DNA of 64,000 nt from a virus: positions 32,001-96,000 of the IMG/VR virus record IMGVR_UViG_3300043448_000837; one strand, written 5' to 3'. The notes beneath the pieces were generated by a model. That model was not told where the DNA came from, did not search any database, and saw only the letters and a list, made by a program, of their open reading frames with translations. Both the position numbers and the translations under genes were made by a program. Positions 1-64,000 of this stretch are shown piece after piece (the first letter of the stretch is position 1; every line of letters begins with the position of its first letter).

Positions 1-321
1 GATGAAAACGTGGTACACCCCGTCATCGCCCTGTGATTTCCAGTCCCCTGTTACGCTCAGGTCAGATAACCCTGAAACGTTTGCAGAAATTGATGCCTGC
101 AGTTCAGAGTTGATTTGACCCGGATCCAGGACGTTCAGAACCTGATCTGCTATCCCGTAGTTTGCTCTCATAACCCGATCGTAGTAACGGGTTTCGACTA
201 CGCTCCGAATTTGCTGCGTTATCAAAGCGTAGTCTACACTTGTCGCTAAATTCCCGTTGACGATAGTCAAAGGGTAAGCCAATCCTCGAATACTCGCTGC
301 TAAAGGCTCGGTTACGCTCAT
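1..321 (-). CDS. Baseplate wedge protein, gp25/GPW-like (3' end runs off window)
   Basis: Hand-translated, absent from ORF track: MSVTEPLAASIRGLAYPLTIVNG...ETRYYDRVMRANYG; resembles the gp25 motif; near sheath gene. Confidence 0.65.
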   Translation of the reverse strand, partial: MSVTEPLAASIRGLAYPLTIVNGNLATSVDYALITQQIRSVVETRYYDRVMRANYGIADQVLNVLDPGQINSELQASISANVSGLSDLSVTGDWKSQGDDGVYHVFI

Positions 322-608
322 CGGTATCTACGGGAAATTTCAAATTCCAGGTTGTTCAACCTTCTGCGAATTTCTTCGGACGGAAGGGAACTCTCAATGA
401 CTTTGTTCACCTCTTGCCGCATTCCGGTGTGGCTCAAGGATCGATAGTAGGAAGGATCAACCAGATCCTCTTCTTGTTTTACGCCGGAAAGAAGGGAGAG
501 GCAAAGGGTTTCAACTGAAACCCCTTGCTCTCTGGCCCTTAGTTCAAGCTGTAGTAGAAGAGAGTCAGGAATCAGTAACGTTAATTCCTTGTTCATTATG
601 ACTCTCAT
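318..608 (-). CDS. Small putative ribbon-helix-helix-like DNA-binding protein
   Basis: N-terminal LTLLIPDSLLLQLELRAREQGVSVETL pattern. Confidence 0.45.
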   Translation of the reverse strand: MRVIMNKELTLLIPDSLLLQLELRAREQGVSVETLCLSLLSGVKQEEDLVDPSYYRSLSHTGMRQEVNKVIESSLPSEEIRRRLNNLEFEISRRYR

Positions 609-613
609 TTAGT

Positions 614-3600
614 TTAGAAACCGGTGTTGTTAGTTCCCAGTCCTTGAGCGTTCAGCTCGTTCTGCATTTGACCAACGGCAACGCGGATCAGATCGATCTG
701 AATTCTTTCCAGAGTCGGGACAGGAGTCACAAACACCTTGGCGTTAATGATTCCGTTCTCGAGTGAGGCAGGAGGGTTGATTCGAGCATCACAGATAACT
801 TGGAAAGCGTCGCTTGGGCGAGCGCCGAACAGAGCACCACGAGAGTACAGCTGGTTCAGAACGCTATTACCAACCGAAATGATCTGGTTGAACGCCACAC
901 CGAATCCATCGATAACGTTGAAGATCTGGCTATCGAAGGCATTTCTCAGCGAACCGTAAACAACGTTCAGAATGACGCGAGTGTTTACGAACTGGTACAG
1001 ACGCTGTTGAGCGTCAGCAGTGTTAACGCGAGTTCTTCCGCCCCAGACAAACACCGCGCTGGTTGGGTAACCAGGCAGGGTACGGATTGCGTTGCAACCG
1101 TCAGGGTTGAGAAGGTTTTGCTGAGCCGAGTTGATCGGAATCTGAGCTGCCACTGCGTCGGCAAGTTGATACTTGACACCAGCAGGCGGGAACTGATATC
1201 CTTCAGCGCGGTAACGACGCAGAGCAATTCCGGTCACGTAAGGTGAAGGAGGAATCCACTGACCCGAAGCGTTCTCGATGTAAGGACCGTAGTAAGCAAT
1301 GAAACCGAAAGGTTGGAAGTACCTTTGGCTATCGTTGTACAGACGGTTGACATTGTCAACGCCAGCCTCAATGAACTCAGCCTGGGGAACACCATTGAAC
1401 CCAACGCCACGGATCGCATCGCTGATGATTTCGGTGGAGGTGATTGGGTCAAAGCGCCAGAGAGCACTCGGAGGAGTTGCCTCAGGGGTGAAGTTCAGAC
1501 CAACTTGTGAGCCGTAGCAAGGTTGACCAACAACACTCAAGTCGCCACCAGCAGGGATAACCACCCAGTCGTAAGCGGTTCCGTTGTAAGTCACGGCGAT
1601 CCGATCACCAACTGCAACCTCAGTTACTCCATCAGGGCCAACGGCGCCAGTAGGAGCCACAGTAACGTTGAAGTAAACCCCTACGAGTTTATCTACAACA
1701 GCTTGAATATCGGTACCGGAGTCGGTTGCTGAGAGACCGGTAGAAGTGACATACAAGGTGGCAGTGTCAAGAACACCCGCAGCAGCAGTGGTATCTGCCT
1801 CGTAGTCACCGCCTTCAATCGGGTCGATGGAAGGAACCAGGAATGCCTGTGAAGCAAAGTTCTGGTCAACGGTTGGGGTGCAGTACCAGTTCTCGAGAGT
1901 TGTGGAAGGAGAACCGGGGGCTGAAAGAGTAAGCTCAGGCAGCCAACCTGCGGTAGAATTCTCACCGAAAGGTGAAATCAAACCAACACCCAGAGCGGTC
2001 AAGCTGTTGTTGAAGAAGATCGAGACTTCAGGGTTGGTTGCGGCAGGAGCAGGAGCTGCAGTTGCAACAGCTGCTTCTGAAGCGATCAGGCCGCTATTCA
2101 GACCGTACTTCCGAGCACGAACAAACGGGATAACCGACAGTTCAGCCAAAGTGGCCGAAGTTGCCTCACCACCAAGAACCTTCGTGTAGAAGATTGTGGG
2201 GCTGGAGACAAAGGAGGTTGTTCCGCTCGGAATCGTTACGAAAGAAGAAGCCGTGTAAGAGGTTAAGCTCTCAGCCAGGCAGAAGGTGTCTGCGTCGATC
2301 ACCTGAACGTAGTAAAGCGCCTCAGAAACTTTAGTCGTTGCACGGAAGAGGTTTACTCCGGCGTTGGTCTTCACCGGCTGAGTGAAGTACAGTTTCTGAC
2401 CACTCGTCAAGCCGTGAGCGACACAAGTAACCCGAGCCGTGCCAGTATAAGCTCCTGTAGAACCAGCCACGGAAGTGTCGGGGTTCAGGATTGTACGAGA
2501 TACGAAGTTCAGACGGTAGTTAGCGGTAGCATCCTGAAGGCTAGCAGGAAGGTGCAGTGTGTTGACATACTGAGCGGCCCCAGTAATGTTCTGCAGAAGG
2601 TTTGAAGTCTGACCGTTAATTGTCTGAGGCAGGCTGTAGAAAGGAACAACGTATGTGAAGTCGCAGGTTCCAGTGGCTCCGCCAAAGTTGATCGCATTGG
2701 CAGGGGTCGTCAGGTTGATTGAACCACCAGCAGCAATGACTTCATCCAGAACGGACACAGCGTTAGGTGCGTCGTAGGCGAAGAACACGTTGTTAAACGA
2801 GTAATCACCGGTTGCCCCCAGATCATACGGGGGAGCAATTACAAAGATCGTTCCATCTTCCCCAATCGTGCTCAGAATGTCACCAGTGGCGTTACTGAAG
2901 GTAACTTCCTGAATCTGATAAGACACAGGCCAGTAGTTCTGAGTTGACAGAACGAGCATTGTGTCGTCAACGGTTGAATCAACCTCGAATGTGGCTGAAT
3001 CCAGCAGGCCAACTTTCTCACCAGCGGCCACAGGAGTTGCACTCCGAGACTGAGAGATAGCGGTTTCTGCCGTGGGGGAAGCAATCAGAGCTTGGTAGGT
3101 GAGCTTGTCGTAAGTGACATCGGTGCCAACCCATTCGTACATGGCATTGTCTACCAGGTACTTGTTTCCGGTGACCAGGTCAGCAGCAGGCTCGTGAGGT
3201 GTGTAGGCGCTGTACTTGTTGATGTCGGTCACAAGGAAAGGACCGGGATCAGCAAGAGCCATCCACTTGTAGTTGTTGTTGGCGCAATGATCGGCAGCAG
3301 CAGCTCCGACAGCAGCACGGCCATCAGCATCAAACTGAGCGTACGCAGTTGGAGTGATCAGATAGCCTTGGTCTTGCTGACCGTCGAAAGCGGTCGCGAT
3401 GCACTGAATGTAATCCTGGGGAACTCGCTCCAGGTTCTGCTGTTGGCCAACGATGTTCTGAATGTCATAAACATTCTGCATCATGACGTACTGAGCACCG
3501 ACTGGCAGAACCAGCGGAACAACGCTCACGTTAGCGTCAAACGTAGCGGCAGCAATGCTTACGAAAGCATTCTCAGAGTTTGAGAGAGGATTGATCGAAG

Positions 3601-4246
3601 TTACCAGACCGAAATCACGAACGTAGACGGAGCTACGAACACTCGGGTTGCTCTCAATCGCCTCTGCAATCGCAATTGCGATAGCCGAAGAAATTCTGCG
3701 GTTGTTAACTTCGTCGCCAGGGATGTAGTCTACGGGAATTGTAACCGGAACACCCAGCCACTCTCCGTCGTTGGTGTAACCTGTAGATCCATCGCCTGCT
3801 ACGAGGCGATTTCCGTTGATTACAAGTTGTGCGTAAACAACGTCTCCAGCCTCGAAGTTCGAGGGAAGACCTGCGTTGCTCTGCTTGGTTCCGTTAGGAA
3901 GAATCTCAATCTCTACGATCTGATCAGGAGTGCCAACGCGAACAACACGCAGATCACCAACCTGAGCATTCTGGAAAAACTCGTTAACGCAGTTGTAGCT
4001 CAGCAAGGGAATCCGGGCCTCAGGAACGCTTCCACCAACGAGGGCGAAATAGTCGTTCAGCGAAGTGATCGGAGTAGGTGTGTTATAAGGGAAAACTGTA
4101 ACCGGCACTGTTTCTTCGGTTTCCACCAGCATGTAAACAGTGCTAAAATTAGCAACGTCAGCGTTTGCGACAACACCGGCACGCTCATTGATGTATACAC
4201 CAGGAGCTCCGGGGGTTGTTCCACCGCCAAGAGAAAATGTGGCCAT
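614..4246 (-). CDS. Contractile tail sheath protein with large inserted domains
   Basis: N-terminal PGVYINE; C-terminal VWGGRT, FVNTRVI, GALFG..AFQVICD, PVPTLERI; start taken at MATFSL. Confidence 0.9.
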   Translation of the reverse strand: MATFSLGGGTTPGAPGVYINERAGVVANADVANFSTVYMLVETEETVPVTVFPYNTPTPITSLNDYFALVGGSVPEARIPLLSYNCVNEFFQNAQVGDLRVVRVGTPDQIVEIEILPNGTKQSNAGLPSNFEAGDVVYAQLVINGNRLVAGDGSTGYTNDGEWLGVPVTIPVDYIPGDEVNNRRISSAIAIAIAEAIESNPSVRSSVYVRDFGLVTSINPLSNSENAFVSIAAATFDANVSVVPLVLPVGAQYVMMQNVYDIQNIVGQQQNLERVPQDYIQCIATAFDGQQDQGYLITPTAYAQFDADGRAAVGAAAADHCANNNYKWMALADPGPFLVTDINKYSAYTPHEPAADLVTGNKYLVDNAMYEWVGTDVTYDKLTYQALIASPTAETAISQSRSATPVAAGEKVGLLDSATFEVDSTVDDTMLVLSTQNYWPVSYQIQEVTFSNATGDILSTIGEDGTIFVIAPPYDLGATGDYSFNNVFFAYDAPNAVSVLDEVIAAGGSINLTTPANAINFGGATGTCDFTYVVPFYSLPQTINGQTSNLLQNITGAAQYVNTLHLPASLQDATANYRLNFVSRTILNPDTSVAGSTGAYTGTARVTCVAHGLTSGQKLYFTQPVKTNAGVNLFRATTKVSEALYYVQVIDADTFCLAESLTSYTASSFVTIPSGTTSFVSSPTIFYTKVLGGEATSATLAELSVIPFVRARKYGLNSGLIASEAAVATAAPAPAATNPEVSIFFNNSLTALGVGLISPFGENSTAGWLPELTLSAPGSPSTTLENWYCTPTVDQNFASQAFLVPSIDPIEGGDYEADTTAAAGVLDTATLYVTSTGLSATDSGTDIQAVVDKLVGVYFNVTVAPTGAVGPDGVTEVAVGDRIAVTYNGTAYDWVVIPAGGDLSVVGQPCYGSQVGLNFTPEATPPSALWRFDPITSTEIISDAIRGVGFNGVPQAEFIEAGVDNVNRLYNDSQRYFQPFGFIAYYGPYIENASGQWIPPSPYVTGIALRRYRAEGYQFPPAGVKYQLADAVAAQIPINSAQQNLLNPDGCNAIRTLPGYPTSAVFVWGGRTRVNTADAQQRLYQFVNTRVILNVVYGSLRNAFDSQIFNVIDGFGVAFNQIISVGNSVLNQLYSRGALFGARPSDAFQVICDARINPPASLENGIINAKVFVTPVPTLERIQIDLIRVAVGQMQNELNAQGLGTNNTGF

Positions 4247-4355
4247 GTTTTTAAGAGGGTGTTCCTTCTTTCCCTTCAGTAGTGCAGGCAAGGATGACTC
4301 CTACGTGGTCTCCGTAGAGCTACTGTTGGGACACAAATGTGTACTAACTTTTACC

Positions 4356-4718
4356 CTACTGAACACCTGTAATCGCAGGCAGGCTATCAAACGAATACCC
4401 GTTGAGAGACTCTCGCAAGACAACGCCTTGCAGAGTATATTTGTTCAACGACGAAACATACTCAGACTCTGAGTCAAACGGAAAGATCTCGTCTGCCTGT
4501 GCCCCTTCAACGTTCCCGGACACAAAAGAAGCTTGTTGCAAACTTCCGGAAGAACTCTCAGGGTTGGGTAGAAGGAGTTGAGCACCAATCGGGGGAAGTT
4601 CAGTAACGTCCCACTGAGGATTCAACTCAAGCACCGCACGGTACTCAAGAGAATTGGTGTAGTACTGGTACCCGAGTTTCCTCCAGGTGAACTGGGGCTG
4701 GAAGGGCAGAGTAATCAT
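4356..4718 (-). CDS. Tail X/LysM-like baseplate protein
   Basis: LGYQYY...VLELNP...LPPIGAQLLLP pattern in tail module. Confidence 0.55.
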   Translation of the reverse strand: MITLPFQPQFTWRKLGYQYYTNSLEYRAVLELNPQWDVTELPPIGAQLLLPNPESSSGSLQQASFVSGNVEGAQADEIFPFDSESEYVSSLNKYTLQGVVLRESLNGYSFDSLPAITGVQ

Positions 4719-4720
4719 TT

Positions 4721-5095
4721 TCAGACCATCTTACGAGAGCGAGCCAAAAGACGAGCGCCAATCGATGTTCCACGATTCAGTTCAAAGCCTTCTTCTTCGG
4801 CCACTTTCTTAGCAGCAGCTTCAAGAACGGCGGGGCTGGTTGGAACGAAAATATCTTCTTCTTGAGTGCGACTCTGCAGTTTCGTGCGAACGTCAGTCTC
4901 AATCTGCTCTTTTTCTACAGCAGGCGCGGCTGGAACTGGATCTTCAGTCAACATTTGAACTTCAATCTCTGCGGGTTCCGGTTGTGCCTCTACTTTCACC
5001 TCTTCAGCTTGCACGTAAGCCTCGTTGACTTGCGGGGTCGAAGTGTCGTCGGCGGTGAAAGTTCCGTCTTCGTTGTGAGCTCTTTTTCTAGCCAT
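4721..5095 (-). CDS. Hypothetical acidic protein
   Basis: Start MARKRAHNEDGTFTADD follows the upstream stop at 5098. Confidence 0.6.
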   Translation of the reverse strand: MARKRAHNEDGTFTADDTSTPQVNEAYVQAEEVKVEAQPEPAEIEVQMLTEDPVPAAPAVEKEQIETDVRTKLQSRTQEEDIFVPTSPAVLEAAAKKVAEEEGFELNRGTSIGARLLARSRKMV

Positions 5096-5097
5096 GA

Positions 5098-5511
5098 TTA
5101 ACGTTTTTGTGTGAGAATGTTTTTCCAAGCGATCGGAACAATCTGCTTGAGAGACTTGTCCGGAACGCCCATCCACGGCCTCGCAGCCATCTTTGAAGTT
5201 CCGAACTGGTGATATACGCCATACGGGGCGGCCTTCACCTCGAAGCCTTCTCCTTTCGGTAAAATCTGGGCTTCGTTTTGCATGAACCCTGTTGCCCGTA
5301 GAATCGGTTGACCAGGGTATTTGCGAAGTTTCGCAATCGCGTACTTTGGTGTGAGGGAAGCCCAAGGTCTTCCCGTAGTGGGATCAGATTCCTGGCGCCA
5401 AGGAACGGCATGATCTTTCAAGAGAATGGGCGCCCACTCTTTCTGTGTAGGTTTCCACCAGTCTAGGTTAAACTGAAGGAAACCGCCCTTCTTAACTTGA
5501 AAACTGATCAT
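5098..5511 (-). CDS. Virion morphogenesis / tail completion protein (Mu gpG-like)
   Basis: YGVYHQFGTSKMAARPWMG motif. Confidence 0.8.
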   Translation of the reverse strand: MISFQVKKGGFLQFNLDWWKPTQKEWAPILLKDHAVPWRQESDPTTGRPWASLTPKYAIAKLRKYPGQPILRATGFMQNEAQILPKGEGFEVKAAPYGVYHQFGTSKMAARPWMGVPDKSLKQIVPIAWKNILTQKR

Positions 5512-5936
5512 CTCTTCCTCGCGTTCTTTTTGATCGCTTGCTCTTGCTTTTCCGCAAAATCTTCAACAATGTTGATCATTGCAAGAATTTTGCTCATCGG
5601 TTGTTTCTCTAACCAGTCTACAGTGCTATCCCAACGTTGTTTGCACAAGTGGAAAGAAACCTCAAGCCAGTTTTCGACCGTTAAGACTTTTTCGTTGATA
5701 ATCTCTTCCCCAATCCACTTGAAGACTTTTTCCGTTTGAGGAAGGGTGAAATACGCTAAGTCGTCGTGATTCTGAATGAGCCGGGAGATCAAAGGGACCA
5801 TCCCGGTTTCTTTGTTTCGCAGGAGTTGCGCAAAATAAAAGTCTTTCGGGCAAAGCTCTCGAACGTGAAGGGAAACACCCTTACCGAAACTTAGCAGATA
5901 CGTGAAATCTTCAAGGTCTTCAACGATTAGTTTGGG
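5508..5936 (-). CDS. Frameshift extension (GT-type) of tail assembly chaperone
   Basis: -1 frame is open from the C CCA AAC heptamer (5930-5936) into ORF 5508..5801. Confidence 0.7.
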   Translation of the reverse strand, partial: PKLIVEDLEDFTYLLSFGKGVSLHVRELCPKDFYFAQLLRNKETGMVPLISRLIQNHDDLAYFTLPQTEKVFKWIGEEIINEKVLTVENWLEVSFHLCKQRWDSTVDWLEKQPMSKILAMINIVEDFAEKQEQAIKKNARKR

Positions 5937-6256
5937 TCGGTGTCTTCCTCATCGGATCCGCTTGCCTTGGCAACGAGGTCGCTGAGTTTCTTGAAGTCTC
6001 TCACGCCGAGGTCAAGAATTTCGTCGTAAGTGATCTTGTCGGAGCCTACAATCAGGCGCTCGATGATCTTCATACCTCGCTCAACGTCACCGGCTTTGCC
6101 AAGTTCTTTCTCCATATACAGGAGATCGCGGCCAGTCATTTCGCGGATTTGAATCTCTCGACCGTCTGAAATCTTAGTGGAGAATGTTTCGAGCTGCTTT
6201 TGTTTTTTGTCCGCTGCCGGAGTTGGTTGTCCAGCATCTGTTGAAATGGTTCGCAT
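5927..6256 (-). CDS. Tail assembly chaperone (G-type)
   Basis: IQIREMTGRDL...EILDLGVRDFKKL; slippery site directly before the stop. Confidence 0.75.
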   Translation of the reverse strand: MRTISTDAGQPTPAADKKQKQLETFSTKISDGREIQIREMTGRDLLYMEKELGKAGDVERGMKIIERLIVGSDKITYDEILDLGVRDFKKLSDLVAKASGSDEEDTDPN

Positions 6257-6264
6257 AGTAATTG

Positions 6265-6489
6265 CTAAGTGAATCTGTCAAGTTTTACCCTCGCGTCAAC
6301 AAGCTGCTTTTCAATCGACTCGGAACCTTCGCCAGGCGGCAGAGACAAGTAAATTTCCTGAGCAGTTTTCCAACTCTGTTTTGCGCCTTCAAGATCTTCC
6401 AGCTTTAGTCGATCCTCGATATCGCATATCCACATGAAGACTATCTCTTTTCGAAAGTAAGGGTCAATTGGAAGGGGGAACGGCGTCAT
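6265..6489 (-). CDS. Hypothetical protein
   Basis: Start MTPFPLP overlaps upstream stop (ATGA). Confidence 0.55.
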   Translation of the reverse strand: MTPFPLPIDPYFRKEIVFMWICDIEDRLKLEDLEGAKQSWKTAQEIYLSLPPGEGSESIEKQLVDARVKLDRFT

Positions 6490-6674
6490 AGGGCGCGAGA
6501 GATCGTGAATGCTTGTTGAGGAGAAAAGTACTCGGAGTTGTAAGCGCAATGGACCGAGGAGGGAATTTCTCGTCCTTTTTTATCATAGGGGGTGACCAGA
6601 TAGTAAACTCCGGCAATACCAACCATGGTTTCCAGTGAAGCTGATGCGACACGTGACTTGCGTGACTTTTTCAT
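6486..6674 (-). CDS. Hypothetical protein
   Basis: ATGA-coupled to the polymerase gene. Confidence 0.55.
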   Translation of the reverse strand: MKKSRKSRVASASLETMVGIAGVYYLVTPYDKKGREIPSSVHCAYNSEYFSPQQAFTISRAL

Positions 6675-9466
6675 TTGATGAGACCTTTCTTGATTGCGTT
6701 GAAACGAGTTGTCAGTTTATCGATGGCCCCAATCTCACTCAGCTCTTTCATCGAGTACTCCAAGCCAGATGGCTCTTTGTCGCCGCCAGGGTTGGAAGGA
6801 GTGACAGTCTTTTCCTTAGGCGACTTACGAATCCGGTTGTCGATTGCAACACTGGAAAAGTAAGCTCGTGACAACGGCAGTTCAGGGATGCCAACCGCAG
6901 AATGAAACAGGGACCAGGTGTACATGTGAGCGATTTGAAACAGAACAGCAAACTGCTCTGCATAACGGTCTGGCGTCATAAACCAGATCTCGTCATGAAT
7001 ACTAAGGATAAACCGTGCCGGAATCTTGTATTCTTCGGTGAGCCAGTGGATGGAGGTAAGGAAGATCGACAGAATTTCAGCGCCGGAGGATTGAATTGTC
7101 CAGTTCACTCGCCCGGTTTTGAAGTCGTCGCCCACGGCAGCCGGACGCATCGCAGTCGAGATCTTGGTACCCAGGCAAGGGAGCTGGGGCACACGAGTTC
7201 GCATTGCGATCTCTTCCATAAAGTTAAAGCAGCCGCTGTCTAAGCCGCCTTCATATAGACCATCTCGTTGCGCTCCTTTCTTGCTCTGTAAGAGCTTGAA
7301 CGCAATGTTTTTTACTTCTTCAGGGGATTTCTCCGGGTATTTGCGACGGATGTATGTCTGCACTGCACGAACACCAGCTCCGTACAGGATAGCGAAACCG
7401 ACGATCTTGGCCGTGTCTCGGTCAATGCCGCAGAGTTTTGCAAGTGCGGAGTGCGGGTCCGTGCCTGCCTCTTTCGAGCCACTCAGGACGTTGTAGCCAA
7501 AGGGTGAACAACCGACGTGGCCGCCTTCCCACTTGTCGCTGTAGATCGAGGCGATCTGCATTTCTTGACCGTCAAAGTCTGCACCAACAATCTTCCAACC
7601 ATCTGGAGCTTTGACTCGCGTTTTGAGTTCAGTGCCGATGCGCCAGTTTTTGGTGGAGCACATCGTAACCATCAACGATTCCACGGTTCTGCGAGTAACT
7701 GTGCCGTGGCAAAGAATCTCCGGCAGAGTGACCAAAGAGTCCTCGCCGTAAGGATTGTTGGCACGCAAGAAGATGCGGTCCATCACACGCTTTCGCACGG
7801 AAGTCCAGTAGGACACGGAGTTGGCAATCTCGAGTGCGCGTTTCGCCTCAGGGAGATCGCTGCTGAGGCGACCAACAGCCATATCTTCGACGAAATCTTT
7901 ACTCAACACCCCGCCAACATTGTCGCCATTGCCTTTCGGGTGTGGGATCTTCGTTAGATTACCGTCTTCGTCATGGTAGCACCACCCGTCATTCTTGGTG
8001 AAGATCATCGGGCTTCCTTCGTACTTGAGCTTCAGCATCAGGTGAGCCAGGTTGGATTTCACGCCGATATGCTGATTCTCGTCCTTGATGAAAGGGCGAA
8101 CCCAGTTTGGAATGTGAGCATACTTGCCTTTCGCAGACTTGACCTTCCAGTCGAGTTGTGAAACCCACGGATCTTTGCGCACCCACTGCTGAGCCTTGAT
8201 GGGATCGTTAAGGTAGAGAACGCGCCAGTCTTCGTAAGTTTTCCACACCAGATCTTTACAGATCTGCGTCATTTCGTCGTTGTATTCTTTGTAAACACGC
8301 TCAACATCCTCAATCCACTCGGACCAGTTATCTACGAGCGGAATGATCGAACCGTTCAGATGATAGTGACCGCAGAGAGCAACCATCGAAGGAGTGCTAT
8401 CCAGGTACTTTGGCCACAGCGCCTGAAAGAGTTCAGCAGTGTAGTAAGCATCCTTCAGGGCGTAATCAAGAGCTTCGGTCAGAACTTGACGAATCTGCGA
8501 GAGGTGAGTCGCATCTACGAAGATGTCACGAACTTTTTTATCCACTGCGCCCAGTTCTTTCACGTCCTCACCAAAATACTTTCGGACGGCTGCCACGTGA
8601 AAGTTGTAGCACTGCACAAGGCTGTTCGTAGCGCCTTTGTCAAGCCACTTCGGAGCATAACGCAACTTGCGCTTCTCCTCTGGCGTCAGACTCTCCGGGT
8701 CTTTTCCTGCGAGAACGTACAGCCAGCGTTGACCACTGGCCAATCCTGACACACCGATGTGAGCGGATAGCGTGTCGAAGTAAAAGTTTTCGGGCGCAGT
8801 CTGATCAAGAGTGTAACCCTCGCGAGCACGAACACGGTCGTAGCTGATGTTGTGGCCCGGAATAAAACGGTTGGTACCAATCGGAATCAGTTCGTGTTGA
8901 TCCCACTGGCTTTCGGGGATGGTTGGATCAATCAGTTCAGAAGCTAGCCAAACATAGGCAGCTTTCGCGCTCAGGGCGGTGCCGATGATCGGAAACGCAC
9001 CGCCGTGAACGTAAGTCTCGGTATCGAACGTGAACGCTTCCTCTTCAGGGAAGTCCACCTTCTCGATGTACCAACCACCGGCAGCGTCATTCTCAACCCA
9101 CTCGTACCGAGTCCAGCCGGATTCAAACCGGAACTCTTCAGGTGGCGGCAGAGGGGGAAGTTTGCACCGGGAGAATTGATCACCGAGCTCTTTGTAGCGG
9201 CCAACTTGATCGCTGGCAATCTTTTCGAAATGATCGCGCAAAAAATCACCCTTCAAGTCTGGAAGCGGCAAAGGGCCATCATACAGACCTGCAGGGTGAT
9301 CTACAGGAACAGAAATATCAAATTCTTTCAGCAGGTTTTCTGCTTTCTGAATGGACAGACGAGACATTTTCTGTGGCTTTTCTGTGCCAAAGATTTTGTC
9401 GTGCAGGTCGTCTGACAGAACGGGGTATCCAAGTTGTGTTTTCTTCACGGACGTTAGGTTTTTCAT
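6671..9466 (-). CDS. Family A DNA polymerase, mitochondrial Pol gamma-like
   Basis: ExoI FDTET, GHNISYDRVR, DTLSAH; GTVTRR; motif A VGADFDGQE; motif B RDTAKIVGFAILYGAG; VNWTIQSSG; motif C SIHDEI. Confidence 0.92.
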   Translation of the reverse strand: MKNLTSVKKTQLGYPVLSDDLHDKIFGTEKPQKMSRLSIQKAENLLKEFDISVPVDHPAGLYDGPLPLPDLKGDFLRDHFEKIASDQVGRYKELGDQFSRCKLPPLPPPEEFRFESGWTRYEWVENDAAGGWYIEKVDFPEEEAFTFDTETYVHGGAFPIIGTALSAKAAYVWLASELIDPTIPESQWDQHELIPIGTNRFIPGHNISYDRVRAREGYTLDQTAPENFYFDTLSAHIGVSGLASGQRWLYVLAGKDPESLTPEEKRKLRYAPKWLDKGATNSLVQCYNFHVAAVRKYFGEDVKELGAVDKKVRDIFVDATHLSQIRQVLTEALDYALKDAYYTAELFQALWPKYLDSTPSMVALCGHYHLNGSIIPLVDNWSEWIEDVERVYKEYNDEMTQICKDLVWKTYEDWRVLYLNDPIKAQQWVRKDPWVSQLDWKVKSAKGKYAHIPNWVRPFIKDENQHIGVKSNLAHLMLKLKYEGSPMIFTKNDGWCYHDEDGNLTKIPHPKGNGDNVGGVLSKDFVEDMAVGRLSSDLPEAKRALEIANSVSYWTSVRKRVMDRIFLRANNPYGEDSLVTLPEILCHGTVTRRTVESLMVTMCSTKNWRIGTELKTRVKAPDGWKIVGADFDGQEMQIASIYSDKWEGGHVGCSPFGYNVLSGSKEAGTDPHSALAKLCGIDRDTAKIVGFAILYGAGVRAVQTYIRRKYPEKSPEEVKNIAFKLLQSKKGAQRDGLYEGGLDSGCFNFMEEIAMRTRVPQLPCLGTKISTAMRPAAVGDDFKTGRVNWTIQSSGAEILSIFLTSIHWLTEEYKIPARFILSIHDEIWFMTPDRYAEQFAVLFQIAHMYTWSLFHSAVGIPELPLSRAYFSSVAIDNRIRKSPKEKTVTPSNPGGDKEPSGLEYSMKELSEIGAIDKLTTRFNAIKKGLIK

Positions 9467-9499
9467 GGTTTAGTATAGCGGTTTACTTGCCTCGTAAAC

Positions 9500-9868
9500 T
9501 CAGTACGCGGTCAGGTTGTCGATCGGCGGCGGGGGGATCGATCCGGTTGTTCCGCAAGGAACGATTGCTCTGATGGGCTTCGTAGGTTGGAAACCACCGG
9601 AGTTAGTCCACCAAATGTTAGTTGGCCGCACGGGGAACCATCTGTATCTAGGGGTTCCATTTGCGTCGTAAGAGTAGACGCAGGGTTGACCCGCGAAAGG
9701 GGTTCCGGGGTTGAACTGCAGATTTTCAGTTCGAGTAAAATAGTTCGCACTGTTGTTTGCCCAACCTCTGTATTGAGGAGCCAGGATGTTACCTAGGAGT
9801 TCGGTATCAATGGATCCGGCGTTGTACTCGGTGACGGCTTTTGCCATCTGAACAGCACGGGGATTCAT
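9500..9868 (-). CDS. Hypothetical protein
   Basis: 122-aa ORF preceded by GGGTAAAA motif. Confidence 0.6.
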   Translation of the reverse strand: MNPRAVQMAKAVTEYNAGSIDTELLGNILAPQYRGWANNSANYFTRTENLQFNPGTPFAGQPCVYSYDANGTPRYRWFPVRPTNIWWTNSGGFQPTKPIRAIVPCGTTGSIPPPPIDNLTAY

Positions 9869-9898
9869 ACACTTTCATCACAGTTGAACAATTTTACC

Positions 9899-10156
9899 CT
9901 AGAACACACAGTCCCAGCAGAGCTTACCGGGTTCCTCATCATAAAGCCCAAGATTTCTTGCCTCGTTGATTGAATCGAGAGTTTCCCGATCATTCTTGAG
10001 ACGACGATGCAACCGCAAACGCCAGAGGACGTACTCCCTCGCATTACGTTCGGAGGGATCTTCAAGGTACTTCTGATATTTCGTTTCGACCGTCTGAACG
10101 ATACCGATACCAACTTTTTCAATAAGGTGGTCGACTTTCTGAAGAGCTCTTGCCAT
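9899..10156 (-). CDS. Hypothetical protein
   Basis: Coupled to upstream gene. Confidence 0.6.
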   Translation of the reverse strand: MARALQKVDHLIEKVGIGIVQTVETKYQKYLEDPSERNAREYVLWRLRLHRRLKNDRETLDSINEARNLGLYDEEPGKLCWDCVF

Positions 10157-10962
10157 TAGTTTACGGAGTTGAAGGAGAACATTTTGAGCTCAAAGTTGCG
10201 AACACCGGAGCTTTCGTAAACGATATCTTTGTTCTTCTTGTAAATCTCGTAAGCGTCGAACACCGAAGAGAAGTGAAGCGGGCGGTCAGCGGGGCTGCTT
10301 CGCCAAAGGAGCATTTCCTGGAGGGACAGTGGAACGTCGATATCCCACTGCTCGTCTCGCGAAGAGTACAGGAGGGGAAGGGCGTCATTCCGCCACCAGT
10401 CGCAGATCTGGGGGCTGTATTCATCCCAGGCCAGAGGATCCGTAAGGTGAGTGTCGCAAGTTTCGCGAATCCAGTTCACGTACTGGCGACCACGCTCAAC
10501 AACAAGTTTGGCACTCGCCGGAACTTCTTCCAGGAAGTAAGCTTCCTCGTCACCACGAACGACCCGCTCAATAACCGAGGGGAACAAGAAGGACTCGGAA
10601 ATAAGGCGGAAGTCCTCAGCACCTTCGCTAACCAAACGCAGAACAACCTCAAGGATCGACATAGTGGTTGCAATCTGAAGCTCTTCACCCGAAGCATTAA
10701 CTTTTGGTTTCTCGTTCGACAAACCTTTTCGCAGGAGGCTCAACTCGCGCTCAAGGCGACGAACCTCTCGACCCATTTCTCTCTCGAGTTTGTTCTTGTA
10801 AATCTCCGACTGGGTTACCAGATTGTCGAATTTGTTGTCGAGTTTCTCCAGCTCGACGTCCAGCTGCTCCACGGATATCTTCAAGTTGGATAATTTTTTC
10901 TTGAGAGAAGTTACCGAAGAGCGTATTGAGTTGGTTGCAAAAATTAGGTTGTCAGCAGTCAT
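10156..10962 (-). CDS. Hypothetical protein with N-terminal coiled coil
   Basis: Heptad-rich N-terminus; coupled genes. Confidence 0.7.
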   Translation of the reverse strand: MTADNLIFATNSIRSSVTSLKKKLSNLKISVEQLDVELEKLDNKFDNLVTQSEIYKNKLEREMGREVRRLERELSLLRKGLSNEKPKVNASGEELQIATTMSILEVVLRLVSEGAEDFRLISESFLFPSVIERVVRGDEEAYFLEEVPASAKLVVERGRQYVNWIRETCDTHLTDPLAWDEYSPQICDWWRNDALPLLYSSRDEQWDIDVPLSLQEMLLWRSSPADRPLHFSSVFDAYEIYKKNKDIVYESSGVRNFELKMFSFNSVN

Positions 10963-11516
10963 CAGATTGGGCGAATCGTTGCTCTTAGTTGGTCAGTGTT
11001 GACGTCGATGACCTCAACGTTAAACGAGTATAGGCTCTCAGGGTCGCTAAGTAAGTGAAAACTCCCCTCAAAGCGGTCACCATCCCGAGAACGCAAGTAA
11101 AAGTTACCAGGCGTGGGTGGCGAGCAGAGTGCAATGTCGCCTGCGAATTCAGGGTTGGACTCTTCAATCGCCGTGACAAGCCTCTGGTAGATTGCAGAAG
11201 CCGCTGCCATCTCACTGTCGTTTGAAAACTGCGCTCTGAGTTCGCCTTCAATCGCTTCCAGACTTGCCGCGATCCCCGTGTCAAGAACAATCTCGAAAGT
11301 TTCGCCTTCGCCCCGAGTCAGGAAACAAACTTCCTCCGAGTCAAAGTTGCATTCTTCCGGGTTATCAAATGCTTGGAAGCCATGCTCCAGAAGCTCGTAA
11401 AAGGTCTCTTTGATTGTTTCAGCGTCAGGGCCACCCAAGTAGTTGGCGATGGCGTGAAAAATACGAGGGTTGGCGAGCAAACGCGCCACCGGGTAAATCA
11501 GCTGTTGTTCGTCCAT
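10962..11516 (-). CDS. Hypothetical acidic protein
   Basis: 184-aa ORF in operon. Confidence 0.7.
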   Translation of the reverse strand: MDEQQLIYPVARLLANPRIFHAIANYLGGPDAETIKETFYELLEHGFQAFDNPEECNFDSEEVCFLTRGEGETFEIVLDTGIAASLEAIEGELRAQFSNDSEMAAASAIYQRLVTAIEESNPEFAGDIALCSPPTPGNFYLRSRDGDRFEGSFHLLSDPESLYSFNVEVIDVNTDQLRATIRPI

Positions 11517-11587
11517 TACAGTGCTCCGCCGAAGCAGTATAACGATCTCGTCGTTTGGTAATCGTTTAACATGGTTTTACCCGGCGC

Positions 11588-13582
11588 TCACAGTTGAACT
11601 TCTTCAAGGTTGGCCACCTTGATTCCTTTCGCCCCAGGGCGACCTTGCTTCACAGTGCTGAGGCTAAGCTCCACCTTCCTCTTGCGTATCGAAACCCAAG
11701 GAACAGAGTAAGAGCCTTCACCAAGGTACACAAACTCAGCCTCGGCGGGTAGCCAGAGTTTGCCTTTGCTGGTTGCTTTGCAGAGGTCTTCGCCACTCAG
11801 CACCAAAGCCTTGAGTTGACCCTCGAGTTTGAAGACACACAGGTACTTCCGCTGAGAAACTTCGGCTTCGCGTTTCGCGAGAGCCACAGGGCCATAGCCC
11901 GTGGAGATTGGACCTTTGAAAGTTGCCCCAACCTTCTTCAAGAAGCCATCCTGGGTCATTAAAACCACTTTTTCCTTCGCGTCGACGACCATAGCACCCC
12001 TTGGCCCCTTGGCCTGTTCAACCATGCCTTTTTTCAAATCAATCTTGAGAAACCGGGGCTTGGGCGGGGCTGGGGGCCTCTTCTCCCCGGTCCTCGGGCT
12101 GACGGCCAGGCTTCCGGCCGGAGGCTCCACCAGGGCGCTCCTGCGGGCCTCTCCGTGGCGTTTGGCGAGCTCAGTGATCTGTGTGTACACCCACTTATGG
12201 CGCACCTCTTTGTTCTTTACCAGCTCGTCTAGAGTTTTCAGGCGTTCCTCAAGGGTTTCCTTCTCGGCTTCCAGTTCAGCCTGGTCAAGACCAGTAAGTT
12301 GACGAAGGCGCATTTCAAGGATTGCTTCGGCTTGGTCTCGTGTGAACTTGAATGGGCGGTCTACAAGGGCAACGAGTGCCTCTTTCTTTGAGGCTGACTC
12401 CTTAATCTTCTTGATGATTGCGTCAATCTTGTCGATGGCCTTGATGAAGCCCATCACGATCTCAAGGCGCTGCTCGGTGAGGTCTAGCTCCTGGGAGAAC
12501 TTTCGCTCCAGGCGAGCCATTCGCCACGAGAACCATTTCTGACAAATTTCAACTGGGCTGAGCTCAACGGGTCGCGTACCGTCAATAACCAGCGTTTTTG
12601 CTGAATAGCGAGTGTCGAGATCGGTGTATGCGTAGAGTTGCTCAACCAGCTGCTCAGTTCCGACATTGGGCTTCGCAACAATCGTGACACGATCTCCGGA
12701 GAGATCAGATTCGTCGATAACTTCTGCGATTCCATCGAGTTTTCCTTTCTCTAGAGCGTCACGAACTTGTTCACCGAGTTTCTCAGGGTTGACCCCAGGC
12801 GGGAAATTCGTGAATGTAAGTGTGCCACGATCTTTTGCCTTGCCACTTCGTTTCTGTACGCCTGACTCGTACTTAGCGCGGCAGCGAATGTTGCCAGAGC
12901 CTGTTTCCTTGTACCTCTTGAGTTCTTCGTCATTAACAATGTCGCAGCCAGTTGGAAAGTCAGGAATTAGGAGTTCGCGTGCTTTCGCCTCCTTCGGGGC
13001 TTTGAACTCGCACGCAAGTTTGGTGGCCTCTACAACTGCCCGCAGAGAATGGGGTGCCAGCTTCGTTGCGAATCCTACGGCAATACCTGTGTCGCCATTC
13101 AGCAACACCGAAGGGATCGCAGTGTTAAACCGTTCTGCCTCTTGGCGAGATCCGTCGTAGTTCGGCCTCGTCTCCCAGGTGGCTTTGTCCTGCAGAAGCA
13201 GTTCAACAGCGGAGGGTCGAAGTTTACACTCGGTGTAGCGAGCGGCTGCAGGACCGTCAACGGTGCTACCGAAGTTTCCGTGACCGTCAACCCACGGAAC
13301 GTTGTTGTTCCAGGTTGTGGCCATGTTGACCAGAGTGCCGTAGCAATCGCCGTGCGGGTGGTAGTAACCCATCGCAAGGCCAGTTACGCGGGCGCACTTC
13401 ACATAGCGTTTGTCTGGCATCAACCCTTCCTCGAACATCGTCTGAAGGACGCGACGCTGGGCAGGTTTCAAACCGTCATACATGTCTGGGATGGCTCGCC
13501 CAAGTAGGACGGCCATCGAGTAAGCCATGTAATCCTCCTTCATCTGGGAGGTTAGATTGGTCGTTGTTAGGTTTTCTGTCAT
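11588..13582 (-). CDS. gyrA: Type IIA topoisomerase subunit A (GyrA/ParC)
   Basis: RAIPDMYDGLKPAQRR, YHPHGD, GNFGS, AAARYTE catalytic Tyr, PDFPTG, QAEAILEMRL. Confidence 0.93.
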   Translation of the reverse strand: MTENLTTTNLTSQMKEDYMAYSMAVLLGRAIPDMYDGLKPAQRRVLQTMFEEGLMPDKRYVKCARVTGLAMGYYHPHGDCYGTLVNMATTWNNNVPWVDGHGNFGSTVDGPAAARYTECKLRPSAVELLLQDKATWETRPNYDGSRQEAERFNTAIPSVLLNGDTGIAVGFATKLAPHSLRAVVEATKLACEFKAPKEAKARELLIPDFPTGCDIVNDEELKRYKETGSGNIRCRAKYESGVQKRSGKAKDRGTLTFTNFPPGVNPEKLGEQVRDALEKGKLDGIAEVIDESDLSGDRVTIVAKPNVGTEQLVEQLYAYTDLDTRYSAKTLVIDGTRPVELSPVEICQKWFSWRMARLERKFSQELDLTEQRLEIVMGFIKAIDKIDAIIKKIKESASKKEALVALVDRPFKFTRDQAEAILEMRLRQLTGLDQAELEAEKETLEERLKTLDELVKNKEVRHKWVYTQITELAKRHGEARRSALVEPPAGSLAVSPRTGEKRPPAPPKPRFLKIDLKKGMVEQAKGPRGAMVVDAKEKVVLMTQDGFLKKVGATFKGPISTGYGPVALAKREAEVSQRKYLCVFKLEGQLKALVLSGEDLCKATSKGKLWLPAEAEFVYLGEGSYSVPWVSIRKRKVELSLSTVKQGRPGAKGIKVANLEEVQL

Positions 13583-14040
13583 GCTACTTTCTTAACGTAC
13601 TTGGTCCAGCGGCCAAACTTGGGACCCCTCTTGCAGTCTGTGATTGTGATGTACCGTTGGTGCTTGTGCTCCTTGAACGGAATGTGAGCCTCAAAGGTTT
13701 CCCCGGTGCTAGGGCGAGTGAAGATTGCCCTAACGTCCCCTGTGCAGTTAGTCACCTTGATCCGCCAACCGTACGCGGTGTACTGACCGTTGACAGGTCC
13801 GTAAGAGGCTGTGATCTTGCAGTTAGATCCGTCGGCAAGATCCCGGCCAGCTACGCTGTCCAATGGAATTCCGTGGCGAACGGAGGACAAAACCTCGTAC
13901 AACCGGGAAACGTCGAGGCACCCCGTTTTAATCAGATGCTCGAGAAGGTCGGGGCTATCATCCATCAGGGACGAGTACTCTGTGAGCAGCCTCCTGCAAA
14001 GAGGCTCGTGAAGCTCGGCAGCGCGGTCAGTTGTGGCCAT
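13579..14040 (-). CDS. Hypothetical protein, possible PD-(D/E)xK-type nuclease
   Basis: GRDLADGSNCK loosely resembles a D...xxK nuclease motif. Confidence 0.35.
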   Translation of the reverse strand: MATTDRAAELHEPLCRRLLTEYSSLMDDSPDLLEHLIKTGCLDVSRLYEVLSSVRHGIPLDSVAGRDLADGSNCKITASYGPVNGQYTAYGWRIKVTNCTGDVRAIFTRPSTGETFEAHIPFKEHKHQRYITITDCKRGPKFGRWTKYVKKVA

Positions 14041-14305
14041 CGTTTGAAGGAAGGTTTTGAATTCGCTCGATCAAGGTGTCTACAGCGTCCACTGTGCAAA
14101 ACCGAATCACATCGTTGGTGATCTCAGTTTCGTACGTCAGGTGCGCGTGCTTGCCCTCATTATGGCTCAGGACGGCCACTTCGTAAAGCGCATCCTCGCC
14201 GACTTCGTATTCCGGGATAACAGAGATTCCGTAACCGTTGTCAAACAGCTCCCTATGCTGGAACCCAGCGGGATGGGGGAAGAGTTTAAGATCTTCGAGC
14301 TTCAT
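14027..14305 (-). CDS. Hypothetical protein (paralog of 42556..42846)
   Basis: Shared FDNGYGxSV...YEVAV...YxTxITxDV. Confidence 0.7.
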   Translation of the reverse strand: MKLEDLKLFPHPAGFQHRELFDNGYGISVIPEYEVGEDALYEVAVLSHNEGKHAHLTYETEITNDVIRFCTVDAVDTLIERIQNLPSNDGHN

Positions 14306-14511
14306 TCTTCAAACAGCTGTGCGTATTCCTCTTGAGTGGACATGTCCTCGATCTCACCGATTAGTTCCTCGTCGGTGTAACTCCCGATGTAATTCAGTTG
14401 GGTATCGACGAAGAATCGCTCAAGGTCGCGAGTGGTCATTCCGTCAAGATAACGCTCAACAAGCCATTCCACAAGATAGGAACGTTTTTCAGGGGTCAAA
14501 ATAGTCATCAT
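14302..14511 (-). CDS. Hypothetical protein
   Basis: Coupled small ORF. Confidence 0.6.
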   Translation of the reverse strand: MMTILTPEKRSYLVEWLVERYLDGMTTRDLERFFVDTQLNYIGSYTDEELIGEIEDMSTQEEYAQLFEE

Positions 14512-14525
14512 TAGTAGTAGCGGGA

Positions 14526-14723
14526 TCAGGCCAGAACGGTTTCGATAACGTTCTCAGAGATGCCGAAGTATTCGCAGATAGCAACGCGACGATTGGTTTC
14601 AGCGGAAACCTCGAAGGCAATATCGCGAACTTCGTCGAGGTTAATATATTCTTCACCGTCAACAAGGCAACCGTTGTCGCTAAACATCAGAGCGTAGGTA
14701 AGCATGGGGGTCGTTTGATTCAC
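14526..14723 (-). CDS. Hypothetical cassette gene (leaderless GTG start)
   Basis: Start 7 nt after TATAGT of the repeat. Confidence 0.6.
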   Translation of the reverse strand: MNQTTPMLTYALMFSDNGCLVDGEEYINLDEVRDIAFEVSAETNRRVAICEYFGISENVIETVLA

Positions 14724-14730
14724 TGTAATT

Positions 14731-14796
14731 ACTATAGCGCGTTTTGCCCGTTCTGTAAAGGGTGCAAACCGCCCTGGCAGGTACGGTTAACCGCCC
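14731..14796 (-). repeat. Cassette/promoter repeat copy 1
   Basis: GGGCGGTTAACCGTAC..GGGCGGTTTG..TTTACA-N17-TATAGT; abuts TGA at 14797. Confidence 0.9.
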
Positions 14797-15129
14797 TCAG
14801 GCACTCTTGAGAACCAGGCGGTCGGCACTGGAGCCGACGCGAAAGGTGCCATTCCAGAGATAAGCACCCCAGAAGTAGGGGTCCTTGTCGGAAACATTCT
14901 GGAACTCGGCGGTAATCGAGCCGTACTGCTTTTGACGATCAACCTCAAACTCCAAGTCACGCAGGTTGCGAACGCCGAAGAACTCTTTCAGGTCTTGCAG
15001 TTTGCTGAAGTACAGATCGCCGACTTTGAACCCAACGAAACGGTTGGCATCGGTCAAGTCCGCACCTTTGCGAACGTATCCGGCTTTGATGACTTGGCCA
15101 GCGACAAGGTTGGAAACGGTTTTCTTCAT
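14797..15129 (-). CDS. Hypothetical cassette gene
   Basis: Exactly bounded by two repeat copies. Confidence 0.75.
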   Translation of the reverse strand: MKKTVSNLVAGQVIKAGYVRKGADLTDANRFVGFKVGDLYFSKLQDLKEFFGVRNLRDLEFEVDRQKQYGSITAEFQNVSDKDPYFWGAYLWNGTFRVGSSADRLVLKSA

Positions 15130-15135
15130 GTAATT

Positions 15136-15201
15136 ACTATAGCGCCTTTTGCCCGTTTTCGAAAGGGGGCAAACCGCCCTCCGAGGTACGGGAAACCGTA
15201 C
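15136..15201 (-). repeat. Cassette/promoter repeat copy 2
   Basis: TTTCGA-N17-TATAGT, ATG 6 nt downstream; abuts TAG at 15202. Confidence 0.9.
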
Positions 15202-15450
15202 CTACTCGGATATTGAAGCGGGGCGGCCCCAGCGGGCGAGCCGCAGGATGCCAGCGTCTCCATCGCCTGCACAGTGCTCAGACCAAAAAGCGATGATTTC
15301 CATTTCCGTCGGCCCCTGCGGCTCGGGCTGGGCCAGAGCGGCGTTGGCTTTAGCTACCAGCGCAGTTTCGTACCCTTCGTACAGGCTGGTGTGCCTGTGA
15401 AGTTCTTGGGTTAGCTCAGCGCACAGCGCACGGAAATTGGGTTCAGTCAT
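15202..15450 (-). CDS. Hypothetical protein, FRALC/QPEPQGP family
   Basis: Paralog of 15447..15752. Confidence 0.65.
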   Translation of the reverse strand: MTEPNFRALCAELTQELHRHTSLYEGYETALVAKANAALAQPEPQGPTEMEIIAFWSEHCAGDGDAGILRLARWGRPASISE

Positions 15451-15752
15451 TGTTGTTCTCCAGTAGTGGCGGGGCGGCCCCAGCGGGCGAGAACGGCGCG
15501 GGCAAAGTCCAACTCTTGTCTGAACTCTTCGGCAAGGAAACCATGGTAACAGGATGTTTCCACTCCGTACAAGCTCATTAGCTCTTCATCTGTTGGCATA
15601 GGCCCCTGCGGCTCGGGCTGGGCCAGGGCGGCGTCAACACGAACAGCAAGCGGTGACTGTTTGATGCGCTCGACTGGAATGCCGGAGTCGATGGCATCCA
15701 TCAGCTCTTGGCACAGCGCACGGAAGTCAGTTTTGGTTTCGTTCGTTTTCAT
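15447..15752 (-). CDS. Hypothetical protein, FRALC/QPEPQGP family
   Basis: Shares FRALC, QPEPQGP and ARWGRPA. Confidence 0.65.
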   Translation of the reverse strand: MKTNETKTDFRALCQELMDAIDSGIPVERIKQSPLAVRVDAALAQPEPQGPMPTDEELMSLYGVETSCYHGFLAEEFRQELDFARAVLARWGRPATTGEQQ

Positions 15753-15758
15753 GTTTTA

Positions 15759-15825
15759 ATCATAGCTCATTTTCGCCCCAGCGAAAAGGGGGCAAACCGC
15801 CCTCCGAGGTACGGTTTCCCGTACC
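15759..15825 (-). repeat. Cassette/promoter repeat copy 3
   Basis: -10 TATGAT, ATG 6 nt downstream. Confidence 0.85.
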
Positions 15826-15838
15826 TGCTTGGACTTTA

Positions 15839-16318
15839 CTACGTGAAAAGATATTCTTTCCACTCGGGAACAATGCTGCTGTTCAACGTTAGAAGAAAAC
15901 GACTGAACGGCGCGTGGGGTCTTCTGTTCAAAGGAACTCCCCACTCTTCTGGCGTTCTGTTGTCCTTTACGTTGTTGCAGGTGTAGCAGCACGCTACCAT
16001 GTTCTCCCAAGTATCTCCGCCTCCCCGCGACTGCGGCAAAACGTGGTCAATCGTAAGGTCACGATCAGAACCGCAATACTGACAAGTGAAACCGTCACGT
16101 TTTAGAATGAGGCTACGAGAAGGTTTCTTTGCGTTGATGCGCCGAATCGGAAGCCGCACGTATGTGAGCAAACGAATGACTTGCTCGGACAGAATCTGTG
16201 CTTTTTTCTTCAGCACGAGCACAATGGCACGTCGCCAGGAGCAGACGTTGAGAGGCTCATAGCTGGCGTTAAGTACGAGAATACTTCTGTCGATGGCTAG
16301 AGTAGTAGGCGATGACAT
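15839..16318 (-). CDS. HNH endonuclease (McrA-like)
   Basis: ILVLNASYEPL, RDGFTCQYCG, TIDHVLPQSRGG, CYTCNNVK. Confidence 0.9.
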   Translation of the reverse strand: MSSPTTLAIDRSILVLNASYEPLNVCSWRRAIVLVLKKKAQILSEQVIRLLTYVRLPIRRINAKKPSRSLILKRDGFTCQYCGSDRDLTIDHVLPQSRGGGDTWENMVACCYTCNNVKDNRTPEEWGVPLNRRPHAPFSRFLLTLNSSIVPEWKEYLFT

Positions 16319-16321
16319 AGT

Positions 16322-16795
16322 TTAACAATCCCCGGTGTAGCAGCCGTCGTAAGGGTCGAAGCCTTGCTCAAGATCCAAGTCCCCTTCCTCCTCGTAGCTA
16401 GGATCCGTATCAATTATAACGTGACCCAGGTAAATCATGCCGTTCTCGTAGCTGCACTCGAACTCCTGAAGTTCTGCGGAGAACTCCAGTATGTGACCCA
16501 GGCCCCTTTCTACGACTTCAGAAAAGTCGGGGTCGCGAATATCGTCGACGCGAATCGCACCAATGGTGCCGGAATCCACCGAGTACTCATTTCCATACGA
16601 ATCCTCGTAGACACCGTCGCCGTAGGCGGTGCCAAACATGAAGAACTTACGACCGTCGGCCAGAATAAACTCGTGCGAGGAGTTGTCGAAAGGAACTAGG
16701 CTGCATACTTCGTCCCATGCGTCGTGCATCACGTAGCACAGATCGCCAATATAGTAACGGACGGGAAGAGAGTTGCTCATTTCGGTTTCGTTCAT
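16322..16795 (-). CDS. Hypothetical protein
   Basis: YYIGDLCYV...TAYGDG..VDSGTIG; leaderless start. Confidence 0.75.
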   Translation of the reverse strand: MNETEMSNSLPVRYYIGDLCYVMHDAWDEVCSLVPFDNSSHEFILADGRKFFMFGTAYGDGVYEDSYGNEYSVDSGTIGAIRVDDIRDPDFSEVVERGLGHILEFSAELQEFECSYENGMIYLGHVIIDTDPSYEEEGDLDLEQGFDPYDGCYTGDC

Positions 16796-16801
16796 GTAAG
16801 T

Positions 16802-16857
16802 ATTATAGGTCAGCTTGGGAGCCAGCGGTCAGAAAGGTAGGCGGTTTGAGAACCGGC
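16802..16857 (-). repeat. Divergent cassette/promoter repeat copy 4
   Basis: TATAAT with ATG 6 nt downstream; degenerate CGG boxes; abuts TAG at 16858. Confidence 0.55.
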
Positions 16858-17049
16858 CTACTCGGCTTCCTGCCAGGCGTTGATGGCGTCTCGGGCGATC
16901 TCGTCGTCGGTCATCTGGGCAGCGTCATAAGGCTGGTCGAGGATGTAGCGGACCTCGGCCTCAGCCGCGTAGCGGCAGTCCCAGCCGGCACCGTGCTCGG
17001 CCCAGGCGTCGACAATAGCCATGATCAGTTCGAATCGGTTCATTTCCAT
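16858..17049 (-). CDS. Hypothetical cassette gene
   Basis: Start MEMNRF 6 nt after TATGCT. Confidence 0.65.
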   Translation of the reverse strand: MEMNRFELIMAIVDAWAEHGAGWDCRYAAEAEVRYILDQPYDAAQMTDDEIARDAINAWQEAE

Positions 17050-17055
17050 GCTATA

Positions 17056-17121
17056 AGCATAGCTCATTTTGCCAGTTCTGCAAAGGGGGTAAACCGTCCT
17101 CCCAGGTACGGTTAACCGCCC
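17056..17121 (-). repeat. Cassette/promoter repeat copy 5
   Basis: Supplies the TAA stop of the kinase gene (..QGG*). Confidence 0.9.
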
Positions 17122-17864
17122 TGCGCCTCAGCGAGTAGGCGAGTCAGCAGGCGGTCTACCTCCGGCCACTGGGCGCTGGGCCGGTACTTGCGCAGGCGGA
17201 CCACGTGCGACATCTCAGCTGCCAGGGCCTGGGTCCACAAGGGTTCCCCCAGCCTTTGGCGAAGGTGGGCGCACAGAGGCGCAGGGTCGCCACCTGGGTG
17301 TGAGTTGAACAACCGGTGGTAATCGCTGTGCACAGACTGAAGTAATTTACCCAAGTCGAGCACGTAAGACTGGAACAAATTTTGCTTGAAGTTAGGGTCG
17401 ATCAGAACGATGCCCCCGTTATTTTCTACAATGATGTTTTCAAGCGTCAGATCTCCGTGTGAGAACGAGGATGGTAGTGGCTCAATTTCGTCGAGGATTT
17501 CGAAAGTTCGACGAACTATATCACTGTCCGCCAGAGCGACGTGCTCTGAGTGAAGACGATCTTTGTAAGAAACCCAGTCTGCATTTCGCGTTGCTGGGAC
17601 CGTTGACCACAGAAGAATCTGGTCTACCAACGTGTCAATCAGGCGAGTCGATTCAATCTGCGTGCCGCAAACTCCTTCGACAAACTCAATATCGTACTCG
17701 GAACTGGACACGCAAATGGTTTGAGGAAGTCGAATCCCTGGTGTCAAAGTGTACCGCGAGGCAGTACGAAACCAGTCGCACTGCTCAGCGGCATCCTTAC
17801 ACTTCTTTCGTATGAAATCCCCGGAGAAATCCAGGGTCGCACCACTACTTCCCTTCACGAACAA
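17112..17864 (-). CDS. APH/choline-kinase-family phosphotransferase
   Basis: HGDLTLENI, LIDPN, DLGKLLQS. Confidence 0.85.
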   Translation of the reverse strand: MFVKGSSGATLDFSGDFIRKKCKDAAEQCDWFRTASRYTLTPGIRLPQTICVSSSEYDIEFVEGVCGTQIESTRLIDTLVDQILLWSTVPATRNADWVSYKDRLHSEHVALADSDIVRRTFEILDEIEPLPSSFSHGDLTLENIIVENNGGIVLIDPNFKQNLFQSYVLDLGKLLQSVHSDYHRLFNSHPGGDPAPLCAHLRQRLGEPLWTQALAAEMSHVVRLRKYRPSAQWPEVDRLLTRLLAEAQGG

Positions 17865-18558
17865 GCTCCCGAATCCGAGCGCAATCGGCCTCGTAAGTTA
17901 GATCGCCCCAAGTTACACCCAGGGAAGAAAGCGAGATTGCCTCCCGAGTCTTGGCCATGTTGATCATATCGGTGATTTCAACCTCGCCACGATCACTCTT
18001 ACGCAGCTCACCAATCGTGTTCAAGTAACCAGCTGGAAAACGCGCGAAGCCGCAGAAGTAACGACCTTCCAGTTGGCCATGAGGTTTTTCAACTACGTAA
18101 TCTTCAATCACGGTAGCCAGCTGCAGGTTTCGCGGACTCAGTGATTTGTGCAGGAAGGTGAAATAAACTGAATTGTCAAGATCTGAACTCAGCAGAACTC
18201 GTTCTGCAATTGGCATTACCCCTTGATAGTAGTTGTCCCCAAACAATACGGTAAACGGTCCGTCAATCACACCGGCCCACGTTGTAATGGCAGCGCCAGG
18301 ACCATAGGTGTCTTCACTCTGGAAGCGCACGATCGGATCACAAATCTTTGATACTTCGTCAAGAACCGGGTGGTAGATCCGTGTCCCGTCCGTTTTCACT
18401 GCCGACCTTGAAAGTGTCAGGTAAATGTTCTCGGCTCCGTTATCCAGAGCGAACAGTGCCGCCAAGTAGGGAAGCGACATGCCATCAAACTTCTCCTCAA
18501 GTTTATTTCGGCCGAACCGAGTGCTACGACCGGCAGCAAGAATGAGTGCGTTCTTCAT
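17845..18558 (-). CDS. Sugar-phosphate nucleotidyltransferase (RmlA-like)
   Basis: ALILAAGRSTRF..K, FGDN, VEKP, SDRGEVEITD. Confidence 0.88.
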   Translation of the reverse strand: MKNALILAAGRSTRFGRNKLEEKFDGMSLPYLAALFALDNGAENIYLTLSRSAVKTDGTRIYHPVLDEVSKICDPIVRFQSEDTYGPGAAITTWAGVIDGPFTVLFGDNYYQGVMPIAERVLLSSDLDNSVYFTFLHKSLSPRNLQLATVIEDYVVEKPHGQLEGRYFCGFARFPAGYLNTIGELRKSDRGEVEITDMINMAKTREAISLSSLGVTWGDLTYEADCARIRELVREGK

Positions 18559-18911
18559 TGTGCGATTTCTTTGTATTTTGCGGAGAACTGAGCGGGTGTC
18601 ACCGCTTTGTCGTCAACGTAGTACGCCGCCCACGGTTTTCCAATCTGAATGGAATCGTAAGGCACATCGTATTTAGTGCAGAATTTTTCGATTTCCTCGA
18701 TAACTTCTTGCCTCACACTTTCGATATTTCCGTTTGAGCGCCCCATTCCACGAGCCGTATGAAGAATAATCGTCCACCCTGCCTCCTTCATTGCTCGCAT
18801 ACCCGTGATAACTTCCATCTTTGGGCGCGAGTTCTCGTAGTCCCTGTTTACCGTGATAAGGATTGTGTCGTCAACGTCGAAGACAATGGTTTTCTTTGGG
18901 TCGGGAATCAT
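18555..18911 (-). CDS. HAD phosphatase (capsule-biosynthesis type)
   Basis: FDVDDTI, HTARG, GKP, YVDDKA. Confidence 0.88.
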   Translation of the reverse strand: MIPDPKKTIVFDVDDTILITVNRDYENSRPKMEVITGMRAMKEAGWTIILHTARGMGRSNGNIESVRQEVIEEIEKFCTKYDVPYDSIQIGKPWAAYYVDDKAVTPAQFSAKYKEIAQ

Positions 18912-18932
18912 AGAGAGTCAGGAGCTGATCTA

Positions 18933-18976
18933 AACATAGGTCGCGAGAGCTGCAAGTAAAGGGCGGAAACCCGCCC
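18933..18976 (-). repeat. Partial cassette/promoter repeat copy 6
   Basis: GGGCGGGTTTCCGCCC then TTTACT and TATGTT. Confidence 0.5.
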
Positions 18977-18982
18977 AGTTTC

Positions 18983-19807
18983 TCACACAGGAATGACTTC
19001 TGTCGTCAGAGTTTTTAGGCGAATCTCAGCGTATCGAGAAAGCCACTCGTCCTTCGTCCGTCTGGTCTTAGGTGTTGCCAGCTCAGAGAACTCAGCGCAG
19101 ATTCGCTCAACCGTCTCGTTGTTGGTTTGAAGTTTCCGTTCCAGGTCTTCGCAAGTGCCACCACCACCGGTGTGTTGCTTTGCCTTGACGCAAACGTTGT
19201 CGAACCGTAGGGTTCCCTTTCCGTGCACAGTGTGGTACAGCGACAGGAAGTAATCGTCTTTCATGCTGTACTCCGTGATTCGATCAAACGCTGGGTCGCC
19301 AGCGTAGAAACCGAAGGCGTGGCCCATAATGAACTTAAGACCCACGGTGATCTTAGGGTGGAGGAAGCCTTTGTTACGCACTGCGTAGAAACCCCAGAGG
19401 CCGACATCTCGTCGCCCGCTCATTCGAAACCCTCGCTCAATCAGCTCGGACATATTTTCCACCGAGTTTAGGCGGCTCGGGTGGTCCAGCGGCTTTTGCG
19501 TCCCGGTCAGCGGGGCAAGCAGTTCGAGTTCCTCAACGGCGCTAACATCGTCGTCAAATGAAAAAACAGCTGTTCCCTTGTCGTAATAGTTGGAAATGAA
19601 GCGACGTTGATTCGTCAATCCTTTCTCACCAACAACAATCTTGTACTGCGGGTTTGAACTTTGATATTTTTCCAACTCCTGGTCGTTGGCCACGAACAAA
19701 GTCACTCGGGACAGATCGACGTCGGTTTTTTCAAGATAATTCAGAGTCAGTTTTCGGACGCCGTCTGGGCGCCCGTAAGTTGGTATGGCAATCTGGTAAT
19801 CAAGCAT
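18983..19807 (-). CDS. GT-A glycosyltransferase (TET-associated/GREB1-like)
   Basis: Start MLDYQIAIPTYGRP; FDDDV; KDDYFLSL; GGG; overlaps the dioxygenase stop. Confidence 0.8.
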   Translation of the reverse strand: MLDYQIAIPTYGRPDGVRKLTLNYLEKTDVDLSRVTLFVANDQELEKYQSSNPQYKIVVGEKGLTNQRRFISNYYDKGTAVFSFDDDVSAVEELELLAPLTGTQKPLDHPSRLNSVENMSELIERGFRMSGRRDVGLWGFYAVRNKGFLHPKITVGLKFIMGHAFGFYAGDPAFDRITEYSMKDDYFLSLYHTVHGKGTLRFDNVCVKAKQHTGGGGTCEDLERKLQTNNETVERICAEFSELATPKTRRTKDEWLSRYAEIRLKTLTTEVIPV

Positions 19808-21164
19808 TGGGAGTAACGTCGGGTTGTCCTTTGATGTTGGTGTTGGAGCAGCGCTCCATCTTTTGAAGCTTCTTGTACTCATCCCACTCAGGGCTGCACC
19901 ACATTCCGGGGAAGGAACCGTTCCACTTCGGCTCACCTGTTCCTCGCTCAGGGTGGTTGGTTGTAACCCATTCCATGAAGGATCGTCGGCAAGCTTCACA
20001 TTCCAGGTCATCCAGGGTAACGATTGCGTCCCGTGAGTAAAACACAAGAACAAGGTTCTCAGCATCCTCGCTCAGTGGAACGAATGGAGTTTGACCGTGA
20101 ACAAAGCCCTGGTTGTCTCCAATCAGAATGTCACCGTGGCGCATGTGGAAACCAAGGCCAAGTTGAGGCATCACAAAGTCAACGCCATCGTAGGAACCCC
20201 GGTCCATACAAACGAGAGCGGCCACAGCGTCCTTTGCGTTCTGACCGTCGTAATGCCAGCAGGTGGAAAAGTTGTAGTTACAGGTGATTGAGGAGAAGAC
20301 CGTGTCAAACAGGCTGTAACGGGTATCTGCGATATCCTTGTACCTATTTCGCAGGATCCCCCACTCCCTCGGAAAGAGGTCTTTTGTCAGAGAATCAACT
20401 TCCTTGTAGAAAGGTGCGAAAGAAGCGAAGTCGTCGTACCGCTCCATCGTCGGGGCAGTCAACCGGGCAAAGGGTGTTCTCCCTGAGCGAGTGATTGTGC
20501 CTAGAACGGCTGAGAAAACTTTCTGCCCCCGAGGTTGCTTCGTTACGTAACGTGCTTTCCCTGCGATCGCAGCCGCTTTCCGGTCCCCAGAGGGAGCCCA
20601 CTCTCGAACCAACCAATTGTCGAACCACGCCAGTTTGGCAGCATTTCTGTTCAAGATGGCCGTCTGTTTCAGGTCAAACGGCGTGCTCTTTTTTCGGACG
20701 AGGCTGTCCCACTTTTCAATCTCGTCGAGATCCACTAAACCATCCGTTTCGACTTTTCCTACAAAGTAGGTTGTTCTAGAAACGCGAGTATCAGCGGCGA
20801 CGATTGCTCTGGCTTCTTCCAAGTCGGCCACAAGGCCCTTCACAGCCTTACTGAAGAACACTTTCTGACCTTCGGTTAGCCGGATTTCCACGTTCGTGGT
20901 GATTTCCGAACCAGCGGCGTTCCCGCGTTGATCTGACAGAAGGGACTTACAGGCCCAGCGCCAGTACTCAAATTCTTTGCTGTTGGGTCGGATATTGGCT
21001 GCTGCTTTCAGACCTTTTTTGCGAAAAGCGACGGCAAGTGAACCATCGGGGCGGTACACGTTGCAATCTTCATCGATAAGTTCAAGGAAATCCGTCGATG
21101 AAGGCACTCCACCAAGTCGTTTGTCGTCAAACGGAACTAGCGCGTCTAAGTAAATTTCTCTCAT
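19800..21164 (-). CDS. TET/JBP-family 2OG-Fe(II) dioxygenase
   Basis: FSSITCNYNFSTCWHYDGQN (HxD), GDILIGDN..VHGQT (distal His), LVFYSR. Confidence 0.8.
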   Translation of the reverse strand: MREIYLDALVPFDDKRLGGVPSSTDFLELIDEDCNVYRPDGSLAVAFRKKGLKAAANIRPNSKEFEYWRWACKSLLSDQRGNAAGSEITTNVEIRLTEGQKVFFSKAVKGLVADLEEARAIVAADTRVSRTTYFVGKVETDGLVDLDEIEKWDSLVRKKSTPFDLKQTAILNRNAAKLAWFDNWLVREWAPSGDRKAAAIAGKARYVTKQPRGQKVFSAVLGTITRSGRTPFARLTAPTMERYDDFASFAPFYKEVDSLTKDLFPREWGILRNRYKDIADTRYSLFDTVFSSITCNYNFSTCWHYDGQNAKDAVAALVCMDRGSYDGVDFVMPQLGLGFHMRHGDILIGDNQGFVHGQTPFVPLSEDAENLVLVFYSRDAIVTLDDLECEACRRSFMEWVTTNHPERGTGEPKWNGSFPGMWCSPEWDEYKKLQKMERCSNTNIKGQPDVTPNA

Positions 21165-21201
21165 GATGTTTAAGGAGTAACCTCACAGTTTTACCCACCT
21201 C

Positions 21202-21253
21202 ATTATAACGGTTCGGGTCAGCGGTAAGCAAAATAAAAGGCGGTTTCCCGCCC
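21202..21253 (-). repeat. Partial repeat copy 7 / promoter of the modification operon
   Basis: GGGCGGGAAACCGCC ... TATAAT, followed by GGGTAAAA. Confidence 0.5.
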
Positions 21254-21275
21254 ATCCGACCAACAAGTTAAGGTC

Positions 21276-21890
21276 TTACTGCGTGTATTCGCAGAGGATA
21301 TCGGACTCTTGGTCAAAGGCGCAGTTGAGCAATTTTCGCATTTGGCGGGCGACATCAAGGTCTTTACCGAGGTAAAGAGTCGTTTTCAGAAGGTCGCTGT
21401 ACACAACCGGTTGCTCTTTGGTGATTTCCTCGTCATAGAAGTTGACTCGGTAAGCAACGCCATTTGATTCGCAAAGTTCGTTTATTCGCTTTGCGTGCAG
21501 AATGAAATTCTCTCCGTGACCCTTGATTCCATCATCAAGATTCTTCATGTCGAGATAAGCGTGAAGCATCTCGTGAAGCAAGGTGCTGCGAACTTCCAGG
21601 GGATCTTTCGCAGCGTGGCGGGCGAGTTTGATTTCCCCAGTTCCTCCGTTATTTGGCTTGTAAGTCCCCCACTTAGTTCTGTAACGACCTTCCCACTTGA
21701 GACGCGGATACGAGTTCCAGGTCTCTCCGTTTTCGTCGGTGCGAGAGACAACCTTGGGGACCGGGAGTTCTCCGTTGAAATACTTCGCATTGAACTCGGC
21801 GTACAACTCGCCAAGGTCATAAATCGCGCAAGGGTTGGGGCAGAACCGTTCAAGAAACGAGTTTGAAACTACCGTTTTGAATTCCGTCAT
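21276..21890 (-). CDS. SprT-like zinc metalloprotease
   Basis: FNAKYFNGELP, TLLHEMLH, HGENF. Confidence 0.85.
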   Translation of the reverse strand: MTEFKTVVSNSFLERFCPNPCAIYDLGELYAEFNAKYFNGELPVPKVVSRTDENGETWNSYPRLKWEGRYRTKWGTYKPNNGGTGEIKLARHAAKDPLEVRSTLLHEMLHAYLDMKNLDDGIKGHGENFILHAKRINELCESNGVAYRVNFYDEEITKEQPVVYSDLLKTTLYLGKDLDVARQMRKLLNCAFDQESDILCEYTQ

Positions 21891-22132
21891 CAGTCGCGAG
21901 CGGAGTGGATGGACTCGTTGATCTTCGCGGCGTAGGCCGTGGGGCTCATGCCGGTGACGGCGGACCTCCACTCCAGGAAGGCCACCTCGGCCCGGTCGCA
22001 GAGGTCTTCGTACTTGGCGATGGCATGCGGTGCCCAGGGGCTGGCCATGGCACCCTGCTTGTGGTAGAAGGCCAGCTTGACCTGGGTGGCTTCTTCGTAG
22101 AGGGCTTTGAGTTGGGTTTGAACGTCTTTCAT
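21890..22132 (-). CDS. Hypothetical cassette gene
   Basis: Leaderless start after repeat. Confidence 0.65.
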   Translation of the reverse strand: MKDVQTQLKALYEEATQVKLAFYHKQGAMASPWAPHAIAKYEDLCDRAEVAFLEWRSAVTGMSPTAYAAKINESIHSARD

Positions 22133-22138
22133 GCTTTA

Positions 22139-22204
22139 ATTATGGCTCATTTTGTCGCGTTTGTAAAGGGGGCAAACCGCCCTCCCAGGTACGGTTAACC
22201 GCCC
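22139..22204 (-). repeat. Cassette/promoter repeat copy 8
   Basis: Abuts TGA at 22205; ATG 6 nt after -10. Confidence 0.9.
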
Positions 22205-22456
22205 TCACATCCACCAGCCGATCTCGCGATCGCCATTCATTTGCTCCAGCTGGTAATCGTGGAAGGTTTCGCAAACGTATTCAACAGTAGCGTTATCCGG
22301 CAGTTCGTCGCGGCAGATTACGTACACTTCGTTGTAAAGATTGTCAAAGGCTTCTTTGTCACCATCGTAACCGGCGTAGCAGCAATCGTTGAGAAGCTCC
22401 TTGTGAAGCTGAAAGCTGGCGGCGAGGGCTTTCTGGGAGAGGTCGGTTTTCTTCAT
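22205..22456 (-). CDS. Hypothetical cassette gene
   Basis: Exactly bounded by repeats. Confidence 0.7.
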   Translation of the reverse strand: MKKTDLSQKALAASFQLHKELLNDCCYAGYDGDKEAFDNLYNEVYVICRDELPDNATVEYVCETFHDYQLEQMNGDREIGWWM

Positions 22457-22462
22457 GTAATT

Positions 22463-22529
22463 ACTATAGCGCCTTTTGCCCGTTTTCGAAAGGGGGGCAA
22501 ACCGCCCTCCCAGGTACGGTTAACCGCCC
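22463..22529 (-). repeat. Cassette/promoter repeat copy 9
   Basis: Consensus copy; overlaps TAG at 22529. Confidence 0.92.
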
Positions 22530-22756
22530 TAGTCCAGCTTGGATTCAGGTTCGTTAAACTGGTCGAGCAATTCGGGGGCGTAATCTTCAGCCAGGTCCCA
22601 CAGATCCGTCCAATCTTGCCAAACTGTTTGCTCGTAGTGCAGATCCCAAACAATCTGACGAAGCTGCTCTAACGTCAACTGGGAGACCAATCCGTCTACG
22701 ATCGCGGAAACAACCTCTTCGCGATCTTCTTCAATCCACTCAGTAGGACGATTCAT
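22529..22756 (-). CDS. Hypothetical protein
   Basis: Coupled ORF ending at repeat. Confidence 0.65.
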   Translation of the reverse strand: MNRPTEWIEEDREEVVSAIVDGLVSQLTLEQLRQIVWDLHYEQTVWQDWTDLWDLAEDYAPELLDQFNEPESKLD

Positions 22757-23040
22757 ACCACTCCGTAGTCGACACGAGATTGTTGCATCAGGGCAACTTT
22801 GTACAGAATCAGGTACCCGATCAGGTCAGAAGTTACATCCTCGTCTTCATCCTCTTGGGCGTTTCTCAGCCGGGAAAGTTTATCATCTAGACGAACTTTG
22901 ATCTGCTCAAGGGTGCTTGCTTTGCTGAAGACTCGGACCGGGCGCAAAGCCGAGTCCCCGTATTTACGGTTCTTTTCAAGAAGCAACTCACGTATTTCAT
23001 CGCAAACTTGGGCAATGTCTTGTTGAGACTGAGTGATCAT
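22753..23040 (-). CDS. DUF1599-like nucleotide-modification-associated all-alpha protein
   Basis: EKNRKYGDS...RLDDKLSRL...DLIGY. Confidence 0.7.
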   Translation of the reverse strand: MITQSQQDIAQVCDEIRELLLEKNRKYGDSALRPVRVFSKASTLEQIKVRLDDKLSRLRNAQEDEDEDVTSDLIGYLILYKVALMQQSRVDYGVV

Positions 23041-23176
23041 GATTGGGGCAGAATTGAACGGTAGTACGCTTGGTAGCGGGCGAATCTGTGCACGGAGGGT
23101 TCAAACCCGAGCGACCAGCAACATTCACAGTACGAGAGAAACTCAAACCACGGAGTTGTCGGGTCGAGGGCAGGCA

Positions 23177-23389
23177 TCACAGTTTTCCACCAACCACGCT
23201 ATCATAGCTTTTGCTACTGTCGGGAAAACCGTCTTGCTCGGCTTTGAGGTACCACCGTGTTGCTTCAACGCACTGTTCCTCAGTCAGGGAAGTTAGGAGC
23301 TCTCTTCCGCTTTTGTGCATGGACACGAAAGTGCCCCAGCGTTGTTTCTTGATGTAGAAACAATCGTCAATCAGTGTTTGCTCAATCAT
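23177..23389 (-). CDS. Hypothetical cyanophage protein
   Basis: Coupled ORF ending VVGGKL. Confidence 0.65.
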   Translation of the reverse strand: MIEQTLIDDCFYIKKQRWGTFVSMHKSGRELLTSLTEEQCVEATRWYLKAEQDGFPDSSKSYDSVVGGKL

Positions 23390-23699
23390 GCTGTAACCAA
23401 TCGTTTTCTTTATCTTGCCGGAACCATTCGGCCAAGTCCACCGGGTTTTGCGGCCCGATAAGGTGGTTGGAAGGGTCGGGGTCGCCCAAATCCATTACAT
23501 CAAGAAGTTCGTCAAGGGAGCCTTTCTCGGGCTCGCCGTTGATTGCTCGGCGCCGTGCTCTCCTCAGAATTTCAGCAGCCGAGCGGTTCGCATTCGCCCA
23601 CTTCTGGGCAAATTGCATTTCTTCGAAGGAAACGCTCAAGCCACCCGAAATTCGAGCGGCAATGTCTTCTAGGCGAATCCGTGTTTGAGTTGAGAGCAT
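23382..23699 (-). CDS. Hypothetical cyanophage protein
   Basis: MLSTQTRIRLE...LGDPDPSNH. Confidence 0.7.
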   Translation of the reverse strand: MLSTQTRIRLEDIAARISGGLSVSFEEMQFAQKWANANRSAAEILRRARRRAINGEPEKGSLDELLDVMDLGDPDPSNHLIGPQNPVDLAEWFRQDKENDWLQHD

Positions 23700-23727
23700 T
23701 TTACTTTTCCCGTTGGATAATTTTACC

Positions 23728-24009
23728 TCACCTGCCGTGTTTGTTGATCGTGTCCCTCCAGAAATCGGATGTCATTTCCTGAGAGCCTGTCATTTTGGCA
23801 ACGGGCACGCCATCAACCAGTGCGATAAGAGTTGGAGTCGCTTCAACTTCGCACTGTTTTGCAAACTCGGACCACTCTCCGTTCTCTTTGGCGGTGGTAA
23901 TAGTAACGACACTTTCCCAGTTGGGAACCTTCTTCAGTTGTGTTTCGGCGTACATACAGGGTCGGCACCCTTCTTGTACGAATAGGTGGATTTCAGTACC
24001 GATAGCCAT
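23728..24009 (-). CDS. Glutaredoxin/thioredoxin-like protein
   Basis: CRPC and ATPTL. Confidence 0.8.
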   Translation of the reverse strand: MAIGTEIHLFVQEGCRPCMYAETQLKKVPNWESVVTITTAKENGEWSEFAKQCEVEATPTLIALVDGVPVAKMTGSQEMTSDFWRDTINKHGR

Positions 24010-24844
24010 GGTAGTTGCAAGAGGGGCAGTGGACGTTGTACTGGGGCGGATAAGATGTCAGCATGACACTTGGGCTCGAATCCCACAGTTCGTTTCCGCA
24101 AAGTGGGCACGCGATGCCATTCGGTGCGGGGGATCCCCACCGAGCTCGCTGAACTTCAAAGTTGTGCTCTTCCAGGGACTTGAGATTGTTGAGTTTGGTC
24201 ATGTCAACCTCCAACGTCTCCGCTCACAACGACGGGCTCCACATCGCCACAGAGGACCTCGACCTCAATTCGGCCCATGATACTCAGGACATGGTCTCTC
24301 ACCCGCTCTCTCGTTTCCTTTGTGAATCCCTCGTAGTTGGAAATCCTCAAACTCTTGTTGAGCGTGTCAGCGATCACCATCAAGTCACCGGCGGATAGTT
24401 TCATTGTTACTCCTCCCTCACAACTACAAAGTGGCGTTGCGCCTCTGCGGGCAACTGATCGTAAACTTTCTGCTCGTCTCGCAGGGACTTATTCCAGGCT
24501 TGCACCATCAGCAGGTAAATGCAGAGGGAGAGTTCATACGTGGTAATGTCAGGTTTGGGGCGATACTTGAAACTTCGCCCATCCTCAAGCGCCTCCTGCA
24601 GGGAGGTATCCCCAAAGAAGTGAGCGAAGAAGTTAGCGGTGGCGCGATCGGTGTCAGTCATTGCTATCAGTGTGAAGACGCCAGTTTACATCACGAGCGG
24701 TTGGAATCTTGAGAGCCATCCGCAGCGTGTTGTTTTCGTGAATCAGCAGCTTGACCATGTCGAGCGTTGTAACCTCGCACTCGGGAAACTGCTTGCCCAC
24801 TTCGTGAGCGATTCGCATGTATTCGGTTTTGTAGTCAAGTTCAA

Positions 24845-25201
24845 TCATTCGGGCAAAGCCTCCAGTGCGCGGCGGATGTTGGCAAGATCTTTCATCTGGT
24901 CACTGAAGAATTCTCCCGTTGCTACAAGGCGTTTGAGTCCCTCCAGTGCTACCTCCTTCAAGCTCGGTGGCCTTGGACGGCGATAGTTGTAGAACTCAAT
25001 CACATCTTCTTCCTCCCACCCAGCACACTGCTTGAGGTAATTTCCGCAAGCCAGTAGCTCCTGATCTGCGCCCCATTGGGCGGCACTGGCAGCCAAGTGC
25101 AGATCGCTTTGCGCTACTCGCACTGGCGTGCCTTCATGCCAGATCTCGCCAATCCATTTCTCTACGATCTCCGGCGGTGGGGTAAGTTTGGGGTCAGTCA
25201 C
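24845..25201 (-). CDS. Hypothetical protein, TPPP/QWGAD/PPSLKE family
   Basis: Paralog of 29787 and 40676 ORFs; GTG start. Confidence 0.65.
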   Translation of the reverse strand: MTDPKLTPPPEIVEKWIGEIWHEGTPVRVAQSDLHLAASAAQWGADQELLACGNYLKQCAGWEEEDVIEFYNYRRPRPPSLKEVALEGLKRLVATGEFFSDQMKDLANIRRALEALPE

Positions 25202-25377
25202 TACATGCCTCCTCTCGAAGTTCAGTTGTAATCCAATCAATCTGAGGACCAAACGCCTCCTCCAACCATATCGCCACTTCTCGAATAGCAGCGCGAGCTT
25301 CCGGTTGGCCAGTAGTTTTTGAACGTGCGTATTCAACGTAGATTGCGTGTTGAACCCGATTCACTAACGAGTCGTAG

Positions 25378-25986
25378 TCACTCATTTCCCGAACCCTCAC
25401 CTCCCTTCAGTGCCATGAAGGCGTCCCTGAACCCCCACCATCGCATTTCGTACTCCCCGGCCCCCCACTCACCATACTTTTCGTAGTAGGCTTTCAAAGC
25501 CGGGGACAGTTCGTATTTCACGCAGTAGTCGTCGTACAAGTCAAAGACTTTGTTGATAGCGGCCTTGCAAGGATCATCCAGCTCGTACTCTTCGTGTTCT
25601 TCCACGAATTCCAGCATATCCTTAAGAGCCGCAACCTCATCTTCGTTAAAACTGCAAGAAATCTCACCTTGCTCGTAACTCGGAATCAGTTCCGCCTCCA
25701 GCGCCTCGTCAGTCATGATTGGTTGCATATTTGCAAACAGGTGTTTAGCTACTTCTTTGCTTTGCTCTTTGATGTTTGCCTGGGCTCTTGCCATCGCGAT
25801 TCCTTTGGCAAGGTAACCCCAGTCGCGCACTTCGGTGACGGGTTTCGTTTCACCGCAAACCTCACATTGCCCTTCATAGATGCTTGAGCACCCGACAGAA
25901 TACTTGCCGTATGCTTGACCGCAATCTTTGCACACAACGTCGGCTTGGGTCAGCCTTGTGACTAGGTTTTCACTCAAGGGTTTCAT
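25378..25986 (-). CDS. Hypothetical protein with N-terminal CxxC..CxxC
   Basis: CKDC...CEVC. Confidence 0.65.
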   Translation of the reverse strand: MKPLSENLVTRLTQADVVCKDCGQAYGKYSVGCSSIYEGQCEVCGETKPVTEVRDWGYLAKGIAMARAQANIKEQSKEVAKHLFANMQPIMTDEALEAELIPSYEQGEISCSFNEDEVAALKDMLEFVEEHEEYELDDPCKAAINKVFDLYDDYCVKYELSPALKAYYEKYGEWGAGEYEMRWWGFRDAFMALKGGEGSGNE

Positions 25987-26382
25987 CTGCCTTGCTCCTG
26001 GTTTTGATTGTAATAGTAAGGAAAGAGTTCTCTCAGAATTGTGTCAACGGCGTTGTAGGTTTTACCTCCAATCTTGCAACTCTCAAGCTGGTAACGGCGA
26101 AGGAGTTGGTAAAGGGTACGGTACTCAGAGGGGGTCATAGTTTCTTTGTGCAGCGCACAGAAATTGGGCTCAGTCATTTCTTCTCCTTAAGCTTCAGGTA
26201 ATTATACTCCGTGGCGCACTGTTTGGGTTGTTCGGTGCAGTAGATGATTCCGGCGTTTCTGCCACGTTCGATGTTACCTTTCTCTGGCAGAGTTGCGCCG
26301 ATAGAAATTAACATTCCCGAAACCACAAGGACGATAAAGCATGTCATAAATCCGACAAACACTGATTCTCCTTCTGTTCTTA

Positions 26383-26625
26383 TCATTCTCCACCCTCCAG
26401 TTCGTCGGCGATGAGCTCCAGGGTGCTTGCGCGGATGTACTCAACGCCGCCTATGAACTCAGTGTCTACCCGCCAATCGTTTGCAACAGCTCGCAGTGAA
26501 GCGGCGATAGTGGATGCCATCCGCGCTGCTTCATTGGAAACGTCGCAAGGATTAAGGTCGTATTCCTTGCGTATAGCTGCTGCAAGCACCGCATGCGCGG
26601 CGGGGGAGAGTTCAATCATTGGCAC
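26383..26625 (-). CDS. Hypothetical protein, LSPAA/IADELEG family
   Basis: Paralog family. Confidence 0.6.
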   Translation of the reverse strand: MPMIELSPAAHAVLAAAIRKEYDLNPCDVSNEAARMASTIAASLRAVANDWRVDTEFIGGVEYIRASTLELIADELEGGE

Positions 26626-27017
26626 CCTCCAGCTCCTCGGCGATCAGGCGGATCTGGGAGGAATCCACAGCGCGGACACCAAGAACGTCGTAACCAAGTT
26701 GCTCGTCAAGGGCACGCAGTGCGGCGGCAAGAGCTTTGCGATCGGTTTCGAACGAAGGCTCATTGTAAAGGCCAATTCGGTTGAAGGCAGTGTAAACTGC
26801 AAGAGCTTGAGAAGTCATTCGGGCAAAATAAAGTCAATGTCGGAGGCGATTGCGTTGAGAATCGCGGTCTCTTCCCACAGAAGAGTGCCGTAGTCGCGGG
26901 AACCCTTCTCGCAGGCACGATTGCACTCGTGGGTCAGATTGTGCGCCTCGTTGCGAAGGGCTTGGATCACACGCTCCCAATCGGCGCGGCAGAGGGTGAA
27001 GGTGTACAAAGGTTCCA

Positions 27018-27296
27018 TCAGTTGAAACCCTCCAGTTCGTCGGCGATGGCGAGGATTGCCTCACGGATTGAGTCACTTCTTGCCTCCATTCCTTGGTCCC
27101 ACTCGATGTGGCCAGTGAATGAGGCATAGTCATCGGGTGCTACCTGATCAGCAGCAGCTCGCAGAGCGGCGGCCACTTCCAATCGCGTGCATTGAAAAGC
27201 AACGATTTCGGTTTCCGGGTGACAAACGGAAGTTGCTGCATTCAGCACCGCCTGCGCGGCGGGAGAGAGAGTGGTCACAGCGGTTTCGTTTTCCAT
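27018..27296 (-). CDS. Hypothetical protein, LSPAA/IADELEG family
   Basis: Leaderless start after repeat. Confidence 0.65.
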   Translation of the reverse strand: MENETAVTTLSPAAQAVLNAATSVCHPETEIVAFQCTRLEVAAALRAAADQVAPDDYASFTGHIEWDQGMEARSDSIREAILAIADELEGFN

Positions 27297-27302
27297 GAAT
27301 TA

Positions 27303-27370
27303 ACTATAGCGCCTTTTGCCCGTTTTCGAAAGGGGGGCAAACCGCCCCATCAGGTAGGGGAAACCGTCCC
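27303..27370 (-). repeat. Cassette/promoter repeat copy 10
   Basis: TTTCGA-N17-TATAGT, ATG 6 nt downstream. Confidence 0.88.
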
Positions 27371-27802
27371 TCGGATGGGACCGTCGCCTTTGCCTTCCAG
27401 AGACTTTACAAGTAGCTCGGTGAACTTCTCTTGAGCCTCGGAATCGTACGCCATCATATTGCCGTTCAGCTCTCGAAGTAATTCGGTCAGATCCTTCCAC
27501 TCCTCTTGCTCCATGTTTCGTCCTCAATCAAAAAACATCGTTTGGTGTGAATACTAGGCTAGCGTCTGCTGCCCACTCCACGATTCTATCTCCCAAGTCA
27601 AGTGCTTCTTCCGGGGATAGAAGAATCTCCTCAAAGTCACCATACTCAGATCGCCGCCCCAGAATATAGCGAGCAGCGTGTACAACTCGCTTCCAGAACG
27701 GTAACGGGCTTAGGTGTATTTCGATAAACAGGTCTTCGGTGTCCGAGGTAACTACGAGCGAATGCTGAATACTTCCGCAGCGGCAAAGGTATAGCGTTCG
27801 CT

Positions 27803-28195
27803 TCATCGCTTCACGTGAATTACAGGAACGTTGTTCCTCTGCAGCATCTCGATATTCCCAGCGTTATCGTCAGCCCAAACAAGCGGATCACCGTAGAACG
27901 AACGGATCCTGTTTAGGTGATCTTCCTTGATAACGTGATCCGGAACTCCCTCTTGATCGTCTGGGCGCATGAAGATTTGAATCGGAAGAAGGCCGCGCAT
28001 CTTCAACCATTCGGTTGTTTGTGGGCGCAGTCGTTCAGGGCGAGCGGTCGAGATTAGCAGAGGACGTTCAGCCTGGAGGGCGATTGCCACAAGAAGCATC
28101 GCGGCATTTTCTCTCAGGGTTAGGAGGTTGTTCTCGTCGTAATGCTCTGAGGTAAGGGTGCCATCAATGTCAAAGACAACAGGTTGTTTTCTCAT
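27803..28195 (-). CDS. HAD phosphatase, T4 PseT 3'-phosphatase-like
   Basis: Start MRKQPVVFDIDGTL; STAR; FMRP..D; DD. Confidence 0.8.
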   Translation of the reverse strand: MRKQPVVFDIDGTLTSEHYDENNLLTLRENAAMLLVAIALQAERPLLISTARPERLRPQTTEWLKMRGLLPIQIFMRPDDQEGVPDHVIKEDHLNRIRSFYGDPLVWADDNAGNIEMLQRNNVPVIHVKR

Positions 28196-29380
28196 ACCAA
28201 TTTTGCTTGCAGTTTGTCCAGGGTCTGAAGAAGGTTGTTCATTCGGTTTGCCTCTTGCTGAGCCTCGTCCAGTTGCCCCCTCGTAACGTAGGTGGCGATT
28301 GTTTTCGAGCGCCCCGCGCGATAAGTTTCTGCGTAGGCGTCGGCGCATAGTGCCAGAATCGCCCACTGTTCGTTGGTCAGGGTTACCGAGCGACTGATTT
28401 CGTTCTCAGGCTCTCCTGCGAAAACAACTAGCTCTGTGTCAGTCAACATTTTCTCTCTCTTTGAAGAATTCCGCTGCGATTCTGTCCGCGTTTCGCTTTA
28501 TTTCGTAGCGCACCCATGGGCTGTCCGGGTGATAGCGAACCTTGAACCAGAAACGTTGAAGCTCGATGCGGAGGAGCTTGGATTGCAACACTAACCAGTC
28601 ATACACGTTGCTATCTTGAACAACAACGTAAACGAGGCAAGCGCCAATCGTGAACCAAGTTAGTGTGGCGACGTTCATAGTATATTTGCCGAGTCAACTA
28701 CTACAAGAGTTGAATCGATAGCAACTAGCCACGTGTTCAACAGTTTTTTCAGTTTATCGTTATCAACGTTCTCACCGTTGATGTTTAGGTTGAGGTCAGT
28801 GTCGTGATCGCCGTTGTAAGACCGGTAGGAAAAGTCAACGGTGTTCTTTTCAGAGCTCATTTTGTTTCTTGATGTTGAGTAGGAGAAGGAAGCCTTCGTA
28901 TTTTGAGAAGGTGGCAACAGGTTGCCAGTGGTTCAGATAAGAGGTCGAAAGATACCACTCGTCGTCTTTTTTGTAGACGCGAGCGACAGGAACACCCCCA
29001 TAACTAGCAGCGTAAATCACCTCCGCTTCCGAGGAGGAGACGATCCACAATGGTGACTGATAGTCCAAGGGTTTACCGTACTCGACGAATGTTCTCCCAG
29101 TAAGGAGAGTCTGGACGTTCATTGGGTTGCACCTTGATCGGAGTGAGAGTTGCTTTGCGACGCTTGAGAATTTCCCAGAGTCCCGCTTTCAATCGCGGGT
29201 CGGTAGTAGTATTATAGGCAGTCACGAGTTTCGTAAATGCCTCGTCGCGTTCGGGAATGCGGAGGTTTTCACGCGAGAGAATGTCTTTCGTGAGGTCAAG
29301 ATCGCCAGGTTTGCCTTGAACTTTTGCCCTGCCGAAATTGCCGGTGTGAACGCCAGTAGTTCGTAGTCCGTGATTTGCCA

Positions 29381-29587
29381 TCAGTTAGCACCCTCCAGCT
29401 CGTCGGCGATGGCGAGGAGGATGTCAACAGGGACTACCTCAATCGTTTTATTTACCGCTACGTCGGCAAAGGTACTTTGTTTTGCAGCAGCTCGCAGCAC
29501 GGCGGCAACCGACAGCCTGTTGTCGCAAGGTGCTTTCAGGTAGGCATCCAGTACCGCCTGCGCGGCGGGGGAGAGAGGTTCAGTCAT
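29381..29587 (-). CDS. Hypothetical protein, LSPAA/IADELEG family
   Basis: Start MTEPLSPAAQ. Confidence 0.6.
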   Translation of the reverse strand: MTEPLSPAAQAVLDAYLKAPCDNRLSVAAVLRAAAKQSTFADVAVNKTIEVVPVDILLAIADELEGAN

Positions 29588-29786
29588 AGATTTGAAAGAA
29601 AAACGAGTAGTTGTGCGATCAGAAGCAAAGTCAGGCCTATCGGGCCCATAATGACAAAGTAGGCGTAGAAAATCAACAGCATCATTGCGTCTACAAGTTC
29701 CATGCCTCTGATCCAATGGCGCTCGCTGAACGCGAAAATCAAGCACGAAAAGATGCCAGCGATGATCCAGAGGGTGGTGCTGCCAG

Positions 29787-30131
29787 TCATTCAGGCAGCG
29801 CCTCCAGTGCGCGGCGGATCAGGTCAGAGTCCCCGCCAGATGTTTCAAATGCCGCTGCAAATGACTCAAAGTGGATCAGCGCCTGCTCCTTCAAGCTCGG
29901 CGGCTTGGGGCGGCGAATCATACGAAGATCTGTTGAAACATGCTTGCCGTCGCAAATCAATTCACGGGCAAGCACCTCGCAGCACGCCTCCAGCTCAGTG
30001 TCGGCGCCCCATTGAGCGGCGCGATCAATCATGTAATCTTCGCGCTCAACGCTAATAACCTTGAACGGCGACTCTGATAGCCATTCACACCGCAGCTCCG
30101 GCGGTGGGGTGATGGGGTGTTGGTTAGTCAT
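29787..30131 (-). CDS. Hypothetical protein, TPPP/QWGAD/PPSLKE family
   Basis: Paralog family. Confidence 0.65.
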   Translation of the reverse strand: MTNQHPITPPPELRCEWLSESPFKVISVEREDYMIDRAAQWGADTELEACCEVLARELICDGKHVSTDLRMIRRPKPPSLKEQALIHFESFAAAFETSGGDSDLIRRALEALPE

Positions 30132-30384
30132 GTTGGTTAATTCAGTTGCCAGGAAAGGTGATCGTGAGCTCATCGCTCCAGAGAGCAGAACTTTCACAGC
30201 GAGACAGGTGCATCACGCAGCCTCCGCCAACCATTGTGAAGTCAGGGTCAAGTCGAACTAGGAAAGGTTGGTTGGAGTATTCAACTCGGCAGCAAAGGTA
30301 GTGACCCGGTGCGGTAGGTCTGTTGCGAGGTTTAAGGGTTAGGTTCGTTGTGAGGGGCACGGGGTCGTTTTCGTTCATGAATTA

Positions 30385-30450
30385 ACTATAGCGCCTTTTG
30401 CCCGTTTTCGAAAGGGGGCAAACCGCCCTCCCAGGTACGGTTAACCGCCC
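30385..30450 (-). repeat. Cassette/promoter repeat copy 11
   Basis: Consensus copy; overlaps TAG at 30450. Confidence 0.92.
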
Positions 30451-30578
30451 TACTCGTGATAACCGATAATCACGTATCCTTGCTTCCTCAGGTCGTCCAA
30501 AGCGTGTTTCCCCCAGGGAACCCATCGCCACTCAGTTTTTCCACCTGTAAGAAGCAAGTGAACGCACATGTACCTCAT
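30450..30578 (-). CDS. 42-aa hypothetical protein (not in ORF track)
   Basis: MRYMCVHLLLTGGKTEWRWVPWG...; fills the gap and ends at the repeat. Confidence 0.5.
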   Translation of the reverse strand: MRYMCVHLLLTGGKTEWRWVPWGKHALDDLRKQGYVIIGYHE

Positions 30579-30579
30579 C

Positions 30580-31461
30580 TCAGCACCCAAGTGTCTGCAG
30601 GATTTTACCTTTGCGCTTCAACATCTGCTTGAACTCAAGCGCCTCGAAGAGCGCCTCGACGTGAAGGGGAATGGGCGGACTCGACGCAAACCAGATCAGA
30701 TCCGGAACGTCGTGCTCCAGCGTTACCAAACGCAGGTTAGCGAGGAAAGTCCCGGCATTGTCTTTCACCTTCGGGTGAAGGCAAATTCGGTCGGCACCGG
30801 TGAGTCCCGAGAAAACGTCCTCCTTGGGGCGACTTTCCTCGATAATTTTGACGGCAGTCTTCGGACCGATCTTAGGAATCCCTGCCACGTTATCGCTGGA
30901 ATCACCGCTGAGCGCCTTGAAGTATTTGACCTCTGCCGGGAACACACCGAAGTGATTAAGCACGCCGTCAATGTCAACAAGCTCGATCTTCTTCGTCGAG
31001 CTAAACAGCAGGACCTTCACCCTGTTGCTAACTAACTGAAGCAAATCTTTGTCACAAGTTAAGATGTGAATTTCGTCGTAGGCCGTTGAATGACGTGAAA
31101 TATGCGCGATTACGTCGTCAGCCTCGTAGCCTGGTGCCTTCGCGATCGTCATGCCCAGCGTGGGCAAAACTTCATCCAGCAGCAGGCTTTGATCGGCGTA
31201 GTGGGCAATGTCGCCACCCTCACGATTGGCCTTGTAGGCAGTTGACTCTTTCTTGCGCCAGTTGTTTCCACCTTCGGCGCAGGGAATCACGCAGCTATAC
31301 TCTTCCTTCGCCATGATGGCAAAGAGTGCGTTTAGGAACCCCATTGTCCCGGTAACGGGAATTCCGGCCGAAGTTGTGAGCTCACCGCAGGTGCGTGTGA
31401 GTGCAGATCGCGAGCGGTGGAACAGGGCGGAGCAGTCGATTAGCAGCAGGCGGTTCTTCAT
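30580..31461 (-). CDS. 5'-3' exonuclease / flap endonuclease (Pol I N-terminal-like)
   Basis: LLIDCS, YKANR, YEADDVIA, DKDLLQL, GDSSDNVAGIPKIGPKTA. Confidence 0.92.
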   Translation of the reverse strand: MKNRLLLIDCSALFHRSRSALTRTCGELTTSAGIPVTGTMGFLNALFAIMAKEEYSCVIPCAEGGNNWRKKESTAYKANREGGDIAHYADQSLLLDEVLPTLGMTIAKAPGYEADDVIAHISRHSTAYDEIHILTCDKDLLQLVSNRVKVLLFSSTKKIELVDIDGVLNHFGVFPAEVKYFKALSGDSSDNVAGIPKIGPKTAVKIIEESRPKEDVFSGLTGADRICLHPKVKDNAGTFLANLRLVTLEHDVPDLIWFASSPPIPLHVEALFEALEFKQMLKRKGKILQTLGC

Positions 31462-32153
31462 TGAGGGTCGGTTTCGATCTGAAAGAAGGTGTCTTGGGTG
31501 GCGTTGTAGGCAGTTAGCACTCCGGTTTTGTACGCAAGAGTGTCAATGCAAATACCGTTCGGAATTCGGTAGGGCAATGCGCCTTTCGGAGTGTGACCGA
31601 AGACAACTTTCTTGAGGTTCGGGGTCCACTTTTCAAATTGCGGCCCATCGTCCAGAAAGGGTTTCCGCATCCATAGAAATTGCTCTCGAAGGAAGTGCGT
31701 CCCCATCATCGTTTGGGGATCCTCACCAGGCGGGCACCCTGCGTGCGTAAACAGTGTGTCACCGATTACAGCGTAGTACGGCAGCTCGCGAAGCCATTCG
31801 GCGTGTTTCCGTAGTTTTTCGAAATCTTCCCAGTTTCCACCATTCTTGACCCAGTCTTCCCACCCGCAACCCTCGTCAGCGTTTAGAAACATCTGCTCGT
31901 GATTGCCACGAATCACGGTGAATGCCTCAAGACCGTTGCGAGTGGGATCCTCGAGAAGGCAGCGAGTGAGTTCCAGGACGACCAAGTCCTCCCCGCCACG
32001 ATCAATCAAGTCGCCAAGAAGAATGACATGGGCTCCGCTGTCGCGAACCCAGTCAAGAAACATTAGGTAAGGTTCTGCAGTTGCGTGAATGTCACCAACG
32101 GCGATCACGTCGCCGGGATTGATAACATCGCAGAAGTTAAAAATATCCATCAA
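31458..32153 (-). CDS. Calcineurin-like metallophosphoesterase (Ser/Thr phosphatase type)
   Basis: GDIH, GDLIDRG, GNHE, HAG, GHT, IDT. Confidence 0.9.
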   Translation of the reverse strand: MMDIFNFCDVINPGDVIAVGDIHATAEPYLMFLDWVRDSGAHVILLGDLIDRGGEDLVVLELTRCLLEDPTRNGLEAFTVIRGNHEQMFLNADEGCGWEDWVKNGGNWEDFEKLRKHAEWLRELPYYAVIGDTLFTHAGCPPGEDPQTMMGTHFLREQFLWMRKPFLDDGPQFEKWTPNLKKVVFGHTPKGALPYRIPNGICIDTLAYKTGVLTAYNATQDTFFQIETDPQ

Positions 32154-32608
32154 AAGATAAAGTTGATTCGATCAAAAGATTCGTTATAGATGTTCTTCAG
32201 AGAAGCGTTCAGCTTCTGGTGCATGGTGCGAATCACATGCTCGGGAACTTTGCGAGTCCGAGAAGCGTTGCGCTTCAGGCAGGTTTCAACAGTCGGGTTG
32301 ACGACCACGGCTTCAATCTTGGTGTAACCGTAAGACTTCAGAAGAGCGATAGCCTCCTTCCGATAAGACGCTCGATAATGAGTACCGTCCAGAATAACAG
32401 GCATACCGCAAGCTTCAGAAACCAGTTCCTCAATTCGGTCCTGGATTTCCACCCAGTTGCCCTGGATATCAGCGGACCCGTAGAGTTCAGCGCGGATGTC
32501 GTCACCGGAGATAACAAAAGCATTCTCAGACTCTGCCAGTTCGGAAGCAAAGGTGGATTTGCCGGAGCCAGGAGCTCCAACCATCACGTAAGCGCGGAAT
32601 TCGTTCAT
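32150..32608 (-). CDS. P-loop polynucleotide kinase (AAA_33)
   Basis: GAPGSGKST, DDIR, CLKRNASR; start MNEFRAY after repeat. Confidence 0.85.
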   Translation of the reverse strand: MNEFRAYVMVGAPGSGKSTFASELAESENAFVISGDDIRAELYGSADIQGNWVEIQDRIEELVSEACGMPVILDGTHYRASYRKEAIALLKSYGYTKIEAVVVNPTVETCLKRNASRTRKVPEHVIRTMHQKLNASLKNIYNESFDRINFIF

Positions 32609-32614
32609 GGTATA

Positions 32615-32680
32615 ACTATAGCGTTTTTTGGCCGAAAGGTAAAGGGGGCAAACCGCCCTCCCAGGTACGGTTAACCGCCC
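32615..32680 (-). repeat. Cassette/promoter repeat copy 12
   Basis: Supplies TAA stop of upstream gene (..KGG*). Confidence 0.9.
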
Positions 32681-32860
32681 TTTCGAGAAGCTTCGTAGAA
32701 CCGCCAACGATCGAGCCACTCCTTCCAAGGGTTGGAATCGTCGATTACTCCTTGATCAAGGTTCACAAAGTCTTGAACGATTCGCGCAGCGTCCTGAAGA
32801 TCTTCGTCACTCCATGGTTCTTTCGGGAAAATGTTCTGGTTAGGAGTTGCGAGTAGGAGG

Positions 32861-33427
32861 TTACGCAGCTTGGACTTTAGAATTTCTGTTGTCACGGTGA
32901 AGCTCCTCTTTACGAAGGATCATAGCCAAGGCAGTCGCGTATTCATCTCCACCGTACAGACCGATAAGATCCTGGAGGAATTCCTCCGCATCGATGAAGA
33001 ATCGCATTTGCGTCGAAGAGTTGGTTCGGCGGTTGATGATTGTCGGACAGTCATAGACTTCTCCGAGTTTTCTCGCCATTTCCTGCTGATCGGAACCGAG
33101 AACAATCGCGGCTTCCTTCCAGTAGGAAGATTCTACAGCTTTTGAGACTGCTTCGTACGGGCTCTTGGCTTTGTTAAAGTATACCCGATTCATGTCCAGT
33201 TTCGCTTCTCGGCATAGGTGCGTTAGAAGAAGCACACGAAGGTCCCAATCGTTGTTTTTCACTCCGTCGGACACGTAAACGTGGGCTTCATCGCCGTGGG
33301 CGAGCATCATTTGAATAAGCTCAATATGCCCCGAATGAGGTATATTCATCCGAGCAAAAGTTACGGTGCGCTCATAACGGATGGGTTGTTGTTTCAAGAT
33401 CGTCTTTTCTCTAACTATAGTAATCAT
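32861..33427 (-). CDS. HxGH cytidylyltransferase-like protein
   Basis: TFARMNIPHSGH, VLGSD, SSTQMR; start codon uncertain. Confidence 0.75.
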   Translation of the reverse strand: MITIVREKTILKQQPIRYERTVTFARMNIPHSGHIELIQMMLAHGDEAHVYVSDGVKNNDWDLRVLLLTHLCREAKLDMNRVYFNKAKSPYEAVSKAVESSYWKEAAIVLGSDQQEMARKLGEVYDCPTIINRRTNSSTQMRFFIDAEEFLQDLIGLYGGDEYATALAMILRKEELHRDNRNSKVQAA

Positions 33428-33488
33428 ACCGCGAAACGGTGTCTAAGTAAAGGCGGGTTTACCGTCTGTCTTGGGCGGTTAACCGCCC
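33423..33488 (-). repeat. Cassette/promoter repeat copy 13
   Basis: GGGCGGTTAACCGCCC..TTTACT..TATGAT. Confidence 0.75.
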
Positions 33489-34322
33489 CTTCACCCATCC
33501 TAAGGGTTCTTCACCAGGGATGAACATTTTTTCGACAACTTGCTTCAGGTTTTTGTACCACCTCATGCTCTTAGTTTTAGGTTCCACCCCAAACATAGGG
33601 TTATTGCTCCCGGCGACGGCCAAACTTTTCAGTTTACGGGTCTCCTCCAAGATAGGTTTTCTCCCGTTCCTCCACCCCTCGGGTAAATCGGAGTTTGGGG
33701 GTATCATTGTTTCTCGCTCACCATTGGTAATCCACACCCATTCATCAATCCTGAAGCAGTTTTCTCTCATTTTTTGGAGGGTCTCTTCTGAGGCTTTTTT
33801 GCCCTTCCTGCCTAGTCCGATTTTTCTTTTTCTCTCCTCCGAGTGGGGTCCTCGGATTTGCCCTCGATTTTTTGAGCCACCTGTCTTACCCATTTCGGAG
33901 TAAAATTCAAAAGATCGTTTCGGGAAGTTCGCTGTTCTGTTATGGTGGGCCTGCCACTTTACACGTAGTGTTTCAAACAACGGGGGAAGAACTTCCCTAG
34001 GCACCATAGCAAAGCATTTCCTGCCGGTAACTTCACTCTGGATAACACCGGCAATCCAATGCTGATAGGTTGTTAGTGACTGAGAGTTTAATGGAGTCAG
34101 TAAACCTCCCTCGCAGTCAGGGACTTCAATATGATGAATTTCTCTACCGTACCAATCCCAATCTTCTTCTGATAAGCGAAGGTTAGCAATGTGGCAATCG
34201 TACAAAAAGTCGCTGTAAATGTCTTCTACAGAACGCATGACATCAGAATAACTAACGTTATTATACCCGTGTCCGGTATGAGGTAAGTTAAAGTCTGTGC
34301 TAGCCGCCCTCCTCACTGTCAA
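33459..34322 (-). CDS. Free-standing homing endonuclease (HNH-like with NUMOD3 repeats)
   Basis: IHHI..P..GG...N..LT..QH; HSEERKRKI, SEETLQKM, WITNG, NPMFG. Confidence 0.75.
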   Translation of the reverse strand: MTVRRAASTDFNLPHTGHGYNNVSYSDVMRSVEDIYSDFLYDCHIANLRLSEEDWDWYGREIHHIEVPDCEGGLLTPLNSQSLTTYQHWIAGVIQSEVTGRKCFAMVPREVLPPLFETLRVKWQAHHNRTANFPKRSFEFYSEMGKTGGSKNRGQIRGPHSEERKRKIGLGRKGKKASEETLQKMRENCFRIDEWVWITNGERETMIPPNSDLPEGWRNGRKPILEETRKLKSLAVAGSNNPMFGVEPKTKSMRWYKNLKQVVEKMFIPGEEPLGWVKGRLTAQDRR

Positions 34323-34981
34323 ACGTGAAATACTCGTAGATTTCGCTCATAACGCATTGCTCGATGTGCGCTATGATTGACCCTTCGTTCGGATTTTCCA
34401 CGTGTTTGTGGGCTCGTGCGTATCCCCGTCTCACACCCTGCTCGATTGCCATCTCCAGGATGACTCTAGTCTTCGGTTTCATCGTCGTCTCCCCACCTTA
34501 GAACAAGGTGATCATAGGTTCCTGCGAAGTAGTGGTAAAGTTGTCTGGCGAAGATCTCGTACGGCTCGCCTTGCCCTTCGATTGCGGAAGTTACCGCCAC
34601 TTGCCAGAAGATTCGAAGGTGGTCTTTTTCAGGGAGTGGTTTCATCGTACCCTACTATCAAAGATTTTCTTGAGTTCGTTATGAACTGTTCGCAGTTCAT
34701 CGTACCCATTGTTAATAGTCAATAAATCTTTATTGTGCCCAAAAAGACTGAAAAGTTGTCGCAGTTGCTCTTCTGAGAGTGTGAGTTTGTAGTTCTTTTG
34801 GATTTCAATCATAGTTTATTCCTGTAAGTGTATGTAATTTCTCCAGTTTCCTTATTCATCAGGTGTGCCCAGTCAGTTGGAAGTGTATCACAACAATCCC
34901 GAAACTTTTCAGTTGAAGATACTTCCATCACAATAGGAAGATTGTTAGAATGATGATAAAAGATTGCTACAAGAGTCATAA

Positions 34982-35061
34982 GAGGTTCCTGTGTGTATGA
35001 GAATATTATAAGGCACTCACAGGGTCTGCGGTGAGGTCTTGTGCCAGTTCTTCAAGTGTCA
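34982..35061 (-). repeat. Second repeat family (GACACT-N5-AACTGGCACA...TATAAT) copy A
   Basis: TGACACTTGAAGAACTGGCACA...GCCTTATAAT. Confidence 0.8.
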
Positions 35062-35261
35062 AGTCGTTCCCAAAACATATCAATCATACCACAATTTACT
35101 GATGTCCAGAAAACTTGATAGGATTTTCCATCAATAAACATAGTCGTGCCAGTTTGGTTCCTAATCTCATCAGGGTCAAGAATTTCTTGGGTTATCCAAA
35201 ACTTCCAATCATTAAAGCATCTTATAAAATCACACATTAAAGTTCCTTTGTTTGTCCTACT

Positions 35262-35319
35262 ATTATAAGGCATTTACAGGGTCTATGGTGAGGTCTTGTG
35301 CCAGTTTAGGGAGTGTCCA
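35262..35319 (-). repeat. Second repeat family copy B
   Basis: GGACACTCCCTAAACTGGCACA...GCCTTATAAT. Confidence 0.8.
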
Positions 35320-35806
35320 GAAGTGCCTTGAGTGCTTCTTTGAGTTTCTTATTTTCTTCCTCAAGTTCTTTAACTTTTTGAGAAAGAGAAGTATCATCTT
35401 GAGTTTCTTCTTTCTTCTCAAGAATAGTTCCAGTTACATTAGCACCCTCAAGGTTAGCACACCTAAGGTTAGCATACTCAAGGTAAGCACCCCGAAGGTA
35501 AGCACCCACAAGGTTAGCATCCCTAAGGTTAGCATACCTAAGGTTAGCACCCCGAAGGTTAGCATCCACAAGGTCAGCACCCCGAAGGTTAGCACCCACA
35601 AGGTTAGCACCCCGAAGGTTAGCATCCACAAGGTCAGCACCCACAAGGTTAGCACCCCGAAGGTTAGCATCCACAAGGTCAGCACCCCGAAGGTTAGCAC
35701 CCACAAGGTTAGCACCCCGAAGGTTAGCATCCACAAGGTCAGCACCCCGAAGGTTAGCACCCACAAGGTAAGCACCAGGTTTGATTTCGTATCCGTTGAT
35801 TTTCAT
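35306..35806 (-). CDS. Pentapeptide repeat protein
   Basis: Tandem A(N/D/Y)Lxx repeats; start MKINGYE. Confidence 0.92.
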
Positions 35807-35807
35807 A

Positions 35808-35889
35808 AGAGGTGTCTGTGTGTATGAGAGTATTATAAGGCAAAACACACTCCATCACAAGGAGGAGTGTGCCAGTTTAGGGAGTGTCC
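35808..35889 (-). repeat. Second repeat family copy C
   Basis: GGACACTCCCTAAACTGGCACA...GCCTTATAAT..CTCATACACACAG. Confidence 0.8.
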
Positions 35890-37160
35890 TGATAATACAT
35901 ATCCTCTTCATATTTTACATAATCACTTTGAAGATAGTTAAAGAACTCTCCGTCTTCACTTCTCATAGTATAGCACCACTCATCAAAGATTTCTCCAATC
36001 CAATACCACCCGACTTGGATTTTTTCAAAGAAGTTCATAGGACGATTGTAGAGTTTAGTCATTTATCGTGAAACCAATTGTAAGCAATCATCCACAATAC
36101 TCCCCAAGCAGTTCCAAACATAAACCACAAAACATACTGTGGAAAGAACAAAGCAACTAACAGAACACCAAACCAAAGTGAAGGAACATAGATTGTTTTT
36201 AGAGATTTGATGTATTTGAGTAGTTTAGTCATTCTTCATCCTCATTATAAAACTCATCCCAATCAGGATGAGGAAGTCCAGCAACTACCATTTCACCACA
36301 TTCAGGACAGTGAAACATACCAATAGGAGCATCTTTGTAGATGTCTGCTGTTGGGTCAAAAGTGCATTTAGTCATTTCAATTTTGTAATTAGTCATAAGT
36401 CTTTAAATAGTATGATACGAACTTAGGTGTTCATTAACATAAGCAATCGCTTTCTTAATATCTCCATTTGTTGAGTATAATGCCTTCTTGCAATCCATTA
36501 TCCCGGCACCAGTTATTTCACGCAACTCTTTAATTAACTTAGGGTCTTTATGAGGTTCAGTCATTTCAAGTTATCCATAAGAAATTGTTTGTAATCATCT
36601 TGTCCTTTATAATACTCATCGGAATAATCAGGATTATCAATTGTATAATCGGGCAACCACTCCTTCAGTAGTTTTATCATTTCTATGACAAACCTTGGGT
36701 CGTGTAGTCCTCCCGTTTTTTTAAGATAATAGAAAAAGAAAGATTCTTTGTTTATACTCATTTTTTCACCTCACAAGAAGCAATAAGTTTTACGATGTGA
36801 TAGTATTCTTTGTAGTGCTCTGTATTATTCCATTCTTCATAGGCATCTTCTATTGTAAGATAAATGTGCTGATTGGTCTTATGTAAATCAGCATAGACTT
36901 TACCATCCTGCCTCTTCAACATAATCACATAGAATTCAGTCATTCTTCATCCTCTGCAATTTTCCAGTGTTTGTCCTGCAAGTTTCCGAAACGGTTGGAT
37001 CCAGTCCGAGTAGACACCCAGAAGAAGTATTTGCGGTTCTCGGATGCCAGAAACAACTCACCGCCAGTGTCCTGTTCGACAATGCACAGTGGGTTGCCAT
37101 CCATTGAGTTTGCTAGGCGATTCTTCGCCTTGGCGCTGAGTGCTTCGACTCTGACTTTCC

Positions 37161-37763
37161 TCATTTAAAACTAATCACAGTGGGCATCGGAGCGTTGTAG
37201 GCAAGCTCCTTCAGGTTGAGACGCTTCGCGTCGTGAGCGTAGTGGAAGAACCCGCTGTTGGTTCCTTGCCACATGCGGGTAGGATTGCAAGCATGCTTAT
37301 CAGCAAGGTTGCCAGACTGAGCACGCATAGCTTTCAGGGCGCGAGCACACTCGTCGTATGACAGATTCAGGTCGGTTTCAACACGCCACAGCAGGCGGTA
37401 GGATTGGTTGCGGAAACGACCGTCGTTGGAAAAGGTGAAGTAACCGAGCCAAGGCTTCATGTCGAAGTAGTTAAACCACTGGACCATATCGTTACCGGAA
37501 ACTTCGCAAACGTCAAAGTCGAGACCGACAAGCGTTTGAGTGCGCCAGCAGAGCTTTTCAAACTGGAGTTCCATCAGATCGCGACCGTTCAGGAGACCAC
37601 CGTAAAAAGGGCAACCTTTCTCGGTCACAAGGCGAATGAATTCGTGCTCGTGCAGCGCCTCCCAGGGACGCTGAATCATACGCTCGCGGAGCTTACCGTA
37701 CTCCTGGAGAGTTTCGGGCTTGGACTGACGGGGATCGCCGAGGTGGCAGAGGACTTTGTTCAT
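37161..37763 (-). CDS. Possible primase-polymerase-like N-terminal domain protein
   Basis: LDFD, YFTFS...YRL, D..C.NPTR. Confidence 0.5.
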   Translation of the reverse strand: MNKVLCHLGDPRQSKPETLQEYGKLRERMIQRPWEALHEHEFIRLVTEKGCPFYGGLLNGRDLMELQFEKLCWRTQTLVGLDFDVCEVSGNDMVQWFNYFDMKPWLGYFTFSNDGRFRNQSYRLLWRVETDLNLSYDECARALKAMRAQSGNLADKHACNPTRMWQGTNSGFFHYAHDAKRLNLKELAYNAPMPTVISFK

Positions 37764-37769
37764 GATATA

Positions 37770-37836
37770 ACTATAGCGTGGTTTGGCTGTTTTGGAAAGG
37801 GGGGCAAACCGCCCTCCCAGGTACGGTTAACCGCCC
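37770..37836 (-). repeat. Cassette/promoter repeat copy 14
   Basis: Abuts TGA at 37837; ATG 6 nt after TATAGT. Confidence 0.9.
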
Positions 37837-38640
37837 TCACGGCAAAGTAAGTTCAAGAAGTGGGTTAAAGTCTGGATTAAGATCGCTGGAGTTTACCCCG
37901 GTGTAGTAACCACGCGGATTACATATTACACGACAATCGCCGATGTTGTAATCGAATGAGTTATGTGTGTGTCCGTGCGACCAAACTTTAATTTGAGGGT
38001 GCGCCAAGATGTAATCGTTCATGTCGGTAACATACGCCCCGTTCGCAATACCTGCAGAACGATATTTCGGGTGAACGGACTGGTAAGAAGGGGCATGATG
38101 TGTCATTACCCATATTTTTCTCATCTTCATCTCGTTGAGTTTCTCTGTCAGAAATTTGCGAGATCTTTTATGAAAAGACAAAGTATCGTCCGGGGTCATC
38201 TTTCGGTATTTTGATGTTATTCGAACGGTCTTATAGTCGTTCATGCACTGAGCCGCCTCCATCATTTCCAGTGCATTCTCGTTGCGAAAATCTGTCCAAA
38301 ACGTTGAACCAATGAACATCCAGTCTTCGACCTCAGCGATGTTGTCTTCCAGCAACTCAATACCTTTGGGAAGGTTATCGCGAAGAGCAACCCAGGTTCC
38401 CTCGTAGTTGTATCCGTAGTGCTCGTGATTTCCAGCGATGTAAAGAACCCGATCAAAGTTTTTCAGACACTTATCCAGAAAGTCAAGATAGACTTTCCGA
38501 AGGGGTCCGTTTGTTTTCAGGTGCTTTGCGCACAGAATGTCTCCCCCGAGAACCAGAACATCGCCGGTGCCGAGGTCAGGAACTTCCCCACCACTACAAA
38601 ACTCGAGGTGCAGATCGGATACGACTCTTACTGTTGTCAT
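37837..38640 (-). CDS. Metallophosphoesterase
   Basis: SDLHLE, GGD, GNHEHY, THHAPS, HGHTH, NPRGY. Confidence 0.9.
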   Translation of the reverse strand: MTTVRVVSDLHLEFCSGGEVPDLGTGDVLVLGGDILCAKHLKTNGPLRKVYLDFLDKCLKNFDRVLYIAGNHEHYGYNYEGTWVALRDNLPKGIELLEDNIAEVEDWMFIGSTFWTDFRNENALEMMEAAQCMNDYKTVRITSKYRKMTPDDTLSFHKRSRKFLTEKLNEMKMRKIWVMTHHAPSYQSVHPKYRSAGIANGAYVTDMNDYILAHPQIKVWSHGHTHNSFDYNIGDCRVICNPRGYYTGVNSSDLNPDFNPLLELTLP

Positions 38641-38768
38641 TTCACTAGCTCAAATTTCTTCTTCAGTGCATTGAGAGATTGTTTTCGTGCGCGAATTTGC
38701 CCTTTGCACAAACCTTTCGTCTGCTTACGCTTTCCGGAGTTATGCAGCCAGTTCGGTACTCTTTTCAT
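38637..38768 (-). CDS. 43-aa basic protein (not in ORF track)
   Basis: MKRVPNWLHNSGKRKQ...; leaderless start and ATGA coupling. Confidence 0.65.
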   Translation of the reverse strand: MKRVPNWLHNSGKRKQTKGLCKGQIRARKQSLNALKKKFELVK

Positions 38769-38774
38769 GCTTCA

Positions 38775-38843
38775 AGCATAGCTCAAAAGGCGGTCCCCGT
38801 AAAGCCGGGAAACCGCCCTAAGAAGGTAGGGGAAACCCTACCC
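38775..38843 (-). repeat. Cassette/promoter repeat copy 15
   Basis: TTTACG..TATGCT with ATG 6 nt downstream. Confidence 0.75.
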
Positions 38844-38894
38844 GTCGAAAACAGCCTGCAGCGGGCCTCAACCGGTGGCTAGGCCCACCGTCCC

Positions 38895-39137
38895 TCACAC
38901 AGCGGCAGGCTCCGCAGCGGGCTCCTCGGTGGCCTCAGGGAGCGTCAGGCCGAAGGCCTCAAGGATGTCAGGGTAACCAGCTTGAACGATCGCACGGAGA
39001 AGTCCGTCGTCGTCCATTTGGCTTACAGCAGCTTGGACAGCTTCGCTGTAAACACGAATCAGCTCGCGCAGGGGAGCGTTTTCACAAACGCGGGAAACGA
39101 GAACGTTTACCACGTCGTCACGATTTTCGATAGCCAT
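38895..39137 (-). CDS. Hypothetical protein
   Basis: 80-aa ORF. Confidence 0.6.
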   Translation of the reverse strand: MAIENRDDVVNVLVSRVCENAPLRELIRVYSEAVQAAVSQMDDDGLLRAIVQAGYPDILEAFGLTLPEATEEPAAEPAAV

Positions 39138-39192
39138 AGTATGTTGTTACTAAGATTGTAAATTGGGTAGTTACGGGGAAGTTCGTAACTAA

Positions 39193-39278
39193 CGGAGAGA
39201 ACAGGACTCGAACCTGCGAAGGGTTTTATCCCCCGACCGCTCTCGAAACGGCGTCCTCGACCGAACCGGACTCTCTCC
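39193..39278 (-). tRNA. tRNA-Ser(CGA)
   Basis: Cloverleaf, loop TTCGAGA, long variable arm. Confidence 0.85.
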
Positions 39279-39282
39279 AAGG

Positions 39283-39364
39283 TGTCCCCTGCCGGACTTG
39301 AACCGGCACGACTACTGTCAGCGCATTTTAAGTGCGCCGCGCCTACCAATTACGCCAAGGGGAC
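39283..39364 (-). tRNA. tRNA-Leu(TAA)
   Basis: Loop CTTAAAA. Confidence 0.9.
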
Positions 39365-39368
39365 AAGG

Positions 39369-39441
39369 TGCTCAGTGCGAGGATCGAACTCGCCTGTATC
39401 CGATTATGAGTCGGGTGCTTTCACCAGATAGCTAACTGAGC
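39369..39441 (-). tRNA. tRNA-Met or Ile2 (CAT)
   Basis: Loop CTCATAA. Confidence 0.85.
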
Positions 39442-39469
39442 AAAACTTGTGTTGAACTCCGAAAACAGT

Positions 39470-39769
39470 TTAGCTAGAACTCACGAGCCGGTAAATTGGG
39501 CCGATTCGGTTTCGGAACATGAGCTCGATCGTTGCAAGTTCTGGCGACCTTTCAGCTTTCTTGCGAGATTGAGAATCCTTCCAGAAGATTAACGTCTCGA
39601 CCATTCCCCCAGGGTTGACTGAGTGGGTCTTGCGCAAGAAGCCACGTTGACGTTGAAGCCAAGGGAGCCAGACTTGATTGTCGGCGGTGATGAAATCTTC
39701 TACAAGGTGGGGCGTAACCTGGAATAGCAGACGCTCAATTTCCACGCTTCCACTCCTCCCACTTGTCAA
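39470..39769 (-). CDS. ABM-like dimeric alpha/beta barrel protein (cyanobacterial type)
   Basis: IERLLFQV..DNQVWLPWLQRQRGF. Confidence 0.55.
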   Translation of the reverse strand: MTSGRSGSVEIERLLFQVTPHLVEDFITADNQVWLPWLQRQRGFLRKTHSVNPGGMVETLIFWKDSQSRKKAERSPELATIELMFRNRIGPIYRLVSSS

Positions 39770-39998
39770 CGGGGCACCGCATATTGGCTGACGCAGTCTT
39801 CAGCGGCATGAAACAACCGCAAACCTCACAGGTTTGACTGTCGCTGCGGTAACGGTCGCAGCTTTCACAGATTGCCATCCGCTCTTTCGCCACGGCGCGA
39901 GGGGCAATCGTTGGATCCTCGAGAAGTCGCTTCGCCGTGTCTTTGATCGAGGCTGCGAAACTTCGACGACAACAATCCGGATCGTTCACATCCCCCAT
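39735..39998 (-). CDS. Cys-rich small protein
   Basis: ERMAICESC..CEVCGCFM..CPVDKW. Confidence 0.65.
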   Translation of the reverse strand: MGDVNDPDCCRRSFAASIKDTAKRLLEDPTIAPRAVAKERMAICESCDRYRSDSQTCEVCGCFMPLKTASANMRCPVDKWEEWKRGN

Positions 39999-40675
39999 GC
40001 TTTTCTCCGTTGAGCGTTTTCAGGGTCGCAATTTTTCGCGTATTCCATTGGAGTAACCATGAGCCATTCCCCCGAGTTTTCTCCAGAAATTAGAGGGAGA
40101 GTTTCGTCGTGGGTTAAATTCTCGTATTCGGATCCGTCTCGCATTCTGACTCGATAAAGAGGTTCACCCATCAGTCCCAATACGAATGAAGTGTGCGAAG
40201 ATGCGAGAGTATTATACCGTCCTCGACAGAGCGGTAAACTGAGGGCAGCTTTCCGTGTTGCTTGTAGTATGCCAGCTCAGAAACAACGGCACGAGTCACG
40301 GTGCAATCGGCAACCCACTCACGAAACCAGAAACAATCGAACTTTTCAATATACCGCCAAGTGGGATCTTCGTGGGTCCACGCTCTGCCATAACCATCGT
40401 ACTTACTAGAAAGACTCCAGCCCAGATCGTCGCAAATCCAGGCATCGTAACGCTCAGGGTCGTCGATAGTGAGGACCTGTTTATACTCTTCGGATCCGCC
40501 CTTTGCTTGACACCAGACGAAGTCTTCGCCGGGATCGTTTGAACGACTGCATTTGAAAACGCAGTTGACTATCATGTAGGGGACATTGGGCCACGGTTTA
40601 GGCGACTCCGAGGTACGAAAGTCCACCCGAAGGTTTGTGATTTGCAAAGCCATGATTTATCTCTCAGAAGAATAA

Positions 40676-41026
40676 TCAGTCATCGAGTTGCTCCAGTGCG
40701 CGGCGGATAAGTGCGAGCTCTTCAGGGCCAAACGTGACATAGGCTCCGTCTGTTCCCGCTGGTTTTGCCAATTCCAACGCTTGTTCCTTCAAGCTCGGCG
40801 GCTTGGGACGGCGGGCGGCGCGGAGGGCAGGGATGGCCATGCCGTCTTCGCCCCAATAGCCCATGCGCTTCATCCATTCAATGACGGCATCCAGCTCCTG
40901 GTCGGCACCCCATTGGGCGGCTTTTCTGGCAACGTAGTGTACTACCGATTTCTTTTTGTTTGAAGCTTCGTCCATCCACTGGTGCAGCAAGTTTACCGGT
41001 GGTGGGGTGATGTTGTAGTCAGTCAT
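40676..41026 (-). CDS. Hypothetical protein, TPPP/QWGAD/PPSLKE family
   Basis: Paralog family. Confidence 0.65.
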   Translation of the reverse strand: MTDYNITPPPVNLLHQWMDEASNKKKSVVHYVARKAAQWGADQELDAVIEWMKRMGYWGEDGMAIPALRAARRPKPPSLKEQALELAKPAGTDGAYVTFGPEELALIRRALEQLDD

Positions 41027-41304
41027 TGGAACCCTCGAGAATCGCCTTGAAGAAAGCTAGCCGATCGGACGTGTAAGAACCGTCCACACCGTGACGAGCG
41101 CAGAACGCCAAAATAGCCTTGGTGGTTTCGCTTGGGTAAGGACTGGCGAAAGGACCGTACTCGATGTGATCGAGGAACTCTTGGCGCATGATTTTGCGCA
41201 GAGTTGCGATGTCGTCTTGATCCACGGTGATGGATCGTTCGCGCGGAGCGTAGCCGTAAAAGGTAATTTGCATTGCGGTAGAAAGTGATGTGGACGCAGT
41301 TGGG

Positions 41305-41712
41305 TCACTTGTTCATTTGCAGAGTAGGAACAGGCATTCCACCTTCAGTGGGAACGTAGATGGTTACGTTACCTTTGTTGGAACCTTCTTCCAGTCCAGT
41401 GATGTACAGATACTGGAGGTACTCGCGATTGTCCTTCAGAGAATCGCCAATGATCTGGTTTGCCTTGGCAACACCAGAAGCACGGATGATTTCGGCATCA
41501 GCAAGTTGTTGTGCAGAATCTTTCTTTGCTTGTGCTTCCAGAACTGCTACCTGGCGAGTGTATTCTGCCTTCTGAAGTTCTGCCTTACCGGCAAGAGATT
41601 GTTGCCACACATTATATTGTGGACCACCAATGAATACGATGGCAGCAAATACACCTACACCAAGCAAAATAGCAGCAACGGTGGGGTCAATAAATCCGTT
41701 TTGAGTTTTCAT
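41305..41712 (-). CDS. Membrane-anchored protein (SPFH-like coiled coil)
   Basis: TM helix then PQYNVWQQSLAGKAEL...IYVPTE. Confidence 0.65.
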   Translation of the reverse strand: MKTQNGFIDPTVAAILLGVGVFAAIVFIGGPQYNVWQQSLAGKAELQKAEYTRQVAVLEAQAKKDSAQQLADAEIIRASGVAKANQIIGDSLKDNREYLQYLYITGLEEGSNKGNVTIYVPTEGGMPVPTLQMNK

Positions 41713-42022
41713 GGTTTAGTGAGTAATAACGACAAGTTTTTCTTGGGGAATCAGACTCAGAATCTCATTCATCGTGGTAGATTCTTTCTCACCCAGAAAC
41801 TCTTTACAAATTTCCCCATAGTTTAGTCCAAATTCGTGAGTGAATACAGGACGACCCAGTGACTTCTCAACTGCTTCGTGAAAGACATCGAAGGGGCAAC
41901 AAAGTTCTTTTGTGAAAAGTTGAAATTCAGCAATTTCACGATAAGACTTTTCTTTCCACCACTCAGTATCATACAATGCAATTGCCTTTTCCGCACCAAT
42001 AGAATTTTTAGGAGACATATTT

Positions 42023-42559
42023 TCAGATTGCCTCCGTAACGATCTTGGCACCCTTGAACTTAGAGCGAGCACCTTTGTTCTTGGTGTCAACGCCGGTCAC
42101 CACCGCAACTTGCGGCGTGGCGGAACCAGTGTGCAGCAGAATATCACCTTTCTTCAGAACATCGGGAGTGCCGATGTAATGGATTTCCTTGCCATTGATA
42201 GAGGCGCTGAAGGTGTAAGGCACAACTTCTTCCAGTTGGTCCTTATCCAGAACGTGGATGGCACCGGTGGTCTTTTCCTCAATCAGATACTTGTTCTGAC
42301 TGTTGGTACCGATGTGAACGCCGTATGCGGTTTTGCCGTCAACAGTGAAGGAGTACAGGTTTTTGGTGTCAGTCATTTCAGTTTCTTGTTCGTAGGGTTT
42401 CAGGTCGATGCCGTAGGCATAGAAGGTTTGGCGAGAGTCTTGGTAGACGCACTTGTAGTAACCTTGCATATTGGCTTCTTGACGCCAAACTACTTCTGCG
42501 GGTTTTTTGCCGTTGGACTTGGTGACGAGGTCACCGATTTGAAATTTCATGGTGGTCAC
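42023..42559 (-). CDS. Hypothetical protein
   Basis: 178-aa coupled ORF. Confidence 0.7.
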   Translation of the reverse strand: MTTMKFQIGDLVTKSNGKKPAEVVWRQEANMQGYYKCVYQDSRQTFYAYGIDLKPYEQETEMTDTKNLYSFTVDGKTAYGVHIGTNSQNKYLIEEKTTGAIHVLDKDQLEEVVPYTFSASINGKEIHYIGTPDVLKKGDILLHTGSATPQVAVVTGVDTKNKGARSKFKGAKIVTEAI

Positions 42560-42846
42560 AGGTTTTCAACTTCGTAAAGGAGGACTTCAACTTCTTCCTC
42601 AGATAGATGCCCAAGAACATCATCAGTGATAGGAGTATCATAGCAGATATTCCAATCATCTTCAATTCCTTTGATGACTGCTACCTCATACATTCCTTCA
42701 TCAGCACCATATGAACCGCCAAATCCAAAAGGACTTGTAAAACGGACAACACTTACACCATATCCATTATCAAAGAATTGACGGGCAGCAATACCACGAT
42801 CAGGATAGTTAGTGTGGGGTTGAAAATTAAGATCCGAAAATTTCAT
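42556..42846 (-). CDS. Hypothetical protein (paralog of 14027..14305)
   Basis: Shared motifs. Confidence 0.7.
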   Translation of the reverse strand: MKFSDLNFQPHTNYPDRGIAARQFFDNGYGVSVVRFTSPFGFGGSYGADEGMYEVAVIKGIEDDWNICYDTPITDDVLGHLSEEEVEVLLYEVENL

Positions 42847-42904
42847 GTCGATTTATCTTGGGAAAATTTGTTGTTTCGAAGAACGGGGGGCCGAAGCCCC
42901 AGGC

Positions 42905-43738
42905 TCAGACCGCAGCGAGTTCGGTCAGCACGCGCATCGCACGCTGGTTGATGCGAGAACCTTGCCCAAAGTTGGCGTAGTTGAAGCGACCAGCGGCAGA
43001 CTTCCGCGAGTAGTTGGAAGCGTATTCGGTCACAGCGTTGAACGCATCGTAGAAGGTGCGACCTTCGTTACCGCGACCCGTGTAGAACAGGCCGTTCAGT
43101 TGGGTCACAAAGGAGTCACGCATGGTGTCAACATCTTTCTGGTAGATCGCCTCCAGAGCGTTACGGAACTGCGCCTGAGAGCAAGGCGTAACGGCCAGCT
43201 TATCCACGTACTCGGCGTATTTCTTCATCGCACCGTTGACGTAGTCAACCACAGCGGTGGATTCAAGCACACGCTCGTTCACACCAGCCTGGTGGCGGTA
43301 CTTCTCGCTCAGGTCAGAGTAGGCCATTGCGAAGGTGTTACCGCAGATGACGCGAGTGGCCGAAGGGCCGATTGCAACGCTGGCGTTACCAACGTGGCCG
43401 TTCAGAAGGGTGATGTAAGCCTTGTAGTTCTCGCCGATGACTTTGAACTCTTGGTTAACTTGGGCTTGGGCGAAGACCCGAGCACCGTTGTTCAGGTAAC
43501 CCATGTTCTCAACGGAGAGCAAACCTTCTTCAACCATGGGGTTGATCAGTTTCAGAAGGTCGCTGTTTTGAACCGTCTCGTAATTGGGGGACACGGAGCC
43601 AAGGCACTTACCGTTGTCATCGCGGACGACGGCAACCTTCTCGTCCCACTTGATGGGCTGACCGTCGTTCCCGGTGAAGAACAGGGGACGGTGAGACACG
43701 GTCCAGTCGAGGTTGTTGGTGACAGCAAAAGCAGGCAT
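42905..43738 (-). CDS. DUF932-family protein
   Basis: LDWTV, LGSVSPNYETVQN, NGH.G, RVICGNT, FNAVTEY; start MPAFAV. Confidence 0.8.
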   Translation of the reverse strand: MPAFAVTNNLDWTVSHRPLFFTGNDGQPIKWDEKVAVVRDDNGKCLGSVSPNYETVQNSDLLKLINPMVEEGLLSVENMGYLNNGARVFAQAQVNQEFKVIGENYKAYITLLNGHVGNASVAIGPSATRVICGNTFAMAYSDLSEKYRHQAGVNERVLESTAVVDYVNGAMKKYAEYVDKLAVTPCSQAQFRNALEAIYQKDVDTMRDSFVTQLNGLFYTGRGNEGRTFYDAFNAVTEYASNYSRKSAAGRFNYANFGQGSRINQRAMRVLTELAAV

Positions 43739-43769
43739 GTTGTTTTCGGAAGTTGTTTGAACTGTAAGT

Positions 43770-43836
43770 ATTATAGCGGGTTTTGGGACGGAAGTAAAGC
43801 GGGTAAACCGCCCCGGCAAGGTACGGTTAACCGCCC
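43770..43836 (-). repeat. Cassette/promoter repeat copy 16
   Basis: TTTACT-N17-TATAAT; abuts TGA at 43837. Confidence 0.88.
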
Positions 43837-44278
43837 TCAGCGCACGCAGTAGTCGCGCGAGCGAGTCCAGCCGATGGGGCAGGTTTCTCCACCATTGTAG
43901 AAAACTTGGGTGTTACCTTCAGGAACGCAGGCACCACCGGACGCAAACGTTCGGATTGGGCAGCTGCCAAATTTCTGCACAGGAATGCTCTGTGCCAGGA
44001 CAACTTGGCCGAAGATCACAGAGCTGAGGCAAAACAGAAACGGTTTCATTCTGAGAGATTCAGGTCGTTTACGAACAGAAAAGAAAGACCAGCGTCGCAA
44101 GCGTCCGCCATGAAAAGACCTTCGTGGCGAAGCAGTTCCGCATCAGCATGGTTTCCTTGTTTATAGAGGAACTCAACCTGATCAGCCATGTCTTCAAGAC
44201 GACTCGCAACGAGCGTCTGAAGTTCAATTCCGCGCATATTTTCGAATTCCTCGATGAAATAAGAGTGTTCGGTGTGGT

Positions 44279-44419
44279 TCACAGGTACTTGAGCTCCAGG
44301 GCTTGAATGATCGGCTCAATCTCACGAGCAGTGTAAGCAGTGGCGCTGTAAACACCGTCAACGTAAATGTCGTATCGGGGGCCGAGGTGGGTACGGCGAA
44401 CCTTGGTAGTGATCTTCAT
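44279..44419 (-). CDS. 46-aa protein (not in ORF track)
   Basis: MKITTKVRRTHLGPRYDIYVDG...; leaderless start. Confidence 0.65.
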   Translation of the reverse strand: MKITTKVRRTHLGPRYDIYVDGVYSATAYTAREIEPIIQALELKYL

Positions 44420-44425
44420 GTTATA

Positions 44426-44491
44426 ACTATAGCTGGTTTTGGCACGGGAGTAAAGGGGGTAAACCGCCCTGGCGTGGGCGGGTAACCGCCC
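44426..44491 (-). repeat. Cassette/promoter repeat copy 17
   Basis: TTTACT-N17-TATAGT; TGA at 44493. Confidence 0.88.
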
Positions 44492-45281
44492 CTCAGGCGT
44501 CCCCGAACTCTTTCTTCAGGCGTTCGTACTCCTGGCGACGACTGTTTCGAATGAACTCTTCTCTTTTGAGACGAGCGTTAAATTCCTCGTCATTTTCCTC
44601 CCTTTGCTTGGTTACCGTAAAGATTGCGGTAACGCAGTCGTAATATCCTCGCTCGGCTTCCAGTTCCACTTGCGTGAAACCTTGTTCCATCGCTTCCGTC
44701 AAATTTGCAATAGCTGTTTGGATGGAACAATAGTCGATGTCGAGTTGACGAGTCTCGGTAATTTGTTGACGTTTTTGTGCAGTCATTGTTTTGTAATTTT
44801 AGGTTTTAGTAAGGGCTTGTTTTTGAGCCTCGATCCAGCGGCTCTCAAAAAACTCTCTCATCGCGTCGCGAAAGGCGAGGATGGCTTCTTGCTGAGCTTT
44901 ACTGTGCAGAGAGTCTGCCAAGTAAGTCGCGTGGCGATGAACCAAGCTCTCGAAGTCTCTCGCCCCGGCTTCGTACGCCTTTGCGTAGAACTCTTTCAGG
45001 TCGGATGTCAGTGAATCGATGGCGTCAGTCATTGTTGTCCCAGTCAGCAACTGTGGTATAGGTTTCGATAAGAACAAGTGTTTGTCCTAACAATCTGTGG
45101 TTTTGATAGTCTGCAAACGCTTCTTCGCGAGTCGGATAACCATACGTGTTGAAGACATATTCACCCCAACTGGTTTGGGGGTCTAGCAGATGCCCCTCTT
45201 TAGAGAGAAGCTTCCAGCAGTAGCTGATTTCGACTTTTGTTTTCATTTTGCGGGGTTCATAAACAACAAGTGGCATTGTGA

Positions 45282-45995
45282 TCAAGCTCGAATTTCAACG
45301 AGTTCCTTCCGGTGGCAGTCCCAGAGGACCAGGGCAGGCGACTCTTCGCAGAACCACGACCGCTTGACCCCACCGCAACCGGCATCGAGCACCAAAGAAT
45401 TTTCGGTTGAACAAACCACGTGGTAGTGTCCGGCGACGCGCACCCAGGGCCGCTCGCTGGCGTGCTCCCACCAGAATACACGACCTTTCCCTTCTTTACT
45501 GTTCGGTCCGTACATCATCAGGCTCTTCGCCTTCTTCGGCACGTCAAATACCATGTGAAACAGCGGGTATTCAGGCACTTCGAGCCAGGAAGGGAAGTAT
45601 GCGTGTGAGCATCTGTACTCCTGGTTTGAATCATCGCGAAAACAGAAGCCGTAAGGCATCGTTTCCAGCCACTGGCCCACCTCCGACAGCGGAATCTCAG
45701 CCGCCGCGAAATCCTCAATCGTGCGAGCCAACTCAGGCGAAACGTGAACGTTATTTCCGCGAATGTATCGCTCCAGCTTGTCCTGGTGGTTGGAACGCAG
45801 AACAATCGCACCCAGTTCTTTCTGAGCTTGCTTCAGCAGCTGGTACACACCAGCGGAATCGCTGAAGTCGCAGCGGGAGTCAAACACATCGCCCAGAATT
45901 ACGGGAATCAGAGCGTTGGTTTGGCAGTATGCGAGCGCCTCCCACAGAGGGCGATACTGCGAGTGAATATCGCCGATCAGAGCGTAGCTACGCAT
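45282..45995 (-). CDS. Metallophosphoesterase (PNKP/Ap4A-hydrolase-like)
   Basis: Start MRSYALIGDIH; GDVFDSR, SNHQDKL, HAY, GHYH, LDAGC. Confidence 0.85.
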   Translation of the reverse strand: MRSYALIGDIHSQYRPLWEALAYCQTNALIPVILGDVFDSRCDFSDSAGVYQLLKQAQKELGAIVLRSNHQDKLERYIRGNNVHVSPELARTIEDFAAAEIPLSEVGQWLETMPYGFCFRDDSNQEYRCSHAYFPSWLEVPEYPLFHMVFDVPKKAKSLMMYGPNSKEGKGRVFWWEHASERPWVRVAGHYHVVCSTENSLVLDAGCGGVKRSWFCEESPALVLWDCHRKELVEIRA

Positions 45996-46213
45996 GTCTA
46001 GCCCACCTCCACTTCTTTGATCTTGTAGTAATCGTATTCTCTCAAGTCGCCATCGCAATCTACGAAAGAACCGTCTTTCAACGATTCCCCATAGTTCTTC
46101 GCATCTTCCTTATTCATGAAGACCGACACCGAGTATTCTACATCCTCACCCTCGTAGTCCATGCCACCGCAAACCACGTAAACCACCATCCCTTTCTTCA
46201 TTTCCATACCTTT

Positions 46214-46280
46214 AGTATAGCTCATCCTGCCGGTTTTCGAAAGGGGGGCAAACCGCCCTCCCAGGTACGGTTAACCGCCC
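46214..46280 (-). repeat. Cassette/promoter repeat copy 18
   Basis: TTTCGA..TATACT; abuts TGA at 46281. Confidence 0.9.
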
Positions 46281-47372
46281 TCACAGGCCCAGCAAGGCGT
46301 CCAGCTGCTTGGGCTTCATTTTCCCCACGAATTCCATGAAGTTCGCGTACTTGCCGGCACGAATGCCGAACATTGCACCGGAAACATTCGGGTGGTTTTC
46401 GAGGACAATGCCCGCAAATTCCTTCTGGGAGTAACCTTCGTACAGTCGCACGAAGCCCTCAACCATGAACCCGATATCGCCGATACGATCGCGCAAAGCG
46501 TTGAACTCTGCGGAATAGTCGGGGAAGTGCAGCAGGAACTCGTCCAGATCGTCGTTCAGGTACAGCTCGGAGAAGTCAGGATCCCCGTTACCGCGAACGC
46601 GATGCAACTGAACGTAAACGTCGGACTTGACCTTGATTCGGTTACCGTTCGCGTCGCAAACGATGAAGCCTTCGTGGTCGGCACCGCGAGCGTTGACTGC
46701 GTCAACGATGTTGTCAGCACCGAAATTGAAGGACTCAGCCACCCAGAATACGCGGGAGAAATCACCCAGCGGCAACTCTACGAAATCGTTCGCACGATCC
46801 CGCACTGCCAGCAGCCGTAACATCGGCTCGTCGTACTTCACAACGATCCGGTTCTCGGCAGCGCACAACTCAAACACGTAGCAGTAATTCGGGTTCAGAT
46901 CGAAAGCGTTATAGCGCATGTACCGGAAGGTATCCCAGAACAGCTCTTCAAACGACATACCGGAATCACCAACGCTGCCAGCACCGCCGACAGAACCGGA
47001 GGTAGAAACAACCCACTGCACACCGTTCCAGAACAGTTTAATCAGCGAGCCATCATACTTCTCGTATACGTTCGCGGAGGACCAATCAATCTCATCAGCT
47101 TCAGCTTCGCCCAGGTTGAAGAAACGGTCGAAAGCGTAAGCAACCAGGCGAAAGTACGGCGAATGATCACCGTCGTTATCCACTCGCTCTACGACGGCAC
47201 CACGGCAAGCACGTACGATCGGGTTACCCTTGTCGGTACCAATTACTCCGTACTTCAGGTTGAACAAACCAGGGAAACGGTCGTCCGTAGAAACGCGGAT
47301 GTCCAGGTCCGCCAGGGGACCCAGCCCATAGTCGTTCAGCCAGTTGATCAGGTTGTTTCGCAAGTTATCCAT
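46281..47372 (-). CDS. RNA ligase, T4 Rnl1-like
   Basis: CRG, RFFN, EKYDGSL, FEL..ENRIVV, EGFIV, KVKS; single-gene cassette. Confidence 0.9.
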   Translation of the reverse strand: MDNLRNNLINWLNDYGLGPLADLDIRVSTDDRFPGLFNLKYGVIGTDKGNPIVRACRGAVVERVDNDGDHSPYFRLVAYAFDRFFNLGEAEADEIDWSSANVYEKYDGSLIKLFWNGVQWVVSTSGSVGGAGSVGDSGMSFEELFWDTFRYMRYNAFDLNPNYCYVFELCAAENRIVVKYDEPMLRLLAVRDRANDFVELPLGDFSRVFWVAESFNFGADNIVDAVNARGADHEGFIVCDANGNRIKVKSDVYVQLHRVRGNGDPDFSELYLNDDLDEFLLHFPDYSAEFNALRDRIGDIGFMVEGFVRLYEGYSQKEFAGIVLENHPNVSGAMFGIRAGKYANFMEFVGKMKPKQLDALLGL

Positions 47373-47378
47373 GCTATA

Positions 47379-47444
47379 AGCATAGCGCTTTTTGGCCCAG
47401 GGGTAAAGGGGGTAAACCGCCCTCCCAGGTACGGTTAACCGTCC
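47379..47444 (-). repeat. Cassette/promoter repeat copy 19
   Basis: Supplies TAA stop (..DG*); ATG 6 nt after TATGCT. Confidence 0.9.
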
Positions 47445-47620
47445 ACTTTCTCTTTCTTGAGCTCTTCCAACGTTCTTTCAATTGAAACCAAACGATTTCC
47501 GATTTGCATCAAAAGGTCGGTTAAACCCTCGATCTCTTCGTGAATATCCTGATGGTGAAACCGCAAGGGTTTCTGAATAATTTTTCTGAGCTTTGCTTTT
47601 TTCATTTTACAGAAAAAACA

Positions 47621-47692
47621 TACTCCCAGCCAGATTTGAACTGACGACATCCCACTTGTAAGGAGGGCGCTCTACCGCTGAGCTATAGGAGC
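47621..47692 (-). tRNA. tRNA-Val(TAC)
   Basis: Loop CTTACAA. Confidence 0.88.
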
Positions 47693-47764
47693 TGGCGGCC
47701 CTTTTGTTGACGGAGTGAAGCCGAACTCCGAGGGTACTTGCAAGTTTGGACCTTACTTTCCCCG

Positions 47765-47839
47765 ATCCGCCGTGCGGGAATCGAACCCGCTATCGATCTC
47801 CCTTGTCGGGGTGTCATTGCCATTTAGACTACCGACGGA
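47765..47839 (-). ncRNA. Degenerate tRNA / tRNA-like element
   Basis: Acceptor stem and T-arm intact, anticodon arm irregular. Confidence 0.55.
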
Positions 47840-47934
47840 AGGAGCCGCTTACGGCGGCAAGTCGTCACACGGAAGGGGATTTACCACCTCGAAAGGGGGT
47901 GGAACCACCCCGGAAAGGGGTGGAAGCGACTAGC

Positions 47935-49431
47935 TCAGAAGGTGAACTTCGTTTGAATTACGCCACCAAAGTTAGACGAAGCGCCGGTGAACGCTTGGTT
48001 GTTGGTTACGTAGAAGACAGCGGGAGTGATCGAGATGTTGTCGCTCACACGGTACTTGTAGAAGGCTTCCCACATCAGAGCATCCTTGGAAAGACTTGCG
48101 GCATTTCCAGGTTGGCCGATAGCGAAACCAGCACCGTTGCCTTTCGCGAAGACGTCACTCCACTGAAGGCCAGCGTACCACGATTCAGCGTTGGTTGCAC
48201 CTGCAGGAGTGGTCTTGTTTTGAGCGGTCAGGCTCACAGTGTTCCAGCCGTAGCCAGCGCTCACAGAGGGCACGATTCCAGACTTGGAAGGTTGCCAGTA
48301 GGCGCTGATTGCGTAGCCGTTGGAAGTTTGACCGGGAGCAAGAACGCCAGAACCACCGTTCAGAGCGTTAAAAGTGCGAACCCGAGTTCCTTCCGTACCG
48401 TAGCGGTAACCGAACGCAACACCGTAATTAGAAGCACGGTAGCCAACTTGAGCCATCGTGTTCAGGGCGCCGGATTCGTTGAACTCACCCTTGGTGGAAT
48501 CGTTTCCATTCTGGGCAACGTAGTTCAGACCAGCCACGAAACCTTTCTTGCCGGGCTGCCTCCACTGGGCGCCGAAACCTGCACCGGTTGCCTTGTTGTA
48601 AACACCAGGCGCACCAGCAAGCTGGAAGAAGTCAAGGATTTCCGACTTGTACGCGGAAGGAATCCAGGCCATCTCCGTGTTACGAACCAGGGGGCCAGCG
48701 GTCAGGGTTAGACCCTTCGTGAAGGCGGGGAACTGGTAGTACAGGCGATCCAGTTTGACAGTGTCGGCGGTGCTTTCAGCCTTGTCCAGCTTGAACAGCG
48801 AGGAGCTTGATCCGAAAGGTTGAGCCGAGAAGTTACCGGAACGCAGGCGAGTGCGCAGCAGATCTTTGCCGGTGAACGACGTGTCGAAGTTCAGGCGAAG
48901 GTCGTAGTTGAAGGCGGTTTCCCCAACGTTCGTGCTGGGAGCGTTTTTGCCAACACCGGGAGTCTTGGCGCCATCAACTCCACCCAGAATGAAATTTGCT
49001 TCACCGCGAAGTTTGGTGGTGGTTGAGAACTGAGTTGCTTCCAGTTGACCAACCTTGGCTTCCAGCTTACTCACGCGACCGCGAATCACGGCCAGTTCAG
49101 CGGCGAACTCACGGGCAAGACGATTGAGTTCGTCCGTGACTTCAGTTACGCGATCCAGGCAGGCATTCAGCAGGGCGGCAGCTTCGTAACGGGTCATCGC
49201 TTGACCGCCACCGTAAGTTCCGTCCGGGTAACCTGCAACGCAACCGTAGTTTTCTACGAGTTTTTGCAGAGCACCGTACGCCCAGTCGGTAGGCTTGACG
49301 TCTGAGAATTGAGCAATGCTCGTCACTTGCTCGGAAGAGTATTGATTGACTGCGGCGATATTAAGATCAGCTGCAGATGCTACCAGCGGCGTCGTAACAA
49401 CAGCACCGGCAACAATAAAAGATTTGATCAT
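47935..49431 (-). CDS. Cyanobacterial SomA/SomB-type porin (SLH + OprB-like)
   Basis: Signal peptide; FSDVKPTDWAY..YGCVAGYPDG..TRYEAAA; QFSTTTKL; C-terminal FTF. Confidence 0.93.
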   Translation of the reverse strand: MIKSFIVAGAVVTTPLVASAADLNIAAVNQYSSEQVTSIAQFSDVKPTDWAYGALQKLVENYGCVAGYPDGTYGGGQAMTRYEAAALLNACLDRVTEVTDELNRLAREFAAELAVIRGRVSKLEAKVGQLEATQFSTTTKLRGEANFILGGVDGAKTPGVGKNAPSTNVGETAFNYDLRLNFDTSFTGKDLLRTRLRSGNFSAQPFGSSSSLFKLDKAESTADTVKLDRLYYQFPAFTKGLTLTAGPLVRNTEMAWIPSAYKSEILDFFQLAGAPGVYNKATGAGFGAQWRQPGKKGFVAGLNYVAQNGNDSTKGEFNESGALNTMAQVGYRASNYGVAFGYRYGTEGTRVRTFNALNGGSGVLAPGQTSNGYAISAYWQPSKSGIVPSVSAGYGWNTVSLTAQNKTTPAGATNAESWYAGLQWSDVFAKGNGAGFAIGQPGNAASLSKDALMWEAFYKYRVSDNISITPAVFYVTNNQAFTGASSNFGGVIQTKFTF

Positions 49432-49486
49432 GCTCTATATAGTTAGAGTGTTTTGTACAAAACCCCCGATTAGAGTGATCGGGGAA

Positions 49487-49558
49487 AGCGGAATACCGGG
49501 ATCGAACCGGTGACATCTTGCTTGGAAGGCGAGCGTTCTACCGCTGAACTAATTCCGC
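49487..49558 (-). tRNA. tRNA-Gly(TCC)
   Basis: Loop CTTCCAA. Confidence 0.9.
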
Positions 49559-49938
49559 GAATTTCTGTAAGTTCGAGTGGACTTACCTTTGTTTAAATTC
49601 CTAAAGTTAGGTGTGAGCGAATGGCAGTTTGGACACAGCAACTCAAGGTTGGACGGGTTGTTGTTTGTAGCGTCCCCATCGATGTGATTGATTTCTAGGG
49701 GAACGTTTCTGGTGACAGGGTGAACTTCACCCCACCCGCACCTTGGGCAACGGTTGTTGGCCTGCTCAAGTAAGAACCTCCGAATGTGATTTGATTGCTT
49801 AACCTGTGAGCCCAGGGTTATCTCACCGGATAACCACTTACGGATGGCCTCTTGATACTGATAATCTATCTGACAGCGGTTGCTGCAGTATTTGTTAGTT
49901 TTTCGGCGGCAGGTTGCCCCGCAAGTTAAGCAAGTCAT
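49549..49938 (-). CDS. HNH endonuclease between two tRNA genes
   Basis: Start MTCLTCG; LEINHIDG..NN..NLELLCPNCH. Confidence 0.88.
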   Translation of the reverse strand: MTCLTCGATCRRKTNKYCSNRCQIDYQYQEAIRKWLSGEITLGSQVKQSNHIRRFLLEQANNRCPRCGWGEVHPVTRNVPLEINHIDGDATNNNPSNLELLCPNCHSLTPNFRNLNKGKSTRTYRNSRN

Positions 49939-49947
49939 AATTGAAGG

Positions 49948-50019
49948 AGCCCCCGACATGATTTGAACACGCGACATCCTCATTACAAGTGAGGCGCTCT
50001 ACCACTGAGCTACAAGGGC
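49948..50019 (-). tRNA. tRNA-Thr(TGT)
   Basis: Loop CTTGTAA. Confidence 0.9.
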
Positions 50020-50071
50020 AGAAGAAAAGGTGCTTTCGCACCTAGCATAGTCACAAGCGAAGTTCGTAAAC

Positions 50072-50440
50072 TTAGGCTCGCGAGTAACACACGTTAATGT
50101 GGCCACGGCCAGGATTTGCCAGCGCCTGGAAAGCAGCGTAGGAGAGATCAAGGTCTCGCCCAGCCACGAATGGGCCACGATCGTTGATTCGCACGACGAC
50201 CGAACGGCCCCCGTGAGTTACTCGAAGTCGGGTTCCGAACGGAAGATTACGGTGTGCCGCTGTCAAGGCATAGGTGTTAAACCGTTCTCCGCTCGCTGTA
50301 GTTTGACCGTGATAACCGTCACCTACTCCATAATAGCTGGCGCCAGAGCATGACGAAGCTAGAGAAGGCGATGGAGCCAGGAAAGTCATTCCGGCAACGG
50401 CGGCCAAACCAAACAAACCCTTCAGTTTCGAAACAAGCAT
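50072..50440 (-). CDS. rlpA: RlpA-like (DPBB) lytic transglycosylase
   Basis: [31 protein letters not shown]. Confidence 0.9.
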
Positions 50441-50612
50441 TTAATTAGATAGAAATCAACATCCACCTCGCAAAGTGTGGGTCCGTGTTTCAACGGCACT
50501 TGTGGGTGGCTCTAGGAGTTTAAGGAATGACTGCATTCCCGAGTTGCTCCCCGCAGTGTATCGTGGGGCCGACCTCATAAATCGGTGTTAAAAGCAACGC
50601 CGCTATTATAAC

Positions 50613-50640
50613 GGAAAAAAGGGAGGCGTAAACCTCCCCG
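50613..50640 (-). terminator. Intrinsic terminator after tmRNA
   Basis: GGGAGG-TTTACG-CCTCCC-TTTTTT. Confidence 0.85.
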
Positions 50641-50825
50641 TTCGCTCAGAGTGTGTTGCTCAAACGGCAACAGCAGTCCTGCGGAATGAAACGATGTTGT
50701 TGAGATTTATTCTCACTTCACCCTGCACGGTCGATAACCAGTTTACCCCCGTGAAGTGGAGGTAAGGCGATTCGAACGCCTGTGTCGCACAGAGCGCCCC
50801 AGTTTATAGTCTTGTGAGAGGACTG
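50641..50825 (-). ncRNA. ssrA: Circularly permuted (two-piece) tmRNA
   Basis: T-arm and 3' acceptor strand precede GGGGGTA 5' strand; G3-U70 pair; tag (A)LNNIVSFRRTAVAV* at 50660-50704; outer ends approximate. Confidence 0.88.
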
Positions 50826-50828
50826 ATT

Positions 50829-51329
50829 TCAGCGTAATTTTCTACCTTTACGGTAATTTTCTGGGATAGGGTCACCTACCCTTATCTTCAAGTTTTTCTC
50901 CCCATTGGTAACCCACATAGTGCCGAATTGAGAATTTCTCTCCCCTTGTTGGTGTTTCATTTCAGCAAGAGTTTTTCGTCTCTTAGCTTTAGCCTCAGGA
51001 GATAGGGCAGCTTTTACGGCTAGAAGTCTATTCTTGCGTAGATTATTTAGCTGGTTCGATCTGTATTCTTCGTCGTTTTTCCACAGGAACGAAGTTCTCT
51101 CCCACATCTTCTCTAAGCCGCCGCTATTTCGAGCAAGTTGGTTAATAATTTCTTCTTTTCCAATTTCTCCTACCAATCCCTTCCACGCAATAAAATCACG
51201 TTTGTCTCCCCATAGTTGCCAGTTGCAGTAATGAAACATTGCATGTTGAGTTACCGAGACCTCGACTAGGTTTGAAAGATCATCGGTTCCCCCTTTATAC
51301 TTCGGCAGAATGTGATGTTTGTGGGTCAT
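50829..51329 (-). CDS. HNH homing endonuclease
   Basis: HKHHILPKYKGG..NLV..HAMFH; NSQFGTMWVTNG. Confidence 0.85.
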   Translation of the reverse strand: MTHKHHILPKYKGGTDDLSNLVEVSVTQHAMFHYCNWQLWGDKRDFIAWKGLVGEIGKEEIINQLARNSGGLEKMWERTSFLWKNDEEYRSNQLNNLRKNRLLAVKAALSPEAKAKRRKTLAEMKHQQGERNSQFGTMWVTNGEKNLKIRVGDPIPENYRKGRKLR

Positions 51330-51412
51330 TGTAATCGGTAATCCGATTACTTTTACCCCAACGCTAGAATCGAACCTCTATTGAAACGGAGTTGTTACCA
51401 CCCGAAGGTAGA

Positions 51413-51484
51413 TTGGCGATACTGGACTTGAACCAGTGACTTCTTCCGTGTCAAGGAAGTACTCTACCTCTGAGTTAATCGCCC
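51413..51484 (-). tRNA. tRNA-Val(GAC)
   Basis: Loop TTGACAC. Confidence 0.88.
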
Positions 51485-51574
51485 TGGCGGAAGATACTGG
51501 ATTCGAACCAGTGGTGCCGTTACCGACACAACGGTTTAGCAAACCGTCGCCTTAAACCACTCGGCCAATCTTCC
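51485..51574 (-). tRNA. tRNA-Ser(GCT)
   Basis: Loop TTGCTAA, CCA encoded. Confidence 0.92.
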
Positions 51575-51578
51575 AAGG

Positions 51579-51652
51579 TGCCCCCTGTAGGATTCGAACC
51601 TACGACTTCCTGGTTCGAAGCCAGGCGCTCTACTCCACTGAGCTAAGAGGGC
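51579..51652 (-). tRNA. tRNA-Arg(TCG)
   Basis: Loop CTTCGAA. Confidence 0.9.
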
Positions 51653-51655
51653 GAA

Positions 51656-51729
51656 TGAGAGATGGTGGATTTGAACCACCGACCATAGGCATATGAGACC
51701 CGTACTCTGCCAGACTGAGCTAATCTCTC
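51656..51729 (-). tRNA. tRNA-Met or Ile2 (CAT)
   Basis: Loop CTCATAT. Confidence 0.82.
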
Positions 51730-51747
51730 AAATTCCCTTTCGGGAAA

Positions 51748-51828
51748 TGCCCCCAGTCGGACTTGAACCGACAAACCTTTCGGCGGCTGATTTTGAATCA
51801 GCTGTGTTTACCATTTCACCACAAGGGC
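51748..51828 (-). tRNA. tRNA-Leu(CAA)
   Basis: Loop TTCAAAA. Confidence 0.9.
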
Positions 51829-51832
51829 AAGG

Positions 51833-51905
51833 CACCCTCGGCAGGATTTGAACCTGCGACTAACCGCTTAGAAGGCGGATGCTCTAGCCACTGAGCTACG
51901 AGGGC
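51833..51905 (-). tRNA. tRNA-Arg(TCT)
   Basis: Loop CTTCTAA. Confidence 0.9.
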
Positions 51906-51908
51906 AAA

Positions 51909-51982
51909 CGCTCTCTGTAGGATTCGAACCTACGACCTTCTGATCCGTAGTCAGACGCTCTAATCCGCTGAGCTAAGAGAGC
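51909..51982 (-). tRNA. tRNA-Arg(ACG)
   Basis: Loop CTACGGA. Confidence 0.92.
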
Positions 51983-51983
51983 A

Positions 51984-52057
51984 TGGCACCGAAACAAGGA
52001 CTTGAACCTTGGATAACAGTTTTGGAGACTGTCGTGTTACCACTACACTATTTCGGT
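51984..52057 (-). tRNA. tRNA-Trp(CCA)
   Basis: Loop CTCCAAA, CCA encoded. Confidence 0.9.
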
Positions 52058-52077
52058 AAAGTTGCCCGTCAGGGCAA

Positions 52078-52151
52078 TGTCCGTGAGAGGACTCGAACCT
52101 CCAACAACTACCACCTCAAAGTAGCGCGTCTGCCAATTGCGCCACACGGAC
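52078..52151 (-). tRNA. tRNA-Leu(GAG) with short variable loop
   Basis: Loop TTGAGGT. Confidence 0.82.
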
Positions 52152-52153
52152 AT

Positions 52154-52228
52154 TGGTTCTGGAGCTAGGACTCGAACCCAGGAATGGCGGGACCAAAACC
52201 CGCTGCCTTACCACTTGGCTACTCCAGA
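52154..52228 (-). tRNA. tRNA-Gln(TTG)
   Basis: Loop TTTTGGT, CCA encoded. Confidence 0.9.
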
Positions 52229-52247
52229 TTACTTGGCACGAGGCCAA

Positions 52248-52319
52248 AGTTTCGGGTCGGAATCGAACCGACGCATGAAGGTTTTGCAGACCTTCGCCTT
52301 ACCACTTGGCTACCGAAAC
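52248..52319 (-). tRNA. tRNA-Cys(GCA)
   Basis: Loop CTGCAAA. Confidence 0.9.
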
Positions 52320-52321
52320 GG

Positions 52322-52394
52322 GGTGGTCGATGAGATTTGAACTCACATGAACCAGATCCACAATCTGGCGCATTAACCATTATGCTACGACCAC
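52322..52394 (-). tRNA. tRNA-His(GTG)
   Basis: Loop TTGTGGA. Confidence 0.9.
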
Positions 52395-52396
52395 AG

Positions 52397-52481
52397 CGGA
52401 GAGGGTGGGATTCGAACCCACGGAGGCTTTCACCTCGCTAGTTTTCAAGACTAGAGCCATCAACCACTCGACCACCTCTCC
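52397..52481 (-). tRNA. tRNA-Ser(TGA)
   Basis: Loop CTTGAAA. Confidence 0.92.
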
Positions 52482-52485
52482 AAGG

Positions 52486-52557
52486 AGCGGATGAAGGGAT
52501 TTGAACCCTCGACTTTCTCCTTGGCAAGGAGATGCTCTACCACTGAGCTACATCCGC
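52486..52557 (-). tRNA. tRNA-Gly(GCC)
   Basis: Loop TTGCCAA. Confidence 0.92.
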
Positions 52558-52577
52558 GAACGTTCCCGAAGGAACGA

Positions 52578-52650
52578 TGGAGAATAGGAGACTCGAACTC
52601 CTGACATCCTGCTTGCAAAGCAGGCGCTCTACCAGCTGAGCTAATTCCCC
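52578..52650 (-). tRNA. tRNA-Ala(TGC)
   Basis: Loop TTTGCAA, G3-U70. Confidence 0.93.
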
Positions 52651-52855
52651 GAGCAGGGCGAGAGTATCTGCCTACGATTAACGACTTGCGTAAAGATTAG
52701 AACTGAGTCACGCAACTTGGTCGCCTAACCCAGACTTTGCTTTGTCGCAGTACCGTTACTTTACGATGCAGCTTACGGGACTCTTCATTTAATGCAACAT
52801 TCCTCGTTGCACCCTCTTTGGCCTCCTTCCTGGCTATCTGCCAGACGAGTACCAA
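52651..52855 (-). ncRNA. ~200-nt structured RNA, manA RNA candidate
   Basis: Non-coding inter-tRNA segment with helices; resemblance to cyanophage manA RNA is from recall. Confidence 0.5.
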
Positions 52856-52927
52856 AGCCATCACTGAGGCTTGAACTCAGGACCTCCATCTTACCAAGAT
52901 GGCGCACTACCACTGTGCTATGACGGC
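52856..52927 (-). tRNA. tRNA-Thr(GGT)
   Basis: Loop TTGGTAA. Confidence 0.9.
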
Positions 52928-52931
52928 GAAG

Positions 52932-53013
52932 TGGGAAAGACTGGATTTGAACCAGTGTAGGCAGAGCCAAAGGTTTTACAGACCTCCTCCTTTAACCACT
53001 CGGACACTTTCCC
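52932..53013 (-). tRNA. tRNA-Tyr(GTA)
   Basis: Loop CTGTAAA. Confidence 0.92.
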
Positions 53014-53267
53014 AAAATCCCCTTGCGGGGGGATTTGACGGTCTCTGCAGAGTAGATTGTCAGTTCAATACCTTCAATCACCGTCGTCCGCCCAGTTACC
53101 AGCTGGGCGGTGTAGCATTCAGTAACCCATGAGAATGCCAGCGGGGACCACTCGTATCAGGTCATTAGCCTCCCTTTTGCCTCAGGAGCTCGGCGCACGG
53201 CATACTCTCCGTACTGGAGTCGCACTTTTTGGTCAAGGCAGCAAAACTCCTTGTTGCCCGAAGGCAA

Positions 53268-53341
<74 letters not shown>

Positions 53342-53344
53342 TGA

Positions 53345-54232
53345 TGGCCCCATTTAACACGTGAAACGCTTCAAGAACGCACAGAGGTGGGGGCTCGTGG
53401 CTTCCAGCAGGGCTCGCATATTGGCCGGTAAGAGTGTTTCATCCAGCAGCACCAACGGCAAGACAGCCCTCAAGGAAGCACCACACATTAACGACTGTAT
53501 GAGTGGCCGTGTCGGGAACTTAACGACGTATTCCATACGACTCCGGTGTCTAGAACGGAGGGGTTGGTAGGAGGGGCGGCCTCCTGAGTGCGTCACCGCC
53601 CGCTTTTGCGTCACCCAGCCAGTGACCGGGGAGAGGCATTGCACTTCCTACGTTTGCCGGTTTTCAACCGGCCCCTGGAATGAAATCCAGGATGCTTCGT
53701 TCTCCCTTGAGCGATCCGAAGAACGCGGGACGGTGATTGCAGACCGCAGCCCGATGCTATGCCCGGACATTTCCGGACCACGCAGAGCGGGAACGCGAAC
53801 CAGCGAACTGGCCGCACCACACCGACAGAGCAGTGTGGGTGGTTGGTGAGGCAGGTGTCTCTACGCTGTACTTCCACAAGTGTCTACGCTATACGTTACA
53901 CAAGTGTCACGAACAGTTCAACTCCTTTTGCTTTCCTTACCTCGGCAGGGTGCCGCTACCTCCCTTGTTGCGGCGTGTTTGTACGTTTCGTTCATCCAGG
54001 TACGTTACTAGACCTAGGACACTTTTTCTTTTCCCGCATCAAGTCGTCAGTGTCGTTAACGCTTGAGCATGGAATGGGAGTTCACCCATTCGTAACTTAT
54101 TTGGGAGCCTGAACTATGACTCTTACAGGCAGTTTGGCATTTTTCTCGCTCCCGGACTACGCAAACTGCCAAATGGCATCCGGGCACAAGCCTACTCCCC
54201 CCTCGTCTAGTAGGCATCGCATGGACGAGGGA
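53345..54232 (-). ncRNA. Large (~890 nt) structured non-coding RNA candidate
   Basis: No credible ORF; serial pseudoknots and hairpins; lies between tRNA-Asn and tRNA-Pro. Confidence 0.65.
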
Positions 54233-54233
54233 A

Positions 54234-54305
54234 CTGGCCCGGCAGGGATCGAACCTGCGACAACTTGATTAACAGTCAAGCGTTCTACCGCTGAACTACA
54301 GGCCA
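54234..54305 (-). tRNA. tRNA-Asn(GTT)
   Basis: Loop CTGTTAA. Confidence 0.92.
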
Positions 54306-54346
54306 TTGTGGGAGTGTCTTTAGGGCGCATCTCATTCCCAAAAGCG

Positions 54347-54488
54347 TACCGAGTGATGGAATCGAACTATCACCGTTCTTTCAGTGAGTTACCATCTCAC
54401 CTAGGTTTCCGCAGCATTCATCTGACGACTGGTTAAGTCAACAAATCAAATGCTCGTCCACCTGAACTACCTACCCTTAGAACTCGGC
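54347..54488 (-). ncRNA. tRNA-like RNA (acceptor + T arm, expanded core)
   Basis: GCCGAG/CTCGGT stem and TTCGATT T-loop enclosing ~110 nt. Confidence 0.55.
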
Positions 54489-54514
54489 TTATGCTGAAGT
54501 TTGCCTTACGGCAA

Positions 54515-54588
54515 TGGCGGAGGCAGGATTCGAACCTGCGACCTCCAGGTTATGAGCCTGGCGAGCTACCGGACTGCTCTACTCCACG
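54515..54588 (-). tRNA. Initiator tRNA-fMet(CAT)
   Basis: C1xC72 mismatch, A11-U24, loop CTCATAA. Confidence 0.88.
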
Positions 54589-54702
54589 ATTCAACCCCCA
54601 GTTGTAACAAGCGTTGCCAGCTGGACGCACTTGAAACCGGATTTTACAACGCTAATGGCCCCAGGGGCGGTGACCGGCGTTGTGCCCACCAAAATGGGCA
54701 AA

Positions 54703-54776
54703 TGGGAACTGACGGATTTGAACCATCGACACCACGGGCTTCAACCGTGTGCTCTACCAAGCTGAGCTAAGTCCCC
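54703..54776 (-). tRNA. tRNA-Phe(GAA)
   Basis: Loop TTGAAGC. Confidence 0.9.
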
Positions 54777-54780
54777 GAGG

Positions 54781-54852
54781 TGGAACCGACAAGACTTGAA
54801 CTTGTGACCGCTCGGTTATCAGCCGAGTGCTCTACCACTGAGCTACGGTTCC
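54781..54852 (-). tRNA. tRNA-Ile(GAT)
   Basis: Loop CTGATAA. Confidence 0.92.
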
Positions 54853-55027
54853 ATGATTGGGCGGGATTGCTGCTAACTGTTACTTTCACTGACGGAAAGA
54901 ACTCCCAGCAGTCCCTAACAGTTTTAGTCTTGTTTAGGACTCCCATGCGGGCAGCTCACTTTCGTATCACTCTTGCAGAACCAAGAGGTATCAGATGAGC
55001 GGTGCAGTTTTGTGTCATGCCGGACAA

Positions 55028-55099
55028 CGACCCTAACGGGATTTGAACCCGTGATACTACCGTGACAGGGTAGCGTGATCACCGCTTCACTATAGGGTC
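55028..55099 (-). tRNA. tRNA-Asp(GTC)
   Basis: Loop CTGTCAC. Confidence 0.92.
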
Positions 55100-55121
55100 A
55101 AGACGAGGTTTGTAACCTCTA

Positions 55122-55193
55122 TGGGTCGTCTGAGATTCGAACTCAGGGCCAATCGGTTAAAAGCCGAGTGCTCTACCGCTGAGCTAACGACCC
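55122..55193 (-). tRNA. tRNA-Lys(TTT)
   Basis: Loop CTTTTAA. Confidence 0.92.
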
Positions 55194-55594
55194 GTGGATC
55201 TCTGGCTGGGATGGTACCGCCGTCATTAACCTCCTACCCAGAGGTTACCAGAGATGTTGTTCGCTTTCGTGGGCCTGAGAACGGATTGGTTACCGCCAGG
55301 TGTACCTTTCTCGTGCGGCGCTGAAACGGATTGGTTACCGCCAACTTACCGCCTCTTGTCTTTCCGAAGGAAAGTATCAGGCGAATGGACTCTTGGCTGG
55401 GGCGATGCGTCCGTCATTAACCAGCTGTTCACTGATTACCAAGAGGCGGGCGTCCCTAGTCCCCGCGATTTGCCAGAACTGATGAAGTGGCCGGAGACCG
55501 AAGTCATAACCCACCTCTCGTTTCGAGTGCGTTTTAGCTCTTAAACTACGCTACTGAAGTAGCGGTGGGTCTGACACCACACGTTTCACTCTAA

Positions 55595-55666
55595 TAGTCC
55601 CAACGGGATTCGAACCCGTGCTACAACCTTGAAAGGGTTGTGACCTAACCGCTAGTCGATAGGACC
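55595..55666 (-). tRNA. tRNA-Glu(TTC)
   Basis: Loop CTTTCAA. Confidence 0.92.
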
Positions 55667-55755
55667 ATTTGAAAACCTTTGGCTCAGTTCATGCCGTGCG
55701 ATTTACCCTGGACCGCATATCCAGGCACCAAAGGTTTTTGGTAATTTCTATTGAG

Positions 55756-55767
55756 TTTTCAAGTTTC
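55756..55767 (-). promoter_or_regulatory. boxA-like antitermination site (variant)
   Basis: GAAACTTGAAAA about 40 nt downstream of the promoter. Confidence 0.6.
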
Positions 55768-55806
55768 GTGTGACCTTGGAGAAGAACCTCTTTCAACCAC
55801 CCTTTT

Positions 55807-55872
55807 ATCATAGCGCCTTTTGCGCCAGAAGTAAAGGGGTGGAAACCGCCCAGAGAGGGCGGGAAACCGTCC
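55807..55872 (-). repeat. Cassette/promoter repeat copy 20 (tRNA operon promoter)
   Basis: TTTACT-N17-TATGAT. Confidence 0.85.
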
Positions 55873-55929
55873 TAGTGACTGAAGCGTCGGCAGCGCCGAC
55901 CTGGTCACGCACGGAGGTGGGTTTTTCAC

Positions 55930-55958
55930 TTTTCAAGGTTCGGGGCGAGGCTTTCCTC
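55930..55958 (-). promoter_or_regulatory. boxB-like hairpin + boxA
   Basis: GAGG-AAAG-CCTC then GAACCTTGAAAA. Confidence 0.7.
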
Positions 55959-55970
55959 AACCACCCTTTA

Positions 55971-56036
55971 ACTATAGCGCCTTTTGCGCCAGAAGTAAAG
56001 GGGTGGAAACCGTACCGAGGGTACGGGAAACCGCCC
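55971..56036 (-). repeat. Cassette/promoter repeat copy 21
   Basis: TTTACT-N17-TATAGT. Confidence 0.85.
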
Positions 56037-56038
56037 TA

Positions 56039-56119
56039 TGCCCTCCGGGAGACTCGAACTCCCACGCACAAGGCACTGGTACCTAAAACCAGGGCGTCTA
56101 CCAATTCCGCCAGGAGGGC
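56039..56119 (-). tRNA. tRNA-Leu(TAG)
   Basis: Loop TTTAGGT. Confidence 0.92.
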
Positions 56120-56133
56120 AAATAAGACTGGAA

Positions 56134-56219
56134 TGGAATGAACGGGAATCGAACCCGTCACTGAAGAGTTCCTTCTGGAGGTTTTTCTCTCCGAGCACCG
56201 CCGAGGCACCCCACGTTCC
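56134..56219 (-). ncRNA. Atypical tRNA-like RNA
   Basis: Perfect T-arm, 7-bp D-like stem, A-rich 8-nt loop in anticodon position. Confidence 0.55.
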
Positions 56220-56230
56220 AGTCTATCGAA

Positions 56231-56259
56231 TTTTCAAGGTTCGGGGCGAGGCTTTCCTC
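56231..56259 (-). promoter_or_regulatory. boxB-like hairpin + boxA
   Basis: Identical to 55930-55958. Confidence 0.7.
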
Positions 56260-56271
56260 AACCACCCTTTA

Positions 56272-56334
56272 ACTATAGCGCCTTTTGCGCCAGAAGTAAA
56301 GGGGTGGAAACCGCCCAGAGAGGGCGGTAACCCG
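56272..56334 (-). repeat. Cassette/promoter repeat copy 22
   Basis: TTTACT-N17-TATAGT. Confidence 0.85.
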
Positions 56335-56420
56335 GTGGTTGTGTCCGGGTCCACACAAGAGAATCCCCGGACCGGTGACCCGCCAGCCGTAAAGCCGACG
56401 GAGCACCCAACCACCCTTTA

Positions 56421-56485
56421 ACTATAACCCGTTTAGGGGCTCGAGTAAAGGGGGCAAACCGGCCTTTTCAGGCGGTTAACCGCCC
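56421..56485 (-). repeat. Cassette/promoter repeat copy 23
   Basis: GGGCGGTTAACCG..TTTACT-N17-TATAGT. Confidence 0.85.
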
Positions 56486-56603
56486 TTTCGTCGCTCTTGC
56501 TCGTAAATATACTGCAGTCCAAGCATTGGAACAACAATTACACCAAACCCGCAGAGTCCGAGCCAAATGGGACTGTCGGCAAGTGTGCGTACGAGGTGAA
56601 GCA

Positions 56604-56858
56604 TTAGGCTCCCTGGAAGTATTCAAGCGTTGGCCACTTATCCTCGATCCATATCATGGTTTTCACGATATCTGCGCGAGCTTTCATCTTTGTAGGTGCG
56701 ATTCCGTTGTGCATGTGAGTTCCCCATGGTCCTCCATCTTCCCAAACAAGACACCAGTGCCACTCTTGTTTTCCTTCGCACCACCACACCTCTGCCGAGC
56801 AGTTTCGACTGTCAAGGCGAACGGTGGTCACATGTCTGTTTCCAGAACCGGTAATCAC
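56604..56858 (-). CDS. Hypothetical protein
   Basis: Coupled ORF. Confidence 0.6.
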   Translation of the reverse strand: MITGSGNRHVTTVRLDSRNCSAEVWWCEGKQEWHWCLVWEDGGPWGTHMHNGIAPTKMKARADIVKTMIWIEDKWPTLEYFQGA

Positions 56859-56864
56859 AGATCG

Positions 56865-57080
56865 TCAATCCGATACTTCGACTGAAGTAGCAGGTCGAGC
56901 TCCGTCTTCAACCTTTCGGAAGACGATTTGCTTGTGAACGGCATAAATTTCGAGAGTGTCTCCTTCACCCCAGCCGAGGGCATCAAGGAGCTCGTCAGGA
57001 AACGGAAAAACGAGGTTACCTTCGTCATCTTCTTCAAGGGTGATCGTGAATGAGTCGGGATCTGTGTTAAACCCAGGCAT
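56865..57080 (-). CDS. AbrB/MazE-like DNA-binding protein
   Basis: GNLVFPFPDELLDALGWGEGDTLEI. Confidence 0.75.
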   Translation of the reverse strand: MPGFNTDPDSFTITLEEDDEGNLVFPFPDELLDALGWGEGDTLEIYAVHKQIVFRKVEDGARPATSVEVSD

Positions 57081-57470
57081 TGTTCTCTGAAATGATGATT
57101 GTTTTCGTAGGGTTCACAATGAGAATGTCGTTTCGCATTGTGTGCATCCTTTCTCGATTTCTCGACGAAGTTGGAAGCTCTTGTAGTAGAAGTTTAGTTC
57201 CATTGGGATCAACCTCGTACATTTGCAAGATCCCTGGGGGGAACGAACGCGGCGGAATCACTTGGGACCTCTGTAATCGTTAGCCATTTGGACTCCAAAT
57301 CCTCGCCGTTTTCGTGAAGGGAACGAACTGCTCGTCCGATGGTGCAGAACACTTTCCCCCTCTCCCCCCAGGCGCACCCGGTCCAGAATTTTCCGGACAC
57401 GTTTTCAACCAGGAACATTTCGAGTTAAGTCGCACTGAGCTCAGCATAGGTGCCGAGCTGGCGGGTAAAC

Positions 57471-57908
57471 TCAGTGACCTGCGAAAGCTTGGAGTAGATA
57501 CAAATCGCTCAGAATTGATTCTGCCATCGCCTGCATGTGACTACCGATTCCAACGAGCCGGGGGTCTTGACTGTTTTCTTCGCAGAACTTGTAAAAAATA
57601 CCAACGGCGCTATTAAGAGCCATAAGGTAATCAAGATTAAGCTCCACCAGGGACTGCGCATCAAAAAACTCCATAGAGATTCCTGGACCTGAAAACAGAC
57701 TGAAATCCGGGTCAAACCCACATGCGCGAAGGGTTTCAACAAGGCCGTCCATCAGTTCTCCGAGATCGTTATAGATTCTCTCGAAAAGAAGGTGGGCCTC
57801 ATAGAAGTTCGGACCCCGTACATTCCAATGCGAAAGACGGGCAACGATTATGGCGTCGTTCAGGTATTTTACCGATTTGTTGGAGTAGACCGTAAATTCT
57901 TCGTTCAT
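57471..57908 (-). CDS. dps: Dps/ferritin-like protein
   Basis: HWNVRGPNFYEAHLLFERIY; start taken at MNEEFT. Confidence 0.8.
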   Translation of the reverse strand: MNEEFTVYSNKSVKYLNDAIIVARLSHWNVRGPNFYEAHLLFERIYNDLGELMDGLVETLRACGFDPDFSLFSGPGISMEFFDAQSLVELNLDYLMALNSAVGIFYKFCEENSQDPRLVGIGSHMQAMAESILSDLYLLQAFAGH

Positions 57909-58111
57909 GTTAGGGTTCCTCACTTGTTTATGATCGGTGGCTATGTTCAGGGTCACGATCAGGTTTTACCCTTTTCCGACACTCTTTGACATGCTCTGCC
58001 AACTCTTTCAGGTCGCAAATTAAAGAACCACTTTCTTCGTTGCATCCGATCACGAGGCCGCAAAGCGGGCACCGAAACTTGGATTTTATGTAATTATCTT
58101 CGAGTTTCATT

Positions 58112-58405
58112 TTATTTCCTATACACTTGTCGAGAATGGGCGTAAAGCTCCACCGAAACTGAATCCCCGTGCTGATGAACGGCCAGGTATTCTCTGTTCG
58201 GGTCGTAATTTGCCAGTGTTTCCGTCAACTTCTCAGCGAATACGTCCTCGGTGTCCCTTTGAGGCAGAGAACGAAGAAACTTGAAAACTTCTTCCCAAGT
58301 CAGAAAATTGCAGGCTTCCGAGTCATAGAAGTGGCATCCTCTTTGACCGATATGTTTTTGAAAGCTACGCGAGAGGTGATTCATCTTGATACCGCATTGG
58401 AACAA
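58112..58405 (-). CDS. Hypothetical protein
   Basis: ANYDPNREY. Confidence 0.55.
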   Translation of the reverse strand: MFQCGIKMNHLSRSFQKHIGQRGCHFYDSEACNFLTWEEVFKFLRSLPQRDTEDVFAEKLTETLANYDPNREYLAVHQHGDSVSVELYAHSRQVYRK

Positions 58406-58554
58406 GAGCGCCTCTTACCCTTCTCTTCAAAACTGGCCGAGAATCGCTGATCATCTTCGCAGTGCGATACGACGCATCCTTGCCATTCAACTCCGAAGAG
58501 CCTTCACATGGGTGCGTTTCATCGTATTTTGATGACGTATCGCTCATAGGAACC

Positions 58555-59175
58555 TTAATAGGAAATCTGCCAGTTGCCGTCTTTCTTCTCGGAGATTGTA
58601 AAGGAAAACTGCTTCGCCTTCTCGCCCGGTGCGGCGTCGTAGAAGATACCGCTGAAGGATTTACCGTCGTCCGCCATCAGATAGTTGTTGGCTTCATTCG
58701 GAGGGTTACCTTCGCTGTCGGTGATATCGGTTACGCCATCCAGGTACACGCTTGCGATAACTTTCTTCAAGAAAGTTTCCATCTTGGCGCTCAAATCGCC
58801 CTCAGCAAACTCAAACTCGTTGAATTCTACGGGCTCGGGCTCAATCTGAAACTCAAGCTTGTCTGCTTGAACCTGCAGAACCGAATCTGGATCAGGCCAC
58901 TGGGAAGGATCCACACTCAGCAAAGCATCAACAACCTCGCAGTATTCGTCGTAGGTTGCTTCAGGGCCAAGATCGATACGGTCGATCAACTCGAGCATCG
59001 AGATACGACCATCTGCGAAATCGTGCCGCAGAGTCTGCAGGTAAGAACGTGGGAATTCCGAGAAGTTTCCCCCTGTTGTCTCCCACAGGAGATCAGTTAC
59101 ACGTTTTGCGCTTTCGGAGAACGACTGGTCCGCCCCGAACTTCGGATTTCGATCGAACACCATGGGAAGAGGCAA
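58555..59175 (-). CDS. Hypothetical acidic protein
   Basis: Preceded by GGGTAAAA motif. Confidence 0.7.
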   Translation of the reverse strand: MPLPMVFDRNPKFGADQSFSESAKRVTDLLWETTGGNFSEFPRSYLQTLRHDFADGRISMLELIDRIDLGPEATYDEYCEVVDALLSVDPSQWPDPDSVLQVQADKLEFQIEPEPVEFNEFEFAEGDLSAKMETFLKKVIASVYLDGVTDITDSEGNPPNEANNYLMADDGKSFSGIFYDAAPGEKAKQFSFTISEKKDGNWQISY

Positions 59176-59449
59176 TACTTTCCCTTATTTTACCCTCTTT
59201 TGACCACGAGTAAACTACATTTCAGGTTCTTGCAATCGCGGGTTCCTTCTTCCACCGCTGAAATCAATCGACTTGAGCCGGATGCCGAGATCGTAATAAT
59301 GATCGAAGATATCGACCATTCGTCGAGCTTTGATCACATCGGTGACACCGTCTCTACGGACAACGATGTAACAATCGTTGGTTAGATTTTTAGGGTCGAT
59401 GTCACTCAGAAGGACATCTTGTGCGATAACTCGAATCTTTTCCAAGGGA

Positions 59450-61165
59450 TTAGCGGCTGATTTCTTCCCAGTCCATGCTGGCGTAAACAAGCTGGCTGGC
59501 GTTTGCTCCGGCAACCGCAACCGATAGCGTGTACGGGGTTCCCGTCAAACCGTCGCGCTCAAGCTGAAAGGCAAACAGAGCCTCTTTCAGAATGTCGATT
59601 GAAGGTGAGCCCTGGTTTGAGGCAGAGGTGTAACCCGAGGCAAGAACTCTGCCACCGGTGATTTCAGTACCTGTTAGATTGTATTCCACGGAAGAACTAT
59701 CCCCGGCACTCACCCAAGTCCCGCCCGCAATTGTTCCGCTTGCAACTACGCGCCAGTTGTAAACCTCGTTATTTCCGCTCCCTAGAATCGAGATCGCAGT
59801 GAGAATTGCGATTGCATCGAGTCGAGAAGTTTTCAGTTGAAGAGACACAACCGGGTAGTAGGTTCCTGCCACGGTTAAAGCTTTTGGCGCTGTGATCGCA
59901 GTTCCGACGCTCTGCTGAGATCCTCGCAGTTCGTAACCACCTTCTGAGATTACCGTCGTGCAAATTTGCTTCAGAGTGCTTGCTGACGCTGTCACCCCTA
60001 TGTTAGCAACCTCGTAACGCATCGGCAAAGAAGCCGAGGTAATATAGGTGGAAGCAATCAGGTTAGCGTGTTGAAATTGGTGGCACAGGATGAATGTTCC
60101 GTCAATCACGAAACCGAGGCGAACTGTTCCGACACCCAGCCATTCCATGTCGAGGAATAGAATCTGCGCCTTTGTTGGGTCCAGGGTCAACCCTGAAGGA
60201 CCTGTTCCGTTCAACGGGTCAACGTTCCAGCCAGTGTCGCTCGGTCCGTATACACCTCCGGCTTGACTGATTTTCGTTTCGACTAAGGAACCGGTAACGG
60301 AACTTCTTTCGACGAAACAAAGGCTGTTCGTCGTACCGCCTAGCTCAAGGTAGTAACCATTGGCAGAACCGTAGTAACCAACTCGTTGGCGAAGATTGGT
60401 CTTGGGTGTGTTGAACACAAATGTGTCCATCACTAGCAGAGACTTACCGGGTTGATATGAGAAAACTTTCGTGGTTTCTCGAATTACTTCGGCGCCCGAT
60501 GCCGTGGTTACGTTCAAGTCGACCAAACCTTGGGCGGCGTTGAAAGATGTAGAACCGCCGGTTACAGTCGCGGTGCTCCAAAGATTGTTGTCTGCGTAAC
60601 GATGGCTGGAGTCAAACAGCGTGTATGGGGCGGAAGTGCGCAGGCGCCCGAAAGCGTCTGTCGACATATAAGGAAATGCCGTAACAGTTGAAGTCGTCGT
60701 AACGTTCCCTGAAACAACCCAAGGAGAAGTTCCCTGGTTGGCGGTAACTGTGCCGCTGATTGGCAGAGGGTTACCAGCGTCGTTTTTAACTTCGACTTCA
60801 CCAGTAATAGAAACCGCGCCGTTGATGTTCTGGGACGCAGGCCAGTTTGTGACTGCAACGTTTGATGCTGGTCCGCTACCTCCCCCGGAGTACAGATCGT
60901 ACATCACAATCTGCAGCTCGTCAGCGGAATTGCAGAACGAAGTGTTTTGACGAAGAGTTAGAGTGGTGGCAACTCCATCGTCTGTCAGAATGATCGTCGC
61001 TTCGTACTCCTCAGGGTCGAAGAAAGGAATATTTCTTGTTAAGTTCGTGATGTGAGCGAATTGCTCAATTGTATAGACGCCAGGAATCTCGATTGTGCCT
61101 TCCCCTTCATTTCCAGGAGTAAATGTCCAATTTTGAAGAACGTACATGGGGGAAGGTTTCATCAA
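59450..61165 (-). CDS. Virion structural / tail-associated protein
   Basis: DAFGRLRTS, YQPGKS, EWLGVGTVRLG, MDWEEI; next to fibre genes. Confidence 0.7.
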   Translation of the reverse strand: MMKPSPMYVLQNWTFTPGNEGEGTIEIPGVYTIEQFAHITNLTRNIPFFDPEEYEATIILTDDGVATTLTLRQNTSFCNSADELQIVMYDLYSGGGSGPASNVAVTNWPASQNINGAVSITGEVEVKNDAGNPLPISGTVTANQGTSPWVVSGNVTTTSTVTAFPYMSTDAFGRLRTSAPYTLFDSSHRYADNNLWSTATVTGGSTSFNAAQGLVDLNVTTASGAEVIRETTKVFSYQPGKSLLVMDTFVFNTPKTNLRQRVGYYGSANGYYLELGGTTNSLCFVERSSVTGSLVETKISQAGGVYGPSDTGWNVDPLNGTGPSGLTLDPTKAQILFLDMEWLGVGTVRLGFVIDGTFILCHQFQHANLIASTYITSASLPMRYEVANIGVTASASTLKQICTTVISEGGYELRGSQQSVGTAITAPKALTVAGTYYPVVSLQLKTSRLDAIAILTAISILGSGNNEVYNWRVVASGTIAGGTWVSAGDSSSVEYNLTGTEITGGRVLASGYTSASNQGSPSIDILKEALFAFQLERDGLTGTPYTLSVAVAGANASQLVYASMDWEEISR

Positions 61166-61232
61166 TAGTTGATTTTACCCTCGAAGTGCTTCTTTACTGC
61201 GAGTTTCACCGAGATCTGGTACACAAAGCGTA

Positions 61233-62339
61233 TCAGTAGTCGGCCTCCAGGTAGCAGCTCATCAAGGCGATGCCGATCACGCTGCTGGTGCCGCCAACGC
61301 TCATCCAGCCGCGTTGGGTCAGAAGCGTGGTGGTGGTTGGCATGTTAGTGTTGATCGTGCCAGAGGTTGTGGCTCCGGTGCCGAGATCGGTCACGGCGTA
61401 GCTGACTGACTGCGTGCTGCCTGGGGGCGAGAACATAACCAGCTCATAGACCTTGGTGCGATCCGTTGTCGGTACGGGGAAGCTGGCGCCGAGGTCGACC
61501 TTGGTGATTGCAGCAGTGCCCCGGTGCATGATCTGGATGTTGGCGTCTGCTGCGTCCCAGCCCATGCCGATGATGTTGGTGATCGTGCTCGGCTGAACGT
61601 CGGTCGGCGCAGCAGTGGTGTTGGCCATGCCGACAAAAGCACGGTTGGTGGTGGTTGCGACGCCGGTGGCTGGTCCCCAGCGGCAGACATAGAAGAAGCC
61701 GCCTTCGTCCGCAGCAGCGCCGCCAACAGTCCAGCCGAGGTTTGGGTAGCGCCAGCCAGCAACCGCTGAGGTTGATGCAGTGGTGACGAGATACTCAACA
61801 CGCTGCGTTCGCGTGTATCTGTTGGTGGTGGCGATTGCAGCGGAGGTCGCAGTGCCTGTTGCAGTAAGGGCAACGGTCCCCATGACTGCAGGCGCGTTGG
61901 AGCCACTCACGCCCGACCACAGCATCACCCGGTTTTGAGCCAGTGTCGGCTGCAGTGCAGCATCGGCCGATGTAGTGCTGTTTTTGAAGGCCACCAAAGA
62001 TCGCCCGCCGATTGATAGCGAGGTGATCTTTACGCCTGCAGTTGGAGTCGTAACTGTGGCGTTATCAGCGAGAACAAGATCGCCGTCGTGGATGGTTACA
62101 TCGCTAGCGCCACCAAACGCTCCAGCGTTGTTATACTGCACTTGGCCACTACTTCCAGCAGGGCTTCCCCCTCCGCCACCCGCTCCGACCTCAACAATGC
62201 TTTGTACTCCAGAAACGTCTTTCTTCAGAAAGAGTTTTCCGTCGTAGGTGTTAATCGCAAGCTCACCTAGGGCCAGCTGCGCAGTAGTGGGAACTGCCCC
62301 TTGAACGGCTGAGCGCCGTAATTTAATTGTCTGTGCCAT
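61233..62339 (-). CDS. Tail fibre protein
   Basis: IKLRRS..VP..LALGELAINTYDGKLF; QVQYNNAGAFGG. Confidence 0.8.
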   Translation of the reverse strand: MAQTIKLRRSAVQGAVPTTAQLALGELAINTYDGKLFLKKDVSGVQSIVEVGAGGGGGSPAGSSGQVQYNNAGAFGGASDVTIHDGDLVLADNATVTTPTAGVKITSLSIGGRSLVAFKNSTTSADAALQPTLAQNRVMLWSGVSGSNAPAVMGTVALTATGTATSAAIATTNRYTRTQRVEYLVTTASTSAVAGWRYPNLGWTVGGAAADEGGFFYVCRWGPATGVATTTNRAFVGMANTTAAPTDVQPSTITNIIGMGWDAADANIQIMHRGTAAITKVDLGASFPVPTTDRTKVYELVMFSPPGSTQSVSYAVTDLGTGATTSGTINTNMPTTTTLLTQRGWMSVGGTSSVIGIALMSCYLEADY

Positions 62340-62387
62340 GTGGCTATCCTCTTAGTTGCTATATAGCAGGATAAATGTGAAGTAAAC

Positions 62388-64000
62388 TCAGTATGTTCCG
62401 CCGTCAATCGTGTTGGTCCAGGTCGGAACGTTCGACGAGTTTACAGAAAGAATTGTACCAACACCGTTTGTAGCATCCCAAGTTCCAGCGGCTGTAACTC
62501 CTGCAGCACTCGTACCGTTGCCATAGACAACGCCATTCGCTGTCAGGGACGTTAAACCAGTTCCACCGTTGGCAACGACCACAGTTCCAGTAACGTTTGC
62601 CGCAGTTCCAGTGATGTTTGAATCAGTGAAGGCAATCGTTTTGGTTGCGGTTCCGTTGTAGAACTTGATGGTTCCGGAGTTGTTCCAGGAATCTCCGCTG
62701 GCTGGGGTTGTTGGGTCAGCAACACCTGTGCCGTAGTTAATACTGGCGGTGGCTGCAGAGGCGTTCACCAGAGTGATCTTGCCAGTCATCGTGCCGCCGC
62801 TTCTTGCCAGCGCAGCGTTGGCTAGATCGTAGGCAGTCTTGACCGAGTTCGGTGAAGCAGCAGTTGTGATCGAAGTCGAGGCGACTGAATCAGTAACCTG
62901 CAGAATACCGGCGACAGAAGTCGTGCCACCCCGGACATCTGCCGAAACAGTTCCCGTTACGCGACCGTAAGCATCAATCGTCTGGGACTGAACAAAGTTG
63001 ATTCCAGCAGTTCCCGACGTGTTAGTTTGAGAAACTGTGGCAAGGTCAACTTGGTCCGAGCCGTTGATGACAGTGCGGCCTGCGGCAACGTTGACGTCAA
63101 GGGTGTTGCCTGTTTTGGTGAGACCGTTTCCAGCGGTAATTTGGCCCGCACCCGAGAATTGAGTGAACGAGATTGAGTCTCCGGTGAAGGTTGTGTAACC
63201 CGCTCCCGAAACTCCCATCCGAATCGGAGAGTTCTGAGTTTGAACGAATCCGTTTCCGCCGTTAGTTGTACCCGACGTTACAAAGATGAAGTCACCAGGC
63301 GAGATTTCCCCAGTGGGTGCGTTGTCGAAGTCAGTCGCACGAGTCCATACACCGTTTGCGCCGGTTCCGATCGTAGTAATCGTGTAAACGCCGTTGTACG
63401 CAGCAGTTGTGTGATCTTTGACAAGGATTCTCAGTCCTGTTGCGGCGAATGTTCCAGAACCGTCTAGGCTGTTCGGCGTTCCAGTTAGTGTTGCCCCAAC
63501 ACCAGGGTTACCAATAACACCGATGCTCAGACCAGTTCCGTTAGTGAGAACAGCGTTCACACCGCCATAAGTGGCCGAAACTTTAACTTGATTACTTGCC
63601 GGAACAGCCGTGACGTAATAAGTCGTGTTGGCGGTAAGACCGGTTCCTGTTACAGTGTTACCGGTGCGAAGCTGCGAGTTAACCAGAAGACCGTGATCGG
63701 CACTGAAGGTGATTGTATCTGTGCCCGTAATCGTGGTGATTGTGAGCGCAGTACCACCCGACACGTAGGTGTAAGAAACTGCCGTGGTAGTGGCGTAATC
63801 TGCGGCAGCGTGAACGTTTAGGCTTTGGGCAATGGCGTCAGCGTACTGCTTTGTGACGGCATCGTTGGCAGCAACAGGTGCGCCAACCAGGGTGATTCTG
63901 GCGCCGTTGACATCAACTACACCAGTACCGTTGGGAACAAGGTTGACGTTCGTGTTAGTTCCACCTGCGGTGAATGTTAGAGCGCCGGTGCCGGTGATTG
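62388..64000 (-). CDS. Tail fibre protein (5' end outside window)
   Basis: Frame open to window edge; DAVTKQYAD, NGVY..WTRATDFD, QFSGAG, IDGGTY. Confidence 0.85.
   Translation of the reverse strand, partial: ITGTGALTFTAGGTNTNVNLVPNGTGVVDVNGARITLVGAPVAANDAVTKQYADAIAQSLNVHAAADYATTTAVSYTYVSGGTALTITTITGTDTITFSADHGLLVNSQLRTGNTVTGTGLTANTTYYVTAVPASNQVKVSATYGGVNAVLTNGTGLSIGVIGNPGVGATLTGTPNSLDGSGTFAATGLRILVKDHTTAAYNGVYTITTIGTGANGVWTRATDFDNAPTGEISPGDFIFVTSGTTNGGNGFVQTQNSPIRMGVSGAGYTTFTGDSISFTQFSGAGQITAGNGLTKTGNTLDVNVAAGRTVINGSDQVDLATVSQTNTSGTAGINFVQSQTIDAYGRVTGTVSADVRGGTTSVAGILQVTDSVASTSITTAASPNSVKTAYDLANAALARSGGTMTGKITLVNASAATASINYGTGVADPTTPASGDSWNNSGTIKFYNGTATKTIAFTDSNITGTAANVTGTVVVANGGTGLTSLTANGVVYGNGTSAAGVTAAGTWDATNGVGTILSVNSSNVPTWTNTIDGGTY

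Follow-up and report, generated by a model that had tools for sequence, protein, structure and literature searches.

Processive antitermination through boxA is textbook knowledge for the rRNA operons of E. coli and for the lambdoid phages, and an RNA-chaperoning role of the Nus complex has been proposed for rRNA. The put leaders of phage HK022 are promoter-proximal structured RNAs that act directly on the polymerase without a phage protein and without boxA. To our knowledge, almost nothing is known about boxA antitermination in cyanobacteria, in which boxA is perfectly conserved despite the lack of Rho. In the literature, we found no paper in which an rrn-type boxA is linked to cyanophages or to the tRNA operons of phages. 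The 12-mer GAACCTTGAAAA, followed by D4 CTGCATA, has been published as the boxA of the cyanobacterial ITS (PMC8461337). BoxA upstream of the non-rRNA genes suhB and rpsJ extends Nus/boxA control beyond rRNA, and a leader with a conserved boxA allows such control to be predicted (Baniulyte et al. 2017, PMC5725501).

The DNA analyzed here, called the window, is a stretch of 64,000 nucleotides (bases 32001-96000) from a virus record of 114,040 bp. The G+C content of the record is 50.6%, and CheckV estimated its completeness at about 51%. The record carries psbA in two pieces, both outside the window, and the nearest matches of its tail-fibre and virion proteins are those of Synechococcus myoviruses. 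The SLH-OprB porin of the phage revealed 46-51% identity to porins of a 2.7-Mb cyanobacterial genome (G196) and 36-43% identity to its counterparts in Trichodesmium and genome G056. Judged by its gene content, the phage is a cyanophage. A megablast search of sequenced phages with positions 50000-58000 returned matches to single tRNA genes only, and a distant search with positions 40000-47900 revealed no related isolate in the phage collection; by these comparisons, the phage represents a lineage without a close sequenced isolate.

Analysis of the gene arrangement revealed 32 tRNA genes on the minus strand between 39193 and 56120, and the genes around the boxA leaders are all located on this strand. 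The region 55794-56481 is best read as the control region of a cyanophage stable-RNA operon with 30 tRNAs. On the minus strand, a 74-nt repeat occurs in it four times (copies A to D), at 56408-56481, 56259-56332, 55958-56031 and 55794-55867. Each copy comprises, in this order, a GC-rich hairpin, TTTCC, the -35 hexamer TTTACT, a 17-nt spacer, the -10 hexamer TATAGT (TATGAT in D) and (T/A)AAAGGGTGGTTG, where AAAGGGTGGTTG is the continuation common to all four cassettes. A preliminary description of this DNA had reported four repeat promoters within 700 bp. This count was confirmed: the pattern TTTACT-N17-TATAGT-TAAAGGG gave four matches, compared to 0.00 expected in shuffled sequences, and a generic promoter scan picked all four promoters as sigma-70-like. 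In total, 21 cassette-like sites were detected on the minus strand, and the 17 sites other than A to D precede protein genes. In 13 of these 17, an ATG is positioned exactly 7 nt after the -10 hexamer, a spacing that in sequence terms is the signature of leaderless mRNAs. Because 13 cassettes have the ATG exactly there, the transcription starts of A to D were predicted by analogy at +7 after the -10 hexamer. In promoters A to D, the G of GTGGTTG occupies the position held by the ATG in the leaderless cassettes. The control elements and the operon were assigned as follows.

56421..56449, minus strand: promoter A (-35 TTTACT, 17 nt, -10 TATAGT), predicted start 56414; promoter scans
56310..56328, minus strand: cassette hairpin ACCGCCC-TCTCT-GGGCGGT, then TTCC, upstream of promoter B; sequence reading
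56272..56300, minus strand: promoter B, predicted start 56265; promoter scans and ATG-spacing analogy
56010..56026, minus strand: cassette hairpin CCGTACC-CTC-GGTACGG, then TTTCC, upstream of promoter C; sequence reading
55971..55999, minus strand: promoter C, predicted start 55964; promoter scans
55845..55863, minus strand: cassette hairpin CCCGCCC-TCTCT-GGGCGG, then TTTCC, upstream of promoter D; sequence reading
55807..55835, minus strand: promoter D (-10 TATGAT), predicted start 55800; promoter scans and ATG-spacing analogy
51413..55667, minus strand: operon body with 26 tRNA genes and structured spacers; tRNA gene calls
50620..50639, minus strand: first canonical terminator-like hairpin downstream; terminator scan

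Comparison of the stem at 56010-56026 with the copies at 56310-56328 and 55845-55863 revealed compensatory changes. The hairpin at 56310..56328 is possibly a weak terminator or an insulator. As canonical intrinsic terminators, the cassette hairpins were rejected, as they were not called by the terminator scan and their T-runs are too short. The same scan detected no canonical intrinsic terminator between promoters A to D and position 50639. Since the first canonical terminator-like hairpin is located at 50620..50639, the length of the unit was set at about 5.2 kb. The preliminary description had proposed about 5 kb of untranslated RNA. A tRNA/ncRNA unit of this size is indeed present, but a homing-endonuclease ORF (50829-51329) lies inside it, so the unit is not wholly untranslated.

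All four promoters had also been credited with rRNA-type leaders. Leaders B, C and D do carry the box; promoter A, however, drives an 82-nt structured RNA. The leader features, from A to D, were located as follows.

56333..56414, minus strand: leader A, an 82-nt structured RNA with the closing stem GUGGUUG/CAACCAC and two hairpins; fold
56244..56263, minus strand: boxB-like hairpin of leader B (GG.UGAGG-AAAG-CCUCG.CC); fold
56231..56242, minus strand: boxA of leader B, exact GAACCTTGAAAA, then TTCGATAG; motif scan, unpaired in the centroid fold
56133..56220, minus strand: 88-nt tRNA-like RNA (anticodon loop of 8 nt, long variable arm); cloverleaf in fold
56038..56120, minus strand: tRNA-Leu(tag); tRNA gene calls
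55943..55962, minus strand: boxB-like hairpin of leader C, same as in leader B; fold
55930..55941, minus strand: boxA of leader C, exact GAACCTTGAAAA; motif scan
55779..55790, minus strand: hairpin of leader D (GAGG-UUCU-UCUC); fold
55756..55767, minus strand: boxA variant of leader D, GAAACTTGAAAA (11/12), then CTCAATAG; motif scan

BoxA is absent from leader A, the RNA of which folds with -46 kcal/mol (z = -4.5) and is conserved in two relatives, G271 and G267, with five pairs changed on both sides. The tRNA-like RNA was called by ARAGORN at a relaxed threshold only; ARAGORN at default settings and Rfam gave no call. At a permissive threshold, Rfam gave no credible match to the tRNA-like RNA, to the unit A RNA or to any of the leaders.

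In leaders B and C, the hairpin GAGG-AAAG-CCTC is followed by GCCCC and then by GAACCTTGAAAA. The two exact copies of boxA and the third, variant copy were all recovered at the positions reported earlier, and the leader hairpin folds as predicted, extended to GG.UGAGG/CCUCG.CC. With up to one mismatch, boxA was matched four times in the window, compared to 0.71 expected, and four matches were reached in 0 of 100 shuffles. The exact 12-mer occurs at two sites only in the 114-kb record, those of leaders B and C. Both belong to one 104-nt duplication, and the two exact copies are therefore not independent. The GAAACTTGAAAA variant of leader D is retained in near relatives. In B, C and D, boxA begins 29-39 nt after the -10 hexamer; counted from the predicted starts, it occupies +24 to +35 in B and C and +34 to +45 in D. 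Of the 21 cassettes, B, C and D alone are followed within 160 nt by a boxA with at most one mismatch; the others show 2-5 mismatches. The absence of the motif from the protein-gene copies, as claimed earlier, thus holds (0/17 cassettes with fewer than two mismatches within 160 nt); the few near-matches at protein-gene cassettes overlap the start codon. BoxA is specific to the promoters of the RNA operon and not to the protein-gene cassettes. In the local folds of seven leader variants, few or no bases of the box are predicted to pair, and 1-11 nt separate the box from the hairpin or domain upstream of it. Single leader hairpins are no more stable than those of shuffled sequences, and the G271 hairpin is weak.

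The identification of the 12-mer with the cyanobacterial rrn boxA, made in the preliminary description, was borne out by the published motif (PMC8461337) and by matches in actual rrn ITS and leader regions. In the ITS of Trichodesmium, G056, G126 and G128, a boxB hairpin is followed after 2-3 nt by GAACCTTGAAAA and then by CTGCATAG or CTAAATAG. The ITS boxA is GAACCTTGACAA in G196 and G106 and GCACCTTGAAAA in G120. The cyanobacterial ITS also holds tRNA-Ile and tRNA-Ala close to boxB-boxA. GAACCTTGAAAA is present in the rrn leader of G211 as well. The rrn leaders of Trichodesmium, G056, G126 and G211 begin with TTGACA-N17-TAnnTT and a GCGC.GGT(T)GAGAG hairpin, after which GAACCT(T/A)GA(A/C)AA and then NNNNATAGTTT follow; the leader of G126 deviates in having GATGAGG and in lacking ATAG. 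Many leader matches in 121 sampled genomes of the phylum read ...GCGCCCC-GAACCTAGA(C/A)AA. Small genomes that had first been picked from the phylum sample were dropped, as they were low in G+C and gave chance matches outside rrn.

In summary, the order of elements in the cyanobacterial rrn leaders is GGT(T)GAGAG hairpin, (GC)GCCCC, GAACCT(T/A)GA(A/C)AA and NNNNATAG, and the order in the phage leaders is -10 hexamer, GGGTGGTTGAGG hairpin, GCCCC, GAACCTTGAAAA and TTCGATAG. Comparison of the phage leaders with cyanobacterial rrn leaders and ITS revealed matches in the box and in the flanking elements. Thus, the imitation of an rRNA-operon leader suggested in the preliminary description goes further than the box: the phage and rrn leaders also share GGTTGAG on the 5' side, GCCCC as the spacer and ATAG (TTCGATAG in B, CTCAATAG in D) behind the box. 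On this likeness of sequence, the phage is modelled on the promoter-proximal rrn leader no less than on the ITS. The genomes with the nearest porins have an ITS boxA of GAACCTTGA(A/C)AA but a weaker leader box (GAACCTGGACAA in G196). The same 14-mer was also observed at rrn-like contig ends in Planococcaceae and Bacillaceae, so the motif alone is no proof of a cyanobacterial host.

IMG/VR and metagenomes were scanned with two patterns, the cassette and the -10 hexamer plus leader start. The relatives found in this way, at about 70-98% identity, gave 11 distinct leader variants. Among these variants, the box is 0.89 identical in pairwise comparison, compared to 0.38 and 0.42 for the 14-nt flanks, and this conservation reaches down to about 70% genome identity, which adds to the case made in the preliminary description. 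Seven of the 12 boxA positions are invariant; the variable ones are mainly 2, 7 and 10, and the same positions vary among the boxA copies of the hosts. The number of units among the relatives ranges from one to four, with three or four in contigs at 95-98% identity. G271 (about 80% identity) has two promoters, the first driving the unit A RNA and the second followed by GTGGTTGGGTCAGTCCGCCTC-GCACCTTGAAAA, 12 nt before tRNA-Lys. G267 (about 70% identity, rearranged) has a single promoter in the same place, after a Dps-like gene; it is followed by the unit A RNA homologue and directly by the exact GAACCTTGAAAA, with the tRNAs about 580 nt downstream. Two further relatives carry exact boxes behind different hairpins, and further lineages carry the box variants GTACCTTGAAAA, TAACCTTGAAAA, GAACCTCGATAA and GCACCTCGAAAA. 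The structure upstream of the box is freely replaced: at one extreme it is a hairpin of 5 bp, at the other a domain of 85 nt with two hairpins and compensatory changes. The distance of the box from the predicted start ranges from +24 to +85 across the leaders. The reading frame of the box is G-AAC-CTT-GAA in this phage and GAA-CCT-TGA in G267 and G271. Since the box lies in different frames across lineages, no peptide explains its conservation. As an exception, one relative has a tRNA fused to the leader and lacks the box. In five contigs of T4-like cyanomyoviruses, the 21-nt sequence of -10 hexamer plus leader start is shared and the box is absent. Six isolated T4-like cyanophages (S-SRM01, S-CRM01, S-RSM4, S-CREM1, S-H9-1 and RB11-B) were checked for boxA. 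An intergenic boxA-like match was absent in five of the six and stood beside tRNA genes in none of them. Exact boxA matches in the isolates fall in or opposite long open frames, S-SRM01 and RB11-B having none, and a GCACC variant in one isolate lies in an unrelated intergenic region far from tRNAs.

The anatomy of the leaders, the identity of their box to the cyanobacterial boxA, its conservation and its promoter specificity are established here. All sequence-level tests that were run favour the central idea of the preliminary description, a tRNA/ncRNA operon with an imitated cyanobacterial rrn leader at its head. Probably, a working rrn-type boxA loads host NusB/S10 onto RNA polymerase as it transcribes the tRNAs and ncRNAs of the roughly 5-kb unit. 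In the proposed mechanism, the four sigma-70-type cassettes would fire towards the 5.2-kb array of tRNAs and small structured RNAs. Transcripts from B, C and D would start with an imitation of the rRNA leader, with a hairpin in the boxB position at about +3, then the C-rich spacer and the single-stranded boxA GAACCUUGAAAA. The nascent boxA would be bound by host NusB-S10, which with NusA, NusG and perhaps SuhB may convert the polymerase into an rRNA-type elongation complex. Such a complex could elongate faster and resist pausing through the highly structured RNA; it could read through the GC-rich cassette hairpins with their short U-runs, so that the output of the tandem promoters adds up; and it may help with co-transcriptional tRNA folding and processing. 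Neither NusB nor NusG was found to be encoded in the phage fragment, a record of about half a genome. Each of the five cyanobacterial genomes examined gave NusB-family matches, as did Synechococcus elongatus, which served as a control. S10 is assumed to be universal. Rho is absent from cyanobacteria (PMC13613805), and the textbook explanation of why untranslated RNA needs antitermination therefore does not carry over directly. The lack of Rho, together with the lack of a canonical terminator inside the unit as a target of antitermination, counts against the antitermination reading; in a host without Rho, the benefit would probably be speed, hairpin read-through or RNA folding.

Five alternatives were weighed; the exact agreement with the rrn boxA, GAACC included, the similar flanks, the pattern of conservation and the shifts of frame speak against each of them. 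The box might be an RNA-processing signal, e.g., an RNase E-type site or a strand of a helix in the leader by which spacer domains are bracketed; it would then trim the 5' leader of the tRNA precursor and have no Nus role. Some positions suit this explanation: the box lies 12 nt before the 5' end of tRNA-Lys in G271 and in a further relative (L384), the box of leader B lies 10 nt before the tRNA-like RNA, and a longer fold of leader D predicts pairing of GGUUUUCAA, immediately upstream of tRNA-Glu, with the 3' half of the box, which suggests a different or additional role in that leader. However, the helix predicted in leader D is not significantly stable (z = -1.07), and leader C carries the box without a tRNA behind it. 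The conservation spans GAACC besides the A/U part and agrees letter for letter with the rrn boxA, and the flanking GCCCC and ATAG also occur as in rrn leaders. We consider a pure processing signal unlikely.

Unit C contains no gene; behind its promoter, leader hairpin and boxA there are only about 60 nt, with a hairpin at their end. Together with the three boxA copies within 500 nt, it would fit leaders that act as decoys, with abundant short boxA RNAs from the strong tandem promoters soaking up NusB-S10 and depressing host rRNA synthesis, instead of or besides modifying the phage's own polymerase. Such a role is quite improbable, as relatives have a single box directly before the tRNAs, no sign was found that unit C terminates, and a phage that brings 30 tRNAs and psbA depends on host ribosomes. 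Very improbable, too, is a functionless relic of a host rrn leader or ITS that was captured with tRNA genes or with the promoter and spread by duplication. The position of tRNA-Ile and tRNA-Ala in the ITS, the single duplication behind the two exact copies and the range of one to four units among relatives would agree with it, but a relic does not account for a box that is retained at 0.89 identity between flanks of about 0.4 in lineages down to about 70% genome identity, that lies in different frames and that always stands behind a promoter and never behind the phage tRNA-Ala. It is highly improbable that the box is a DNA operator near the start or part of short leaderless peptides from the GTG at +7, which takes the ATG position of the leaderless cassettes and opens frames of 12, 13 and 35 codons: the box is not palindromic and its start-to-box distance of +24 to +85 is awkward for an operator, no peptide is conserved, and the peptide was rejected because the frame of the box differs between this phage and G267/G271.

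BoxA followed by NNNNATAG was detected in at least 117 IMG/VR contigs. Among the matches listed, an exact boxA closely behind promoter-like hexamers and ahead of protein ORFs was seen in two other uncultured cyanophage lineages: 11 contigs related to S-SRM01 (a freshwater Synechococcus myovirus) show promoter-like hexamers, GAACCTTGAAAA, (C/T/A/G)NNAATAG and a small ORF, and a podovirus-like group shows TAGAAT, a GGAGGGA/TCCTCC hairpin, the box and CTGCATAG, then protein genes. S-SRM01 itself lacks the box. In two contigs of very different G+C, the box directly follows TATAAT. It is conceivable, if rather doubtful, that use of the host's exact rRNA boxA without an N-type phage protein is a general, undescribed strategy of cyanophages. 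It would take the form of the tRNA operon in this phage and, in the S-SRM01-like and podovirus-like groups, of boxA plus NNNNATAG that stand ahead of protein genes and behind a promoter, with or without a hairpin in between. If this were true, phages would exploit a Nus role (speed, hairpin read-through, RNA chaperoning) that is Rho-independent, because the hosts lack Rho; alternatively, the phage would titrate Nus factors away from host rRNA synthesis. Independently of such a general strategy, a phage copy of the rrn leader ahead of a 30-tRNA operon, with its box kept under selection, is natural evidence that the signal is useful for long structured RNAs in these hosts. With a length of about 45 nt, the element is small and portable enough to serve in tests of what boxA does, and it adds a layer to how tRNA-rich phages secure a high tRNA output. 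A promoter followed by the host rrn boxA is suggested as a search image for candidate Nus-dependent units in uncultured phages.

Among the known systems, the suhB and rpsJ boxA elements belong to cellular protein genes and serve mainly repression or autoregulation, in work that did not deal with cyanobacteria or phage tRNA operons (PMC5725501). The phage leaders resemble HK022 put, in a comparison by description only, in being promoter-proximal structured leader RNA. With the lambdoid nut sites they share a host boxA in a promoter-proximal phage leader with a predicted role in altering the polymerase. In nut, however, boxA comes before boxB and acts with phage N, whereas in this phage the hairpin precedes the box in every leader variant, as in rrn, and no hairpin after the box was detected within the spacers of leaders B or C. 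The box of this phage equals the rrn consensus of the host clade, in contrast to the weakened variant in nut, and its operon encodes RNA, unlike the nut units. Compared to the bacterial rrn operons, the phage leaders are viral, head tRNAs and small RNAs, lack a leader-trailer helix around 16S and have a shorter hairpin than the boxB hairpins of the rrn ITS regions examined. With the rrn boxB-boxA, they have in common the 12-mer of the cyanobacterial boxA, the order of hairpin and box, similar flanks (GGTTGAG, GCCCC, ATAG) and the same place: both stand within the initial tens of nucleotides of a stable-RNA transcript that is long, structured and for the most part untranslated, and that is driven by tandem promoters.

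Comparison of the tandem promoter region (window 55794-56481, minus strand) with contigs of related phages (L001-L003, L317, L300, L369 and L384) revealed that the number of promoter units differs between relatives. One unit is present in phages of the type of G267 (a rearranged relative of about 70% identity), two in G271 (about 80% identity) and in contig L384, three in L002, L003 and L375, and four in this phage and its near relative L001. The unit that is gained or lost is the one carrying a tRNA-like RNA together with tRNA-Leu(tag). The features of this neighborhood are the following.

Window 57471-57956, minus strand: gene for a Dps/ferritin-like protein, upstream of the tandem promoters
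Window 56333-56414, minus strand (also L317:1631-1713, minus strand, and L300:5040-5123, plus strand): RNA of the promoter A transcript, with a conserved fold
Window 56133-56220, minus strand: tRNA-like RNA of 88 nt, between the boxA of leader B and tRNA-Leu(tag)
Window 55668-55767, minus strand: long fold of leader D, by predicted pairing

The position of the Dps/ferritin-like gene relative to the promoter and boxA is also kept in the distant relative G267 (L300:3879-4322). The tRNA-like RNA, which ARAGORN called at a relaxed threshold only, combines a long variable arm with an acceptor stem and a T arm. Its anticodon loop comprises 8 nt, and the anticodon assigned by ARAGORN has four bases (aaaa). 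The RNA was found in L001 and is missing in L002 and L003. Possible identities are a decayed tRNA and a tRNA that reads quadruplets or serves as a decoy.

The RNA of unit A (82 to 85 nt) is conserved as a closing stem with two hairpins (fold z = -4.5). Comparison of three lineages revealed five pairs altered on both sides, and no match was found in Rfam. In G267-type relatives, the homologue of this RNA is positioned immediately upstream of boxA, as if it were an enlarged boxB. For leader D, base pairing is predicted between the 3' half of the box (UUGAAAACU) and AGGUUUUCAA immediately upstream of tRNA-Glu, in a helix enclosing a spacer of about 80 nt that contains two hairpins; the stability of this fold is no greater than that of shuffled sequences.

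Analysis of the protein-gene promoter cassettes (window 14731-47379 and genome-wide, minus strand) revealed an ATG exactly 7 nt past the -10 hexamer in 13 of 17 cases. From this spacing, leaderless mRNAs appear to be the expression mode for much of the gene set of this phage. Two further genes were noted.

Window 47935-49431, minus strand: porin gene (498 amino acids; SLH and OprB domains), inside the tRNA region
Genome 99966-100637 and 101443-101655, minus strand, outside the window: psbA, in two pieces

The SLH-OprB architecture is that of cyanobacterial outer-membrane porins, and the phage porin is 46 to 51% identical to four porins of the cyanobacterial genome G196. A gap of about 800 nt separates the psbA pieces, a layout that an intron or an endonuclease insertion would produce.

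Related motifs were found at the following sites.

L178, L147, L152, L173, L185, L193, L197, L208, L230, L232 and L255 (L178 family, among the matches listed): boxA with NNNNATAG
L195, L210, L213 and L234 (L195 family, among the matches listed): boxA with NNNNATAG
Genome 98461-98472, outside the window, and G271 34870, both minus strand: AAACCTTGAAAA followed by GAGTGCTGAGCCC, conserved
L334:4228-4248, minus strand, and L335:4035-4055, plus strand, also L371, L374 and L381 (contigs of T4-like Synechococcus myoviruses): the 21-nt TATAGTTAAAGGGTGGTTGAG

The pair AAACCTTGAAAA and GAGTGCTGAGCCC is kept in this phage and in G271, about 660 nt downstream of another cassette. Among the matches listed, the exact host boxA with NNNNATAG occurs in two other uncultured cyanophage lineages, an S-SRM01-like myovirus and a podovirus-like one; in both, it immediately follows promoter-like hexamers and precedes protein genes. 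No such boxA was found in the isolate S-SRM01 itself. GAACCTTGAAAACT is located near contig ends of many Planococcaceae and Bacillaceae genomes (L019, L024, L035, L051, L056, L073, and others), presumably as part of rrn operons, so that cyanobacteria are not the only group with this spelling of boxA. The T4-like contigs share TATAGTTAAAGGGTGGTTGAG with this phage, there directly upstream of tRNA-Arg, after which their leader diverges (GAGACCACTGCGGTGACCCCC...) and lacks boxA. The presence of TATAGTTAAAGGGTGGTTGAG in both indicates that cyanophage families have the beginning of the tRNA-operon leader in common.
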